From Euryarchaeota archaeon UBA462 (GTDB lineage Archaea; Thermoplasmatota; Poseidoniia; Poseidoniales; Thalassarchaeaceae), in assembly GCA_002506755.1 (NCBI GenBank), contig DAYD01000021.1, positions 29,452 to 93,451 of the forward strand: a DNA stretch of 64,000 bases. The letters run 5' to 3'. The notes under the pieces were generated by a model. The model saw only the letters and a list, made by a program, of their open reading frames with translations, was not told the DNA's origin and did not search any database. The position numbers and the translations under genes are program-made. Of the stretch, positions 1-64,000 are shown piece after piece. Numbering within the stretch: position 1 is the stretch's first letter; every line of letters starts with the position of its first letter.

Positions 1-938
1 TCAGTAGTATGGGGGAACGGTGTGTCCCACCCAGTCACCCTCTCAATCGGGCTTTCCAAGCTGTAGAAACACCTTTCTTGAATCGACGCTGCCATTTCCG
101 CTCCAAATCCACTGGTTTTTGGGGCTTCGTGGACAATAACGCAACGCCCAGTCTTCTCGACAGAGTTTGTTATCGCATCCCTGTCCCATGGTACCAGACT
201 CTGAAGATCTATCAGATCACAAGAGATGCCGCTTTCCTCTATTGCCCTCTCGCATACATGGACCATCGCCCCCCAGGCAATGACAGTACATCTTTCCCCT
301 TCCATAGCCAATCTAGCCTTTCCCAATTGGATACTATAGTGTTCCTCTGGAACTTCAGCTTCGGGATGATTCGCCCATGTTGGGACCTTATGAGGGTCGC
401 CATAGAATGGGCCCCTATAGCATCTCTTGGGCTCAAAAAATATAACTGGGTCATTGCATTCTATTGAGCTGATCAGCAGACCCTTGGCATTGTATGGTGT
501 CGAACAATATACTACCTTCAAACCGGGGGTGTGGGTAAACTGAGACTCGGGTGACTGTGAGTGATGATGCCCCCCCCTAATTCCTCCTCCCGCAGGTGTC
601 CTGAGTGTCACCGGGGACCAAAACTCTCCTCCTGAACGATGTCTTATCTTTGCTATCTCATTAACTATCTGATCATAGGCGGGAAAAATATAGTCAGCGA
701 ATTGAATTTCCACTACGGGCCTCAGTCCATTCAAGCCCATTCCAAATGCCGTAGCAGCAATTCCACCTTCGGATAGTGGGGTGTCGAAGACTCGATGGTC
801 ACCGTGTCTTTCTTGCAGACCATCAGTAGTTCTGAAAACTCCTCCGAAGTAACCTACGTCCTCGCCAAAAATAATCACATCTCTGTCTCGATCAAGCATT
901 ATATCCAGAGCGCTATTGAGTGATTGAATCATATTCAT
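1..938 (-). CDS. 2-oxoacid (pyruvate/branched-chain) dehydrogenase E1 component, beta subunit; C-terminus cut by the window edge
   Basis: Absent from the ORF track because it runs off the window. Hand translation of the minus strand from the ATG at 938 gives MNMIQSLNSALDIMLDRDRDVIIFGEDVGYFGG. Near position 1 it reads LESPIERVTGWDTPFPHTT. Both are classic E1-beta blocks. The start lies 11 nt after the E1-alpha stop. Confidence 0.85.
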   Translation of the reverse strand, partial: MNMIQSLNSALDIMLDRDRDVIIFGEDVGYFGGVFRTTDGLQERHGDHRVFDTPLSEGGIAATAFGMGLNGLRPVVEIQFADYIFPAYDQIVNEIAKIRHRSGGEFWSPVTLRTPAGGGIRGGHHHSQSPESQFTHTPGLKVVYCSTPYNAKGLLISSIECNDPVIFFEPKRCYRGPFYGDPHKVPTWANHPEAEVPEEHYSIQLGKARLAMEGERCTVIAWGAMVHVCERAIEESGISCDLIDLQSLVPWDRDAITNSVEKTGRCVIVHEAPKTSGFGAEMAASIQERCFYSLESPIERVTGWDTPFPHTT

Positions 939-949
939 ATTCGGCAAAT

Positions 950-2185
950 TTACTCCTCCATCATTTGGTCGTGCTGTTCTTTTAGGTGCCAGGGAATTTC
1001 CTCGTACACCTCTGTAAATATGGTGTCTGATGATGGATATGGTCCGTTGGCCAAATCCCCGTACTTTACTGCCTCCTTGTAGGCATCAACTACCTCGCTA
1101 TCCATCCTCGATTCAAGCTCATCTTGCCTTTCATCACTCCACTCTCCAATCTGAATCAAGTGGTCTTTAAGCCTCAAAACCGGGTCCCCCCCTGGCCATT
1201 TGGTATGTTCATCTCCGGGGCGATACCTACTAGGATCGTCACTGCTGCTATGAGCTCCCGCTCTGTATGTCAATACCTCGATGTGCGTAGCACCCAATCC
1301 TGCCGAAGCCCTATCCCTTGCCCATTTTGTAACCGAATAGAGGGCTAGGAAATCATTTCCGTCCACTCTAATTGATGCCAGACCGTAAGGAAGCCCTCTT
1401 GTAGCGAAATTGCCTTTCCCCGTCGCAAAATTTGCATGGGTTGAAATTGCCCATTGGTTGTTTACCAAGTTTAAAATCACAGGAGCATTGTAAACACTTG
1501 CAAAATTTAGCGCATAATGGTAGTCTCCCTCTGCACTCGCCCCATCTCCTATCCATGTGATGGTCACTTCATCTAGTCCCTTGTGCTTAGATGCCAAAGC
1601 AACTCCTACCGCCTGACTGAATTGAGTTCCCACTGGGCTTGATATCGAGATGAACCTGCCATCTCTATAGGAGTAATGAACAGGCATCTGCCTCCCTTTT
1701 ATGTTGTCTTCTTCGTTTCCGATACAGTGACAGATCATGCTAACCATGTCCCTACCTCGTACGAATTGGGCACCGGGTTGCCTATACGTTGGGAAAATCC
1801 AGTCATTTTGATCTAACGCCATGGTCTGAGCTATAGCAACTGCCTCTTCTCCGAAAGATCTCATGTAGAAAGATAACAAACCCGTCCTTTGCATTTTCAT
1901 CATCCTATCATCAAATATACGAAGCCTGACCATATGCTCAAGACCCAATCTGAGAACCTCTGGGTCCAATTCAGGGTCCCATTCCCCGGAGGCTTCTCCT
2001 TTGTCGTCAAGTACCCTTACCAAGCCATTTGCAAGATGTGTCGTTTCATCATATGTACAAGTTGTAGCTTCGGGCTTGCTTAGATCCCCTGGCTTCCATG
2101 TCCAAGAATCAAAACTCGATACTTCCCCCGGCCTAAAAGGAGCATCCGGGACCTCAATTTTCGATTCGTTAATATCGGAGCTCAT
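950..2185 (-). CDS. 2-oxoacid dehydrogenase E1 component, alpha subunit (TPP-dependent)
   Basis: 411-aa ORF with the TPP-binding block GDGASAEGDYHYALNFASVYNAPVILNLVNNQWAIST and a YRAGAHSSSDDPSRYR block typical of E1-alpha. It sits directly upstream of E1-beta. Confidence 0.9.
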   Translation of the reverse strand: MSSDINESKIEVPDAPFRPGEVSSFDSWTWKPGDLSKPEATTCTYDETTHLANGLVRVLDDKGEASGEWDPELDPEVLRLGLEHMVRLRIFDDRMMKMQRTGLLSFYMRSFGEEAVAIAQTMALDQNDWIFPTYRQPGAQFVRGRDMVSMICHCIGNEEDNIKGRQMPVHYSYRDGRFISISSPVGTQFSQAVGVALASKHKGLDEVTITWIGDGASAEGDYHYALNFASVYNAPVILNLVNNQWAISTHANFATGKGNFATRGLPYGLASIRVDGNDFLALYSVTKWARDRASAGLGATHIEVLTYRAGAHSSSDDPSRYRPGDEHTKWPGGDPVLRLKDHLIQIGEWSDERQDELESRMDSEVVDAYKEAVKYGDLANGPYPSSDTIFTEVYEEIPWHLKEQHDQMMEE

Positions 2186-2207
2186 ACAAATTACACCCTA
2201 TTTCCAC

Positions 2208-3302
2208 TCATGACGTTTGGCCTTTGACAACTACCGTTTCTTCATTAAGAAACAGATGACTTACTGCGGATCCTGTGGAATCTCTAGTGACTACTGGCTC
2301 TCCACCGATGGCCTCTTCCCATAACAATCCAGCCCTGTAGCTTGATCTAACCAACGGGCCACTGGCAACTGCCCTAAATCCTAAGTTTCTGGCAATATGG
2401 TCCCAGTCTGCAAACTTATCAGGCTCTGGGAACCTATCAATTGGAATATGTTTGTAGCTAGGTTGCAGGTACTGTCCCAAAGTCACCATGTCCACTCCTG
2501 ATTCCCTTATCTTCCGTAAAGCCTGCTCTACTTCCCCATCAGACTCTCCTAGGCCTACCATAAGACTAGTTTTGGTTAGTAGGTCGGGCCGTAGAATTTT
2601 AGCAGATTCTAGAATCTCCAATGATTGGTCGAACGATGCTCTCGGGTCTCTAACCAATGAATCCAATCTCGGCACGCACTCAACATTGTGGGCGAACACT
2701 TTCAATGGAAGATTTTCCAGAAGCAACTCAAGAGCTTCCTTGTTCCCATCCAAGTCAGAGCAAAGCAGCTCTATTCCGACCTCGGGATTTCTATTCCTTA
2801 TCTCGAGAATACAATTGCGATAATGAAGAGCCCCACCGTCAGATAGGTCATCCCTGTTTACCACAGTAATAACCGCATAACTTAACCCCATCTTGTAAAT
2901 CGCATCTGCAAGCTCCAAAGGCTCATTTTGATCTAACTTTGGCGGGGTCTTCACCGTTCCGACTGCGCAGAATCTGCAACCCCTTGTGCAAACATCTCCC
3001 GCAATCATGAATGTGGCAGTTCCCCTCCCCCAACAATCATGTACGTTTGGACACCGAGCTTCTTCGCATACGGTATTCAAACCATGTTGGTTTACGTTAT
3101 TTTTAGTTCCGTTGAATCTATCTTGAGAATCGCCGGTTGGTAGGGAGGTCTTGAACCATTCAGGAAGCCTTTTTCTCATTGATTTCCTCTTCTGCAAGGA
3201 GTTAGAAATATGACCATCGGAACACGCATTTCTATCGCTGTTCGAGGAGTCGATAGTCGGTAACCGCCTCTCCATTACAACCACCGGGCGAAAGTACGAC
3301 AT
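2208..3302 (-). CDS. lipA: lipoyl synthase (radical SAM)
   Basis: Contains CEEARCPNVHDCW (auxiliary cluster) and the radical-SAM motif CTRGCRFC. It is adjacent to the lipoate-dependent E1 genes. The first 41 aa look like an over-extension; internal ATGs at 3275 or 3179 (MRKRLPEWFK) are more typical LipA starts. Confidence 0.9.
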   Translation of the reverse strand: MSYFRPVVVMERRLPTIDSSNSDRNACSDGHISNSLQKRKSMRKRLPEWFKTSLPTGDSQDRFNGTKNNVNQHGLNTVCEEARCPNVHDCWGRGTATFMIAGDVCTRGCRFCAVGTVKTPPKLDQNEPLELADAIYKMGLSYAVITVVNRDDLSDGGALHYRNCILEIRNRNPEVGIELLCSDLDGNKEALELLLENLPLKVFAHNVECVPRLDSLVRDPRASFDQSLEILESAKILRPDLLTKTSLMVGLGESDGEVEQALRKIRESGVDMVTLGQYLQPSYKHIPIDRFPEPDKFADWDHIARNLGFRAVASGPLVRSSYRAGLLWEEAIGGEPVVTRDSTGSAVSHLFLNEETVVVKGQTS

Positions 3303-3349
3303 TAACCGTTTTCTAGATATGTCCTTGCTGGAATATTACCAATTGTAAA

Positions 3350-4135
3350 ATGTATCACTCTCTCCGGACTGCCATGGCAGAGACAGTTCTTGTTACCGGA
3401 GGGGCAAAAAGGATAGGAAGGCAGATATGCCTAGGACTAGCAGAAGCAGGCTTCTCCGTCGTTGTACATCATAGAAATTCAGAAGAAGAATCCTCGGAAT
3501 TGGTCGATCAAATCAGATCTTTGGGCTCTGAAGCAGAATCTGTTAGGTGTGATCTTTCCGAACCGGGTGCAACCTCGCAGCTAATTTCTAAATCAGTTGA
3601 TCTGATGGGACCTATATCTCACTTAGTAAACAACGCTTCAGTGTTTGAGCATGACGATATCCACAGCATGAACGAAACCTCTTGGGATTTGCACCTGTCC
3701 GTTAACGCAAAGGCCCAAACGATGTTGATTCAGTCTCTCGCGCGAGAGTTCTCTGGTCGCGAAAATAGGGGATCTGTAGTGAATATTCTAGACCAAAAAA
3801 TAGCATCCCCCAATCCGGATCATCTGTCCTACACGGCATCTAGGTTTGCTATGATGGGATTGACCGAGGTTTTGGCAAGGGGTTTGGCACCTTCAATCAG
3901 GGTTAATGGGGTTGCTCCAGGCCATACAATCGCGAGTCCCGAACAAACAGAAGAGGGTTTCAGAATCGCACAAGCAGAGTCCCCTCTTGGAACAGGCCCG
4001 ACTCCTGAAGATGTAGCAGATGCGGTATTGTTCCTAATAAATGCCAAATCAGTGACAGGACAGATTATTTTCGTGGATTCTGGAGAGAGATTTCTCAATA
4101 GGAACAGGGACGTAGTATTCGAAACGGAGGATTAA
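3350..4135 (+). CDS. pteridine reductase / FolM-like short-chain dehydrogenase
   Basis: 261-aa SDR whose glycine motif is TGGAKRIG. This is the TGX3RXG variant characteristic of PTR1/FolM, rather than TGX3GXG. It has the NNAS block. The catalytic Y161 is followed by R165 (YTASR) instead of the usual YxxxK. Confidence 0.75.
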   Translation: MYHSLRTAMAETVLVTGGAKRIGRQICLGLAEAGFSVVVHHRNSEEESSELVDQIRSLGSEAESVRCDLSEPGATSQLISKSVDLMGPISHLVNNASVFEHDDIHSMNETSWDLHLSVNAKAQTMLIQSLAREFSGRENRGSVVNILDQKIASPNPDHLSYTASRFAMMGLTEVLARGLAPSIRVNGVAPGHTIASPEQTEEGFRIAQAESPLGTGPTPEDVADAVLFLINAKSVTGQIIFVDSGERFLNRNRDVVFETED

Positions 4136-4137
4136 GT

Positions 4138-4569
4138 TTGCCAGATTTAGAAGGAGCTCTGTCCAGTCTGGTTTCACTTACTGAAGGTCAAGCGAATATC
4201 ATTTTTCTGGAAAATGCGGAAAGAGAGATAGAAGTGGGCGTCCATGAATTCGAGTTTGGGTCTAAGCAAAGGGTAGTCTTCGACATTTATGTGGCTCATT
4301 TGGCAGAAGAGGAATCCCAATTCCTGAAAATAGAAGACGTGGTTGACTACGAATACTTGCTCGATTCTCTGGACCAGGTAATTGGTGCGGGCAGATTCGG
4401 ACTCGTCGAACAAATAGCCGATGAATTGCTAGACTATGTTCTGAGCCCCAAGCAAACTCTGGCGGCTACGGTCAAAATTACGAAAATTGAAGTTCCAAAT
4501 GCAAAAGGTGACCTGGGTTGTTGCTTAACGCGGTTAAAGAGTCAAGATGGTGCAGGGGATGGGATTTGA
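4138..4569 (+). CDS. dihydroneopterin aldolase/epimerase family protein (FolB/FolX-like)
   Basis: The stretch IIFLENAEREIEVGVHEFEFGSKQRVVFDIYV, followed by VDYEYL and LVEQIADELLDYVL, matches the FolB/FolX tunnel-fold pattern. The TTG start at 4138 is preceded by GGAGG (4126-4130) at 7-nt spacing. It begins 2 nt after the SDR stop. Confidence 0.6.
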   Translation: MPDLEGALSSLVSLTEGQANIIFLENAEREIEVGVHEFEFGSKQRVVFDIYVAHLAEEESQFLKIEDVVDYEYLLDSLDQVIGAGRFGLVEQIADELLDYVLSPKQTLAATVKITKIEVPNAKGDLGCCLTRLKSQDGAGDGI

Positions 4570-4633
4570 ACCCATGAAGCACTATGCACCGGAGCTTAAG
4601 TCCGGCCCCTTTGACCAGCTCGGGTACCCCTGC
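4548..4633 (-). tRNA. tRNA-Leu, anticodon UAA, class II with long variable arm, genomically encoded CCA
   Basis: The reverse complement folds by hand. Acceptor GCAGGGG pairs with CCCCTGC. D stem CCC/GGG. Anticodon stem CCGGA/TCCGG with loop CTTAAGC. 13-nt variable arm. T arm ATGGG-TTCAAAT-CCCAT. Discriminator A followed by CCA. Confidence 0.9.
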
Positions 4634-4734
4634 GGGTTGTTCGGGCTCGACTTTCGATTTCAACCGAGCGGAAAAAAACGTGCAATAACTGATGCATTGT
4701 ATGCTCCAACCTCCCGAACTCTTTAACATCCCGA

Positions 4735-7686
4735 ATGCGGCGCACATTCGTGAGAATCGGGGAATCCTGTCTGGCAAATCGGATGCCTTGCACTGCAGTG
4801 ACCATTGTTTTGGTTTTACTCCTGCCTCTTGGGGCCTCGTTTGAATATGAAACATTAGACGAATCAAAAGTTTTTGCGGCCTCAGGGAGCGCTCCAGATG
4901 CCAACCTGTACAAGTTATACTTTACAGAACCGGGGCAGAACATGTCATCAGGAATGGATGGACTTATTTCCACTAGGCCTCCTTCTGCCAACGAGGATCA
5001 AATAGTAGCGAGCGCCCTTGATGACGATGTCCAATTCATGACTATTGGGCTGATGTCATCAATGGATTTTTTTGGGAGAAAATTCCATTCCAATGATTCT
5101 TACTATATGCCAGTCGAGCTCTTCATGAAGGCAGAAGGGCCTCAAAACTCGAACATTGATTGGACTGTATCAATTATGACCACATCAGGCTCTATTGGTA
5201 GCACAACCTTTTCCGGATCAGTTTGCACATCTTCTTGGCAAAGCTCCTGTGACTTTGATCATGAAATAATTGAAGTTGGAATTGGCGGCTCGGAATCCTT
5301 CAGGGTGAAACAGAACGAGAGACTAATCATCAAAGTAAGAGCTAGTATGTCTGGATGTGATGGGAGCGATAGTCCGTTTGGAGGATCCGACTGCACTGCT
5401 GATATCGCATTCAACAAAATCGACAATGAGGACAATAAGTTTTCGAAGCTAGAAGCTAACGGCAACGCCCTGATTAATAGCATAATAAAGGTCCAAAGAA
5501 ATGGTGCAAACATAGCAGAATCATCAGAATTGGATTGGTACCCTAACGATGTTTTGGAGGACAGAGAGATGCAGTTCTCAATCGATGCAATGAGTTCTTT
5601 CGGACGAAGTGACATATCTAGGGTTGACATCCTGATGCGAGGTCCTGACGGGGATTATGAGGTAGACGAGAGGATTACTGGCGATATGGAAGATATAGTC
5701 GACTCGAGTAATGGGATTTATGGTACATATTTACACACCTACAGGAGTGGACTTCCATCTGGCGAATACACAGTTTCCCTAAGGGTAAGTGATGTAGGGG
5801 GGAACGAGATAGAAATCGAACACGAACCAATAGACATGCACCAGTTCGGGGTTTCCATTAAGGAGACAAATGGTAACAATGTGATTTTTGTAGCCCCTGA
5901 GAAGGTAATCCCAATTACCATGCAACTTGTCCATAGGGGCGACTCCACCAAGTCAATGTTAGTTCACTTGGAAGTTTTAACAGATCTCGGCTCCTCCTGG
6001 CTGATCGAATTTGACTCTCCCGAAGGTTATGAGATGAGCTCCGGGGGGACTATCCTCAATCCCACAATGACCCTTACTTCCCCAGACGATCTAACCGGTA
6101 TGCCCAAGAAGATCGAGATTAGAGCTGTCGCAGAGGCGGATGTCGAGGGCGTGATATCGGTAGTTCACCAAGATACTCTTACCTTGAACGTGGAAAAAAT
6201 TGACGCAAACCAACCCCCAGTAGTATCCATCTGGGATGAGGATCACAAGATACCGATAGCCAACTCCTCGAGGGGCGATGTTCTCGACTCCTCAATTCCA
6301 AGGTTTGCTGAGTACGGGGAGTTCAATCCGTTCATACTTGAGATTTTCAACTCCGGATTTGATTCTGACTCTTTCAGGATAGACATTGTGAAAAGATCCA
6401 AGGCGATTTTTCAATTATTTGACAATCGAACAGGTTTGAGGATTGAACAAGATGAGGGTGACGGCACCTTCCATACCACGCTTCTAGAAAGGCACAATAC
6501 AATGGTTCTGATTCTCGGAGTTAAGCCGAGTGTTGATAGGGAGGACGAAGACATCGGAGAAGTAGAACTAGAGGTCATCAGCAGTGAAGATGCGTCGGTC
6601 AAGACAACGGTGTCATTTACGATTCAGAGAACATATGGCATTAGGGGCGAGATATCCCAGGATTGTGATGGCACTCCTCTTGGTCACATGAAGGTCTCGT
6701 TGTGTTCTCCCGGTCAAAACAATCCTTACATGGAATTTAGGGCTAGAATAACCAATAGCGATACCGAGCTAGATGCAGCTTCGTGGTGGCTTCTTCAAGA
6801 GCCTCAAGACCTGTCAATAAACACTGATAGAAATCCAGCATATGGGAATTGGGTTTTCGAGATAAGGGACACAGATGGAAATAGCCTCCCGAGAATATCG
6901 CTAGGACCTGGTGACTTCACAGAGGTTCAAATTACTGCAGAATTAACAAGTCAGGTTGAAGCTGGCAACCATACTGTTTTCTTGAGGATAGTTGAAGAAA
7001 CTGAGGAAGATGAACCGAGGTATTTCGATCTCCCAATCACATTCGAGGTAGAGTCAGACCAGCCTATGTTGCAAATCGTTCAGAAGGATCCGAACTCAAG
7101 ACTCTCTCCCGGTAATGAATATTCGATCAGGATGGAAGTACAGAACGATGGTAATAGCCCAATGACTGTTCTCCTCAGTGCAGATGTAGAAAGCTCTGGA
7201 TGGGATGTGAGCATAGGTGGGCTATCTGGCTCGCCATTAATCGAAATCGAGGCCTTCGGAAGTGCGACTTTCACCTTAGAAATATCTGTGCCCGAGTCTG
7301 CAAACAATGGTGATGAAATACCCATAGTTATTTCCGCAACTCCTCTGGACACCGAGCAAAGCTTTTCTGAGTCCCAAACCGCTAAATTTACACTCACCGC
7401 AATGGTAGAAATTGGCTCATTTAGCCAGATAATCGCGAATGAGATAAGTCATCCTAGGCCTATTACCTTAGTTCTTTTGGTTGTGGGTACAATCCTCCTT
7501 TTTGCTGGGGTTCAAACAAGATTGAATAGGAGGAGATGGGCAAAACAGATGAAGATGATTGAATCCTTGTCTGAGGTAGAGGAAGAAGACCCAAATAAAG
7601 AAACGCAAATACCGGCTCCAGTGACCTTGCCGGAAGAGCCAGAACCCGTGGACAGATATGATGACGAAGATGTGGAGCTAATTTGA
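4735..7686 (+). CDS. large surface protein with CARDB/NEW3-like Ig-fold repeats, C-terminal TM anchor and acidic cytoplasmic tail
   Basis: 983-aa ORF with an N-terminal hydrophobic signal (MPCTAVTIVLVLLLPLGAS; the alternative start is 4783). Segments such as EYSIRMEVQNDGNSPMTVLLSADVESSGWDVS and ATFTLEISVPESANNGDEIPIVISA are typical of CARDB/NEW3 domains. TM helix LVLLVVGTILLFAGV is followed by an E/D-rich tail. Confidence 0.65.
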   Translation: MRRTFVRIGESCLANRMPCTAVTIVLVLLLPLGASFEYETLDESKVFAASGSAPDANLYKLYFTEPGQNMSSGMDGLISTRPPSANEDQIVASALDDDVQFMTIGLMSSMDFFGRKFHSNDSYYMPVELFMKAEGPQNSNIDWTVSIMTTSGSIGSTTFSGSVCTSSWQSSCDFDHEIIEVGIGGSESFRVKQNERLIIKVRASMSGCDGSDSPFGGSDCTADIAFNKIDNEDNKFSKLEANGNALINSIIKVQRNGANIAESSELDWYPNDVLEDREMQFSIDAMSSFGRSDISRVDILMRGPDGDYEVDERITGDMEDIVDSSNGIYGTYLHTYRSGLPSGEYTVSLRVSDVGGNEIEIEHEPIDMHQFGVSIKETNGNNVIFVAPEKVIPITMQLVHRGDSTKSMLVHLEVLTDLGSSWLIEFDSPEGYEMSSGGTILNPTMTLTSPDDLTGMPKKIEIRAVAEADVEGVISVVHQDTLTLNVEKIDANQPPVVSIWDEDHKIPIANSSRGDVLDSSIPRFAEYGEFNPFILEIFNSGFDSDSFRIDIVKRSKAIFQLFDNRTGLRIEQDEGDGTFHTTLLERHNTMVLILGVKPSVDREDEDIGEVELEVISSEDASVKTTVSFTIQRTYGIRGEISQDCDGTPLGHMKVSLCSPGQNNPYMEFRARITNSDTELDAASWWLLQEPQDLSINTDRNPAYGNWVFEIRDTDGNSLPRISLGPGDFTEVQITAELTSQVEAGNHTVFLRIVEETEEDEPRYFDLPITFEVESDQPMLQIVQKDPNSRLSPGNEYSIRMEVQNDGNSPMTVLLSADVESSGWDVSIGGLSGSPLIEIEAFGSATFTLEISVPESANNGDEIPIVISATPLDTEQSFSESQTAKFTLTAMVEIGSFSQIIANEISHPRPITLVLLVVGTILLFAGVQTRLNRRRWAKQMKMIESLSEVEEEDPNKETQIPAPVTLPEEPEPVDRYDDEDVELI

Positions 7687-10600
7687 AATTCCACGTGTCC
7701 GAACGACGCTCCATTCTTCTTAAGACCCGTACTTGCCGCCTAATAGATAGGATTGATACCGTGTGGCATGGAGAAGTAAGCTACAATAGTCCTAGCATCC
7801 TTCAAAAAAGAAGGTCTGCTATCACATTGGCATTCTTCATGGTTTCATCTACGGTCGCCGGTATTATGGCTGGAACCTATGGTGTTTTAGCGGACTTCAC
7901 TGACCAAGACAACGACGGTTTGCCCTATGGGATAGAATTTCTGATCAATACACAACCCCAAGACTGGGATACCGATAATGATGGACTCCCCGATGGATGG
8001 GAGTGGCAATACGGGCTAGACCCATTGTCATCAACAGGAGATGATGGGGCAATAGGGGACCCGGATCAAGATGGTTTGACCAACCTGAATGAATATCTGT
8101 ACGGCATTCCTTCAGGATGGGATGACCCTTCGACATCGAATCTTCTGGACAATGGGGTTTGGTGGAATGGAACCATTCCCGTATCAAATTGGGATGAGGA
8201 GAGTGCCATGCAGGTCATCCAAGGGTCGGGTTCGGATGGGGCAGACGAGGATCCCGCCGGGAACATTTGCACAGATACATTCGATAATGACCATGACGGT
8301 ATGGTGGACACTGACGATGACGATTTCGATGGTGATGCAGATTGCTCTTCTAATGATGATGATGGTGACGGTATCATTGATGAAGATCCCGATGGTTGGG
8401 ATACAGATGGTGACGGTATGCCAGATGGGTGGGAGGCTGCTAATGGGTTGGACCCTACCTCTAGCTCAAATCAAGACGGCACATATGGTGACCCAGATTC
8501 GGATGGTCTTGCAAATATCTACGAGTATGTTAATCCGGCTTGGGGGACTCGAAACGGATCTACCTTCCCCCCGACTCAATATTTCAGACCCGGTCCAATC
8601 AACCAGACTATTACCGAATCGCCATGCAACCCAGTTCTATCCCTAGGGCCGGGAGGTTGTGAAATTTTTACTGCAGAAGTAGACGGAATTACCCAGACTG
8701 ACCCACAGAACAATGACACAGATGGAGACGGACTTAATGATTCATTGGAGGGACTTATTCTACTAACTGATCCAACATCCCCTGATACGGATTCCGATGG
8801 CATATTGGATGGAGTTGAGGTTAACGGCACGTATGGGGACCCGCCCCAATCATCTGACCCAAGGAACAACAATACTGACGGAGATCATTTGGAAGATGGT
8901 GAAGAAGACCTTAACGGGAATGGTGTTGTTGATGAGGGGGAGACAGATCCAACAAGGATTGAGGACGATGGGGACTTCGATCAAGATGGCTTGCAAAACT
9001 GGTTCGAGAACAACTCCTGTACATTTTGGAATATTTCAGACTCCGATGGAGGGGGTATCTCTGATGGCGATGAGAGCTTCCCTCCTCGATCCGATCCATG
9101 TACTTCGATTTTCGAGCAATTCTTCACAATAGTTGATTGGGACCTCAGCAAGGAAACAATATCGCTTAATTCATCAGTTGGGATCGATCCAAGCCCTGAT
9201 TCTTGGAGAGGCCTTGCCCCAAACGCTCACTATCTCTCCCCAAATGGTACGAAAACTCCATTCAGGTACGGCTCATTAGATGGCCTCTTCATGCAAGGTG
9301 TGGATACTCCGCCCCCAGTGGACTCAGATACAATTTTGATCACAAACGGGTCATGGTGCTGGAACGCTACTGTGGGGGCTATCAACGATCCCTGGTGTGA
9401 TGATGACTACCTAGACTCCGATGGAGACGGTCTCGCTGACTGGGAGGAATTGACAGCAACTTGGGGTTTCATCTCGGATCCCACGATTGCTGATACAGAT
9501 GGTGATGGTGTGAATGATCTATCGGAGACACTGAACGGAACGGACCCCCGGGAGCCTTGTCATAACTTGCTGGATACGGATGGCGACGGACTAAACAATT
9601 ATTTCGAAAACACAACCGGATGCGATGTATTTTTCGGATTGGGGGAACTAGGGATAAATGGCGGTAATTTCACCAATGATGTTTGGTTCACACTTTGGAA
9701 TTCTGAGGATTCGGATAACGGGGGTGTTAGTGACTTTGAAGAATACCTTGACGGCACAAATCCACAGGATAATCCAGACGACGACATTAACCCCCTCGAT
9801 ACCGACGGCGATGGTATACCAGACTTCGTGGAGGATGAATTAGGAACGGACTGGAGAGATCCAGACTCTGACGGGGGAGGAGTACCAGATGGCGAGGAGT
9901 GCCCAGAGGATTTTTGGATTCTAAACTGCGTCGGCTCCCCGGGGGATCCTTTCAATCCAGTAGATGACATTCTAGAAAATTCACTGATGTTTACGGCAAC
10001 GAATACTTCTTCGGGAATGGACCCGACAATCACTCATTATTGGAGGTGGCACACATACGACCTCTATACTGGAGTTTCTTGGGGGGTTAATAGCTCCTTA
10101 CAGGGTGATACGATGATCACCCCGGAATTTTCTGCTGACGAAGACGTTGCAGACCAAACACTCTGGAACCATACAGGAACGCTATCTTGGGAGATATCCT
10201 TCGATGAAGCGGGATATATTGGCCCAGGGCAAGAGTTAATCCAGCCACATAATGTTGTGAACTACACTACTTGGACAGACGTTTCGGCAGGGTTGAATTT
10301 CTCCAATTACACAAGAGATGTAATGGTGGACACGGCCGTCATAGAGGCACTTTACGTCAATGCACCAGAAGTAATTTTGGGCACCGAAATAAGGGATAAT
10401 AGCACTGCTTTCTCCTCATCCGATTATGGCCTCGATCTGCCTGATATTTTTCTCGAGAACGGAGATTTCGTGGTTAATCTAACACAAAGAATCCTCGATC
10501 AGTCTGGAGCAATTTCGGCGTGGGACAAAGTGACTGCAATTCAAGACTTCATCATAAATGGGAATGATACGATCACTTTCCTAAGAAATCACGATGGTTC

Positions 10601-13600
10601 CGGAAGGACTGATGGAATTTGGAACGAGAGCGACGTCACACATTGGATACTAAACTCATCCCGGGAGGGTAGTTGCGATGAATTTACCAGCGTTTTCGTT
10701 ACGATGCTTAGGATTGCTGGCATCCCATCCAGAAAAGTGACCGGCTTTTCAGGAGGCACATGGGATGGGAAGGATTTCAATGTCTTCGGCAAGGACTTCA
10801 CAAGGTGGGCAGAAGTACACCTCCAAACAAACCAAAATCAAGGAGAATTAGACTTAGGATGGATACCATTCGAAGCTTGTCCTGAAGCTTCATCGATATC
10901 CGTCTCATTGGACTCTTGGGGACCTGAGTCGGTAGAAAGGAACACATCAATTTCCGATCAGATATGGATGGATGGACAGCTTCTTTTCCTGGATAACTCT
11001 TCTGCTGCTGGCAATATCTCGATCTCCCTATACTTGGTCGATCCTTCGCAGGTCGAGCAGGTGCCCGGAAGCGCAGCTATCCCCAACCACTTAGTGGCCT
11101 CCACGACTACTGACTCGAATGGGTCATTCAACCTAACTGGGCTTCCAGATCAGATTATACAACCGGGCCTAGGGACATTGGTTTTGTTGACCGAAGAGAA
11201 AGGTTACGTCGCTTCTCAAGGAATTTCCCAATTCCTAGACCAATCTATCCTGGCAAATTTTCTGTGGTCAATGAATATTTCAGACGATGTGTCTATCTCA
11301 ATATTCTCCCCAAGTCCGGTTGAGAAACCAATGTTGGGAATTGGCGTTAATTCCACACTATCGGGTTATCTTTCTTGGGCGAGCTCCCCTGACTTGGATC
11401 CTTCACTTGTGGATACTTTACAAGTTATCTTGAATTATTCCTCTGCAATTAATGGCGAGGTGTCAATATCCTCGGATATTTCAGGAGGGGGATATTTCGA
11501 ATTCACAGTACCAATAGAAGAGTCAGAGCCTTTGGGGTACATAGGGGCTGCGATCACCTTTTCGGGCTGGCATTTGAATGACCTCAACAACGCTTCTAGC
11601 CCAGAGTATCACGTTAGACCAACATCATATCAATTCCAATTTAATATTACACTTTCACCGAATATTACTTTGGCAATTGAGGCACAGGGAGGAAATAATT
11701 CCATTCTTGAGATTGACGACAACATCTACCTGAATGGTACTGTATTAAGCCGAGGCCCATCACCTTCGGCACTCAATGGGACAATGAGTTTGGAAATGAG
11801 GAGGCAGGACTTATCAGGACCATTTCAGGAAATTAAATCTTGGTACCTAAATGAATCATCATGGGGCTCATCCCCGGGGAATTTCTCCATCACATGGTTA
11901 TTTGCTTCCTCTGAAGTTCCGCTTCCCGCTGGTCCAGTTGAGATAAGAGTAATTTTCGATGCAGATGGAATTAACGCAAATGACCAAGAAATTTTCACGG
12001 ACACACATGGAATTCGGAGTATCATCGTCTTTGACTACGAAATCCCAGTCGCTATTAGGGGAAGATCTCACGATACTGATGTTTTCTTAACAGACCACAC
12101 TGGATCTGCGTTTGCCTCGTTTGAGGGGGAATACGTGCTAACTTTCGATGGCTCCGCAGTATGGAACACGACAGATCCGGATACAGGCAGAGTCACTGCG
12201 AGCTTTGTCCCTCAGTCTGACATTACGCCCGGGGACTACACTTGGGAACTGACTTTTGGAGGCTCCACATGGTTGTCAACCAATTCTACGAGTGAAACAA
12301 TTAGAGTCAAGGGATTGGCTAATGCCTCAGCCATCTTGGGAGCGGATTGGACTCCGAGAGGGACTACCAATTGGGTGTCAGGATTCGCAAACGACATGGT
12401 GCTGGGAACACCCATTACTGGGAATAACACGTCGGTATCGGCATTCCTCAAAGTTCCCTCGGAGCTACCCCTAACCCCGGGTGGATTCCCTGCCCCTCCC
12501 AGTTTATTTTCGCTCGCGTCAGGATGGGTTGACCCAACAGATGGAAGCTACAATCTCTCGTTCGAGATTCCACCAGGAATTCCCTCTGATGTTTATGAAG
12601 TAGAAATAAGGCTAGACTTTACAGAAAATCCACCGGGAGGAGATCCATTTTACAATCCCGGAGAATATACAATCAAACCAGCGGGAATACAAACTGAATT
12701 TGTAGTCCAGGCAGATCCCTCAGCAATTATTCTGCTTGCCGGAGAACAACTTACTCTGAATTCTAACGTCACAGACGTTGAGGATAGCTCAAGACTAATC
12801 GAAGGAGCCCAAATTCAATTGTATTTCGACTGGGGGGGCCCACTTGAAGAAATTCTTCAGAGTGGGGTAACGGATGCAAGTGGTGAGTTCTCATTCGATC
12901 CGGTCATTTCTGCAACCACGCCTCCTGGATTTTATGACGTTAGAATAGTCGTACTGGACGATTTAACTGACAATCTATCAGTAGAAAACGCAGGCAGATG
13001 GTTAGGGAATCATACAACTGTGAACCTAACCGTTCAAGTCGACAGCACTGTTCAGATAAGCTCAATCCCTGCTCAGGTCACCGCTTTGCAGTCATTCGTA
13101 ATCGAAGGGACTGTCTTGGATTCTGCGGATTCGAGCAGAGTTATCGAGGGGCCTGTGGGAATCAATGTTTTCTTCCTTGACGAGCCAGACGAGCTATTAG
13201 TGGAAAATCACACCACAAATTCTACAGGGTTTTTCAGTGTATTAGTGCCAACCGACACCCTAGGAAACGGTGTTATCAGAGGGGTCAGAACCGTGGTCGT
13301 GAGCGTCGTAAACGGATCAACACCGTTCTACCTAACCGGCACGGGCGATGCCCCCATTCTGGTTATGGGTGTGTCTCAGTTTGTAGACTCAAACCCCTTT
13401 ATCAACACAATAGTGGAAAGGGGGGATAGCGCAATAATGACTACAAGGCTTGTGGAATTCAGCAATAACGAGGAACCCTTATCCGGATTCACAATTCAAG
13501 CGAAATTCCACGAAACGTGGCTTAATCCCGACTCCACAGCTACAGATGGAAGCATTGCATTCGAGTTTGAGGTGCCTCACGACCACCCCTTGGGCCTGGT

Positions 13601-16600
13601 CAACGTCACATTTTTCTTCAACGGTTCAGGTGACCTCAATCCTGCAGTCAAGATCCTAAGCACTATTACGATACGATCCTCGACTACGATGGTTATCGAT
13701 CAAATCTCATCCAATCCACTCCCTGGAGAATTCTTCAATGTCACGGGATCTTTGACCTCTAGCAACGGTACAGGTTTAACGGACAGGTCAGGCAATGCAC
13801 TGAACCCGTCACTAACATTCACGATCAACGGTGACCCTGACAACTTCACAGTTTCAAATGTGGCATTTGACTCCGATGGCACCTGGGTAGCACAATTGAG
13901 GCTTGACTTGTCCTTTTCCCGAGGGACTCATTTCCTAGGGGTCGAATTTACTCCCTTGGTGAATTATTTCTCTTCTGCATCTGGATCCGAGATCTTTGAT
14001 AGCAGAGGTTTCTCCTTACTTACTATTGATAATCCAGATGATCTAGATCCAGACGCTAGGACTGTGAGGGGCGAAGAGTTTGAAATCAACCTATCTTTGG
14101 TGGACAATTCAGGTAATCCGGTCGAATCCGCTACCGTAGTTGTAAAGGTAGACGGAATTACGGCTTGGGGGGGAATTACGGATTCACTGGGCAAGGCTTC
14201 AGCATCAATACTTGTGAGGGAGGACAGGCCCCCGGGTCCGATATTTGTTAATGCTTCATTTGCTGGGGTTAATGGCTCTACTGGACTTATTGGGGACGAA
14301 ACTTGGACAAGAGTAATTGTTCTAGCTCCCAGTGTGCTGGTTCTAGAATCAGCTTCCGTACCCTCGATTGCAGGAAGATCTGTGACTTTTACCGGATCCT
14401 TGCTGGATGAAAGGGGAAGTTCTCTGGAGGCAGAGGGGTCCCCTCTTGGAGGCCTAATCAGACTCAGTATAAATGGCATTGATGTCGGCCCTTCCTACAC
14501 CACAGTTTCAAATTCTACTTCCGGAAGATGGGCAATCATATACCAGGTTCCCTCGGATATGTTGTTTGGCACTCACTCTGCTAGAGTTGACTTCCTCGGG
14601 GGCTATTCCTGGGTGGATCCAATGGGTCAGGGCGACTCGATTAATCCCGAGTACTATCTTCCCTCATCCGATACGTTAAGTTTTGATGTCACTCAGCCCT
14701 CTCAATTGGTAATCTCAACACCTCCTGGAGAGATAGACAGAACTGAAGTTGCATCAATAGAGGGAGTCCTGACGGATGGCGTTGGAAGGGCGATAGCCGG
14801 CAGGGAATTGTCTCTGAAAGTTAGCGATGAGCAGCTAACAACACTGACAACAGAATCCAATGGATCTTTCGTAGGCTATGTGGCTATTGCTCCAGACATG
14901 CAACTTGGACCATTGTTTATTGAAATCGAGTTCCTTGGGGAAGAATTCATTCTCCCGTCTAACTCAACATTATTTCTGACGGTCTTTTCTCCTGTCTTCA
15001 TTTCCATAGAAGAGTCACAACCCGTGGCAGCTGGTGACGATTTCACCATTTCTGGAAGGGTTAAGGACAATCTAGAGGAGGGGTGGCTAGAAGATCAGAC
15101 CTTGGAGATCTTCGTTGATGACATTTTAGTCGGAATCACCAGGTCAACCCTAAACGGGTCTTGGTCGCTTCAGTGGACAGTTCCCGAATCAATGGAGATT
15201 GGCAATCATTCCATTTCAGTTGTTTCCCCGTCTCAGGGTTTCTATCGTCAGGCCAATTCAATATCACAATTCACTGTATCTTATCACACTGAGATTTCTA
15301 TTCAAGTTGAGCAACTATATTCTACGAGGGGCGGCAATTGGAACCTCAGTGGCAGATTATTCGAGTCAGATACTGGATTTCAATCGGGTTTGGAAGGAAG
15401 GGAAATTTCTGTACTCATGGATGGGAAGTCAGTAGGAGTTGTGACTACAGGTGAAGGTGGACTATTCGATTTCGAACAAAGGGTTCGATATTCTCTTAGC
15501 AGAGGGGCTCATAATATTTCTTTCCAATTCGGGGGCGAGTTCCTTTACCTCCCATCACAATCGACTCAGACTGTCTTTGCTCTCTCAGACATAGTGATTG
15601 AGGTTCAACCAATAAGCAATACAATCGTGAGGGGTGACCCTTCCGTATCCAATTCCATCTTAATTCAGGGGCTCATTAGGGAAGTAGGGGGCGATTCCGC
15701 TATCTTCGGAAATGTTTCTTTGGAGCTACTCTGGGGAGAATCTCCTCTGCCGATTACGCCCGGTCCTTGGGACAATCCAAACACGATGAACTTCCAAATT
15801 AGAGCAAAGGCGCAGGAGTATATGAAACCCGGAGTGAACACTGTGACAATATTGGCGCAGGCAGATCAGGGCAGATTCCTGAACGGTGCCTCAAAGGATG
15901 TAGAAATTCTGGTCATGGTGGAAGTAGATTTCGTTCTTTCTGATATAGATCTGTTAGATGGGCAAAGGGTAATCAGAGGGACAGTAAATATCACTGCTAA
16001 AGATACTGGCGAGCCATTGGAGGGCGTTTCCATGACTGCAGTTCTTCTCAACGGTAGCACGTCTCACTTCTCATTGTCCAAGCTTACAGGGGCAGACGGA
16101 GTATTCGACTACGAATTCAAGTCTCTTGCTCCGTTACCCCCTCTCTCAGACATCTCATCATGGGGTAGGCTTAGTGTGATGATCGGATCTGACTCGGAAT
16201 TCATTCCATCAAGCAGCCTTGCCCTACTGCCACCGGGTGGTGTTGTTGTTCAATACGAGGATCAAGAACCCAAGTCATTACTTGGATCGCTCGGTTATGC
16301 TGCGGTTGTGGTTATTGGCATAATAATGGGCGTTGCGCTTGGGGCTATGTTTCTCAATACTAGGAAGAAGACGGCAATAAAGGAGCTATCCAACGTCTTC
16401 AACCAGACGGCAGAGATGCTTGCTTCAGGTGATGAGTACAGGAAAGCGATCTTCCAATGCTACCAGAACCTATGCTCTGTGTTGATGAAAAGGGGATTCC
16501 TGAGGAGAAATTTCGAAACAGTTAGAGAGTTCGAATCTGCAATTAGGCAGGCCCTTCCAATTAGCGAGGCTTCCCTAGTTTCACTGGATAGAATCTTTGA

Positions 16601-16742
16601 GGAGGCAAGGTATTCAAGCCATGTTCTTGGTGATTCGCATAGGGATAATTCACAACTTGCCCTATCCCAAGTAATTCAAGAAATCGAGGGACTAGAGGAA
16701 ATACCCGTCAGAGGTCCTATTCAGTTTGAGCCCGAGGAGTAA
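7683..16742 (+). CDS. giant (3019 aa) transglutaminase-like membrane protein: N-terminal TM, TSP3-like Ca-binding repeats, transglutaminase-like core, many Ig/CarboxypepD_reg-like repeats, TM, DUF4129-like cytoplasmic tail
   Basis: Single uninterrupted 9-kb ORF. The start is uncertain: TTG at 7683 overlaps the upstream stop in ATTTGA, GTG at 7761 is an alternative, and there is no ATG before the TM helix AITLAFFMVSSTVAGIMAGTYGVLA. Domain evidence is given in the sub-features. Confidence 0.8.
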   Translation: MKFHVSERRSILLKTRTCRLIDRIDTVWHGEVSYNSPSILQKRRSAITLAFFMVSSTVAGIMAGTYGVLADFTDQDNDGLPYGIEFLINTQPQDWDTDNDGLPDGWEWQYGLDPLSSTGDDGAIGDPDQDGLTNLNEYLYGIPSGWDDPSTSNLLDNGVWWNGTIPVSNWDEESAMQVIQGSGSDGADEDPAGNICTDTFDNDHDGMVDTDDDDFDGDADCSSNDDDGDGIIDEDPDGWDTDGDGMPDGWEAANGLDPTSSSNQDGTYGDPDSDGLANIYEYVNPAWGTRNGSTFPPTQYFRPGPINQTITESPCNPVLSLGPGGCEIFTAEVDGITQTDPQNNDTDGDGLNDSLEGLILLTDPTSPDTDSDGILDGVEVNGTYGDPPQSSDPRNNNTDGDHLEDGEEDLNGNGVVDEGETDPTRIEDDGDFDQDGLQNWFENNSCTFWNISDSDGGGISDGDESFPPRSDPCTSIFEQFFTIVDWDLSKETISLNSSVGIDPSPDSWRGLAPNAHYLSPNGTKTPFRYGSLDGLFMQGVDTPPPVDSDTILITNGSWCWNATVGAINDPWCDDDYLDSDGDGLADWEELTATWGFISDPTIADTDGDGVNDLSETLNGTDPREPCHNLLDTDGDGLNNYFENTTGCDVFFGLGELGINGGNFTNDVWFTLWNSEDSDNGGVSDFEEYLDGTNPQDNPDDDINPLDTDGDGIPDFVEDELGTDWRDPDSDGGGVPDGEECPEDFWILNCVGSPGDPFNPVDDILENSLMFTATNTSSGMDPTITHYWRWHTYDLYTGVSWGVNSSLQGDTMITPEFSADEDVADQTLWNHTGTLSWEISFDEAGYIGPGQELIQPHNVVNYTTWTDVSAGLNFSNYTRDVMVDTAVIEALYVNAPEVILGTEIRDNSTAFSSSDYGLDLPDIFLENGDFVVNLTQRILDQSGAISAWDKVTAIQDFIINGNDTITFLRNHDGSGRTDGIWNESDVTHWILNSSREGSCDEFTSVFVTMLRIAGIPSRKVTGFSGGTWDGKDFNVFGKDFTRWAEVHLQTNQNQGELDLGWIPFEACPEASSISVSLDSWGPESVERNTSISDQIWMDGQLLFLDNSSAAGNISISLYLVDPSQVEQVPGSAAIPNHLVASTTTDSNGSFNLTGLPDQIIQPGLGTLVLLTEEKGYVASQGISQFLDQSILANFLWSMNISDDVSISIFSPSPVEKPMLGIGVNSTLSGYLSWASSPDLDPSLVDTLQVILNYSSAINGEVSISSDISGGGYFEFTVPIEESEPLGYIGAAITFSGWHLNDLNNASSPEYHVRPTSYQFQFNITLSPNITLAIEAQGGNNSILEIDDNIYLNGTVLSRGPSPSALNGTMSLEMRRQDLSGPFQEIKSWYLNESSWGSSPGNFSITWLFASSEVPLPAGPVEIRVIFDADGINANDQEIFTDTHGIRSIIVFDYEIPVAIRGRSHDTDVFLTDHTGSAFASFEGEYVLTFDGSAVWNTTDPDTGRVTASFVPQSDITPGDYTWELTFGGSTWLSTNSTSETIRVKGLANASAILGADWTPRGTTNWVSGFANDMVLGTPITGNNTSVSAFLKVPSELPLTPGGFPAPPSLFSLASGWVDPTDGSYNLSFEIPPGIPSDVYEVEIRLDFTENPPGGDPFYNPGEYTIKPAGIQTEFVVQADPSAIILLAGEQLTLNSNVTDVEDSSRLIEGAQIQLYFDWGGPLEEILQSGVTDASGEFSFDPVISATTPPGFYDVRIVVLDDLTDNLSVENAGRWLGNHTTVNLTVQVDSTVQISSIPAQVTALQSFVIEGTVLDSADSSRVIEGPVGINVFFLDEPDELLVENHTTNSTGFFSVLVPTDTLGNGVIRGVRTVVVSVVNGSTPFYLTGTGDAPILVMGVSQFVDSNPFINTIVERGDSAIMTTRLVEFSNNEEPLSGFTIQAKFHETWLNPDSTATDGSIAFEFEVPHDHPLGLVNVTFFFNGSGDLNPAVKILSTITIRSSTTMVIDQISSNPLPGEFFNVTGSLTSSNGTGLTDRSGNALNPSLTFTINGDPDNFTVSNVAFDSDGTWVAQLRLDLSFSRGTHFLGVEFTPLVNYFSSASGSEIFDSRGFSLLTIDNPDDLDPDARTVRGEEFEINLSLVDNSGNPVESATVVVKVDGITAWGGITDSLGKASASILVREDRPPGPIFVNASFAGVNGSTGLIGDETWTRVIVLAPSVLVLESASVPSIAGRSVTFTGSLLDERGSSLEAEGSPLGGLIRLSINGIDVGPSYTTVSNSTSGRWAIIYQVPSDMLFGTHSARVDFLGGYSWVDPMGQGDSINPEYYLPSSDTLSFDVTQPSQLVISTPPGEIDRTEVASIEGVLTDGVGRAIAGRELSLKVSDEQLTTLTTESNGSFVGYVAIAPDMQLGPLFIEIEFLGEEFILPSNSTLFLTVFSPVFISIEESQPVAAGDDFTISGRVKDNLEEGWLEDQTLEIFVDDILVGITRSTLNGSWSLQWTVPESMEIGNHSISVVSPSQGFYRQANSISQFTVSYHTEISIQVEQLYSTRGGNWNLSGRLFESDTGFQSGLEGREISVLMDGKSVGVVTTGEGGLFDFEQRVRYSLSRGAHNISFQFGGEFLYLPSQSTQTVFALSDIVIEVQPISNTIVRGDPSVSNSILIQGLIREVGGDSAIFGNVSLELLWGESPLPITPGPWDNPNTMNFQIRAKAQEYMKPGVNTVTILAQADQGRFLNGASKDVEILVMVEVDFVLSDIDLLDGQRVIRGTVNITAKDTGEPLEGVSMTAVLLNGSTSHFSLSKLTGADGVFDYEFKSLAPLPPLSDISSWGRLSVMIGSDSEFIPSSSLALLPPGGVVVQYEDQEPKSLLGSLGYAAVVVIGIIMGVALGAMFLNTRKKTAIKELSNVFNQTAEMLASGDEYRKAIFQCYQNLCSVLMKRGFLRRNFETVREFESAIRQALPISEASLVSLDRIFEEARYSSHVLGDSHRDNSQLALSQVIQEIEGLEEIPVRGPIQFEPEE
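7899..9900 (+). repeat. array of thrombospondin type-3-like Asp-rich calcium-binding repeats (DxDxDGxxDxxE, several as DGxPDGWExxxGLDP)
   Basis: Examples are DQDNDGLPYGIE, DTDNDGLPDGWEWQYGLDP, DPDQDGLTNLNEY, DTDGDGMPDGWEAANGLDP (8400-8456), DPDSDGLANIYEY, DTDGDGLNDSLE, DTDSDGILDGVE, DSDGDGLADWEE, DTDGDGVNDLSE, DTDGDGLNNYFE and DTDGDGIPDFVE. Confidence 0.8.
10635..10880 (+). other. transglutaminase-like (papain-fold) core domain inside the 3019-aa ORF
   Basis: REGSCDEFTSVFVTMLRIAGIPSRKVTGF matches the G-x-C-x-x-F-A and R-x-x-GIPAR-x-V-x-G signature. It is followed by FTRWAEVHL and GWIPFEACP where HAWxEVY and GWxxxDPT are expected. Confidence 0.7.
16290..16650 (+). other. C-terminal TM helix plus DUF4129-like cytoplasmic domain of the 3019-aa ORF
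   Basis: TM helix LGYAAVVVIGIIMGVALGAMFL. It is followed by YRKAIFQCYQNLCSVLMKRGFLRRNFETVREFESAIRQALP and LDRIFEEARYSSH. This pattern occurs at the C-terminus of TgpA-type transglutaminase membrane proteins. Confidence 0.6.
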
Positions 16743-17213
16743 TTAGCCCAACCTGAGTATGAGGCACTCATCCTCCCAAATCGCGCTAACCAAGCTCTTG
16801 CCATCGGGTACCCTAAAAGTTCGCATCATGCCCCCGAACCTTTCTGGAGAAATTATGCGTACTAGTTCCGTAGACTCTTCTCTTCCGATTTCCAAAACTA
16901 CCCCTTCCCTATCGGCTATTGAAATTGGCATCCTAATCAGAGGATCAGACCACTCCCCACCGAATTCTGATAAGAAATCCCCCAGTGTGGATACAGTTTT
17001 TCTCAGTTCCCTTGATTCTAAGTTAGATAGCATCTGATTATGCCTATTCTTAATCTCTTCAAGTTGAGGCACCGCCTTCAGAAAATTCTGGTGCATGGAC
17101 TCGGCATCGGTATCTAGTCCAATTTTCAAGTCATCAAAGCCATGTATCGTCTCCAGAGAGTTTTCATCTGATTCGAGGTGAACTCTTGTCCATTCCACAA
17201 ACGTCCCACTCAA
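16743..17213 (-). CDS. hypothetical protein with possible HSP20-like (alpha-crystallin / ArsA_HSP20-like) C-terminal beta-sandwich
   Basis: The track ORF 16743..17363 overlaps the XPD 3' end by 128 nt. In-frame starts after the XPD stop are TTG 17213, GTG 17198 and ATG 17096. The C-terminus PISIADREGVVLEIGREESTELVRIISPERFGGMMRTFRVPDGKSLVSAIWEDECLILRL resembles the RxFxLP and GVLxIxL pattern of small heat-shock folds. Confidence 0.4.
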   Translation of the reverse strand: MSGTFVEWTRVHLESDENSLETIHGFDDLKIGLDTDAESMHQNFLKAVPQLEEIKNRHNQMLSNLESRELRKTVSTLGDFLSEFGGEWSDPLIRMPISIADREGVVLEIGREESTELVRIISPERFGGMMRTFRVPDGKSLVSAIWEDECLILRLG

Positions 17214-17235
17214 TCGACCCGAATGAACCCATTGC

Positions 17236-19239
17236 TTAGCTAATCTCGAAGAATGCCTGAACTCTCTCCTTTGTCCTAGCCGGATTTGATGTCTGCATTT
17301 TGTGCATATTTGGTAAGCAACTTGCCTCTCTCTGCCCAAGTAGTCTTTTCTCCAAGAGTACAACTATTGCCCTGTCTTCTTTCTTTCTAATTGGCCTGCC
17401 GAGTGCTTGTAGGATGCTGTTAACTGCAGGCTGAAGACTGGCATACTTCCATGCTTTATTTCTATCGAATTTATTCGTATAGTATCTAATGAGAGCATCC
17501 TGCCTAGCGCTAGGAGGAGGCATGGGAAGTCCTACACAGACTATGGAATTGAGAATATTATCGGAGTAATCTACTCCTTCGGATAGCTTACCACTCAGAA
17601 CTCCAAAGAGTGCTGCACCGCTCATATTCTGATGCTCCCTCAAGCTACTGAGAATATTTTGCACCGCAGCCTTACTCATCCCTTGTTCCTCTTTGAGAGT
17701 AGCTTTGTTGATCCTAGGCCACGTCTCTTCAAAGTGTGAGAATATCTTGTTTAGCATTGAATAACTTGGAGCAAAGATTGCAACATTCCCCCTAGTTTTG
17801 TCAATCACAGCCCTAATATGGGCCAAAATGGAATCCATGCTCTCTTCTCTCTCTGAATATTTTGTAGTGACATCATTCGCAATCAGAATTGGCCTATTTC
17901 CAAGAGGAAATCCCGAGTCATATTCCTTGCAACTTACTCGGTCCCCCGGTATTCCTAGAATCTCAGAATACATCTGAGGGGGATAAAGCGTTCCAGACAT
18001 CAATATCGATCCCGAGCATTGTTCAAAAATCGGGCGCCCTACAACGCTTGGATCAAGTAAGTGGCTGGTAATTCTTGACATATCCAACTCCTCATCGAAT
18101 ACTAGAGCAAGAGCTGGACTAGCCCTATATCTGATGCATATCTCAAGAAATTCTCCAAGCGTAGTGCACTCGTTTCCCTCTTCTTCATCAAGACTTTCAT
18201 CTTCTTCGACGACAACTGATAGTAATCTGGAGATCATTGTCCTGACCCTTTGGATCCGATCATCACAATATTCATCTGAAACCCCCTCTAATCCGTCGGA
18301 AATAACATCGAGGAAATCCTGGGTATCAACCTTAAGATCGTCTCCCTTCGTGACATTGTTCTCATTATGCTTCTCTTCGAACCAATTTTTCAGACCATTG
18401 CCGTCTTTTAATGCTTTAATTTGCAATTCGAGAATCTTTGCTTCCTTGAGTTGATTCGACTCAGGGATATCCAGCTTTTTTTCCTTATCCTCTATGGCTT
18501 CCTTGTATTCCTGCGCATCAAATAAAGCTCTTTCCAAAACCCGTTCCGTGAATCTTCTCTCCAGACCACTCCTAATCCTGTCCGGAAGGTTGTGAGCTTC
18601 GTCAATAATTAGGATTGTATTCTCCAAATCCACTCCCATTACCGGGAGAGATGCCTCCCTGACCCCCTCAACAAAAACGTGGTTGTAGTCGCAAACAATG
18701 ATATCTGTTTTTTTTGCAGCTTCTCTTGCAGTAGACCAAGCACAAACATCTTGATTCTTTACCTTTCTAAGAACCTGGTCCACATGTCTAGGTTCAGAGT
18801 GTATGAATTCCTCAAGTCCCGACCTCAGAAATCTCTTCTCAGACTCAGTTAGGCCTTCCTCACAACTACATTTTCCTGTTGACCTGTCGATATTCTCGCA
18901 CATCCCTTCTCTCCCGATAATGTCGACTAATCTTACGCTGGAATATCCGGAGGGAATCTTCTTGTTCACCTCTTTGATAGTATCAACAACTATCCTATGC
19001 TGAGATTGCCTACCGGTCAAGAACATAATTTTCGGGCGCTCTTCCCCCGTATCGCATGATGCCCTAAGAGCTGAAGCTATAGAAGCAGCCGTTTTTCCTA
19101 TTCCAGTAGGTGCTGCCGCCATAAGAAAACCCCTATTTAACAGCGAATTCAACCCATCAGAAATCATGCCAATTTGTGACTCTCTAGGGGTTTCGTGAGC
19201 GAAAAAAAGGCTTTCCTCGCCCTTGGTATCCTCCGACAT
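17236..19239 (-). CDS. xpd: XPD/Rad3-family Fe-S DNA helicase (superfamily 2, DEAH)
   Basis: Walker A is AAPTGIGKT. Four Cys fit a 4Fe-4S domain (GMCEN, GKCSCEE, DVCAW). Motif II is IIDEAHNL. Motif VI is ALGRPIRKKEDRAIVVLLEKR. Confidence 0.85.
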   Translation of the reverse strand: MSEDTKGEESLFFAHETPRESQIGMISDGLNSLLNRGFLMAAAPTGIGKTAASIASALRASCDTGEERPKIMFLTGRQSQHRIVVDTIKEVNKKIPSGYSSVRLVDIIGREGMCENIDRSTGKCSCEEGLTESEKRFLRSGLEEFIHSEPRHVDQVLRKVKNQDVCAWSTAREAAKKTDIIVCDYNHVFVEGVREASLPVMGVDLENTILIIDEAHNLPDRIRSGLERRFTERVLERALFDAQEYKEAIEDKEKKLDIPESNQLKEAKILELQIKALKDGNGLKNWFEEKHNENNVTKGDDLKVDTQDFLDVISDGLEGVSDEYCDDRIQRVRTMISRLLSVVVEEDESLDEEEGNECTTLGEFLEICIRYRASPALALVFDEELDMSRITSHLLDPSVVGRPIFEQCSGSILMSGTLYPPQMYSEILGIPGDRVSCKEYDSGFPLGNRPILIANDVTTKYSEREESMDSILAHIRAVIDKTRGNVAIFAPSYSMLNKIFSHFEETWPRINKATLKEEQGMSKAAVQNILSSLREHQNMSGAALFGVLSGKLSEGVDYSDNILNSIVCVGLPMPPPSARQDALIRYYTNKFDRNKAWKYASLQPAVNSILQALGRPIRKKEDRAIVVLLEKRLLGQREASCLPNMHKMQTSNPARTKERVQAFFEIS

Positions 19240-19279
19240 GCGGATGTATGTGAAAATAGAACGACCAAGAAGATTGGCC

Positions 19280-22189
19280 CTACCTTACTACGATTGCTTC
19301 TGAGTCTCTGCTGTCTAAGACTATTTTTAGAGGGGAATTTAGCTTAATATGCCTTAATCCCTTTTCATCAATTCTGGCATCATGTGAATCCAGCCAGCCC
19401 CAGTCTACCTTGTCGCCCTTCACGATTGTCAGGTATCCTATGTTGAAAGTCACTATATTCTGGAAAAAATGTGTTCCTTGGGAAGGGTCTACGTGTATGT
19501 CGGACATTGGGGCCTCTACTATCGTCTTAGCCCCCATAATTTGATTCCATTGAGTTGGAATGCCCAGTGATGGGTCCGATGTCCCCCATCGCCCGGGACC
19601 AATAAGCAAGTATGGCCTGTCCCGGTTTCTTAGGTAAGAATCAACCTCCTCAATTAGAGGTACAAGATCCGTTGTCCTCATACGATCGATTCTATCAGGG
19701 TGAACATAGACCACATCCTCTATTCCATCTATGACCCCATTACCCAGCGACTTGCTGCTAATACAAACCGCCCTTTCCATATCAACTTCCTCCAGATCGA
19801 TATCGATGTCTACTGATTCGTCCAAAAGCTGCCTGACTTGCAGTATTGCGAATTTCTTAACGCCCCTCTCTTGATCTACGTTTATTGCAAACTCCATCTC
19901 AACCGGTGAGACAAGAAATTCCTCACAAGTCTTCAGAACGTGATCCAGAATTTGAGCAAGAGGGAATTTATCCCGTTTCAGGACAGGGGCAAAAGTGACC
20001 AACCTCGATCCACCCTCGGGCCTGATGGAATCTACTATCCTGTCATCCGATGGTATGTAAGTAGAACCGACTAGGGACAAGCGACCGTCCTCCTCAGCGT
20101 AATTGAGGCCCAGATGAAGTAGGTTATCCTGCTCAAAGGGGTGGACTTCTCCACTCTCTTTGGACATTGGTATTGCGAAGAATCTACTCTGGGATGTGTC
20201 GATGACTGAATTTGTGCTATAGAACTGATGAACCCTCTTTGGCTGAGCAGGGCTGAACCTCAAGCACTTGCCCCCGGATGAGACCTGCCTACCTAGGCCT
20301 ATGCAGACAGCTGCCAATCCATCTTCCATCTGAAGGGGCTCCACAGGGTAGTGATTCCTGCTCCTAGCGGCCCCAGATATATCTGGGTAAAATCTTCCCA
20401 TGGTTTCTCTGCCAACAACTTCCTGAATGACAACTGCCATACGCTCATCTTCAATTTTATTTGCAGTTGCCGTGATGTAGTTTTTGGCATTCTTGTGGAA
20501 AATTGATGCATAAACCAATTTTATTGCTTGTAAAAGGCGACTTAGTCTTACATTATCGTCTGGATGATCATTAGCTAGCATGTAAGTCGCATAAACCCCC
20601 GCAAATGGTTGGTGACTGGAATCCTCCAATAGACTTGAGGATCTTACAGCTATTGGCCAAGGATTGCTATCTAGTATTTCTTTTATTTTCCCTACCTCGT
20701 CACCAAACTCACCTGACAAGAAAGCACGATTTATTTCCCGGTCGGAGTAATTACCATAAGCGAATCTCGAAAGATCGTTCCTAGCAATGAAATCTCCAAA
20801 GACCCCGGTTGCGATGACTGCAGATCTAGGAACGACGAACTCGATTTCTGGATATGAAACTCCCAAACCTAACTTGTCCATTCTAGTGTAAAAGAATGCA
20901 AGACCTCTCCCCTTCCCACCAAGACTGCCTTTTCCTATCCTCATGAAACCCCCCGACTCTAATCTTGAAACATGATCAGTTATTGTTCGCTCACTTACCC
21001 TCCTAACATGGTCCCTGATTGTCTGAGAGATATGCTTCCTTACGTCTTCTGAGTCCTCAAAGTCATCCAGAGTCATCGGCCTCAGGGAGGCTGCTAGTGA
21101 GAACTCAGTCCTTCCTCTTAGCCAGTGTGAGAATTCATTCCTCTTTGCATGAAACTCTATTGTTTCGATTGGCATCTCGTCAATCATTTTTGCCAGCTCT
21201 TCCAGATTTGAAGCTCTACCGATTTCTGATCCCGCAGGTTTCCTAAAAACAAAGTCGCCAAAGCTCATTTTCTCTTTCATGAAGTCCTCTATTCTTTGGT
21301 ACAACATTGGGTCTTCCTTGTGCAGGAAGGGCACTCCCAGTTTCTCAGCTTCGCCTTTTAATTCGATATTCTTAGATTGAAGAAGGATTGGTAAATATCT
21401 ATGACCGCTCCCGGCGTATTTCACTAATTCTAAGCCCGCTGTATCTCTGTCCCCTCCTTTGTTGGGAAATCGACCATCGGTGAAGACTCCGATAATGTTC
21501 CTTGAGTACAAGTCAATTATTTCCTTTGCCTCATTCATATTTGTGGCAAGCAGTATCTTCGCCCGAGCCCTAAGTCTGAGCAAGTTCTCGTGAAGGTTCC
21601 CCCCCTCTCCAGTAAGCCTGCTCGTCTGGTTCACGAGTTGAGTGTAAAGTAGTGGAAGATAAGCGGAATAAAATCTCCTGCTATCCTCTACCAGCAAGAT
21701 TACCTGAACATCCCCCTCTCTAACGTCATTCTCCACGTTTTTCTCGTCCTCGATTAGCTTGCAAATTGACAGTAATATCCTGCTGTCACCGCTCCAGACG
21801 AAAATTCTGTCGATACCTTCTCCAGTATCCAAAGTCGCCAATTCTCTGGTATTTTGACTTAACATAACCACTGGAAGGTCCGAAACAATCCTTTTCAATT
21901 TTCTTGCAAGTTCAAAAACATTCATTTTCCCAACTTTGGACATTGTTATTACAAGATCGAACTTCCTAGCAGTAACAAGGGCAATTGCGTCATCGGCGTC
22001 TGGGCTATGGATGATACGAGGAGCTTGTGACATATTCAAGACAGAGTACTCCTCTTGTAGAATTTCTGCCAGATGGCCCGACTCTTCAAGCAGGTATCTG
22101 TCGAATTGACTGGCAATTAGTAGTACTTCCCTAACTCTGAAAGGAGTTAGCCTTTCGAATTTGTTCCAATCCTCTATGCTCCCATCCAT
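19280..22189 (-). CDS. receiver-domain / PEP-pyruvate-binding (PPDK_N, ATP-grasp) domain protein of unknown substrate
   Basis: 969-aa ORF with two N-terminal CheY-like segments. The central region has GKGSLGGKGRGLAFF and IAVRSSSLLEDSSHQPFAGVYATYML, matching the nucleotide-binding domain of PEP synthase and pyruvate phosphate dikinase. No TSHAAI-type phosphohistidine swivel motif was seen. Confidence 0.7.
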   Translation of the reverse strand: MDGSIEDWNKFERLTPFRVREVLLIASQFDRYLLEESGHLAEILQEEYSVLNMSQAPRIIHSPDADDAIALVTARKFDLVITMSKVGKMNVFELARKLKRIVSDLPVVMLSQNTRELATLDTGEGIDRIFVWSGDSRILLSICKLIEDEKNVENDVREGDVQVILLVEDSRRFYSAYLPLLYTQLVNQTSRLTGEGGNLHENLLRLRARAKILLATNMNEAKEIIDLYSRNIIGVFTDGRFPNKGGDRDTAGLELVKYAGSGHRYLPILLQSKNIELKGEAEKLGVPFLHKEDPMLYQRIEDFMKEKMSFGDFVFRKPAGSEIGRASNLEELAKMIDEMPIETIEFHAKRNEFSHWLRGRTEFSLAASLRPMTLDDFEDSEDVRKHISQTIRDHVRRVSERTITDHVSRLESGGFMRIGKGSLGGKGRGLAFFYTRMDKLGLGVSYPEIEFVVPRSAVIATGVFGDFIARNDLSRFAYGNYSDREINRAFLSGEFGDEVGKIKEILDSNPWPIAVRSSSLLEDSSHQPFAGVYATYMLANDHPDDNVRLSRLLQAIKLVYASIFHKNAKNYITATANKIEDERMAVVIQEVVGRETMGRFYPDISGAARSRNHYPVEPLQMEDGLAAVCIGLGRQVSSGGKCLRFSPAQPKRVHQFYSTNSVIDTSQSRFFAIPMSKESGEVHPFEQDNLLHLGLNYAEEDGRLSLVGSTYIPSDDRIVDSIRPEGGSRLVTFAPVLKRDKFPLAQILDHVLKTCEEFLVSPVEMEFAINVDQERGVKKFAILQVRQLLDESVDIDIDLEEVDMERAVCISSKSLGNGVIDGIEDVVYVHPDRIDRMRTTDLVPLIEEVDSYLRNRDRPYLLIGPGRWGTSDPSLGIPTQWNQIMGAKTIVEAPMSDIHVDPSQGTHFFQNIVTFNIGYLTIVKGDKVDWGWLDSHDARIDEKGLRHIKLNSPLKIVLDSRDSEAIVVR

Positions 22190-22238
22190 TTGATTTGCAC
22201 GGTCTATGCCATAGCATATCAGGAGAACGGAAGGTTGC

Positions 22239-22255
22239 CCCGCACTTGGTGCGGG
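22239..22255 (-). terminator. GC-rich hairpin (7-bp stem CCCGCAC/GTGCGGG, 3-nt loop) downstream of the 64-aa ORF
   Basis: Perfect inverted repeat at 22239-22245 / 22249-22255. It lies about 19 nt past the stop at 22274, in an otherwise AT-richer spacer. No clear T-run follows. Confidence 0.25.
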
Positions 22256-22273
22256 ACGGTGTGTGTTTGAGCT

Positions 22274-22468
22274 CTACTTATTTTCGGCCTTTCTAGGGGA
22301 TCTTGGAGCCTCACTTGCATCATAGCCAACTGCATTACTGAGTTTTTTTGCTCTTCCTCGCAAACTGCTAAGCCCATTCCCGAATTTTGTCATTCTCGAA
22401 GAATTTTGGTTGGGGGAGCGGATGTACCGCTCCCCCGGGTTTTTCGCGTGCATCCCAACATCGCCCAT
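22274..22468 (-). CDS. small (64 aa) basic, low-complexity protein of unknown function
   Basis: The ATG at 22468 is preceded by GAGGTGA at 7-nt spacing. That SD incorporates the TGA stop of the upstream RHH gene (minus-strand read TTGAGGTGAGAGAGATATG). The protein is rich in R/K/S/N. Confidence 0.45.
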   Translation of the reverse strand: MGDVGMHAKNPGERYIRSPNQNSSRMTKFGNGLSSLRGRAKKLSNAVGYDASEAPRSPRKAENK

Positions 22469-22480
22469 ATCTCTCTCACC

Positions 22481-22846
22481 TCAAGCGTTTGAATCTTCAT
22501 CGTACCTGGAGCGCAGCTCCTCCATGCGTTTCGAAAGTAATTCGACTACCGAAGCATCTTCGATAATCTCCTTACGAATCATCTCTCTGGCTGATTGTCT
22601 TAGAACAACATCTGCAGACTCCCCGACAATCTTACAGTAATCCCTCATTTTTACTGTTAGATCTGGGCCAAGGTCAACCTCTATCCTGTCGCCTTTTCCA
22701 GGTATTTGGGAACCCAGCATTCTCTTCACAGCTTCTCGAATCACGTCGGATCTGTTTCTCATGCCGTCAAATCCCACTAATCTGTCCAACTCCATTAGGT
22801 GATCCTCAGGAATTCTGAGGGATACCATCGGACTACTGCCTGGCAA
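22481..22846 (-). CDS. ribbon-helix-helix (CopG/Arc/MetJ superfamily) DNA-binding protein, apparently two RHH units in one chain
   Basis: Unit 1 is VSLRIPEDHLMELDRLV followed by NRSDVIREAVKRML. Unit 2 is IEVDLGPDLTVKMRDYCKIVGESADVVLRQSAREMIRKEI. The TTG start at 22846 is preceded by AGGAGG at 8-nt spacing; ATG at 22828 is an alternative. Confidence 0.7.
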   Translation of the reverse strand: MPGSSPMVSLRIPEDHLMELDRLVGFDGMRNRSDVIREAVKRMLGSQIPGKGDRIEVDLGPDLTVKMRDYCKIVGESADVVLRQSAREMIRKEIIEDASVVELLSKRMEELRSRYDEDSNA

Positions 22847-22887
22847 TACTTGCTCCTCCTAAGCTATCAGAGCAGTGGATGGCATAT

Positions 22888-22924
22888 AATTGTATTGCAA
22901 ATGAATTACAATTGAATTACAATG
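22888..22924. promoter_or_regulatory. candidate operator: perfect tandem 11-mer TGAATTACAAT x2 plus inverted half-site AATTGTA overlapping a TATA-like ATATAAT
   Basis: The 11-mer at 22902-22912 is identical to 22913-22923. AATTGTA (22888-22894) is the reverse complement of TACAATT (22907-22913). The element lies in the 149-nt divergent spacer between the RHH gene and the HD gene, about 40-75 nt upstream of the RHH start. Confidence 0.4.
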
Positions 22925-22995
22925 CTTGAGTCATTTGGAAAACTCTCAGTCGAGCGATTCAAAGTGGAAGCCCTTTCAGCAACATTCGGGTTTAG

Positions 22996-24312
22996 ATGAA
23001 AGTCATCAATGATGCAATACATGGCCAGTTCAAGTTAGATGGAGTCACCGAGGATTTACTTTCTACTCCAGAGTTAAACAAGCTAAGTCACATCAAGCAA
23101 CTGGGATTGGCACACCTTGTTTTTCCCGGAGCCCATCATACCAGGTTCGAGCACTCTCTTGGTGCATCACACCTTGCTGGAAAAATGGCAGATTCCCTAA
23201 ACATGGATCCTTTGGAAAAAACCACTCTACAAGTTGCTGCCATGTTGCATGACGTCGGTCATGGGCCATATTCCCACACTTTAGAACATATTTTGGAGGA
23301 AAGAGGAGGCTCGGACCACATGACAGTAACTCAAGGAATAATATTAGGGGATTATGACGTACTTGGTGATGGCGAAAGTAAATCCCTAAGCCAAAGGACA
23401 TCGATACCCGAAGTTCTTGAAAATTATGGGTTAGATCCTAAGACGGTTGCTTCTCTGATAAGGGGGCCGGACGCTTCTGGAACCGAGAGATCATTGCTTA
23501 GTTGGACCGAGGGCAGGAAAGATTTCAGTAAAGATGACCTAACAATGGCGAAGCTAATTCACGGGCCAATCGACTGTGATCAACTAGATTACCTTCTAAG
23601 GGATTCTCACTTCACCGGGGTCAAGCACGGAGTGGTGGATCATAGAAGGCTAGTGGGGTCACTTAGAAGTGAAGCAGGCGATGTTGCAGTAGAACAAGGA
23701 GGGTTGTCTGCATTGGAAGGGATGTTAGTTGCAAGGGGTCTAATGTATAGTGCAGTTTATTTCCACAAGGTAACCAGAATTACCGAGGTCATGCTTTCTA
23801 GGGCCGTAGAGAGAACAAGTGAAGGACTTCCTGATTCAATTGATCTACAAAGAATGGTAGATGCGGAAATCTGGGGGGCGCTTGAATCAGCAGGGGAATT
23901 CGCCAAAGATATGGTTACCAGACTGAAATATAGGAATCTACTCAAGGTTTGCATGAGCCTAAGGAAGGAGGATCTCAGTTCCAATCAAATTCACTCACTC
24001 TTGAAAATAGCAAAAAACTCCCAGCTTAGAAGAGAGTTGGAAGACGACATTGCATACAGATCGGGATTGGAACCAGGTTACGTTGCAATCGATGTACCCA
24101 GCGTCAAGCTCCTCCTATCAGAGCCAAGGATGACTCAGGTAGACGTGAAAGTGGTCGGGAAGGATGGGAAGACTAGATGGCTAAGGGAGATGACGCCTAT
24201 GGCGGAAGCACTTAGGAAGAGGCAGGTAAGTCAAGACGCGGTTTACGTGATGACATTGCCCGGAAAAGAGCCAAAGGTGTGCGAAATCGCCCAGCGTAGA
24301 CTTTTTTCATAA
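22996..24312 (+). CDS. HD-domain phosphohydrolase (dGTPase/SAMHD1-like dNTP triphosphohydrolase family)
   Basis: INDAIHGQFKL, HTRFEHSLGASHLA and LHDVGHGPYSH form the H...HD...D metal site. DCDQLDYLLRDSHFTG is also present. Confidence 0.85.
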   Translation: MKVINDAIHGQFKLDGVTEDLLSTPELNKLSHIKQLGLAHLVFPGAHHTRFEHSLGASHLAGKMADSLNMDPLEKTTLQVAAMLHDVGHGPYSHTLEHILEERGGSDHMTVTQGIILGDYDVLGDGESKSLSQRTSIPEVLENYGLDPKTVASLIRGPDASGTERSLLSWTEGRKDFSKDDLTMAKLIHGPIDCDQLDYLLRDSHFTGVKHGVVDHRRLVGSLRSEAGDVAVEQGGLSALEGMLVARGLMYSAVYFHKVTRITEVMLSRAVERTSEGLPDSIDLQRMVDAEIWGALESAGEFAKDMVTRLKYRNLLKVCMSLRKEDLSSNQIHSLLKIAKNSQLRRELEDDIAYRSGLEPGYVAIDVPSVKLLLSEPRMTQVDVKVVGKDGKTRWLREMTPMAEALRKRQVSQDAVYVMTLPGKEPKVCEIAQRRLFS

Positions 24313-24347
24313 TGCAAAAAATTCAGTCTTTTTACTTGGAACATTGA

Positions 24348-27806
<3,459 letters not shown>

Positions 27807-27812
27807 CCCTAA

Positions 27813-28571
27813 ATGACTGAATATTTTCTTGAAATCAACCTATTGATGGGGCGAAGGTTCATCCTCCAGATTTTTCTGGGAGTGCTCATGTCTGCTGGAG
27901 CAACTCCTTGGGGTGACCCATTCATTGCACCTTTGTTGGTTCTATGGTTATACCTTCCAGGGTACCTCTCCAATACAGCCGCAATGTTGGGTGGGAAGTG
28001 GATTCCAGACATTACGGGGATAAACGTGTACAGAATCGATGGCGGCAAACAATTGGGTGACGGACACAGAATTCTTGGTGATGGGAAGACATGGAATGGC
28101 CTCATTGGAGGCACAATAGGGGGTGGGATAATCTGTATGTTAACCCACTCTTTATCGAGAGACAATCCAATTTCATCTTCCCCATTTGTCGACCCATTGG
28201 CCACATATGAGCCCGGCAACGCAGGAATTTCTGATGCTTGGTTTTACCTTGGTAGTGAAATTTTCACCGCCTTCTTTATCGGGTGTATCCTAGGGTTTGG
28301 ATGTATGATTGGAGACTCAGTCGGATCCTTCTTCAAACGCCGACTGGGACACAAAAGGGAAGGCAATGAAAGCTCTCAAGCGCCGATACTCGACACTCTC
28401 CCCTTCGCAATTTTTGCCTTCCTGTTCGGTCAGCTTTTCCTAGATCCTCTTCTGATAGGCAGCTCAAAACTAATCATGGGTATGCTGATCCTTCTCATGG
28501 CTACTCCTGTAATGCATCGAGCATTCAACATAATTGGATATAAACTAGGGCTTAAATCAGTCCCCTATTGA
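27813..28571 (+). CDS. carS: CDP-archaeol synthase (CDP-2,3-bis-O-geranylgeranyl-sn-glycerol synthase)
   Basis: RILGDGKTWNGLIGG, GDSVGSFFKRRLG and the C-terminal YKLGLKSVPY match archaeal CarS. The true start may be ATG 27846, because 27813 lies only 6 nt from the divergent ORF start. About 45 extra residues sit between the conserved blocks. Confidence 0.9.
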   Translation: MTEYFLEINLLMGRRFILQIFLGVLMSAGATPWGDPFIAPLLVLWLYLPGYLSNTAAMLGGKWIPDITGINVYRIDGGKQLGDGHRILGDGKTWNGLIGGTIGGGIICMLTHSLSRDNPISSSPFVDPLATYEPGNAGISDAWFYLGSEIFTAFFIGCILGFGCMIGDSVGSFFKRRLGHKREGNESSQAPILDTLPFAIFAFLFGQLFLDPLLIGSSKLIMGMLILLMATPVMHRAFNIIGYKLGLKSVPY

Positions 28572-28613
28572 ATTGGAAAAGTTTACTGAATGTAGCAGAC
28601 GGATGTATTTTGC

Positions 28614-29882
28614 ATGGATCAATTAGAAGTTTTAGTTGTGGGCAATGGGGGCAGGGAACATGCAATAGTTTTGGGTCTGTCCGAAAGTCATTCGGTCTCT
28701 ACTCTACATTGCACACCCGGAAATGCAGGAACCATCGATTTAGCAATGAATCACAATGTCTCAGCATCAGATATTGAGGGAATTGTGTCCTTGTCCAAAG
28801 AATTAGATGTTTCAATGGTGGTAGTGGGGCCAGAATCGCCCTTGGTCGACGGTCTTTCGGACAGGCTTAGACGGGAAGGCATTCCTTGCTTTGGCCCCAA
28901 CTCTGAAGGAGCTATGCTAGAGGGGTCAAAACTACACGCAAAAAAAATAATGGAACAATTAGGCATTCCAACAGCCAAATTCAAAATTATCCGCAACCAA
29001 TCCTCGATCAATGAATCGCTAGACGAATTCAACCCTCCCTGGGTGATAAAGCGAGACGTCCTAGCTGGTGGAAAGGGCGTTACTGTTACATCCTCAAGAA
29101 AAGAAGCTCATAATGTACTCAAGGATGGAATTGAACTCGACAAATTTGTGCTTTTGGAGGAGTACCTTGAGGGCGAGGAGGCTTCAATACTGGTAATTAT
29201 GGACGAGTCAGGGTACGTCATGCTGCCTCCCAGTCAGGATCACAAAAGAGCATTTGACGGCGACATAGGTCCTAATACGGGCGGAATGGGTGCTTATGCG
29301 CCCGCACCTGTTGCAAGCCCGTCAGTAATTGCTAGAACTAGAGAAGAAATTGTTGAACCCATGCATCACCATTTGAGGAATTCCTCTACGCCTTACAGGG
29401 GCTGCTTGTATGTCGGACTAATGATTAACCAAGACGGATCCCCCAAAGTAGTGGAATTCAATGTTAGGTTGGGTGACCCCGAAGCCCAAGTGACAATACC
29501 CCTAATTCGATCTGATTTCGGAGAGGCTCTCATGGCGACAGCTTTGGGAAAGTTGGAGACCGTCGAAGTAGATTTCAGCGATAAGCACGCCTCAACTGTT
29601 GTATTGGCATCCGAGGGCTATCCAGGAGAGGTGATATCGGGAAGATATGTGAGTGGTTGGGACACCAAAATTGAGGAGGGAGAAGTACTAGGTTTGTGCC
29701 ATATTGCAGGAGCTGTAACTAGTGATGATGGGCGACTCATTTCCACGGGGGGCCGAGTCTTGTCCGCCACAGGCGTAGCACCAAGCCTAGCAGAGGCCTT
29801 AGAGGCGTCATATCAGATTATTGAAGGCGTTCAACTGGAGGGTTCCCACTATAGAAAGGACATAGGATCTGGAGGACTTTAG
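28614..29882 (+). CDS. purD: phosphoribosylamine--glycine ligase
   Basis: LVVGNGGREHAI, the ATP-grasp blocks WVIKRDVLAGGKGV and EEYLEGEEASILV, NVRLGDPEAQ, and the C-terminal GGRVLSATG. Confidence 0.95.
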   Translation: MDQLEVLVVGNGGREHAIVLGLSESHSVSTLHCTPGNAGTIDLAMNHNVSASDIEGIVSLSKELDVSMVVVGPESPLVDGLSDRLRREGIPCFGPNSEGAMLEGSKLHAKKIMEQLGIPTAKFKIIRNQSSINESLDEFNPPWVIKRDVLAGGKGVTVTSSRKEAHNVLKDGIELDKFVLLEEYLEGEEASILVIMDESGYVMLPPSQDHKRAFDGDIGPNTGGMGAYAPAPVASPSVIARTREEIVEPMHHHLRNSSTPYRGCLYVGLMINQDGSPKVVEFNVRLGDPEAQVTIPLIRSDFGEALMATALGKLETVEVDFSDKHASTVVLASEGYPGEVISGRYVSGWDTKIEEGEVLGLCHIAGAVTSDDGRLISTGGRVLSATGVAPSLAEALEASYQIIEGVQLEGSHYRKDIGSGGL

Positions 29883-29921
29883 TGATGGAAAAACTAGTAG
29901 ATTTTATGAACGTAAATTCCG

Positions 29922-29938
29922 ACCGTTCTACGAACGGT
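29922..29938 (+). terminator. hairpin ACCGTTC-TAC-GAACGGT downstream of purD
   Basis: Perfect 7-bp inverted repeat 40 nt after the purD stop, preceded by ATTTTAT. Its function is unproven. Confidence 0.25.
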
Positions 29939-29990
29939 TAAAACAAGCGTTTGGGTCGCGGCGCTGCTAGGTAGAAGGAAACTAGGTCCG

Positions 29991-32900
29991 GTGGATGGGA
30001 TGGAGACTGATATTGAGAGTGCCAAAGAAGGACAGAGATTACCTATTTTTGCAGCCCCAATTGCTATCTCAATCTCGCTTCTTTTACTTCTAATTGCTGT
30101 TTCTTCCCTAGATGGAAGGGAAATTTCTGGAGAATACGTATCTGCAGCAGTTATCATCTCATTATCCGCATTATTGCCTGCATATGCTGGCCGATCCAGC
30201 AATCAAATTCCATTTGGGTCCGGCAATCTGAGAATCATATCTCTCTCCATTGGTCTTCTGATCGTCTCACTGGTCGCAAATTGGATTGATGACTCAAACT
30301 TCAGCAACATGTTTGTCGCTACATTCCTCCTCCTTGGGATAGGTACAGCTATTCTAAATGAATACGGCAGATTGGAGGAGTCCTCTGTGCTTCTATCTAT
30401 TGTGCTTGGAATGAGGCTCGCAGTGATATATGCGTCAGAACTTGGAATCGCCCAATCGACTTCAACCGCATTGGTTGACCTACAAAGGGCTTCAATTGGT
30501 AGCGCATTCTTCTCCTTTTGGTTTGCAGCAATTTCCCTCGGGTTCTTGGTGATGATTTCTATTAGAGGAACGCTCGAATCTCGTGGGAGAGGTACTCTGT
30601 TCTCTGGGATTCCTTACTTCAGTGAGAATAGAGAGGTAGTCGCCTATCCATTTCTTATTTTCGCAGGCTTCTTGATACCACTTCTATGGTTGGGTAATCT
30701 AACCGATCTTACAGAGTATTCTGAGGGTAGACACCTAGGAGTAGTTTGGGCAATTTTCTCAGCACTGATAATCCTAATCTTTTCCTTCTTCAGATCCGAG
30801 GGATGGCACGTTCTAAGCTCTATGTTGGTTGTAAATTGGCTCCTGTACACATTAGGTCACCTTCACGAGATTGGCAACGAGCTTCCATCATTGTTTTCAG
30901 AGGATGGGTTCATCGGAACATTCACATGGTTCTTCCTAGGATTCTGGATGAATTTTTTTGCTATCTTTTTCGCTTCCAGAGGGGCATTTGGGGATATTGC
31001 CCCCAGAAGGGACAACAGCGGATACAGAATTTGGTGGTCCAATAACTCCTATCCCGTCATGATTGCATTTGCATTCTTAATTGCACTAGTTGTAAGGGTG
31101 GCATGGAACGTAATCCCTGCAATGAATGCTTCAGGAACCGGACTATGGGATATGACGGGCGGTTCAGACCCGTGGTACATGAAAAGAGTCGTTGATTTCG
31201 TAATAGCTGAAAGGAGCCATCTAATCTACGATCATGACAGGGCATACCCATCAGGAGGAATTAATCCAAGACCACCTCTTTTCTCATGGTCTTTGGCGTT
31301 AGGTGCTATTTTCATAACATGGCTACTGGAGATGCCGGTTAGTGAATCCGTATGGTGGTCAATGTCGGCCCTACCAGCAGTTTACGGAGCTCTGATCGTC
31401 TTTCCCATCGCTGGAATAGCTAGCAGGGCACACACTAAGAGATCGGGAATCTTTGCGGCATGGCTCATCGCTCTAATGCCGGGTCACATGAGTAGGTCCA
31501 CTTTCGCTATGTCCGACCACGATTCTTTCGCGATGTTGTTTCTTGCAATCGCCTTTTACTTTTGGATCCGTGCTCTCGAACACCTGGAAAACAGGAAGGT
31601 ATTCAATGAAACAAGCACTAATCCGCTATACATCCTTGCGGGCATTAGAGACACTTGGCAGAAAAACCCTGCGTTGATGGCCAACGCGACAATGTCAGGG
31701 ATTGCGTTCTCTGTGATGGCACTAGGTTGGAAGGGGTTCGTTTACGGTCCAGGAATTTTATTCCTAGCCTACTCGTTTCAGGTTGCTATCAACATATTTG
31801 GAAGAAAAGACAGTTTACAATTTACTTCAGCAGCATTGCAAATGATGCTCACATCTATCCTTATCCCCTTTGCATTCTATGCCTGGCCTGGGATGAACCT
31901 GTTGTTTGCCCCAAGCGGAATGCAGCCAATGTTCTACATAATTGGATTTACATTTGCGGTAGGATGGGTTTCAAGCTCGTTTAGGGACAAGCCATGGTTG
32001 CTGGTGGTGATGGGTGGAACAGTGCTCTTTGGTACAATACTCGCGCTTCTTTGGATCCTACAGGAAGCAGAACTCTACAACGGTTGGGACATACTATTCA
32101 CTGGAGGATTCTACTTCTCTAAGAACAAAATATTCGGTACAATTGGAGAGGCTCAGGCCCCAGATAGGGGTGTCCTGTTTGCTTCTTACGGACCTGTCGT
32201 AGCATTAATCGCTATAGGTTGCTCTTTCATTCTACTCTGGAGGGGTAGCAGAAAAAGTAAATCAGGACTCACTCTTTTGGGTCTCTGGACAATAATTGCT
32301 ACTTACATGGCATGGACTGCTGGGAGATTCATCATCAATGCCACTCCACCTATCGCAGTAGCTGGAGGAATCGGAATATCCATGCTATGGGGCAGCGCAA
32401 ATTTTTCCTCTTTCACAAAAGCATGGCGTAATTCCGGAATCGGGACACCCGGAACGCGATTCAGATCACTCTGGCCAGCTACAAAGGCAAGACCTGGAGT
32501 TCCGGCGATGATCATGGTTATCTTGCTCATAAGCTCTCAACATGCAACATACGGAGTGGATTCCGGAATTCCAAGGGGGGAGCAGTCAGCTTACGAAATT
32601 GACGAGACTATTTACGAAATCGCACCAGATATTTTCAGGTACGATTTCTTCAACCTGTTTTCATTACTAAAAAGCAAGCCATACAATCCCCAAGAATCAG
32701 GACTGTGGTATATGGGGACATTCGGCCCCAGTTTCAATTCCCAAGGTTGGAATGAGGCCTACCAATGGTTATCTGAGCAAGATAACGCAACACCATTCAG
32801 TGAACGGCCAGCTTTCGTTTCCTGGTGGGACTATGGGTTCCAAGCACTTTCTTCTGGACAACACCCTACAGTAGCAGACAACTTCCAGTCTGGAATTCCC

Positions 32901-35900
32901 AATAGCGGGGCAATGCTTCTATCCGCGGGTCAAGAAGACACGCTTTCCTTATTCATTGCAACTTTAGCATTAGGTGACAGAAGTGTCAATGGTGGGCAGA
33001 TGAGCGAGGAATTCCGTTCCGTTCTCGATTCACATATGCATGAAGATCAAGTTTCTGAGTTTTCTGCTATAATTTCAAACGGTGATTGCAACCCAAGATG
33101 CAGAGAATTCGTAATGGATAGATCGATGTCAGTTATAGCAGAATACGGGACAACTGAACTACTTCATGGCCATATTCTGGATGATATGGGACTACCTATC
33201 GAAGAAGAATTTTGGTTGGTTTTGAAGGAAGGTGAGCAGTACGGAGAGCCAACCTCCAATGAGTCAGAGGGTCTGTCATTGTTCGATCAAGCTAGAGGTT
33301 CATCTTCCTCCTATGAAATAAAGGATCAGCCTGATCACTATGACTTAGGGGGTTATAGATACACTAAAGATCTCTATGATGACTTCTATGACGTTTCGAC
33401 TGGTTTGCACAGGGCTAATGCGAAGTTTGGAATGATGAGGGCATTCTTGACCTCTGGCTTCCAATTAAATGAGCTTGTCTCCATTTATGATGGAATCACT
33501 TCAATCGACAATTACGTAGTCACAGACTACGATGGGGGGACTACTACTAGGAATCACGAGATTCGGTACTTCGCAGTAGACAACAGATTGTACCCGCTTG
33601 GAGGAAAATACAACGCAGATTATTCCAGCTACCACAGGGGCCAGACAACTGGGATCTTCCACGCACCAACCCACCTATCAGGACTCGATATAGACACTTA
33701 CATCACCACGACATATGAGACGAATCAAGGTATGATGGACTCGCAGGAGTATTCGGATAGATACATGGAGGACATTAGGTCCCAAGCATCTGGAGCCACT
33801 ACAGCAGATGAAATGATAGCAATAAATGATATCGACTATCAGCACAATGAACAATTCTTCGAGACTATGGTCGCAAGGACCTATGTGGGCTATGGGACCT
33901 CAACTTTAGGGCTCGACTCACCCGGTGGCCTATCGGGCCAGGCAGACTCTCCATCCTCGTGGATCGCTCCTTCGGCCCTATCCGGATCCCCTGGTAGCTA
34001 CCTTGAGGGAGCCATGGCATTGCCGGGCGCGATGATGAACCACTTTGTCATCTCTAATTGGTATGATCCAACCGATGGAGCAAGCTGCGAAACTAACGAT
34101 ACTGGGATTAAGATTGACCAATACTGTGGGACTGTTTACGACTCCAACAGATTTGTCAAGATTCTGAAGTACTACAGCGGTGCAACTTTGGAGGGAACAG
34201 TGACCCTTGACGGGATTGGGCCAGTTCCTAATGCGCGGATTTTGATAGAAAGAGATGCATTTAGCGGTGAAGAAGAAGAGGATGAGAATGGCGAAGTAAT
34301 TGATAGAGATTCAAGGACTTTCTGGATACCTATTGGCACCACCCAAGCAGATGATAATGGTGACTTCTCATTTGTAGCCCCATCTGGAAAAATCAGAGTG
34401 ACAGCGTTCACCGGAGAACCAGATTTGGACAGTGGAAGATCCACAATTATGTCTGGAATGGGCTACGCGATGAGTGAGCTCTTCACAGAGGATCCTGAAA
34501 TCAGGAACGTAAATCCAGTCACTGGTATTCTTGGTGATGTCTTTGGTTCGACATGGCTAAAACACACTATCGTTAATGTCTCTGGAGCTGATGGCCACAG
34601 CAACGGCGAACAGGTCATTGATGCATCGATTACAGTAGAACCCTCGATGGCCTCAGGAATACTTACTTGGTCTGGACAGCTAGATTTTGATGGTCAACCT
34701 GTCACATCCGCCGAAGTCGTACTAACACCAGTTTCCAGTGAGGTAAATATAGGACCTTATAGAAGTCAGACTTCCAACGGGTCAGTCACCGGCCAATCTC
34801 TAAGATTCACTGGAGAAGGGGAAGTCACATTTTCAGGAAACGGCTCAGTAATTTCACAAGGAACGGTCTCCGTTAGTGAGTTTACAGGTACCCAGGCGCA
34901 AACAATATTCGACAATCACAGTGTCACGGGAGAAGGTGAATTCTCTGGGAAGGGGACACTAGAAGGTTTCCTTGGTGAAGAAATTCCAGTTTGCACAGAG
35001 GGGGACATTCCCTTAGGAGTTGAAGTATGCCTAGTTAGTGAGGGGTTGTATCTCGTTAACGGTACTGTGAACGCTTCTGGCCGGTTCACTTCGCAAGGAA
35101 TCAGCCAGTACACGAGGTCGCTTGTACAAGCCTCCCTTGTCGGGTCTGGAACTTTCACAACCGATACTTCACTAACGCTTTCAGAATACGGGACTATTAA
35201 TGGTACAGGAACATTCTCCGGAGATGGTGAATTTAGCGGACCAATGGTTAGTGCGGGCTCATTTCACATTGTAGACGCTCTACCTGGGGATTACATAATC
35301 TCGGTTGATTTTGGAGATGGAAATCAAATAGAATTAGGGCAAACTTTCCAGATTCCATTGAATCCATCAGATTCCCAAACGCCCGTGAATATTTTCGGTG
35401 GTGCGATAAAGGGAGAAGTATCCCTTCACTCTGGAGAGCCACTGTCGAGCGAAATTGCAATTCTTCTGTCAAATGAATCATACGATTCCTCAATCGAGGG
35501 TTGTGAAGCGATAGTCCGGCCACCGTGCACAATATTGCCCGAAAATGATGGGTCATTCGAAATAGGCCCAGTCATCCCAGGATCTTACTCTGTACAGGTA
35601 GATGTCGATGATGATGGATTCCCGGAAATATCCGAGAGCTACATTTTCAGATCCGATGAAGACTCGCTCTCCACATTTCCATCGGTTGTCCCGGATACAA
35701 CCGATATCAGCTTCACGGTTAGGGATGGGGGCATTATCGTCGAGAATCTGAGCCTAATCTTCAGATCCGTAAATCAATCGATAGCTGATGTGACTTCAAT
35801 TTATGATGAAGAAACGGGAATTTACAACTCAGAACTAACTCAAGGTGAATGGCTTCTGAATTACACCATCGAAGGTGATAAGCAACTTTGGCAAAGAATC

Positions 35901-38900
35901 ACTATCGGTGCCGAAGATATATCTGGAGCAGATTATGAATTTGTAGAGAGTCAAACGGTGAGTGGCGTAATCTCCGATGGCTCTGGTAAAGACAATCCGG
36001 AATCCCCTCCCGGACTTCCGGTTTCCTACCAGGAAGTGCTTTTCCAGTGGGATGGGTTCTCAATTACCTCGATTACTGATCAAAATGGAAACTTTAGCGT
36101 TAACTTGCCTGTTGGGGCCTGGATAGATCTAACCGTCGAACGCACAGTTGGTGCAGGTGGCTTCCTTTCAAATGGGACCCGATTCCAAGTCAGTGAAGAA
36201 ATGCCTGACATCTCGATAGACCTTAGGCCTGCAATGATGGTTATGGGTGCAGCGAGCCTAAACAGGGAAGGAAATACCTACAATCAAGGATTCCCAGGTT
36301 GGGTCCCTGTTTTTGCCTTAGCAAACAACCTAGATGGATTTACCCAAGCAGTTTGGCGGTCCGAGGTTGATGAGCTTGGAAGGTTCGACGCACTACTCCC
36401 CGTAGGCAACTGGTCCCTGACCCTAGATGCTGGGGAGATGGGATCATCATCTGAAACCATAGAGGTAAACGCTACATCTGACTCCGTCGAGCTACTAATT
36501 TTACCCGAGGACAATAGCACTGTTTCCATCGACTTCTTTATTGATCGACAAGGTGACAATAACCAATCTAATGGAACTCCAGTGCCAAATACCTTCCCGT
36601 TCGAAATAGTTCCTTTGACATCCAACGGACTTGGTGTCACCGTAAATGCTGCTGGATCTGAATGGATATCCGAGGGAACCGCACAAGTTTCACTTGAACC
36701 TGGCAAGTACAGAATAGTCGTTGAAAGGGCAAATTCATCTGCTAGTGAGCTATTCGACACACTCTATGACACAAACAAGGTCTTCGATGTTTATCTGGAA
36801 CCATCGGAGATTACAAGATCAGTCGGTTTCGAACCTCTTTGGCTTGTCAACATAACACTGACAAACCAAAGCAAAGATCCGTTGAGTAATCACGTTGTTA
36901 AGTTGCAGAATTCTGAGAGCGGCTGGATCCAGACCTTTATCACCAACGAGTCCGGTAAGGTCTTAGAATATGTTGAAGAAGGGGATTGGGTACTAATTGT
37001 AGACGAATTTGAAAGCAGCTCTGGAGTCTTTGAGGGCCTAAGGGAATTAATCTCGGTCTCTGAAAATACTGCAGGATCGGTGTATGACTTAGAGACTTCC
37101 CAGTTGGCTAATATCGCTATAAATCTAACATCGGAACCCTCCGGAGTTGACCTCGGAGAAATGGAAGTCACCTTGACCTCACAGGAGGGGCTTGGCTCAT
37201 TCTCAATATCTCACCCGGGATTCGGACAGACTCTAGAGATGAGACTAACACCAGGGCTTTGGAACATAGAGATGAATGAAACAGAGGAAGGGGTCCGACT
37301 TCTTCTAGAAAACACATCTTTGTCCGAGTCTGGCATTACGGTAGGAGAAGTCAATGAGGTCTCCTTAACGGTACAGAGGCTAGCTCAGCTTTCTGGGATT
37401 GTTTTCTGGGACCTCGATGAAAACGACTCTCCCGGTTTCTTTGAAGGTCTATCTAACGCTTCATTAACTATCTCTCCAAACATCCCAGAATTGGAACTAG
37501 ACACATACGAAATATTCTCCGGAGAGAACGGGGCATGGTCAGTTTACCTTCCCGCTCAAACCTCTTGGGACGTCGAGGTCACGAAGGATGGATTCGAAAA
37601 TGTGGAATTAAGCATAGGTCTTGGGTTAGAATCTATGTCTGAAGACATAGAAATAGCAGCGGGAGAGGTAGAAGTCTCAGGAATTGTCTCGTATCCAGAT
37701 AACTCATGTATATCCAACGAGGATTGGGATCTAGTAATGATACCATCTCACGGAATATCTCGAGAACGTGTAACAGCCACCAAGGTATCGGGCCCAAGTG
37801 GATGGACTGGAGAATGGTCAGCATCTGTTCAACCGGGGGATTGGGTGATCTACGCATCGTTAGATACCCAAAATCAAAATTGTCAAGGTCTTGTGTCAAT
37901 CAAATCTATGGAAGTAGGGGTTGATGGGGGTTCGCTGGATTCGGAATTGACAATCGGGGGCATTCTCAACCTCAACACTCGATGGCTGGACTTTGAAGGA
38001 GGGGTGCGTGATCTCTCGGAGGTATCTGACTACGACTTGAAATTTGAGATTGGGGCAACATCATGGTCCGAAACATTAGACGATGATGGTACAATATCCA
38101 TTCTAATAACCCCAAGTACTATTCAGGTATCGAGCGAATTCGAGATTTCAGAAGGCAACAGGAACGTATCTTACTCCGGTGGCCAAGGAATTGCGATAAG
38201 AGCAGGTCAGGACTCACCTCTAAAGACTCTGAATGTTGAGCGAGAGTCTAACCAAGATATCTCTGCAACTACCGTCGGTGAATCGAGGAAAACTGTCAGT
38301 GAAGTTGACCAATCGTGCACAAATGACAGCGATGGGGATGGATACATAGACGGCGAAGACGTATTCCCGGATGACTCCTCAGAGTGGAGAGACTTGGATG
38401 GAGATGGCATTGGTGACAATGAAGACAATGACGATGACAATGATGGTGATCTAGATTCGATTGATGAAGTAAACATCTATGCCGGTGGAGACAATTCTCC
38501 CTCGGGATGCGATTACACCAATGCTGAATTCAGCATAACTGTCACCTATGAGGGGCACAACTCGCTAGACCAGTACTCAGTAGTTGGAACCGTACCCGGT
38601 GCCGATGGTACCCTTTGGGATGTAAAGTTCGAGAATTCTACTTCCTCCGGAGATTGGCTAGACTCTATTACCTTTGAGATGGGCTTGAACAATTCAGACA
38701 TATCGGAGGAACTGAATGTTAGGGTAACACCAGCCAAAGTCGGGGAGGCCCACCACTTCACTGGAGGTCACAGAGTCCTGCTAAAGTTCTCTACCCAGCA
38801 AGGATATACAATGGAGATGGAGCTAATTGTTGATGTCCCTAAGTCACCAGGATTCAGGATGGAAATTACCGACGAGTATGATGAAATCACCTACTTCCCA

Positions 38901-39680
38901 CCTAATGAGCAAACGATATCCATCGAAATCCCCTTCAGGAACTCAGGAAACTCTGACGAGACATTCACATTCGAGTTCGAAGAATCCAACAATTGGGACG
39001 TCGCTGGACCAATGATGCAACCAGTTTCCCCTTTCTCTGACGGTCTTGCTACCTTCACCTTAATTCCAACATTTACAGGCAATCTAGCCTCTGATTATGA
39101 AGAGACGATAGACATCCTAGTGACTGATAGCTCAAATAATTCATACACATTCCAAAATAGACTAAAATTGGACTCCCCTAAGCTATCCGTTGTTGGTGAT
39201 TCTGCTACACTCCTTGGGAATAGGTTCCCAACCTTTGGGGAAATTGAGAGATATTCACTGAACGTATCAAACTCTGGAAACGTGTTAGCAGATGAGGTCA
39301 CGATCACAGCGACGTTGTGTTCAGAAATTACATGCGAAGATGATCAGAGACTCAACATAACCAGTACTGCAACAGGCACTGTCTCTTCTATGGACGAATC
39401 GACATTCTACTTCGATATGGATTTCACACAATTCGATTCGGCACAGAAGTACTACATCGTTTTCGAGATTACAGGTGAGGATTTGAGCGAGAAGGCTCAA
39501 TCTTGCGACAGCTCTAATTCGGTAGGCAAGCCATCATGTGTTATCGAAGCGCAACTATGGACAGGTTCAGAGGAAAATGAGAATCTAAAATATATGGCAT
39601 ACGTATTCATAATCCTGTTGATCTCCGCATTAGTTTACTTCACTAGAAGGCCAGGAAGAAGAGTTAGTGCTCCTTTCTGA
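29991..39680 (+). CDS. aglB: giant (3229 aa) oligosaccharyltransferase AglB/STT3 fusion protein
   Basis: Single 9.7-kb ORF starting at GTG 29991 or ATG 30000. STT3 hallmarks are SDPWYMKR (D393), IYDHDRAYPSGGINPRPPLFS, MSDHDSFAMLF, and WWDYG at aa 945-949 (nt 32823-32837) followed by HPTVADNFQSG. About 350 aa with roughly 10 hydrophobic helices precede the core. More than 2200 aa of beta-sandwich repeats, an Asp cluster and a final TM follow it. Confidence 0.85.
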   Translation: MDGMETDIESAKEGQRLPIFAAPIAISISLLLLLIAVSSLDGREISGEYVSAAVIISLSALLPAYAGRSSNQIPFGSGNLRIISLSIGLLIVSLVANWIDDSNFSNMFVATFLLLGIGTAILNEYGRLEESSVLLSIVLGMRLAVIYASELGIAQSTSTALVDLQRASIGSAFFSFWFAAISLGFLVMISIRGTLESRGRGTLFSGIPYFSENREVVAYPFLIFAGFLIPLLWLGNLTDLTEYSEGRHLGVVWAIFSALIILIFSFFRSEGWHVLSSMLVVNWLLYTLGHLHEIGNELPSLFSEDGFIGTFTWFFLGFWMNFFAIFFASRGAFGDIAPRRDNSGYRIWWSNNSYPVMIAFAFLIALVVRVAWNVIPAMNASGTGLWDMTGGSDPWYMKRVVDFVIAERSHLIYDHDRAYPSGGINPRPPLFSWSLALGAIFITWLLEMPVSESVWWSMSALPAVYGALIVFPIAGIASRAHTKRSGIFAAWLIALMPGHMSRSTFAMSDHDSFAMLFLAIAFYFWIRALEHLENRKVFNETSTNPLYILAGIRDTWQKNPALMANATMSGIAFSVMALGWKGFVYGPGILFLAYSFQVAINIFGRKDSLQFTSAALQMMLTSILIPFAFYAWPGMNLLFAPSGMQPMFYIIGFTFAVGWVSSSFRDKPWLLVVMGGTVLFGTILALLWILQEAELYNGWDILFTGGFYFSKNKIFGTIGEAQAPDRGVLFASYGPVVALIAIGCSFILLWRGSRKSKSGLTLLGLWTIIATYMAWTAGRFIINATPPIAVAGGIGISMLWGSANFSSFTKAWRNSGIGTPGTRFRSLWPATKARPGVPAMIMVILLISSQHATYGVDSGIPRGEQSAYEIDETIYEIAPDIFRYDFFNLFSLLKSKPYNPQESGLWYMGTFGPSFNSQGWNEAYQWLSEQDNATPFSERPAFVSWWDYGFQALSSGQHPTVADNFQSGIPNSGAMLLSAGQEDTLSLFIATLALGDRSVNGGQMSEEFRSVLDSHMHEDQVSEFSAIISNGDCNPRCREFVMDRSMSVIAEYGTTELLHGHILDDMGLPIEEEFWLVLKEGEQYGEPTSNESEGLSLFDQARGSSSSYEIKDQPDHYDLGGYRYTKDLYDDFYDVSTGLHRANAKFGMMRAFLTSGFQLNELVSIYDGITSIDNYVVTDYDGGTTTRNHEIRYFAVDNRLYPLGGKYNADYSSYHRGQTTGIFHAPTHLSGLDIDTYITTTYETNQGMMDSQEYSDRYMEDIRSQASGATTADEMIAINDIDYQHNEQFFETMVARTYVGYGTSTLGLDSPGGLSGQADSPSSWIAPSALSGSPGSYLEGAMALPGAMMNHFVISNWYDPTDGASCETNDTGIKIDQYCGTVYDSNRFVKILKYYSGATLEGTVTLDGIGPVPNARILIERDAFSGEEEEDENGEVIDRDSRTFWIPIGTTQADDNGDFSFVAPSGKIRVTAFTGEPDLDSGRSTIMSGMGYAMSELFTEDPEIRNVNPVTGILGDVFGSTWLKHTIVNVSGADGHSNGEQVIDASITVEPSMASGILTWSGQLDFDGQPVTSAEVVLTPVSSEVNIGPYRSQTSNGSVTGQSLRFTGEGEVTFSGNGSVISQGTVSVSEFTGTQAQTIFDNHSVTGEGEFSGKGTLEGFLGEEIPVCTEGDIPLGVEVCLVSEGLYLVNGTVNASGRFTSQGISQYTRSLVQASLVGSGTFTTDTSLTLSEYGTINGTGTFSGDGEFSGPMVSAGSFHIVDALPGDYIISVDFGDGNQIELGQTFQIPLNPSDSQTPVNIFGGAIKGEVSLHSGEPLSSEIAILLSNESYDSSIEGCEAIVRPPCTILPENDGSFEIGPVIPGSYSVQVDVDDDGFPEISESYIFRSDEDSLSTFPSVVPDTTDISFTVRDGGIIVENLSLIFRSVNQSIADVTSIYDEETGIYNSELTQGEWLLNYTIEGDKQLWQRITIGAEDISGADYEFVESQTVSGVISDGSGKDNPESPPGLPVSYQEVLFQWDGFSITSITDQNGNFSVNLPVGAWIDLTVERTVGAGGFLSNGTRFQVSEEMPDISIDLRPAMMVMGAASLNREGNTYNQGFPGWVPVFALANNLDGFTQAVWRSEVDELGRFDALLPVGNWSLTLDAGEMGSSSETIEVNATSDSVELLILPEDNSTVSIDFFIDRQGDNNQSNGTPVPNTFPFEIVPLTSNGLGVTVNAAGSEWISEGTAQVSLEPGKYRIVVERANSSASELFDTLYDTNKVFDVYLEPSEITRSVGFEPLWLVNITLTNQSKDPLSNHVVKLQNSESGWIQTFITNESGKVLEYVEEGDWVLIVDEFESSSGVFEGLRELISVSENTAGSVYDLETSQLANIAINLTSEPSGVDLGEMEVTLTSQEGLGSFSISHPGFGQTLEMRLTPGLWNIEMNETEEGVRLLLENTSLSESGITVGEVNEVSLTVQRLAQLSGIVFWDLDENDSPGFFEGLSNASLTISPNIPELELDTYEIFSGENGAWSVYLPAQTSWDVEVTKDGFENVELSIGLGLESMSEDIEIAAGEVEVSGIVSYPDNSCISNEDWDLVMIPSHGISRERVTATKVSGPSGWTGEWSASVQPGDWVIYASLDTQNQNCQGLVSIKSMEVGVDGGSLDSELTIGGILNLNTRWLDFEGGVRDLSEVSDYDLKFEIGATSWSETLDDDGTISILITPSTIQVSSEFEISEGNRNVSYSGGQGIAIRAGQDSPLKTLNVERESNQDISATTVGESRKTVSEVDQSCTNDSDGDGYIDGEDVFPDDSSEWRDLDGDGIGDNEDNDDDNDGDLDSIDEVNIYAGGDNSPSGCDYTNAEFSITVTYEGHNSLDQYSVVGTVPGADGTLWDVKFENSTSSGDWLDSITFEMGLNNSDISEELNVRVTPAKVGEAHHFTGGHRVLLKFSTQQGYTMEMELIVDVPKSPGFRMEITDEYDEITYFPPNEQTISIEIPFRNSGNSDETFTFEFEESNNWDVAGPMMQPVSPFSDGLATFTLIPTFTGNLASDYEETIDILVTDSSNNSYTFQNRLKLDSPKLSVVGDSATLLGNRFPTFGEIERYSLNVSNSGNVLADEVTITATLCSEITCEDDQRLNITSTATGTVSSMDESTFYFDMDFTQFDSAQKYYIVFEITGEDLSEKAQSCDSSNSVGKPSCVIEAQLWTGSEENENLKYMAYVFIILLISALVYFTRRPGRRVSAPF
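31050..32990 (+). other. STT3/AglB catalytic core (13-TM region plus WWDYG-containing soluble domain)
   Basis: See the motifs listed for the parent ORF. The core starts at YPVMIAFAFLIALVV (aa 354). Confidence 0.8.
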
Positions 39681-39724
39681 TACTCGCCTTCTAATACTCC
39701 TACTGCAAGCGGACATTTGGATAC

Positions 39725-40957
39725 ATGAGAGATTTCAATCACCTTGAGTTGATGCCAGAGCCGGAAGATCCTAGTCTGCTAACTGCAGTTGATAGCGATG
39801 CTCCTGGCTACCCTGGAAAGGCATATGGAATCTCGGACCAAGAAGCAAGAGAGCTCAGGTGGCCCGTTGGACCTATTGTGAGGTTCCTTTGGCCTTGGGG
39901 TGCCCTTGGCTTCTCCGCTGTCATTACTGCATTCATACTTTTTTACCCTTCAATCGCCCCTCTATTACAGGAGGTATTGCCCGATTCAGAATGGGCATAT
40001 GAGGATACAGGAATACGTGATCTTCAGTCCTCTGGTACGCTTGGAGAGGGAGTCAAGGTCTGTATTGTCGATACGGGCATAGATTCCAATCATCCCGATT
40101 TATCAAAAATTAACCTAGTGGGATTCAGAGATTTCTACCAAACGGATAATGAAGAAGTAAAGGATATTGGATATGACAGCCATGGTACTCTAATGTCCGG
40201 GCTCCTAGTTGCAGATGGTAACTTCCTTGGAGCAGCCCCAGGGGTATCTCTTTCAGTGGCTATAGGGCTGGGACCAGATGGCAAATCGGCGAATGAAAGA
40301 ATGGTCTCTCAGGCTATTCGATGGTGTAGAATCTCCCAGGATGCGGATATAATTTCCCTTAGCTTGGGGAGTGCACAGGGCTCTGAGATGTCTACCTCCT
40401 CAGAAACGGTAATAGCAGTAAATGAGGCCCTTGAAAATGGCATTTTCGTTGTAGCAGCAGCAGGTAATTTGGACATTGATTCGAATGACTCTGACGTGTC
40501 ATCTCCAGCTAGCTTGTCTGGAGTCATAGCTGTAGGGGCGCACGACAAGAGTGGCGCTCCATGGGCAGACAGCGCATCGGGCTCCGAAATAGACCCTCAC
40601 ACAGGTGAAGCCAGGTCCTTCCCCGATCAGAAACCAGAGATTATTGCCCCTGGCGTATTGCTTTGGTCTTGTTCCTCGCACGACTCAGAACCTCCTTATG
40701 CTTACTCAACTGGAACTAGCGACTCCACAGTAATCGTAACGGGTGCTCTAGCCCTGATTTTATCCATACACGGCGAAGACCTTTCAGGTGATGACGGTAA
40801 AATAAGCCAGGATGGTATGAATTTAGTTAAGGTAGCTCTAGCTAAATCCGCCAAACCTGCTCCCAATCAAGACTCGACGCACAACCCCAAGTCTGGTTAT
40901 GGCCTTCTCGACGCCTCCGAGTGGTCAAAACAACTAGCCGTTGAGTTGGGGACTTAG
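39725..40957 (+). CDS. membrane-anchored subtilisin-like serine protease (peptidase S8)
   Basis: N-terminal TM helix WGALGFSAVITAFILFY. Catalytic Asp in VCIVDTGIDSNHPDL. Catalytic His in DSHGTLMSG. Oxyanion Asn in VVAAAGN. Catalytic Ser in YSTGTSDSTVIVTGALAL. Confidence 0.85.
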   Translation: MRDFNHLELMPEPEDPSLLTAVDSDAPGYPGKAYGISDQEARELRWPVGPIVRFLWPWGALGFSAVITAFILFYPSIAPLLQEVLPDSEWAYEDTGIRDLQSSGTLGEGVKVCIVDTGIDSNHPDLSKINLVGFRDFYQTDNEEVKDIGYDSHGTLMSGLLVADGNFLGAAPGVSLSVAIGLGPDGKSANERMVSQAIRWCRISQDADIISLSLGSAQGSEMSTSSETVIAVNEALENGIFVVAAAGNLDIDSNDSDVSSPASLSGVIAVGAHDKSGAPWADSASGSEIDPHTGEARSFPDQKPEIIAPGVLLWSCSSHDSEPPYAYSTGTSDSTVIVTGALALILSIHGEDLSGDDGKISQDGMNLVKVALAKSAKPAPNQDSTHNPKSGYGLLDASEWSKQLAVELGT

Positions 40958-41046
40958 TCCCGCCAAATAACTTGGTAATACTCGTTGACTTCTATCGGTT
41001 CCATCGATACCCTATGGTTAAATTGGCCTCATGACGCCCAAGGTAT

Positions 41047-44000
41047 ATGGCGGCAGATGGCAAGGCCAGTTCAATTTCATTGACTGGGTTGTTTTTGATG
41101 AGCATTATACTCACAATGGCACTTCCTGCAGGGACTGCAATGGCCTCTAACGAAACATCCCAAGGCACGATAACTGGGACTGAGACTTGGATGGGGATAC
41201 ATCAGGTCTCTGGAGACGTAACAGTAGCGCCAGGCGCTAAACTAATAATAAATCCAGGAGCAACAGTAATTTTCCAGAATGGCACACATTTAGACGTTAG
41301 GGGTAGCCTCTGTGCCGGTGCATTGTCTTGCGGGGCGCCTTCCGACGCAAATCCGGCTATGGAAATTACACTCATCTGGGAGGCCCCGTCAAACGGAAGC
41401 GCCAGAGGTGAGTGCTATGGAATGAGCAATGGCAATCAAGAAATCTTCATCGAGGATCCCTCTTGTAACGAAGGAGTTCTCATGAGAAGCTCAATAGACC
41501 TTTCACAGACACAACTTAGGCATGTTTCATTTCAAGGAGCATGGGGTATGCCGTACTACATCCAAAGTGTAGGGGAGTTTCGCTATGCAGCCTTGGTTCT
41601 AGATGGTGCTAGCCCCACCCTTACCGAGCTATCATTCAGCCAAATAAATACATCCAGCGTCATGACTACGAACCTAGCTCAACCCATATTCAATGGCGGT
41701 GATTTCGCCGTAGGAGTGGGGGAAGATGGCGGGAGAGTCGGATCCGCGCTCCAGATTTATTCATCAGGATCATCTGTCAGCCCATTCCAGATTTCAGATA
41801 TCAGCCTAACGGCAACAAACAATGGTTGCCAACAGAACGCAGGAGGTAGGTCCGCTATCTGGGCGGAAGACTCATTCATTGAGATCGACAATGCCGAAAT
41901 TACGGGAGATTACGGATTATACCTCAGAACTTCAGCAGGAACTGTGTCAAATTCCGTATTGAATGTAAATTGCAATGGAATTGACCTATGGGGGAAGAAG
42001 GCAGTCGGGTCTACATCATTTGGATTTGAGATATCGGACAACGATATCACCACCATTGAAGGCAATGGGGTATATGGGGCCGGATCATCATTGTTCACTT
42101 TAACAAACAACGACATCGAGGGTGCCGCAAGTGCATCTGGTATTGTTGTATACAATAGTGAGGCTCATATCCACAATAACGACATAGGACCAATTAACGG
42201 TTTCTTTGGATTACAACTCGGTGGAACTTATGACGTAATTGCCGAGAACAATACTATTTTTGACACTAGCTTTTCCCCGGTTGCCGCTGGACAGTATTGG
42301 GGAGGGGGCATAAGATCCGCCTCAAGAGTTCTACTAGCCAACAACACCATCTCATACGCCGGTGCCGCTACTTGTTCTAGCGACGTAAATTGGGATGGTC
42401 AATTCCCTTGTCCGGTAATTCATGCCTATGTTACCGGAGTGACAATGTACGACAATACAATAACATCTACAGGTGAAGCTGACGGCATACGAGCAGTAGG
42501 ATCCTTACTCGACATCCAAAGGAATTCATTCGATGTAGCAAAAACCGGGGCAGTTATCAAAAACTACGATAGCGGGTATGCAAACAATGACCAATATGGG
42601 TCATTGGCGTACTTCTCAGAAAATGACTGGAATCAAGTAGAATCAACCTACAACATCACGAAGAGCTCGGTCACATCTCAATCTGAATACATCCCTTCTC
42701 CCCCTACTGGCGAGTTTCCCGTTCGCCTTTCTTGGCCGGATCAAGAGGCATGGCCGGAAAACGGATTCCAAGGAAAAATTATCCCAACTCCTGTGAAGGA
42801 ATGCAGTACCTGCATGAATATGACTCCAAGGAATTTCCCCCTCGGAGTTAGCATGGACAACAATTCAACTGTCTTTACCTTCGCTGATTTAACAAACCTT
42901 GACTTATCCAAAGTTAAAATCGCATCTCAACCAACTCATTTTGCCGTACAGGTAAGTAGAGCCGAGCTAGTCAGGTTTCAGACACTCATTAACGGGGAAA
43001 AGGTCAGTGACGCTTTGGTAATAGTTGAGGACGCACTTGGAAACGATCTCTACAGAATCAACACTGCAGGAGATGGTTTCACACCTTGGGTGGCCCTTCC
43101 ATCAAACTTCCATCTGGATTTCCGAGGTTTGGGGGGCGGAGATAACCCTGATGGATTTGCGGATGATGAGTACGAAGATTCTTGCTCGGATGGAATAGAT
43201 AATGATGGCGACTTGGTAGTTGACACAAATGATCCAAGCTGCGATTACTCTAATGACTCCAGAGAAATGTCACTCTACAGGTACACGGCTTACAAGTTTG
43301 GATACGGATATTTCTCCGGTGAGTTTACGCTTCAGGAAGCATCACTGGAAGAAACCGCGCAATTGGAGAATTCCGGGCCCACGGTTATGGTCACTCAAAA
43401 CGACGGGCATTCTTTCAGAAGGATCGTGAATATAACTGGTAGCGCCCATGACGGACAATTAGCCAACAGCTATCCTTCAGACGAACTTGCACAGTGGGAC
43501 CAAGGCGGATACGTTCACTCGGTTCAGGTGAAAAATCCTTTCACAAGCTCATGGGAGAATGCTGGAGAAGCAATAGACACGAGTGGAGCAAACCAAGGCG
43601 AGGTCACAAGGTTTAATCGTCCATTCAGCTCTTGGTATTACGAAATAGATCTAAGCGCTCTCGCAGGAGAAGGGGACTATACCTTTGAGTTCAGATCTTT
43701 TGACGGCATAGATTACAGTCCTGTAGTATCAAGGACAATCAAACTAAACACTCAACCACCAACATTAGTCGTGAATACGCCGAGTACATTTTCATCACAT
43801 GATGACGGCAAGGTATTCTTCGAAGGTTATGCTCAGGATCCCTATGGATGCCCCAATGAGTGCAACAAAGATATCGGATTAATTCACATTAGGGTAGAAG
43901 GTCCATACGATTCCTACACAACTAAGGTCTCTGCTAGCGAGGATGGTACTTGGAATTACACTTGGGATTTCCCAATCGTACAAGAGATAATGATGTATGA

Positions 44001-45327
44001 ATTTGAGATTTGGGCTTCCGATTCCGATTTTTGTAATGATGAATTGGATGAGTGCCAGTCAGTCACTCTAGCTCTGACAATAGATAATCGGAATAGCCTG
44101 CCCACTGTAAGTGTGAATCAACCAATTACCGGGACTAGGATCTCATCATCATCTGAGGCAATTCTACAAGGGGTTGCAAGGGATTTCGATGGCCAGATTA
44201 CCAGAGTAGATATAGAGATCGAGGACATATCAAATGATTTCGTTATGGTATTCGATACAAGTGTAACCGAGTTCTCCCAGGAAGGCGAATGGGAATTGAA
44301 ACTGGATACAGGCTTCCTTAGCCAACTTCGACATGATGGTGAGTATTTACTTAGGTTCAGGTCGTATGATGGTACGGATTACAGTGGCTGGTCAGAAGTT
44401 ACAATAATTATCGATAACCCGAAGAATGCTGGAAACAACCAACCTACATTCGACTCGTCAGGATGGGCGACAGAGATTACATTGTATTGCGATCTTGAAT
44501 CCAACTCTATTGACAAATGCACCACAGCAGAGATCGACCTTAGACAATATTTTTCTGATTTGGATGGTAATTCGGATATCCAATTTTTCTCCGTCTACAA
44601 TGACACTTCCTTAGACGATGATGATAGATATCCACTCGTTATAGGAATTGGAAGCGATGGTATCGCACGGTATGATCCTGCAGACATGCAATTTTATGAT
44701 GACAATATGGAGGCTTGGAGCTTGCATGACGTCATCTTCATAGCTACGGATTCTTGGGATTCTAGGGCTAATTCAGATCCCGTATCCTTCAGAGTAGTCC
44801 CACTACAATTCTCAATTCAAGAACCTGACAAGTCATGGTTTGATGGCGAAGAAGTAGCAGTATACACTGGAATAGGGTTGCCTGGAAAGCAGGTGTCAGT
44901 ATCAATAGATGGCATACCAGTCGCTACAGCATTGGTATCTGAAAACGGAACTTGGGAATTACAGATACCCGCTTCTAGACTTGATGAAGTCTCATCAACC
45001 CCCGAATTCACCTATGGAGGTCAGACTACAGAAGCCTCTCCGATTTCCAAAGGAGAGCAAACTGGGAGCTCATCAGGATTAATGGTTACACTTGTCATAG
45101 CATTATCTGGATTAGTCGCTCTATTGTCACTGGCTTACTTTGGAGGTTTCATCGGTATTGAGATTGAGGACGAATCGGACTACAGGAAAACCCCGGCACA
45201 AATTCCCGAAGAAAACGGTGCCGAGCCAAGGAGCACACCCAATTTGGAAAAGTACGAAGACCATCCGGGGTGGCTATGGGATAGTGAATCAGAAAAATGG
45301 GTCCCGGATCCTGATTTCACCGAATAA
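41047..45327 (+). CDS. large (1426 aa) surface protein with right-handed parallel beta-helix (NosD/CASH-like) region, Ig-like repeats, C-terminal TM and cytoplasmic tail
   Basis: Signal-like helix LTGLFLMSIILTMALPAGTAMA. Repetitive N-D/G-I turns occur at about nt 41200-42560 (ISDNDITTIEGNGVY, LTNNDIEGAA, IHNNDIGPI, AENNTIFD, LANNTISY, MYDNTITS). One Asp cluster is DGIDNDGDLVVDTNDPSCD. TM helix VTLVIALSGLVALLSLAYFGGFIGI is followed by a tail of about 65 aa ending HPGWLWDSESEKWVPDPDFTE. Confidence 0.65.
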   Translation: MAADGKASSISLTGLFLMSIILTMALPAGTAMASNETSQGTITGTETWMGIHQVSGDVTVAPGAKLIINPGATVIFQNGTHLDVRGSLCAGALSCGAPSDANPAMEITLIWEAPSNGSARGECYGMSNGNQEIFIEDPSCNEGVLMRSSIDLSQTQLRHVSFQGAWGMPYYIQSVGEFRYAALVLDGASPTLTELSFSQINTSSVMTTNLAQPIFNGGDFAVGVGEDGGRVGSALQIYSSGSSVSPFQISDISLTATNNGCQQNAGGRSAIWAEDSFIEIDNAEITGDYGLYLRTSAGTVSNSVLNVNCNGIDLWGKKAVGSTSFGFEISDNDITTIEGNGVYGAGSSLFTLTNNDIEGAASASGIVVYNSEAHIHNNDIGPINGFFGLQLGGTYDVIAENNTIFDTSFSPVAAGQYWGGGIRSASRVLLANNTISYAGAATCSSDVNWDGQFPCPVIHAYVTGVTMYDNTITSTGEADGIRAVGSLLDIQRNSFDVAKTGAVIKNYDSGYANNDQYGSLAYFSENDWNQVESTYNITKSSVTSQSEYIPSPPTGEFPVRLSWPDQEAWPENGFQGKIIPTPVKECSTCMNMTPRNFPLGVSMDNNSTVFTFADLTNLDLSKVKIASQPTHFAVQVSRAELVRFQTLINGEKVSDALVIVEDALGNDLYRINTAGDGFTPWVALPSNFHLDFRGLGGGDNPDGFADDEYEDSCSDGIDNDGDLVVDTNDPSCDYSNDSREMSLYRYTAYKFGYGYFSGEFTLQEASLEETAQLENSGPTVMVTQNDGHSFRRIVNITGSAHDGQLANSYPSDELAQWDQGGYVHSVQVKNPFTSSWENAGEAIDTSGANQGEVTRFNRPFSSWYYEIDLSALAGEGDYTFEFRSFDGIDYSPVVSRTIKLNTQPPTLVVNTPSTFSSHDDGKVFFEGYAQDPYGCPNECNKDIGLIHIRVEGPYDSYTTKVSASEDGTWNYTWDFPIVQEIMMYEFEIWASDSDFCNDELDECQSVTLALTIDNRNSLPTVSVNQPITGTRISSSSEAILQGVARDFDGQITRVDIEIEDISNDFVMVFDTSVTEFSQEGEWELKLDTGFLSQLRHDGEYLLRFRSYDGTDYSGWSEVTIIIDNPKNAGNNQPTFDSSGWATEITLYCDLESNSIDKCTTAEIDLRQYFSDLDGNSDIQFFSVYNDTSLDDDDRYPLVIGIGSDGIARYDPADMQFYDDNMEAWSLHDVIFIATDSWDSRANSDPVSFRVVPLQFSIQEPDKSWFDGEEVAVYTGIGLPGKQVSVSIDGIPVATALVSENGTWELQIPASRLDEVSSTPEFTYGGQTTEASPISKGEQTGSSSGLMVTLVIALSGLVALLSLAYFGGFIGIEIEDESDYRKTPAQIPEENGAEPRSTPNLEKYEDHPGWLWDSESEKWVPDPDFTE

Positions 45328-45361
45328 TTGTCCAACCACTTCCTACTAACATTATTGAAGT

Positions 45362-47911
45362 GTGGGTGACGGTAATTCAAGTATGGCAAGCGTCGCGACC
45401 TCCAGACCAGGTGTCCAAGAGAGGATATTCCTGCACCTAAGCGACTTTGTCGACCACAGTGAAAAGGTGGAAGTTCCTTTCGCTTTATCCCAAATGGGGA
45501 TAGCCAATGCAGTTTCTATAGCCAGATCAAATGTCCCACGTGCAATATCTGGGATGAAGGAAGCGGGCCACCTTATTGAAAGACAGGTCCACGTTACCGG
45601 GGTATCCAGAAAAAGAAAGGCATATTTCCTTACGGATGATGGTGTAAAGGTAGCTGATGAGATATGGGATAAAGTCTCAGAGGCTACAGTTCGAGTTGTG
45701 CATCCAGATGGCCGATCAGAGAATTGTTCCCTAGCAGAAGCATTGGAGCGAGTCGAATTACCATTGCGGCACGTTGACATGTTGAGATACATGGATGATT
45801 CCGGTACCATTGATCTCTCCGGACTAACTTCGGAACTCGTCGAGCGAGACCTCTCCAAACACATCGAGAAGCAACTTGTCTCTTACTTGAACGACCTGCC
45901 AAGGACTAGGAGATTCTACGGTAGGGAAGAAGAACTCCAAGTCATGGCCAACCTGCTGGAAGCAAAATCTGCATCAATTCTCGTACCAGGAATTGCAGGA
46001 ATTGGAAAAACCTCGCTATCAACCAAAATTCTCGACAGGTTCACTCACAGAAGAAACTTACTCTATCACAGGTGTCAAGACTGGGAGGGATCACGAGCAT
46101 TCTTGGAGGCATGCGCTGAATGGCTATCTTCTATTGGACAGAACGACCTATCTGATTATCTGGCCTCCACAGCCGTTCCAAAAACTAGCATGGCAGTGAA
46201 TTTGATTGAAGATGGCCTTTCAGATTCACCATCTCTAATCGTTATCGATGATTTACACAAAGTTGGCGATGATACTCTTTATTCTATCCTAAAAGAGCTA
46301 ACCTTGAGAATACACAAACTCAAAGAGGTTGGACTGGTAATGTTTTCCAGATCATTCAGAATGGTCGTCCCCGAATCCGACCAGTCAGGCAACATAGTTA
46401 CACTTGTTATGCCGCTACAGGGATTAGATGAAGAATCAAGCAAGCAAATTTTAACAGCTATGCCAAAAATGAATTCCGATCAGTTTACTCATATTTACTC
46501 ACTTTCTCGAGGTCATCCATTGATACTCGAATTAATAAATAGGGGAAATGTTGCCGAAACTTTCCACGCTACACTCGAAGCGTTCGTTGAAAAAGAGATT
46601 TTTAGCAGACTCTCGGGATCAGAAAAGAGACTACTTGGAGCGATTGCAGTTTTCCGTGAGCCCATCCCCATTCAGGCAATACATCAAGTTGAAGATGGAA
46701 TTGACCTTCTTGATGACCTAGTCGAGAAAGGGTTAGCCCGTCAATCAGATTCAGAAAATTATGACGTTCACGATTTGGTCAGAGAATTTCTTATGAGGTC
46801 GATGGATGAGGTGATGAAAACGGATCTTCACTCATCAGCTGTCAATTGGTACCGAAACCGGAAAAATAGCGCAACTGATAGGATTGAATTTATTCATCAC
46901 CTCAGGCATACCGGAGACGAAGATGGCCTTGCAGAAGTATTACTCACCGAGGGACGTGGACTAATTAGCTCCGGTCATACGGAATTACTCTCAATACTAA
47001 ATTCACTTGAAAGTGATGATTTCGACCCAAAAAGCTGGGGTTTAATTAGAGAGCTCAGAGGCGATATACTAACTATCCAAGGAAGGTGGGATGAGGCAGA
47101 GATAGAATATGATGCCGCAACAAAAAGGGTTGAAGGATCCGAACCAAGCAGAGAGCTCGCACGTCTTCTATCTGCAAGAGCGGATATAGCAGTTAAGCGT
47201 GGAGCAATGGATGATGCTTTGGAACTGCATAGAAACGCTCTCAAAATACAAGTCGACATTAGAGACGCATTAGGAGCTGCCAAAAGTTACAACAATATGG
47301 GTAGCATATTCCGTAGGAGAAAGGACTTGAGGAGAGCGCTAGAGGTATACGGCAATGTGGAAGATCTGCTCGAAAAGGAAAAGGATCCAGAGCTTAATGA
47401 GGAAAGAATCGGTCTCGCGTCAGCTTTCATTGAGATGGGAGAATATGATAGGGCCAGAGAGCACGCACTTTTCGCTTACGAGGACACAAAAGACTCCGGA
47501 CAAGATTTCCTGCATGCCAGATCAAGAGCAGTTCTAGGGAGATATTATGCTAAGATATCTGACAACGATTTGGCATTGCTACATTACTCCGGAGCATTAG
47601 AAACCCTTTCTGATCAAAATGATCCGAAAAGTGCAGTGGAGGTTGAAATGCTCCTAGGGCAGGTCCTAATTGATGCTGGTAGAAAGGAAGAGGCCGCAGA
47701 ACACTACTTGAATGGGTTAGCAGTAGCCGAGTCCAACGATTATAGGATGTTACAAGGTGAGCTACTAGCAAGACTTGGAGAAATTGAAACAGATCGTTCC
47801 CAAAGGATGAGCTATCTCCAGAGGTCTCTATCCTTATTCAGGGATCTAGGTGCCGTAGGCCGGATGAGGGAAGTTCAAAATTCTGTTCACAGGGCGGTAA
47901 TGGGTAAGTAA
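45362..47911 (+). CDS. STAND NTPase: N-terminal winged helix-turn-helix, NB-ARC-like ATPase, C-terminal TPR array
   Basis: wHTH: IANAVSIARSNVPRAISGMKEAGHLIERQVHVTGVSRKRKAYFLTDDG. Walker A: LVPGIAGIGKTSL (about 45989-46015). Walker B: LIVIDDLHKV. A GxP-type motif: SRGHPLILELI. TPR-like repeats include AKSYNNMGSIFRRRKDLRRALEVY and ASAFIEMGEYDRAREH. The start is GTG 45362 or ATG 45383. Confidence 0.75.
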   Translation: MGDGNSSMASVATSRPGVQERIFLHLSDFVDHSEKVEVPFALSQMGIANAVSIARSNVPRAISGMKEAGHLIERQVHVTGVSRKRKAYFLTDDGVKVADEIWDKVSEATVRVVHPDGRSENCSLAEALERVELPLRHVDMLRYMDDSGTIDLSGLTSELVERDLSKHIEKQLVSYLNDLPRTRRFYGREEELQVMANLLEAKSASILVPGIAGIGKTSLSTKILDRFTHRRNLLYHRCQDWEGSRAFLEACAEWLSSIGQNDLSDYLASTAVPKTSMAVNLIEDGLSDSPSLIVIDDLHKVGDDTLYSILKELTLRIHKLKEVGLVMFSRSFRMVVPESDQSGNIVTLVMPLQGLDEESSKQILTAMPKMNSDQFTHIYSLSRGHPLILELINRGNVAETFHATLEAFVEKEIFSRLSGSEKRLLGAIAVFREPIPIQAIHQVEDGIDLLDDLVEKGLARQSDSENYDVHDLVREFLMRSMDEVMKTDLHSSAVNWYRNRKNSATDRIEFIHHLRHTGDEDGLAEVLLTEGRGLISSGHTELLSILNSLESDDFDPKSWGLIRELRGDILTIQGRWDEAEIEYDAATKRVEGSEPSRELARLLSARADIAVKRGAMDDALELHRNALKIQVDIRDALGAAKSYNNMGSIFRRRKDLRRALEVYGNVEDLLEKEKDPELNEERIGLASAFIEMGEYDRAREHALFAYEDTKDSGQDFLHARSRAVLGRYYAKISDNDLALLHYSGALETLSDQNDPKSAVEVEMLLGQVLIDAGRKEEAAEHYLNGLAVAESNDYRMLQGELLARLGEIETDRSQRMSYLQRSLSLFRDLGAVGRMREVQNSVHRAVMGK

Positions 47912-48757
47912 TTACACGATGGCCAATTTGCTAGGCTCTTCAACACCAGCCCAATGGGTGAACTCAGGGCCTTTCTGTTTGGAAATTGACACGCTCCCTT
48001 CAAATTCATCCCCCATGGCAAGAAGAACTTCACTTTCTGCAATATGGGGGGCGTTATTACTTTCAGAAAGATGACAGAGCACCACGCTCTGAAGATTCTT
48101 GTTGCTTACCTCCTGTAGAATTTGACCTGTTTGGAAATTAGAAAGATGACCCCCTCTGCCGGAAATTCTTCTCTTTAGTGAGTCAGGATAAGGTCCGCGC
48201 AGCAGTCTCGAATGATCGTAATTTGCCTCTATCGAAATATGATTGCAACCCGACAATTGTTTGACAAGATCTCTTGTGGCTTCACCCAAATCAGTCACTA
48301 TTCCTGCCCTGCTACCTCTTCCGTCACTCGCAATTATTCCTACATTATCGGAGTCATCATGGGGGACTGGGATCGTAAGCATACTCATGCCACCTGGAAA
48401 ATCAAGCCGTTCCAAATTGCCGAAAGTAGTGCACTCCTCGATGGGTCTCCAACCCATCCTGATAGCTGTCCCCAAATTGCAATGTAGCGAAGCCCCCCAT
48501 TTTTTCGATGCCCTCAAAGCCGAGCCCGAATGGTCTTTATGATGGTGCGTCACAACAACTGCATCGATAGAGTTAGGATCAACATCTGCTATCGCCAATC
48601 GATTCTCCGTCTGCTTTAGACTGAACCCACAATCCACCAGGACATTGCAATTCTCAGTGCTGATCAGAGTGGCATTTCCCCTGCTACCAGATCCTAAATG
48701 AGTAATTCCCAACCCCATAATCCAGTCAGCCCAACAACGGCCTTTGAACAAATCCAT
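47912..48757 (-). CDS. metallo-beta-lactamase fold hydrolase (YycJ/WalJ-like)
   Basis: LGSGSRGNATLIS, VLVDCGFS and the HxHxDH motif VVVTHHHKDHSG. The track ORF extends to 48910 and overlaps the divergent 1901-aa gene. ATG 48757 or ATG 48718 (MGLGITHLGSGS) are more plausible starts. Confidence 0.8.
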   Translation of the reverse strand: MDLFKGRCWADWIMGLGITHLGSGSRGNATLISTENCNVLVDCGFSLKQTENRLAIADVDPNSIDAVVVTHHHKDHSGSALRASKKWGASLHCNLGTAIRMGWRPIEECTTFGNLERLDFPGGMSMLTIPVPHDDSDNVGIIASDGRGSRAGIVTDLGEATRDLVKQLSGCNHISIEANYDHSRLLRGPYPDSLKRRISGRGGHLSNFQTGQILQEVSNKNLQSVVLCHLSESNNAPHIAESEVLLAMGDEFEGSVSISKQKGPEFTHWAGVEEPSKLAIV

Positions 48758-48888
48758 AGTCTCCACCGGGCAAAGGTAAATTTTCAGTCCCACGTAGTAT
48801 GTCAGACCTGGTAACAAATTCTTGTACGAACTACGCTCCATCAGCATGATAAATCCAATATTGCCACAAAAATATACCGGGTGGGCGA

Positions 48889-51800
48889 ATGCGTCGCAAA
48901 CAAACAGCATTACTGATATCCCTGTTGATACTCTCTAGTCTGGCATTCATCTCACAAACAAGACCACAGTCACCAGTTTCATCAACTGATCCAAATTTGG
49001 CCGAAGGAACAGAATCGCCTGTTACTGATCAGGATGGCGATTTAATTCCAGACATTTACGAAGTTATTTTTGGAGAGGATTTCACTGTAGAATCAGAAAA
49101 TTACGAGGCATCGATAAAAGGCCTCAATCCATCCGATTCTACGGATAATTCCACCGATAATGACAAAGATGGATTAACCGCTCTCCAAGAATATTGCTGG
49201 CCTTATACTCTCGATAACTGCTTCGAGAACAGAGATGGCTTGACTGGGAAACCACCTGAAGACACTGCATCGGGACTTAGGGAATATCTAGATCCAAGAG
49301 TTTCTGATACAGATGGAGACGGTATTCCCGATGGATATGAGGTGTATATGTGCACCGAGGGTGGACTTTACAAGAGCGACCCAAATGATCCACTAAACCC
49401 GAATAATTTTTGGGAATGCAGATATTTTGACCCACTCGATCCAAGCGACAAAATGGCAGATTTCGATAGGTGCGAAGCAGACTTTAGCTGGGGGTGCGGG
49501 GATGGTTTTGATTTCAATGGCGATGGGTCAATAGATGAAGGGGAATTGTTCACTAACACCGAGGAATATCAGTTTGGAATTCCCGATGATTGGATAACTG
49601 AAAGGGATGGCCTATGGTGTTGGGGGACAATTCAGGGATTGGAGGAAAACTCCTGTCAGACCCTCTATGAGAGGCCCACAGGAGAATCTGGCTGGATGGG
49701 CACTGATCCCCGGTTCAGCGACTCTGATTACTTTTATTGGGATGAAATACAACCCTCACAGTTAGAAATACTGGGGGATGGCATTCCTGACGGGTGGGAA
49801 TCCCACCATGGCCTTGATCCATTAAATGCGAGCGATGCGATACTAGATAGCGACTTAGACGGTTGGGACCAAAATAGGGACGGAATCATTACCCAAGACG
49901 TCACTACTGGCACGTCACAATGGGGGGAGTCGTTCAGTAACTTCGAAGAATATCTTGTTGACTTTGATGATTCTAGTCATGTAACACCGGGACTAAGGGG
50001 CACGAAGCTCTACTCCCAGAGCGAGCAATTGATTTTCGATCATTCTACGGCCGTCAGTTTAGGGGATCCTGCGGTTCACTCAATAGTGCCAGACCAAGCT
50101 AGGGAGAGGCTCTTGGTTGGGACAAAATATGGAATTACGGCCATTGATCCATTTAGAGGCTATACTTCGGATTTTTATTTCTCGCCAGGTATTGAATTAA
50201 ACTCAATGATTTATCACGAAATTGGAGATTCTGATACTTTAGTTGTGGCCACTAATGTTGGGATTCACACGATACCCTTGGAGAACGGACTACCATTAAT
50301 GGAAGCTATGGAAACAAGAGAAATCGGTAGTATTAATGTTATTATGCCACTAAATTCGGAATCATCTCAAATCGACTTTCTATTTATGGGCGGTGAGAAT
50401 GTTTGGAGGTCACGATTAGCTCAAGACACCTCTTTAGAAAATTCCGAGATAACATTCCTCGAAACCCTCTCGTCAATGCTCCATGAGTCAAATGCAACTG
50501 TACTATCTGCAGGTCATGCTACTGTATTGGGAAGGACTCCATTGTTATTGATAGGGACTGATATTGGACTAATTGGGTGGAATACTACTGACGGACAAGA
50601 AGACTCATCAAGACCTTGGTGGATTTTCGATAGGATAACTGCCGAGGATTATGTGACTGAGAATATTCTAGATTCCAGGAAGACCTCTATGGTGAACACA
50701 ATATTCGTCGAGGAAACAAATCAAGGTTCCGATGTTGTTTGGTTGGGAACTGGGGGTGGCTTACATCAAGTAATCATGGACCTAATCATTTCTCAGCCTA
50801 AGGAGTCCTTCAACAATGAAAGGATGCTAAACATGGAAGGTCTAGTTTCTGGTGAAAATGAAATTCACTCCATATTGCCACAAGAGGGTATGATAGTCAT
50901 CGGCTCTCAGAACGGTACTTGGTGCTTGGAGGGAGGCGCGGATGGGATTCTCGGACCAGATAGAAATCAAACAACAATGCCCGGACTCGTCACATCTCTG
51001 GCAAAACTTGAGAGGAACGGAGAGGAGTGGGTTTTCGCTGGTATTTCTCCAGGCCGTTTCATGAATATTGCTCCCATGGACCCCCATTCCCATGACTCTG
51101 ATTTGGATGGGATGCCCGATGGTTGGGAATTTGCTTATGGTTTGGACCCAACAGATCCATTTGACGCTTCAAGAGACGCAGATGATGATGGTGTTTCAAT
51201 TGGTAATTCAGGTGCATTCGGTTTCGATCGTCTTTGGAGTAATCTAGACGAATACAGGTTTTCTGGGTCCTCATTTCTGGGCTTGAATGGAACCGATCCA
51301 AGGGTTTCTGATACTGACGGGGATGGTTTGTCTGATGGAGAGGAATACTGGGGTTGGTTCATAGAACCTTCAAATTTCGATTGTCATTATCTTAACGATG
51401 AATATGTCTGCAGTTCTGAAATTGGTCAATCAGCGGAGGATGTTCACATGGGAGGCTGGCTTGGCAGTGGTTCCAGTGGCGGTTCAGACCGTTCTACAGA
51501 CCCTACAAATCCAGATACTGATGGGGACGGAATGCCCGATGGGTGGGAGATCAAACACAGAAGATGGGTTGGTGATGTATACACTGGTGGAAATGAGTGG
51601 ACTCTAGATCCAAACGACCCAAACGATGCTACGGAAGATGCAGACGGGGATGGACTTTCTAACATATGTGAATACGAATGGGAACGGCTTCGAGAAGACT
51701 CGATTTCGAGTGGTATCAAATCGCATGGGGAATCTCCAAGATACATAGAAAATTGGACAGCTACAGATCCAAACAATAAGGACTCCGATTCGGACTCTTT

Positions 51801-54594
51801 GCCCGATGGATGGGAGGCAAGATATTCCTGTAATTGGCCTGCATCAAACTCGGGAATAAATCCGATGAACGGCTCAGACTCATTGAACAACCCTGATGGA
51901 GATGGTTTCGACTTCAATAGGAACGGTGTACTAGAATTGGAAGAATCTTTCGTAAATTGGCTGGAGTATCATATAAAGTCTGAGATAATCCTAACCAACT
52001 CAACCTTCACTGGTCAGAATTACCCACAAAACATGACAACTATGCTGGCACACAATTCTTGGGAAGGGCTCGCACAAAATCCATTCGGAACTATGACCGG
52101 AGCTAACTATCTATCACTATGGGAAGGCCTCCCAACAGAAGACATTGGATCCGCGGACCCACTCAATACTGACTCTGATAATGATGGTATGCCTGATGGT
52201 TGGGAGGTATTCCACTCAAGATGGAATCTATTCGATGCAGATTGGACGCTTAATCCAGTAAATGGGGGAGATGGCTTGGGTGATCCAGATCTTGATGGGA
52301 TGTCAAATTGGGCCGAATATAATGCAATAGACAGCTCTTCCAGCGAGACCGATCCTACCATATCATCTCCACAATTCTACTTGACGGCAGCCGCAGGGGC
52401 ACTTATTGAGACTCCATGGATAGGGGCAGAATCCGCTTTGTCCTTTGGACACTTTGTGTCGCCAGAGCAATTTGAAATTACTGGTAATTCCGGAGATCCA
52501 AATAATCCGGATACTGATGGCGATGGATTATTGGATGGGGTCGAGCTAATTTTCACAGCATGGAATTCCACTGATGGGGTTTGGACAATGAACCCCCTAG
52601 TTCCAAATGATGGGATTTATGACTCAGATGGAGATGGAATAAGGGACATTACAGAGCTGAATCTGACATCAAATCTTCCAATTAATGGGGAATCCTTTCC
52701 CTTTGGTGCACCAACTTTCGGTGACGAATCCAGACAAATTAATCAAATAGCATTTGAAAATAGAATTTACAGAATTTTGTTTAGTAAAGAGGGAAGGGCT
52801 GAAATCGCCATGGACCAATATTTAGAATGGAAATCAGGATTCCCTCCCAAGCCTATGCTACAAGCAATTTTTGGAATCACCGACCCTAATAATCCAGATA
52901 CTGATAGAGACGGTATGAGTGATGGGTACGAATACTGGTTTTCTGAATGGAACCTAGAAGAAAACAGCTGGACCATGAATCCTCTATCGGACACTGATGT
53001 AGATGTCGACTCTGACGAGGATTCATTCGATTGCAACGGAGACGGGGAAATAAGTGACTCAGAGTCTTTCGATAATTTGGCAGAATACGACTCAAAATGG
53101 TTTGGAAAGAGATTGGAGATAGGTAATTTTCCGAATGGTACAGAACCGGTTTCATATGGCCAAGATGCAGTTAATGCTCAAATGGAAGAGATTGGCTCAA
53201 ATGAGGAAGAAGCTTGGCGGCAACTTTACCAAATATTCTCCACCAAAAGTCCAGAGTCTTCTGACAAGGTAGGTTTAGTGAACCAATTCGACCCGGATAA
53301 CTTCAACAAGTCATTAATCGGAATTAGTGATCCAACCGATGATGATTCGGACAGGGATGGGATGCCCGATGGATGGGAATACTGCTTCTCTGTTTATGGC
53401 GAAATTTTGCCCGTCAATTCGTATAGATGGTCTCTAAATCCTGTTAATCCTCTTGATATCAACTATGATCCAGATGGCGATGGATGGTTAGATAGGGATA
53501 TACTCGACACCCCTGCTATACAAGGAGAATGGGAGAACAGGCAATTTAATAGTTATTCAGAAAACCAGCAGATAACCAACGGGGCAAGCTCCCTTTACTT
53601 CACCAACATCATGGAATTTGAAAACGGCACACTCCCACTAGAGTCAGATTCAGACTCGGACTCAATTGTAATGACTCCAGTTTTCCAATCGGGAGTAGTT
53701 GTGGAATATTTGCAAGATATGAGCCTTACAGACGGGAGAGAGCTGTTCAAATACGGGACAAACCCATTGGATAATGATACTGATGGCGATATGATGCCAG
53801 ATTTTTATGAATTTTACAGAGGTTGGAACGAAACCAATGATAATTGGTCCTCTTATCTCAAGATCCAAGTACAATGGTTCGAGGTAACTCCTGGAAATTG
53901 GAAACCTATTGATTTCTCCGATGGAATCATCACTAGGCCATTACTTGATTGGACTTGGTTTACTCATGACCCTACAGACCCAAATGATGCGATACTAGAT
54001 GCGGATAATGATGGAGAATGGGATTGCTCTGCAACCGAATGTGAATACATCCCTTACAATAACTTTCAGGAATACTATGCCGTAGTCAATACAACTCTTT
54101 CTTCACCCTCAAATGTTAGGGCAGCATCTCTTTATGATTGCTCAGGTTTTGATGTGGAGGAGTGGTGGCAACTTAGAGAGACTCTATTGGGAACTTGTTC
54201 TGGGACTAATTCGATTCTCTCTAACTACCTCAAAATAAACAAGATAAACGACCAAGACACCTTGTTCGCCTTGGTGGTAGATGATAATGACCTTAGTTAC
54301 CAGGGAGTGAATTCAAGCAATGACGTTATCCATCTTAATGGGGGATGGACAGATGAATACAATCGAGTTGCTGGCGACCAATTCCACATTCCCAATCAAG
54401 GTCTAGGGGAGTACGCCTTCGGTTGGTGGATTCTAGACATAGACGGAGATTTGATTGCCGATGGCACTGATCCTACAAAGTGGGATACAGATGGGGATTG
54501 GCTAAACGATTTCTTCGAAATTAACGATGACCTTCTTGATGGGGTGAGGGGCAACAGTGGATCGCCCATCAGGTACGACGATAGGACAACATGA
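48889..54594 (+). CDS. giant (1901 aa) secreted protein: TSP3-like Ca-binding repeats flanking a Reg_prop-like beta-propeller; no C-terminal anchor seen
   Basis: Signal peptide MRRKQTALLISLLILSSLAFISQT. There are more than 15 DxDxDG repeats, many in the form DGMPDGWE. The central region carries propeller-like blades. Confidence 0.75.
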   Translation: MRRKQTALLISLLILSSLAFISQTRPQSPVSSTDPNLAEGTESPVTDQDGDLIPDIYEVIFGEDFTVESENYEASIKGLNPSDSTDNSTDNDKDGLTALQEYCWPYTLDNCFENRDGLTGKPPEDTASGLREYLDPRVSDTDGDGIPDGYEVYMCTEGGLYKSDPNDPLNPNNFWECRYFDPLDPSDKMADFDRCEADFSWGCGDGFDFNGDGSIDEGELFTNTEEYQFGIPDDWITERDGLWCWGTIQGLEENSCQTLYERPTGESGWMGTDPRFSDSDYFYWDEIQPSQLEILGDGIPDGWESHHGLDPLNASDAILDSDLDGWDQNRDGIITQDVTTGTSQWGESFSNFEEYLVDFDDSSHVTPGLRGTKLYSQSEQLIFDHSTAVSLGDPAVHSIVPDQARERLLVGTKYGITAIDPFRGYTSDFYFSPGIELNSMIYHEIGDSDTLVVATNVGIHTIPLENGLPLMEAMETREIGSINVIMPLNSESSQIDFLFMGGENVWRSRLAQDTSLENSEITFLETLSSMLHESNATVLSAGHATVLGRTPLLLIGTDIGLIGWNTTDGQEDSSRPWWIFDRITAEDYVTENILDSRKTSMVNTIFVEETNQGSDVVWLGTGGGLHQVIMDLIISQPKESFNNERMLNMEGLVSGENEIHSILPQEGMIVIGSQNGTWCLEGGADGILGPDRNQTTMPGLVTSLAKLERNGEEWVFAGISPGRFMNIAPMDPHSHDSDLDGMPDGWEFAYGLDPTDPFDASRDADDDGVSIGNSGAFGFDRLWSNLDEYRFSGSSFLGLNGTDPRVSDTDGDGLSDGEEYWGWFIEPSNFDCHYLNDEYVCSSEIGQSAEDVHMGGWLGSGSSGGSDRSTDPTNPDTDGDGMPDGWEIKHRRWVGDVYTGGNEWTLDPNDPNDATEDADGDGLSNICEYEWERLREDSISSGIKSHGESPRYIENWTATDPNNKDSDSDSLPDGWEARYSCNWPASNSGINPMNGSDSLNNPDGDGFDFNRNGVLELEESFVNWLEYHIKSEIILTNSTFTGQNYPQNMTTMLAHNSWEGLAQNPFGTMTGANYLSLWEGLPTEDIGSADPLNTDSDNDGMPDGWEVFHSRWNLFDADWTLNPVNGGDGLGDPDLDGMSNWAEYNAIDSSSSETDPTISSPQFYLTAAAGALIETPWIGAESALSFGHFVSPEQFEITGNSGDPNNPDTDGDGLLDGVELIFTAWNSTDGVWTMNPLVPNDGIYDSDGDGIRDITELNLTSNLPINGESFPFGAPTFGDESRQINQIAFENRIYRILFSKEGRAEIAMDQYLEWKSGFPPKPMLQAIFGITDPNNPDTDRDGMSDGYEYWFSEWNLEENSWTMNPLSDTDVDVDSDEDSFDCNGDGEISDSESFDNLAEYDSKWFGKRLEIGNFPNGTEPVSYGQDAVNAQMEEIGSNEEEAWRQLYQIFSTKSPESSDKVGLVNQFDPDNFNKSLIGISDPTDDDSDRDGMPDGWEYCFSVYGEILPVNSYRWSLNPVNPLDINYDPDGDGWLDRDILDTPAIQGEWENRQFNSYSENQQITNGASSLYFTNIMEFENGTLPLESDSDSDSIVMTPVFQSGVVVEYLQDMSLTDGRELFKYGTNPLDNDTDGDMMPDFYEFYRGWNETNDNWSSYLKIQVQWFEVTPGNWKPIDFSDGIITRPLLDWTWFTHDPTDPNDAILDADNDGEWDCSATECEYIPYNNFQEYYAVVNTTLSSPSNVRAASLYDCSGFDVEEWWQLRETLLGTCSGTNSILSNYLKINKINDQDTLFALVVDDNDLSYQGVNSSNDVIHLNGGWTDEYNRVAGDQFHIPNQGLGEYAFGWWILDIDGDLIADGTDPTKWDTDGDWLNDFFEINDDLLDGVRGNSGSPIRYDDRTT
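49021..49890 (+). repeat. TSP3-like Asp-rich repeat cluster 1 of the 1901-aa ORF
   Basis: VTDQDGDLIPDIYE, DNDKDGLTALQEY, DTDGDGIPDGYE, FNGDGSIDEGE, GDGIPDGWESHHGLDP and DSDLDGWDQNRDG. Confidence 0.75.
50080..51060 (+). other. beta-propeller-like region (two-component regulator propeller / Reg_prop-like blades)
   Basis: Recurrent blade motifs are LLVGTKYGITAIDP, LVVATNVGIHTIPL, LLIGTDIGLIGWNT, VWLGTGGGLHQVIM and IVIGSQNGTWCLEG. Confidence 0.45.
51085..54530 (+). repeat. TSP3-like Asp-rich repeat cluster 2 of the 1901-aa ORF
   Basis: DSDLDGMPDGWEFAYGLDP (51094-51150), DTDGDGLSDGEEYW, DTDGDGMPDGWEIKH, DADGDGLSNICEY, DSDSDSLPDGWEARY, DSDNDGMPDGWEVFH, DPDLDGMSNWAEY, DTDGDGLLDGVE, DSDGDGIRDITE, DTDRDGMSDGYEYW, DSDRDGMPDGWEYCF, DPDGDGWLD, DTDGDMMPDFYEFY and DTDGDWLNDFFE. 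Confidence 0.8.
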
Positions 54595-54609
54595 GCTCAA
54601 TCATTTCAT

Positions 54610-55119
54610 TTGTCACCTCCGCCTGTCAAAGCCATGGAGGACGAATCGCGGAGCATCCCCAAACCACACGCGGAGACAAATGAGAAACTCCTCTTTCTTA
54701 GGGAAAACATGGTACACCTAACTGGACAACTCAGTATGCCGGTAATTGAGGTTGCCTTAGTAGTGTCCAAGTTTATCAGGATAGTATCGGACTCTCTCCG
54801 TGAAGCTGCAAATTCCACAGGAGAAAAAATCCCGGATAGCATCCTTTCTCCAATCCCCCTTAAAGCACCTGATATTGAAGCAAAGGATGACTCAGGAATT
54901 CACACATTTCCTTTGGACAATCTAATCGGTATGGTCGATCAAGACAGAATGGATATTTTAGACACATTAATTCGGAATGTAGTCAATGAGAGCGAGCTAG
55001 AGTTCATTCACACATTACAAGAACTTAGACAATGGGAATTCCAGATTAGAAATCAGCTCTCAATGGTCTCTGGACCAGGGGGGTTGTTCAGTCCTTTGGA
55101 TCTTCCAGAGGATTTCTAA
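54610..55119 (+). CDS. hypothetical protein (169 aa)
   Basis: ORF only. It starts at TTG 54610 or ATG 54634 (MEDESRS). No motif was recognised. It follows the 1901-aa gene by 15 nt. Confidence 0.4.
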   Translation: MSPPPVKAMEDESRSIPKPHAETNEKLLFLRENMVHLTGQLSMPVIEVALVVSKFIRIVSDSLREAANSTGEKIPDSILSPIPLKAPDIEAKDDSGIHTFPLDNLIGMVDQDRMDILDTLIRNVVNESELEFIHTLQELRQWEFQIRNQLSMVSGPGGLFSPLDLPEDF

Positions 55120-55451
55120 TCATACTCAGATCGTGAAGAAGCGACTATTCCGCTAGATACCCACCATGCATCAGCAATTGACCAGACGTACAGAACAGGC
55201 CAAAGAACTAGCGAGAGAATTAGCGGAAATTGTATAAGAAACCAGTCAAGCGCTTTTCTGTGCTGCCCATTGAAGTGCTGTCCTAGAAAAACACCTGGGA
55301 CCAATGCCAAAGCAACCGCAAACAGAGGCCTTATTGTCCCCCATGGTCCTATTCCTCCGCTGATTTCGTACCAAATAGCCGATATGACCCCTGCAGTGCT
55401 CGAAGAGAGGCTTTCTTCCCCCTCTACTTCAACGACATACTCTTCTGTCAC
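55116..55451 (-). CDS. small membrane protein, TM2-domain-like
   Basis: 111 aa with two or three hydrophobic helices. PGVFLGQHFNGQHRKALDWFLIQ and VWSIADAWWV resemble the TM2 pattern (G-x-H-R-F-Y-x-G and W-x-x-x-D). Confidence 0.4.
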   Translation of the reverse strand: MTEEYVVEVEGEESLSSSTAGVISAIWYEISGGIGPWGTIRPLFAVALALVPGVFLGQHFNGQHRKALDWFLIQFPLILSLVLWPVLYVWSIADAWWVSSGIVASSRSEYD

Positions 55452-55601
55452 GACCAGTGGAGAGAAGGTGGACAGAAGAATATGACGTACGATATGTATT
55501 TGAAAATAAGAAAATTATTATTTCATCTCATAACCACCATACTAAGGACACGCTTTACCGGATTCCTACCGAAATCCCCTACGGAACAGTATGTCAAGCG
55601 C

Positions 55602-56117
55602 TTAATCATCTAAGCTCATGGTTCTTCTGCCCTTACCGTCAAACCATTCTGCAGGGGCCCCCTCTTTTCCCATAGAGACCTCATCGCCTATGCTTCTGGG
55701 AATCGTACTCCTTCCTCCATGCCAAGTCTGTTGTTCCAGCCACAATCCTACATCTTCTCCCTCTAGCAAAACTTCGATAGTACCTCCGAGAGGTCTCTCC
55801 CCTAGAGTGAATGAGATTTTCCCTATCGATGCCGATTGCCGAGATATCGAGAAAGATGCCAGATTATCCGAAGAGTCCATAGCCATTGAATCCAATGCTG
55901 TGTCAAGAGTCCTATTGTCCCTGACTATTGACAGTAGAACGTCAAGAGAATTCGCAGCCCCAGATATCAAAAAAGACTCCCTAGTTGACGGAAACTCAGT
56001 TTGATCAATGATCAAATCTGAATTCCAACAAGGAAAAATCTCCTTTATCGATCTAACAACCTTGTCAGGGTCTTCATAAGTCTCCACGATCGATGATACA
56101 GTGATTTTTGGCTCCAT
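55602..56117 (-). CDS. hypothetical protein, possibly UPF0201 / predicted RNA-binding (exosome-associated) family
   Basis: The N-terminus KITVSSIVETYEDPDKVVRSIKEIFP resembles the conserved V-x-P-T-E-D-x-x-K-V-x-x-A-I-x-N-x-F-P start of archaeal UPF0201 proteins. This is recognition by eye only. Confidence 0.35.
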   Translation of the reverse strand: MEPKITVSSIVETYEDPDKVVRSIKEIFPCWNSDLIIDQTEFPSTRESFLISGAANSLDVLLSIVRDNRTLDTALDSMAMDSSDNLASFSISRQSASIGKISFTLGERPLGGTIEVLLEGEDVGLWLEQQTWHGGRSTIPRSIGDEVSMGKEGAPAEWFDGKGRRTMSLDD

Positions 56118-56208
56118 AATGCCACCAACAGAATTGGACTAATAGTGGTATTCTTTAACACTCGATCGTCGCGAACAATTCAAACCAAAATTTGGAAGGG
56201 GGACGTAT

Positions 56209-56949
56209 ATGGCAGAGCGTTCAGAGGCAATCACTGCCGCTCTAATTGTTCTCCCTAACATGTTTCTATTCTCATTTAGAATTGTCTCTTCTGAATTAAA
56301 TGAAGCCCTTTCAAACGATTTATTTTCTGAGTTAATGGCCCATTCAGTTGCAATCCTTATTGGAATCTTAATGGCTTGGAGGTATCGTTTTATTGATGAT
56401 CACGAATACAGGAGGTCAAAGACAATCAAGGGCCTCTCCAGGACATACAAACTTGAGGACAAAGGCCTATGGGAGAAGGGAGATTCAGCGATACATAGGC
56501 TGGAAGCTAGAGCTTACGCGGATTATAAGGGAAGAAGTGGCAAAACTGCTATTCAGAGGATGCAGAGCAGTATTGGGGCAATAAATCGTGAGGAAATAGA
56601 AGTGGAGGCTTCTCAAGATACTCAACCATATCAAATCAACATCGAAGGATTGGAAGACGAGTCAGATCGGTCAGAAAAGACTGAGAAAGGGACTCTATTT
56701 TCTAGAATAGCTGGATTCTTTGAAAAAGCCGTGGAAAGGTCTGCATCACGCAGACTTGATCGTCAGGTCAGGAATGAAAGCACAACTAAAAAAGATGAAT
56801 ACGAATATCCGGAATTAGAAAATAATTCCGATTGGGCCATTCCCAAGGAGGCCATTAACAGGCAGAAAGCCAAGCTATGTTTGCAGTGCTCAACATACAA
56901 TGATGCGGATACTAGCTACTGCTACACCTGCGGTTCTTACATCTCTTGA
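56209..56949 (+). CDS. membrane protein with C-terminal zinc ribbon
   Basis: Two N-terminal hydrophobic helices, a charged linker, then CLQCSTYNDADTSYCYTCGSYI (CxxC-x13-CxxC). An SD-like GGAAGGGGGA lies upstream of the ATG. Confidence 0.5.
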   Translation: MAERSEAITAALIVLPNMFLFSFRIVSSELNEALSNDLFSELMAHSVAILIGILMAWRYRFIDDHEYRRSKTIKGLSRTYKLEDKGLWEKGDSAIHRLEARAYADYKGRSGKTAIQRMQSSIGAINREEIEVEASQDTQPYQINIEGLEDESDRSEKTEKGTLFSRIAGFFEKAVERSASRRLDRQVRNESTTKKDEYEYPELENNSDWAIPKEAINRQKAKLCLQCSTYNDADTSYCYTCGSYIS

Positions 56950-56999
56950 ACGGGGAACGGTTGATAGGACCCCGTTATGAGCACAATATAGGTGAGGTG

Positions 57000-58142
57000 A
57001 TGGCCGAGAAGCGAGATTACTACGAGGTTCTTGGCGTGGAAAGGGGTGCATCAGAATCCGTGATCAAGAACTCCTTCAGATCTCTAGCTAGAAAATTCCA
57101 CCCGGACAAGAACCCCGGGGATGATGAGGCCGAAGCAAAATTCAAGGAAATTCAGGAGGCATACGCAATTCTTTCCAATCCACAGGAAAGGAAAAAGTAC
57201 GACACATATGGTCACGATAGGCCCGGAGGTTCGCCCTTTGGATCTAGGGGGTTCCAAGGCGTGGATATCAGCTTTGATGATCTATTTGGAGGGGGATTTG
57301 AATCTATATTCAGTCAGTTTTTTGGAGGATCCACGAATAATTCTACCAGAGGTTCAGATTTACTAATAAGGCATACAGTACCATTTCAAGCATCAATGGA
57401 TGGTATGGAAGACGAAATTGAGATAGAAGTCATGAAAAATTGTTCAAAATGCAATGGCTCTGGATCGAAGGAGAAAGGTGGATCCAGAACATGTCCATCA
57501 TGTGATGGAAGGGGAAGGATAGATCAGATTTCGATGGTTGGCCCTTTTAGGCAAAGGGTAAGGACAGAATGCTCCTCGTGCCGCGGTTCGGGTAGAATTG
57601 TCACTGACCCATGTAGTAAATGTAAGGGAGATGGAAGAGCACATCAGCCAATTAAGGTGAAATTTACAGTCAATCCTGGGGTGATGAATGGTACAAGATT
57701 AAGGATGCGTGGACAGGGAGAGTCATCATCGACATTAAATGGTGAAACCGGGGATCTATACATCGAAATTGATGTGGAACCCCATCCTTGGTTTGAAAGA
57801 GATGGTCCCGACCTATTGATGGCGCTGCCCCTAAGTTATGCTGACCTTGTACTTGGAACTGTAGTGGAGATTCCACACATAGATCATGAAATTCTCAAAA
57901 TTAAGGTACCCTCTGGGTCCCTACCGGGTGAAACAATTTCTGTGCATGGAAGAGGACTTCCAAGTAATAGGGGGATATCTAGACGAGGCTCAGTAACTGC
58001 GGTTTTAAAATTAGAGATCCCAAAAAAGCTGTCCAGATCAATGAAGAATAAGATCAAGCAGATTCGTGATGAGATGGACAAAGAACTCCCGTCTTTAGAA
58101 GATAGAATTAGTAATGATGCAAAATCACGAAGGAGAAATTAA
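57000..58142 (+). CDS. dnaJ: molecular chaperone DnaJ (type I Hsp40)
   Basis: The J domain has DYYEVLGVERGAS and HPDKNPGD. A G/F-rich linker follows, then four CxxCxGxG zinc-finger repeats (CSKCNGSG, CPSCDGRG, CSSCRGSG, CSKCKGDG). ATG 57000 is preceded by GGTGAGGTG. The track start at 56946 is an upstream TTG. Confidence 0.95.
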   Translation: MAEKRDYYEVLGVERGASESVIKNSFRSLARKFHPDKNPGDDEAEAKFKEIQEAYAILSNPQERKKYDTYGHDRPGGSPFGSRGFQGVDISFDDLFGGGFESIFSQFFGGSTNNSTRGSDLLIRHTVPFQASMDGMEDEIEIEVMKNCSKCNGSGSKEKGGSRTCPSCDGRGRIDQISMVGPFRQRVRTECSSCRGSGRIVTDPCSKCKGDGRAHQPIKVKFTVNPGVMNGTRLRMRGQGESSSTLNGETGDLYIEIDVEPHPWFERDGPDLLMALPLSYADLVLGTVVEIPHIDHEILKIKVPSGSLPGETISVHGRGLPSNRGISRRGSVTAVLKLEIPKKLSRSMKNKIKQIRDEMDKELPSLEDRISNDAKSRRRN

Positions 58143-58143
58143 T

Positions 58144-59259
58144 CTATTCCGATTCATAGCTAAGTGAATTGCGAGGAGTTGCTGCTACAGGATTCCCCCC
58201 GACCATTCCAGATATGTGAATATTAATGTTTGATGGGGCCCCCGATATCATCACCCTGAGAAAGACGGTCGTATGCTCTTTCAGATCCCCAATAAAGACC
58301 TCATCTCCCTGAAACATCATCTTCGGCTCCACACTTTCAATCGGAATATCTCTCCCAAGCGGGGAAAAAAATCTAATTGCAGCCATCTTCCACTCCTCAG
58401 TTTGATTCTTTATACCAACTAGAACAGACCTACTCCTCCCTTTGAATCTCCATGCGCAGACCTCCAATCCGTCCGTAAGGTGCCTGACTTCTGGGTCCCC
58501 AAATTCCATTATGACTGACTCCCAAGATTCTTCAGAGAGTACCTTGAGTGAGGACCTGATTTTATCTTGGTCCTCTGATGAGTCTGATTCATCCACAAAT
58601 CTCATCTTGAGTTTGATAAGTGTACCCTTTTCATGTTCATCTATTATGAGGCTTTTTTTTGAATTACCGATGAAATTATGCCGATTCCACCACAACACCA
58701 AAATTAGTGGTGAGATTAGAAAAACTCCGGCAAAAATATAGAATGGCATGAACCTCCATGCAAGATCAACAAATCGACCTTCAACGTCTACTAAGCCCCG
58801 ATTACTGATCGTGAACCTGTATTCGAGCTCTTCGCCATATCCCCCCAATCTCTCTATTCGGATAGCATGTATTCCATCATCCAATTCAATTTCTCCATCA
58901 GATTCGTTGGCGAATTCTACTATTGCCCAATTAATCTGGTCCAATCTCTGTATGCTGATTGTCACATTGCCCTCTGGCTTTATCGAAAAACCAACAACTG
59001 TCCAATTATCAGAGGACACGTTTATTGCAATAATATCAATTGAATCATTCAATCCAAAATTTCCCAGATAAGTCCCATTTGAGTCGGATATTCTATGCCA
59101 TTCCGGACCAGCCCCACTACTTCCCCAAAGATAATTCGGAGAGTCACCCACCTCTTCGAGATCAACAATATTGATCTCAAGCTCTTCAGACTGTAATGAT
59201 GGAGTTATTACGACTAAGGCGATACTAATCAGTAATGCTCGGTACCCCCTCATGTGCAC
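58144..59259 (-). CDS. hypothetical bitopic membrane protein (371 aa)
   Basis: Signal-like helix ALLISIALVVITPSLQS, an extracytoplasmic domain of about 150 aa, TM helix FMPFYIFAGVFLISPLILVLWW and a cytoplasmic domain of about 180 aa. No motif was recognised. Confidence 0.5.
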   Translation of the reverse strand: MHMRGYRALLISIALVVITPSLQSEELEINIVDLEEVGDSPNYLWGSSGAGPEWHRISDSNGTYLGNFGLNDSIDIIAINVSSDNWTVVGFSIKPEGNVTISIQRLDQINWAIVEFANESDGEIELDDGIHAIRIERLGGYGEELEYRFTISNRGLVDVEGRFVDLAWRFMPFYIFAGVFLISPLILVLWWNRHNFIGNSKKSLIIDEHEKGTLIKLKMRFVDESDSSEDQDKIRSSLKVLSEESWESVIMEFGDPEVRHLTDGLEVCAWRFKGRSRSVLVGIKNQTEEWKMAAIRFFSPLGRDIPIESVEPKMMFQGDEVFIGDLKEHTTVFLRVMISGAPSNINIHISGMVGGNPVAATPRNSLSYESE

Positions 59260-59315
59260 CCCGAGAGCATCTAGGTCTTAGAATCCTTCAAGCGAAAAGT
59301 GTCATTCCGGAGTCT

Positions 59316-61097
59316 ATGGAAGAGCGGCCAATTGGAAGGGATGTTATAGCAAGGGATCGCTTCTCTCGACTTATTTCACTAGGGGATAGAAATAACCCTC
59401 TGACATGGTCCCCGGGATTGATAACAAGTGATCTTGATCCCCAACTGCCTATTTCCATTGCCCCTCTTGCCTCACAAATAGACTCTTCAGAAATTCCTTC
59501 AACTCTTAGAATCAAAACCAGAGATAGGCTATGTTTCCCCTTCGACTCTGTAGAAACATGGGAAATGAGCTCCGGTTTACCACTCCCGCCGAGCCTTGTT
59601 GAATCAGATTCGGGCGATTTTGGGGAGGGTATGGAGGCAATGCCAGTCACTTGGGGCTCCCTTCATCATGATGAATCTCTGCTAGATGGGAAACATCAAC
59701 CATCGATAATAGCAATCACCGACTCACCTCAATTGGCTGCCAACAGAGGTATGCTGGAGAGAGCAATCTTGACCGTCAGAACGACTTTCCCCGGCTCCCT
59801 TATCTGGACACCTGGAATCTCCGGACCAGATAACTGCGCCCTGCTCTCATGGATGGGGGTTGACATGTTCGACCTAGGTAGGTCCCGTACTGCCTCTTCA
59901 CTCGGCATTTTGCTAACAGAGTCCGGACCAAGAGAATTGGAGCCATCTACTGGCGAGGAAGCATCAATGGAGGCACAATGCGATTCATGGATCAGGGCAA
60001 TATCGGCTACCAGATCAGCTATTAGAAAGGGCAAATTAAGACAACTCGCTGAAAGACAAAGCACTTCAAGCCCTAGATCCGTGGAGCGGTTGAGAATACA
60101 TGATGAAATATCCTACGAATTTTCGATGCTAGTAGGTACCACACGCAGTCACGTAGAATCTGGATTTAATCTTAGATGCCACTCATATGAAAGTAGAAAC
60201 GATACAAAAATAAGGCAATGGAGAAATCGAGTCACGGATTTCCACGATCCGCCCGAGCATCAAAGAGATGTATTGTTATTGCTTCCGTGCTCTGCTAAAA
60301 AACCGTATAAGCTATCCCAGAGCCATTCAAGGTTTAGAAAGTCGATTGGTAGTCAGAGAGCTCATGAGGTAATGGTGACCTCTCCACTAGGCCTAGTCCC
60401 TCGAGAAATAGAGGATCTTTGGCCAGCTGCGCATTATGATATCCCCGTCACAGGGGATTGGGATGATGACGAGATTCGAGTTATCAGAGAGATGGTTAAC
60501 AAACTAGTAAAGAGGATAGGTTATCGTTCTGTGATCAACCATTCTAGCGTCGAAGTCTTTCCCGAGGGAGTTGAGGTCATAGATACCAGAGTCGGTGACT
60601 CGGCAGGATCTAAGGAATCCCTCGATAGATTGAGCCAAGCACTGTCTTCAGAGTTTGAAGATAACTTGTCGAAAAGAGAAAAAAAAGGCTCTCGACTCTC
60701 AGTATTGAAGTCTATTTCATCATTCCAATTTGGTTCAGATGTGTGGCTCGATGGGTGTGAAGTAAGGGGAAGACCCCCGATTCTGACTATTACTAAGGAT
60801 GGAAACCAAATTGCGAAATGGAACCCTAGGAACGGAAGATTTTCATTCTCCAAGCTGAGCTTACCACTTCTGCAAAAAAATCAAATTCTTAAGTCAGTAG
60901 AAATATCCGAAGGTATGAAATGGATCGGTGATATTTTCCCAAGCTATATACAATCATATGATAGAACAATTGAATCTGGGGATGAGTTGCTGATCATTCA
61001 AAATGGAAGCCTCCTAGGTACTGCAAGAGCAGTCGCACCTGCCTGGGAGTGGCCCCATGGCCCCGGAAGGCTAGCAAAATCGAGGCATAGGCTGTAA
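59316..61097 (+). CDS. arcS: archaeosine synthase (tRNA preQ0-15 modifying enzyme, TgtA2/ArcS) with C-terminal PUA domain
   Basis: Contains an exact PC-X3-KPY-X2-S-X2-H signature, LLLPCSAKKPYKLSQSHSRF (about 60286-60327). The PUA-like C-terminus is GDELLIIQNGSLLGTARAV. ATG 59316 avoids overlap with the divergent gene; the track start is 59235. Confidence 0.85.
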   Translation: MEERPIGRDVIARDRFSRLISLGDRNNPLTWSPGLITSDLDPQLPISIAPLASQIDSSEIPSTLRIKTRDRLCFPFDSVETWEMSSGLPLPPSLVESDSGDFGEGMEAMPVTWGSLHHDESLLDGKHQPSIIAITDSPQLAANRGMLERAILTVRTTFPGSLIWTPGISGPDNCALLSWMGVDMFDLGRSRTASSLGILLTESGPRELEPSTGEEASMEAQCDSWIRAISATRSAIRKGKLRQLAERQSTSSPRSVERLRIHDEISYEFSMLVGTTRSHVESGFNLRCHSYESRNDTKIRQWRNRVTDFHDPPEHQRDVLLLLPCSAKKPYKLSQSHSRFRKSIGSQRAHEVMVTSPLGLVPREIEDLWPAAHYDIPVTGDWDDDEIRVIREMVNKLVKRIGYRSVINHSSVEVFPEGVEVIDTRVGDSAGSKESLDRLSQALSSEFEDNLSKREKKGSRLSVLKSISSFQFGSDVWLDGCEVRGRPPILTITKDGNQIAKWNPRNGRFSFSKLSLPLLQKNQILKSVEISEGMKWIGDIFPSYIQSYDRTIESGDELLIIQNGSLLGTARAVAPAWEWPHGPGRLAKSRHRL

Positions 61098-61170
61098 TGA
61101 GTTCCTATCCGACATCAACGTAGCGATTAAAGAGGAAGAGCAGGTGGGCTGGCTGCTTGAGGTGAAATAA

Positions 61171-61626
61171 GTGGCAAGGATGCACAGTAAAGGTAAGGGG
61201 AAGAGTGGCTCCAACAAGCCCTATTCTAATGACCCACCTGAGTGGTCCAACTCAGACAAAAAAGAAGTCGAGGAGCTTATAGTCCAGCTATCAGGTGAAG
61301 GGCACACAAATGCATCTATCGGGTCTATACTGAGAGATCTACATGGTGTGCCCAACGTCAGACTGGTCACAGGAGAGCGGGTATCCCAAACTCTCCAAAG
61401 GCTAGGAAAGGATACAGGCTACCCCGAAGACCTAATGAGTTTGATGAGGAGGGCTCTCAGGTTAATCGACCACCTTTCACAAAACTCAAAGGACGTTCAT
61501 AACAGAAGACAACTAGAATTATGTGAGTCAAAAATTAGGCGATTGTCTAGATATTACAAGGATAATGATAGACTCGCTTCCGATTGGACTTACAAGAGGG
61601 ATCAACTCAGACTCATGGTCGAGTAA
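61171..61626 (+). CDS. rps15: 30S ribosomal protein uS15 (archaeal S15P / eukaryotic S13e type)
   Basis: MARMHSKGKGKSGSNKPY N-terminus and a C-terminal S15 fold block. GTG start with GAGGTGA 5 nt upstream. Confidence 0.95.
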   Translation: MARMHSKGKGKSGSNKPYSNDPPEWSNSDKKEVEELIVQLSGEGHTNASIGSILRDLHGVPNVRLVTGERVSQTLQRLGKDTGYPEDLMSLMRRALRLIDHLSQNSKDVHNRRQLELCESKIRRLSRYYKDNDRLASDWTYKRDQLRLMVE

Positions 61627-61665
61627 TGACTACTGATTTGTACTCGTTTAGTCTGGCAAGATACA

Positions 61666-62520
61666 GTGCGACAGCTGATTGAACACCAGTCATTCTATTC
61701 CATTAGAGAATCTCTTGAGAGGTCCGCTGCAAGTTTTACTAGGACTAGAAAACCAATTCTAATTCTTTCACCACCAACACTCAAAGGAGCTCTTTCAATA
61801 GCTCCCTTAGAGGCATCTTTGATAGATGAAAATATACCATACAGAAGAAGATTCTCGACAGAAAAACCCCAATCTTCTAGATTTATTAAAATCGTTGATG
61901 CTCCGGAAATAGATAATGGGGGGATTGTTGATTATTCTGAAACTACAATTTCCCCTCTCACTGTCGAGGGTCTCAAGGGTAGGAAAGGAGATTCTAGAAA
62001 GGGCACATTAAGCACTGTAGCCCAAGCTCATGCACTCGCACAGATAATTTCCCCCTCTAGTCAAAGACTGAGGAGGATGAGGCCTTGGGTGTTGTCAGGA
62101 AATTGGATTGATGGGGCATTAGACACGACCTACGATCCCGTCTATACTTCATTGCGGGATTTCCTTTCTGAAGAGGGTTCTATCAACGTAGTCCCCCTAA
62201 CAGAGGTGCCTAACCCAGAAAAAGGAAACTACTACTGGATCGAAGAAGGAGAATTAGCTCGAATATCAAAGATCTGGAATTCTTTTGATATGAACCAGAA
62301 GGAAATGGCAATGGACTCTTTAGCTGAACCCGCGATTGTGAGAAAAACACCAACAACAGCCAGACTTGAAGAGTTGATCTGGCACTGCATAATTGGGGTA
62401 GATTGGCAAACTGACCTAGCCTCTCAAATATTCAAGCTTTCAGATCTCTGGGGGGAATCGGACCATCGCAAGTCTGCATCTGATATTGTCGATTTACTCA
62501 TTTCGAAAGGAAATTGCTAA
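61666..62520 (+). CDS. hypothetical protein, possible degenerate DHH (RecJ/Cdc45-like) domain
   Basis: 284-aa ORF immediately after rps15. PILILSPPTLKGALSIAPLEASL aligns by eye to DHH motif I (IxxHxDxDGxxS), but the acidic and His residues are replaced. No DHH triplet was seen. Confidence 0.45.
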   Translation: MRQLIEHQSFYSIRESLERSAASFTRTRKPILILSPPTLKGALSIAPLEASLIDENIPYRRRFSTEKPQSSRFIKIVDAPEIDNGGIVDYSETTISPLTVEGLKGRKGDSRKGTLSTVAQAHALAQIISPSSQRLRRMRPWVLSGNWIDGALDTTYDPVYTSLRDFLSEEGSINVVPLTEVPNPEKGNYYWIEEGELARISKIWNSFDMNQKEMAMDSLAEPAIVRKTPTTARLEELIWHCIIGVDWQTDLASQIFKLSDLWGESDHRKSASDIVDLLISKGNC

Positions 62521-62554
62521 GTAATTCAGTATGTAAGATAATTTTCAGCGAGCT

Positions 62555-63973
62555 TCATTCTATTCTAAGTGTGCTATTACACCCCTTACATTCTATTCTG
62601 AGTGGCCTTATGTCTGAGTTTACTCGGTTTCTTTTTCCACATGAAGGACATTTTACTCTTCCCCGGCCCATTTCATTTGCTTCGGCTGAATCTTTCTTGG
62701 GGGATATTATTGCAGCTGGAAATACAAGTAAAACACTTGAAGCCACGACGCCTAAGACGATTGGCATAGGAAGTCCATACCAATAGATGGCAAGTGACAG
62801 AACACCCAGAACGCCGACCATAATCATACTAGGTACTCTGGTTCTATTCCTAGTTAATGCCATTCCAATTCCTATTGCGACTACTAGGGCGAAAACCGAA
62901 ATCACGGCAGAAATGAGAGGGCTAAATAAAAGCGAATTGCTTGCAACAAATTCCACCCTATAGTCTGAGTCAGACTGTATATCCGACTCATCCAGAGTCA
63001 GGATCTCGGTTACTATCCACCTTCTGTGCGTGTAATCAACCTCTTCATTGTCAGAGCTCACACCACCAAACCCGGAAAGCATTCCCGTGCTTACCTTGAA
63101 TGATAAGTCAACCCTTTCCCAGAAGTCATACCCACCAGGTCTGACGAAGTCTTCAATCAAGGTCTGCCTACTATTATCATCTACATAGTATGATGAGCTT
63201 ATTCTAATTGATATGCTATCTGAATTGAAAGCTCTTGAAGCCCCGAAATCTATGGTGACCTCCATGGGCCCAAAATCCACAGGATCTGTCCCAAAAACAG
63301 AATTAGGACTCACCATCAGACCATTTGTCAGGAATGATTTCAAGTCTGACTTTGAACCCCTTAGATGGTTCTCAAGAGCTTGCTGCTCGGAATTGTCAAC
63401 CCTGCCGTTTTGTTTTTCGGTAGACGCTACGGTGTCGGAATATGTGTTGAGATTACGCCACCAGCTATTTGATCCAAGGCTCTTATTCCCTATGTTGTCC
63501 AATCCCCACCTCATCCACTGTGACATTGCCCCATCAAATCTTATTGCAGTGTCCCTTTTAATGGAATTGCCATCATAATCGCAGTCGATTATAACCTCCA
63601 ATGATGAACCTCCTGTCCTGGGTGGTTCTTCTTCTGGATACCAGCTATTATCGCCAGTGTTTTGCCCTAATGTAATCTCATGCATCTTATCAGCATCAAT
63701 AGTCAATGATTGCTGGGGGGTTATCTGGAAGTCTGTTCTAACGGAACCGCCCCCAGAGCTACCGGGGTCCCATACAAAAGTTACATCCACCCAATCGTCA
63801 TTGTAATTCACTATTGGCCTTTCAGAAATTTCTACATTCTGTACTAGTAAGCTCCCACTAGATGCAGTCCAGAACCTATCTCCGAAACCCGAGGTTAATC
63901 TAACGGGAAAGAAAACCAAGTTCCCTCTAACGCTAGCCTCCCTTATTTCCACGCCTACGAGTGGAAAACTCAT
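62555..63973 (-). CDS. membrane protein with large N-terminal domain, three C-proximal TM helices and C-terminal zinc ribbon
   Basis: 472-aa ORF with TM helices LLFSPLISAVISVFALVVAIGIGMAL, SMIMVGVLGVLSLAIYWYGL and PIVLGVVASSVLLVFPAAII. It ends with VKCPSCGKRNRV...IECKGCNSTLRIE. Confidence 0.55.
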   Translation of the reverse strand: MSFPLVGVEIREASVRGNLVFFPVRLTSGFGDRFWTASSGSLLVQNVEISERPIVNYNDDWVDVTFVWDPGSSGGGSVRTDFQITPQQSLTIDADKMHEITLGQNTGDNSWYPEEEPPRTGGSSLEVIIDCDYDGNSIKRDTAIRFDGAMSQWMRWGLDNIGNKSLGSNSWWRNLNTYSDTVASTEKQNGRVDNSEQQALENHLRGSKSDLKSFLTNGLMVSPNSVFGTDPVDFGPMEVTIDFGASRAFNSDSISIRISSSYYVDDNSRQTLIEDFVRPGGYDFWERVDLSFKVSTGMLSGFGGVSSDNEEVDYTHRRWIVTEILTLDESDIQSDSDYRVEFVASNSLLFSPLISAVISVFALVVAIGIGMALTRNRTRVPSMIMVGVLGVLSLAIYWYGLPMPIVLGVVASSVLLVFPAAIISPKKDSAEANEMGRGRVKCPSCGKRNRVNSDIRPLRIECKGCNSTLRIE

Positions 63974-64000
63974 AGAAATTGATGCATCATTTTCCTCCGA

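Follow-up and report, generated by a model that had tools for sequence, protein, structure and literature searches.

The 64,000-nucleotide stretch of DNA analysed here (the window) contains a giant gene whose product, judged from its motifs, profile matches and predicted fold, is an STT3/AglB oligosaccharyltransferase. We consider it probable (roughly 0.6) that this protein is the working AglB of Candidatus Poseidoniales, carrying three lineage-specific additions in the same polypeptide: a ten-helix N-terminal membrane module (N-module), an extended ectodomain and a C-terminal membrane anchor. Candidatus Poseidoniales, also known as the Marine Group II (MGII) archaea, rank among the most abundant archaea of the surface ocean and are still uncultured. 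The features of the giant and of the two genes that follow it are listed in Table 1.

Table 1. Features of the giant AglB gene and the adjacent downstream genes (aa, residues in ORF numbering; nucleotides, positions in the window).
Feature	Residues (aa)	Nucleotides	Strand	Evidence or remarks
Whole giant AglB gene		29991..39680	+	Uninterrupted ORF, 3,229 codons from GTG
N-module, bundle of ten long helices	1-345	29991..31025	+	AlphaFold; family-specific
Conserved cytoplasmic linker SRGxFGDIAPRR	329-341		+	End of N-module
STT3/AglB membrane domain	~344-859	31020..32567	+	~13 TM helices; Pfam STT3, family profile, Foldseek, invariant motifs
SDPWYM, catalytic loop	392-397	31164-31181	+	Within GGSDPWYMKR, aa 390-399
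YDHDRAYPSG motif	413-422		+	
Second D-H-D, catalytic loop	509-511	31515-31523	+	
TIGE, catalytic loop	717-720	32139-32150	+	
Extracellular AglB core domain	~860-1350	32568..34040	+	HMMER alignments, weak Pfam AglB_core-like match, invariance
WWDYG	945-949	32823-32837	+	In extracellular core domain
HPTVADNFQSGIP	958-970		+	Includes D-N-F-Q-x-G-I-P block, aa 963-970
Ectodomain scaffold	1351-3195	34041..39575	+	Pfam chunk matches, GxW/Y motifs, sequons; acidic
First CarboxypepD_reg-like sandwich	~1395-1470		+	Pfam chunk matches
Conserved Gly-rich GxGxF(S/T)G region	~1560-1760		+	
About ten prealbumin-like beta-sandwiches	~1700-2660		+	~95 aa each
DUF11-like Ig domains	Near C-terminus		+	Weak Pfam matches
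TSP3-like Asp-rich cluster	2779-2820	38325..38450	+	Clade-specific insertion, in 5/31 members
C-terminal TM anchor and cytoplasmic tail TRRPGRRVSAPF	TM ~3197-3220	39579..39677	+	Hydropathy scan
Membrane-anchored S8 subtilase		39725..40957	+	44 nt downstream of giant; Pfam Peptidase_S8, E 1.4e-39; hydrophobic segment ~aa 55-75
Beta-helix surface protein, 1,426 aa		41047..45327	+	Pfam Beta_helix; N-terminal signal-like segment, C-terminal TM

The Giant Gene and Its Integrity

The open reading frame was found to be free of stop codons over all 3229 codons (29991–39680), as the initial annotation had reported. Translation probably starts at the ATG at position 30000 (codon 4 of the ORF), giving a protein of 3,226 residues, since this methionine is invariant across the family alignment and is the start site of most homologues. 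At 46% GC, a frame that stays open for about 3,200 codons is, we infer, far too long to be due to chance, and the frame is kept at the protein level over its full length in the family alignment. AlphaFold predicted ten long helices in aa 1–330 and about 13 in aa 344–859, and the hydropathy scan added one more at aa 3197–3220; the sum agrees with the total of about 24 transmembrane (TM) helices counted in the initial annotation.

Homologues of 2,944–3,338 aa were present in at least 120 protein clusters, and relatives were found in at least 178 GTDB species representatives; all the informatively named ones are Poseidoniales. In every family member examined, the N-module, the core, the ectodomain and the C-terminal TM helix are collinear and conserved in length.

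The giant gene could also be an artefact of assembly or gene calling, produced by a chimeric join or by read-through of separate genes. One related contig (locus L081) does carry the gene in three pieces, of 848, 168 and 2,136 aa, and is the sole split copy. However, the neighbouring genes on that contig are also broken up, as is typical of frameshift errors, and we therefore read the split as such an error. The gene was recovered as an intact single ORF of 3,160–3,325 aa in long-read MAGs (in one case on a 1.6-Mb contig, JBJLBP010000001.1), in single-cell genomes and in many independent assemblies, leaving an artefact with next to no probability. Apart from the frameshifted contig, all orthologous loci examined encode the parts as one gene, in support of the single giant frame noted initially.

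The STT3/AglB Core

The Pfam STT3 profile (PF02516) matched aa 391–713 with 39.9 bits, above its gathering cut-off of 24.5, and the best NCBIfam match was TIGR04154, over aa 357–983 (E 6e-43), with a score of 147.2 bits that lies under the subfamily cut-off of 450 bits. The profile searches thus agree with the STT3 identity proposed initially. The match to the Pfam AglB_core-like profile was weak and limited to aa 940–982. A profile built from the family matched the Archaeoglobus fulgidus AglB structure 3WAJ (E 1.2e-11), and HMMER alignment placed the extracellular core domain on the WWDYG..VDN region of STT3A and on the C-terminal AglB domains 3VGP and 3VU0.

The fold of the core was compared with known structures using an AlphaFold model of aa 4–1203 (pLDDT 72.5, pTM 0.68), in which the catalytic loops have low confidence. 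Foldseek matched this model to 3WAK (E 3.1e-9), 7E9S, 5GMY, human STT3A, yeast Stt3 and PglB, each with a probability of 1.00. The E values for 3WAK, 7E9S, human STT3A and yeast Stt3 ranged from 3e-9 to 1e-6, and the target-normalised TM-scores against solved oligosaccharyltransferases (OSTs) were 0.39–0.51.

The hallmark STT3 motifs all lie in one frame, and WWDYG was found exactly where it had been reported, at nt 32823–32837. In 40 sequences that span 38–84% identity across the first 1,200 residues, the motif residues of SDPWYM, DHD, TIGE, WWDYG and DNFQxGIP show no variation. These invariant residues include D387 and D393, both in the sequence W-D-M-T-G-G-S-D-P-W-Y-M, the D-H-D at aa 509–511, and the T and E of TIGE. 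The region of the first-loop and D-H-D acidic residues aligns with SYDNEGIA of STT3A, and the WWDYG motifs of the two proteins align with each other. The loop that carries TIGE is presumably EL5, judging from its position in a disordered inter-helix loop of the model. The site aligned with VDN of STT3A reads D-N-F-Q-x-G-I-P, with no lysine at +3, and may be a variant of the DK/DM/MI motif. Because the DK-motif lysine is absent from its usual position, acceptor recognition may differ. The core is the best-conserved region of the protein, with 62–81% identity in the family, and it has diverged about as much as PurD between the same pairs of genomes. Transcription and up-regulation in situ have been reported for an aglB gene from an MGIIb MAG (PMC9723583), a gene that may be the giant described here.

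The N-Terminal Ten-Helix Module

The initial annotation had described about 350 additional N-terminal residues forming roughly ten hydrophobic helices. The AlphaFold model of this region is in good agreement, with ten long helices in about 345 residues (pLDDT 85.5, pTM 0.83). As read from the sequence and the predicted helices, the Arg-rich loops alternate as expected from the positive-inside rule. This alternation over ten helices suggests a topology in which the N-terminus is inside and both ends of the module are cytoplasmic, so that the chain would feed correctly into TM1 of the STT3 domain.

A profile search of 1.84 billion representatives with the N-module gave 56 matches, all of them giants of about 3,150–3,230 aa or shorter pieces; the pieces in the clusters that were checked came from short contigs or from the frameshifted contig. 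No homologue outside the giants was found among these 1.84 billion representatives. A Foldseek search of the PDB gave no match (best E 1.2, TM-score ≤0.29), no Pfam family was consistently detected in 20 members, and a whole-protein scan with NCBIfam gave no match within aa 1–345. The module is, on the evidence of these searches and its model, a folded, family-restricted domain. Several possible origins were rejected. Comparison with hhalign gave a probability of 0.4% that the module is a duplicate of the STT3 helices and, with one half aligned against the other, 0.3% that it is a 5+5 internal repeat. An exosortase/archaeosortase or a CPBP protease was discounted as well, there being no invariant cysteine in the conserved columns and no NCBIfam or Pfam match.

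The initial annotation had suggested that the module could be a flippase-like or lipid-carrier unit. According to this idea, it would flip lipid-linked oligosaccharides or handle dolichol phosphate, delivering the substrate straight to the active site. A polytopic domain joined directly upstream of STT3 TM1 by a highly conserved cytoplasmic linker would suit such a role, as would the CDP-archaeol synthase encoded two genes upstream, and we know of no archaeal flippase for lipid-linked oligosaccharides that has been firmly identified. However, the fold search gave no similarity of the module to transporters, scramblases, MurJ/Wzx or ABC domains, and since it has no relative in Pfam or among PDB folds and no inverted or direct internal repeat of the type found in transporters, the idea is left unsupported. 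Its most conserved residues (E270, W272 and E293-I-G-N) gather at helix ends and in loops and form no obvious polar pathway. Furthermore, confinement to the giant family would be unexpected for an essential, general function. We therefore regard the flippase as quite unlikely.

The Ectodomain and C-Terminal Anchor

The protein has more than 2,200 additional C-terminal residues, with a TM helix and a short basic tail at the very end, a description from the initial annotation that both the ORF and the hydropathy scan uphold. The CarboxypepD_reg-like beta-sandwiches reported there were also recovered: PF13620 scored 48.5 bits against the whole protein (cut-off 32.3), and searches with chunks of the sequence gave matches of up to 47.4 bits near aa 1400, 1850, 2010–2050 and 2288–2337. 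Nine copies of the GxW/Y hallmark motif are spaced 88–102 aa apart, with a single gap of 187 aa, compared to 0.86 expected from shuffling. The ectodomain contains 35 N-X-S/T sequons, against 19 expected. What had been described as CARDB-like segments could be seen only as weak matches to DUF11/DUF7507 (E 0.003–0.02). The TSP3-like Asp cluster is present, at nt 38325–38450 rather than at 38330–38460, and is not a family-wide feature, since only five of the 31 aligned members have it and the others carry 9–22 residues in its place; its NCBIfam thrombospondin-type match (E 0.0027) and a Ca_tandemer match both fell below the cut-off.

The ectodomain can be aligned throughout the family at 32–68% identity, with conservation tied to particular positions, and its internal repeats are weak, with only five matches, at probabilities of 80–93%. 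Because a total length of about 3,150–3,340 aa is held at 44% identity and the internal repeats are weak, the ectodomain does not have the character of a repeat stalk that varies in copy number. Its diverged beta-sandwiches form an array of fixed length that is rich in sequons, not a variable repeat adhesin, and on the same grounds the label "adhesin-like" given to it initially was not retained.

Surface adhesins do come to mind in view of the beta-sandwich arrays, the TSP3-like Asp cluster and the domains of DUF11 type, and giant surface proteins are plentiful in MGII genomes, with two others in the window. It is thus conceivable that the protein is a giant adhesin that uses a degenerate, catalytically dead STT3 domain as its membrane anchor. 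This would, however, be difficult to reconcile with the invariance of all the catalytic motifs and with the STT3 core being the most conserved part of the protein. The Asp cluster is restricted to a minority of members, the fixed length and weak repeats are unlike those of repeat adhesins, and a TM helix tethers the distal end to the membrane. We consider an adhesin with an inactive core very improbable. When the ectodomain was compared by BLASTP with the neighbouring 3,019-aa giant, nothing significant was found except matches between Asp-rich, low-complexity sequences.

The protein ends in ...RRxxAPF in 31 of 31 aligned homologues, with an invariant A-P-F at the terminus. When 820 ORFs of at least 150 aa from the window and 83 further loci were compared, this ending was exclusive to the giants; a sorting signal shared with other proteins was rejected, as no non-giant ORF in these 84 sequences ends in APF. 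Nor is the tail a PGF-CTERM sorting signal: the TM helix is not preceded by PGF, and the tail reads T-R-R-P-G-R-R-V-S-A-P-F.

Gene Neighborhood and Possible Processing

The order of genes around the giant is conserved and reads CarS, PurD, giant, S8 protease and beta-helix protein, also in the long-read MAGs and single-cell genomes. The S8 subtilase is the next gene after the giant in 56 of the 56 loci that reach far enough and is also found beside the most divergent members; the beta-helix protein is conserved downstream of it.

This arrangement raises the question of whether the giant is a polyprotein that is cut post-translationally, perhaps by the S8 subtilase, into an AglB of normal size and a C-terminally anchored surface glycoprotein, possibly the cell-surface layer itself. 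The fusion would then serve only for co-expression and co-insertion. The protease is encoded only 44 nt downstream in the window, and the ectodomain is rich in sequons, like a surface glycoprotein, and has its own C-terminal TM anchor, by which it would remain on the cell after cleavage. The alignment is also somewhat more gapped at the boundary, in aa 1300–1400. However, we saw no cleavage motif or linker that is conserved, and the parts are never separately encoded in orthologous loci, the frameshifted contig aside. The position of the protease is non-specific, because the whole block from CarS to an AAA/TPR gene is equally syntenic throughout; its synteny is no stronger than that of the functionally unrelated PurD and therefore argues only weakly for a functional link to the giant. 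On balance, we consider cleavage of this kind unlikely.

A Model for the Giant AglB

Taking the protein to be an intact, working AglB, we propose that the core, like other AglBs, moves a dolichol-phosphate-linked glycan onto the asparagine of N-X-S/T sequons on the external side of the cytoplasmic membrane. We infer the following roles for the N-module and the ectodomain. The ten extra helices, with both ends in the cytoplasm, would lie against the 13-helix STT3 domain and serve as a permanently attached accessory subunit in the membrane. The ectodomain would leave the membrane after TM13 of the STT3 domain and re-enter it at the C-terminal helix, and would thereby form a fixed-size, glycosylated, beads-on-a-string arch or rod that is anchored at both ends. 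Rather than an adhesin, it would be a structural element of the cell envelope that keeps the enzyme at a set place or distance with respect to the surface layer and to its substrates. The two proteins encoded downstream, the S8 protease and the beta-helix surface protein, may be part of the same envelope-biogenesis unit.

A bolder version of this model, which we put forward tentatively and consider rather unlikely, is that the giant is a single-chain counterpart of the multi-subunit OST, wired into the cell envelope. The N-module and the C-terminal helix would be built-in accessory subunits that shape the interface with the lipid-linked glycan or the translocon, while the doubly anchored, glycosylated arch of about 1,850 residues would be a major structural component of the Poseidoniales surface, acting as a spacer or canopy and physically coupling protein glycosylation to the construction of the envelope within one molecule.

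AglB/STT3 is the one universal N-glycosylation enzyme, and in archaea and bacteria it is usually a stand-alone protein of 750–1,050 residues. To our knowledge, accessory subunits around STT3 are limited to eukaryotes. Here, a whole order of ocean archaea keeps an AglB roughly three times as large as any that has been studied, to which an orphan membrane domain and an extracellular scaffold of fixed size are joined. If the additions are built-in accessory or envelope components, they would represent an independent elaboration of the OST outside the eukaryotes and would offer a first molecular handle on the MGII cell surface. As sequence markers, both the N-module and the invariant ...APF tail are exclusive to the group.

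The initial annotation held that such an enzyme would be new. The proteins themselves are already in public databases, some of them named STT3 or dolichyl-phosphooligosaccharide-protein glycotransferase, and only their description and interpretation would be new: we found no description of a giant AglB from MGII/Poseidoniales in the full-text literature, and there is no STT3 or aglB entry in the supplements of Rinke et al. Other database names, such as "hypothetical protein" or, for fragments, "carboxypeptidase regulatory-like domain-containing protein", are misleading for the giants.

Comparison with Known Systems

The characterised archaeal AglBs have 754–1,054 residues and 13–15 TM helices (PMC5131992), which supports the limit of about 1000 aa given for them in the initial annotation. 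The giant has the STT3/GT-C fold in common with the AglBs of A. fulgidus (AglB-L; 3WAJ, 3WAK, 5GMY and 7E9S), Methanococcus, Haloferax and Sulfolobus, along with the acidic residue of the first external loop, the DxD/DxH, TIXE and WWDYG motifs, and the arrangement in which an extracellular globular domain comes after about 13 TM helices. It differs from them in its length of about 3,226 aa and its 24 or so TM helices, having gained the 10-helix N-domain, about 1,850 aa of beta-sandwiches and the C-terminal anchor. The structural alignment with A. fulgidus AglB shows a sequence identity of only about 16%, and D-N-F-Q stands at the DK/MI position. The closest NCBIfam model, TIGR04154 (archaeo_STT3), describes the archaeosortase-A-associated AglB, from which the giant differs in its score (147 bits against the 450-bit cut-off) and in ending in ...RRxxAPF instead of a PGF-CTERM.

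The ectodomain resembles NOMO (Nodal modulator, a subunit of the BOS complex; 9C7V), which likewise consists of a string of prealbumin/CarboxypepD_reg-like sandwiches with a single C-terminal TM helix. The family profile matched NOMO2 weakly, over about one domain (E 0.0022), and one homologue gave a faint NOMO1-like Pfam match. NOMO is, however, an ER protein of eukaryotes, about 1,200 aa long, that stands on its own with no enzyme fused to it, and the resemblance does not imply shared ancestry.

The eukaryotic OST surrounds STT3 with Ost1/ribophorin I, Swp1/ribophorin II, Wbp1/OST48, Ost2/DAD1, Ost3/6, Ost4 and Ost5. Neither the PDB fold matches nor the profile matches gave any homology between these accessory subunits and the extra parts of the giant, and the resemblance is architectural only. 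In both systems, additional TM helices and lumenal or extracellular beta-sandwich domains are arranged around STT3, with 28 helices in the yeast OST and about 24 in the giant, which carries them all in one polypeptide.

Conservation of the giant AglB as a single gene

The initial annotation had described the giant AglB as one open reading frame carrying the STT3 motifs; the frame is real, and every motif listed there was found in place. The fourth codon is an ATG (nt 30000). All aligned family members share Met-4 and most homologues begin with it, so translation most likely yields 3,226 aa. Residue numbers below count from the GTG.

Main features of the giant AglB and the genes that follow it
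Feature	Position	Strand	Remark
Giant AglB ORF	29991..39680	+	3,229 codons counted from GTG, stop-free
First-loop motif GGSDPWYMKR	aa 390-399	+	located in ORF
YDHDRAYPSG	aa 413-422	+	located in ORF
Second DHD	aa 509-511	+	located in ORF
TIGE	aa 717-720	+	located in ORF
WWDYG	aa 945-949, nt 32823-32837	+	located in ORF
HPTVADNFQSGIP	aa 958-970	+	located in ORF
CarboxypepD_reg-like sandwich	near aa 1400	+	Pfam
Gly-rich GxGxF(S/T)G region	aa about 1560-1760, window 34600-35270	+	conserved in family
TSP3-like Asp cluster	aa 2779-2820, nt 38325-38450	+	located in ORF
C-terminal hydrophobic helix, then TRRPGRRVSAPF	end of giant	+	located in ORF
S8 subtilase and beta-helix protein	window 39725-45327	+	conserved block 3' of giant

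Among 5.8 billion proteins searched, 465 relatives were found; the top 120 are all 2,944–3,338 aa long and align with the giant over its full length, down to 44% identity. When one genome per GTDB species was scanned, at least 178 species were found to carry a relative. Among the best 80 of these, every informatively named one belongs to the Poseidoniales, mostly Thalassarchaeaceae/MGIIb, and the remainder bear generic labels alone (e.g., Methanobacteriota, Thermoplasmatota or Euryarchaeota archaeon). Divergent members (38–44% identity over the first 1,200 aa) are ~3,150–3,190 aa long and, where named, are also Poseidoniales. The core in the single-cell genome AG-422-I22 is 97% identical to that in the window.

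The stop-to-stop frame is uninterrupted (3,161–3,325 codons) in 11 of 12 checked loci, among them four from single-cell genomes and two from long-read MAGs (of which one lies on a 1.6-Mb contig); in the twelfth, it runs past the contig end. The sole split copy (ena:ERZ10645735 contig_16102, 10001-19557) is annotated as three ORFs (848, 168 and 2,136 aa). The genes upstream are likewise broken into overlapping short ORFs, so the split seems to stem from frameshift errors of a long-read assembly. Fragments of this kind give rise to misleading database records, e.g., [quoted passage not shown]. With relatives full-length, checked loci intact and the one split copy frameshifted, two objections fail: that the ORF is a chimeric join, and that orthologous loci encode its parts as separate genes. 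GC content is also uniform along the gene (45–47%), with no compositional sign of a join. An artefact is therefore hardly conceivable.

The STT3 core

The Pfam STT3 profile matched aa 391–713 significantly, at 39.9 bits (cut-off 24.5), in agreement with the initial assignment. NCBIfam TIGR04154 covered aa 357–983 (E 6e-43), although its 147 bits fall far short of the subfamily cut-off of 450. The single sequence matched eukaryotic STT3A (E 5e-7), and a 40-member family profile matched A. fulgidus AglB (E 1.2e-11). For an AlphaFold model of aa 4–1203 (pLDDT 72.5, pTM 0.68), the top PDB match was A. fulgidus AglB (3WAK, E 3e-9), followed by human STT3A, yeast Stt3 and then PglB, all with a probability of 1.00. 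Membership of the giant in the STT3/AglB family is established.

In 40 homologues with 38–84% identity across the first 1,200 residues, both acidic residues of the first external loop, DHD, the T and E of TIGE, WWDYG and the D-N-F-Q-x-G-I-P block are invariant. The core (aa 300–1000) is the best-conserved part of the giant, with 62–81% identity to the query. This conservation points to a working enzyme rather than a relic.

The N-terminal module

The AlphaFold model of aa 1–345 was confident (pLDDT 85.5, pTM 0.83) and contained ten long helices, matching the approximately ten hydrophobic helices noted initially. When the loops of the model were read against the sequence, Arg-rich loops (aa 69–77, 125–127, 192–214, 270–272 and 330–355) alternated with acidic, K/R-poor ones (aa 100–105, 150–158, 236–250 and 294–306). 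This alternation suggests an N-in, 10-TM topology that would bring the chain to the cytoplasmic side, where STT3 TM1 begins. Conservation climbs toward the C-terminal third, which contains the motifs FFRxEGWHV and HxxEIGNELP and the cytoplasmic linker SRGxFGDIAPRR.

Searching 1.84 billion representatives with the module's profile gave 56 matches. Those of near-full length were giants of ~3,150–3,230 aa; the others were shorter pieces, and the cluster-checked ones came from short contigs or a frameshifted contig. No similar fold was found in the PDB (best E 1.2, TM-score ≤0.29), and no Pfam family recurred among 20 members. Self-comparison ruled out a 5+5 internal repeat, and comparison with the STT3 helices ruled out a copy of these. 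The module is a folded orphan domain. Since the fold, family and repeat searches all left it an orphan, the initial suggestion of a flippase lacks positive support and is improbable. We propose instead that the module may act as an accessory membrane subunit that is permanently attached.

The ectodomain

The AglB external core extends to about aa 1350. Beyond it, the CarboxypepD_reg-like sandwich, which had been recognized initially, is followed by the Gly-rich region, about ten prealbumin-like sandwiches of ~95 aa each and DUF11-like domains near the C-terminus. The Gly-rich region, with the motifs TGEGEVTFSGNG, TGEGEFSGKG and GTGTFSGDGEFSG, has near-invariant Gly and Phe columns and two near-invariant Cys across the family, and had no Pfam match. 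The (P)GxW/YxΦxΦ hallmark of the sandwiches occurs nine times at a spacing of 88–102 aa, with one gap of 187 aa, compared to 0.86 ± 0.92 expected by shuffling. Internal repeats are weak (five matches, probability 80–93%), yet every 100-residue block can be aligned family-wide (32–68% identity) and total length is near-constant in the best 120 relatives. The ectodomain thus has a fixed architecture and differs from adhesin stalks of variable copy number; the earlier description “adhesin-like” is not supported. The TSP3-like Asp cluster is present as described, but as an insertion that 5 of 31 members carry, not as a shared family trait.

The ectodomain is acidic (D+E 16%, K+R 4%) and contains 35 N-X-S/T sequons versus 19 expected, so it is probably N-glycosylated itself. 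NOMO2, a eukaryotic string of prealbumin-like sandwiches ending in a TM helix, gave one weak match to the family profile (E 0.0022); the likeness is architectural only. As first described, the more than 2,200 additional C-terminal residues finish with a TM helix followed by a tail, so the ectodomain is membrane-tethered at both ends. The cytoplasmic tail follows the pattern ...(T/S)R..GRR..(S/G)APF-COOH (window 39642-39677, + strand). All 31 of 31 family members share its final A-P-F, and no ORF other than the giants has this ending among 820 in the window and 83 loci. The tail is no PGF-CTERM signal.

In one conserved polypeptide, the giant unites an enzyme of STT3 fold whose catalytic motifs are intact, a folded orphan ten-helix domain and a fixed beta-sandwich ectodomain anchored at both ends. 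That it is an adhesin built on a dead enzyme is very improbable, given the invariant motifs, the conserved core and the fixed ectodomain. We infer that it is probably the functional oligosaccharyltransferase of Poseidoniales, and that its ectodomain may be a structural envelope element (such as a spacer or arch), not an adhesin.

Gene neighborhood

The order CDP-archaeol synthase, PurD, giant AglB, S8 subtilase, beta-helix protein, AAA/TPR protein is conserved, also in the family members that have diverged most. The membrane-anchored subtilase directly follows the giant in 56/56 loci. The beta-helix surface protein has 1,415–1,426 aa across loci (1,426 aa in the window, as a type-I membrane protein) and precedes the MalT-like AAA/TPR protein. 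These three genes may form an envelope-biogenesis block. Cleavage of the giant after translation, perhaps by the S8 enzyme, into AglB and a surface glycoprotein is unlikely, though less so than the other alternatives; the adjacency itself says little about function, since the unrelated PurD directly precedes the giant just as constantly (65/65 loci). In an MGIIb MAG, a gene annotated aglB (gene 305), not necessarily the giant, is reported to have been up-regulated (log2 fold change 2.05) during activity of that genus, as was gene 307, two genes after it (PMC9723583).

Giant surface proteins are unusually numerous in the window. A second giant ORF (7683-16742, +; 3,019 aa) has a transglutaminase core (aa 948–1065), CarboxypepD_reg/Big_1 sandwiches, bacterial-type TSP3 repeats and DUF4129, and is very sequon-rich (75 N-X-S/T versus 29 expected). 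Compared with the ectodomain of the giant AglB, its own shows no significant similarity. The window encodes two more large proteins, secreted or membrane-bound: one of 1,901 aa with TSP3 repeats (48889-54594, +) and one of 983 aa with weak Ig-like matches and a C-terminal TM (4735-7686, +). A 681-aa ORF (25761-27806, −) with an FSH1-type serine hydrolase domain is predicted to be a membrane-anchored extracellular hydrolase, because of its N-terminal signal-like segment and C-terminal TM helix. Its position is kept in 50 related loci, and it diverges fast (34–62% identity versus 58–72% for PurD). A 969-aa protein (19280-22189, −) combines PPDK_N (PEP-utilising, ATP-binding), a weak response-regulator receiver domain and DUF5752.

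Comparison with known oligosaccharyltransferases

The initial annotation considered such an enzyme new. We found no mention of a ~3,200-aa AglB in the literature; the sequences, however, are already public, some of them named STT3 or dolichyl-phosphooligosaccharide-protein glycotransferase. Characterised AglBs have 754–1,054 aa and 13–15 TM helices (PMC5131992). The matched PDB chains of STT3, AglB and PglB comprise 639–867 residues, whereas the giant has ~3,226, and its accretions have no known counterpart.
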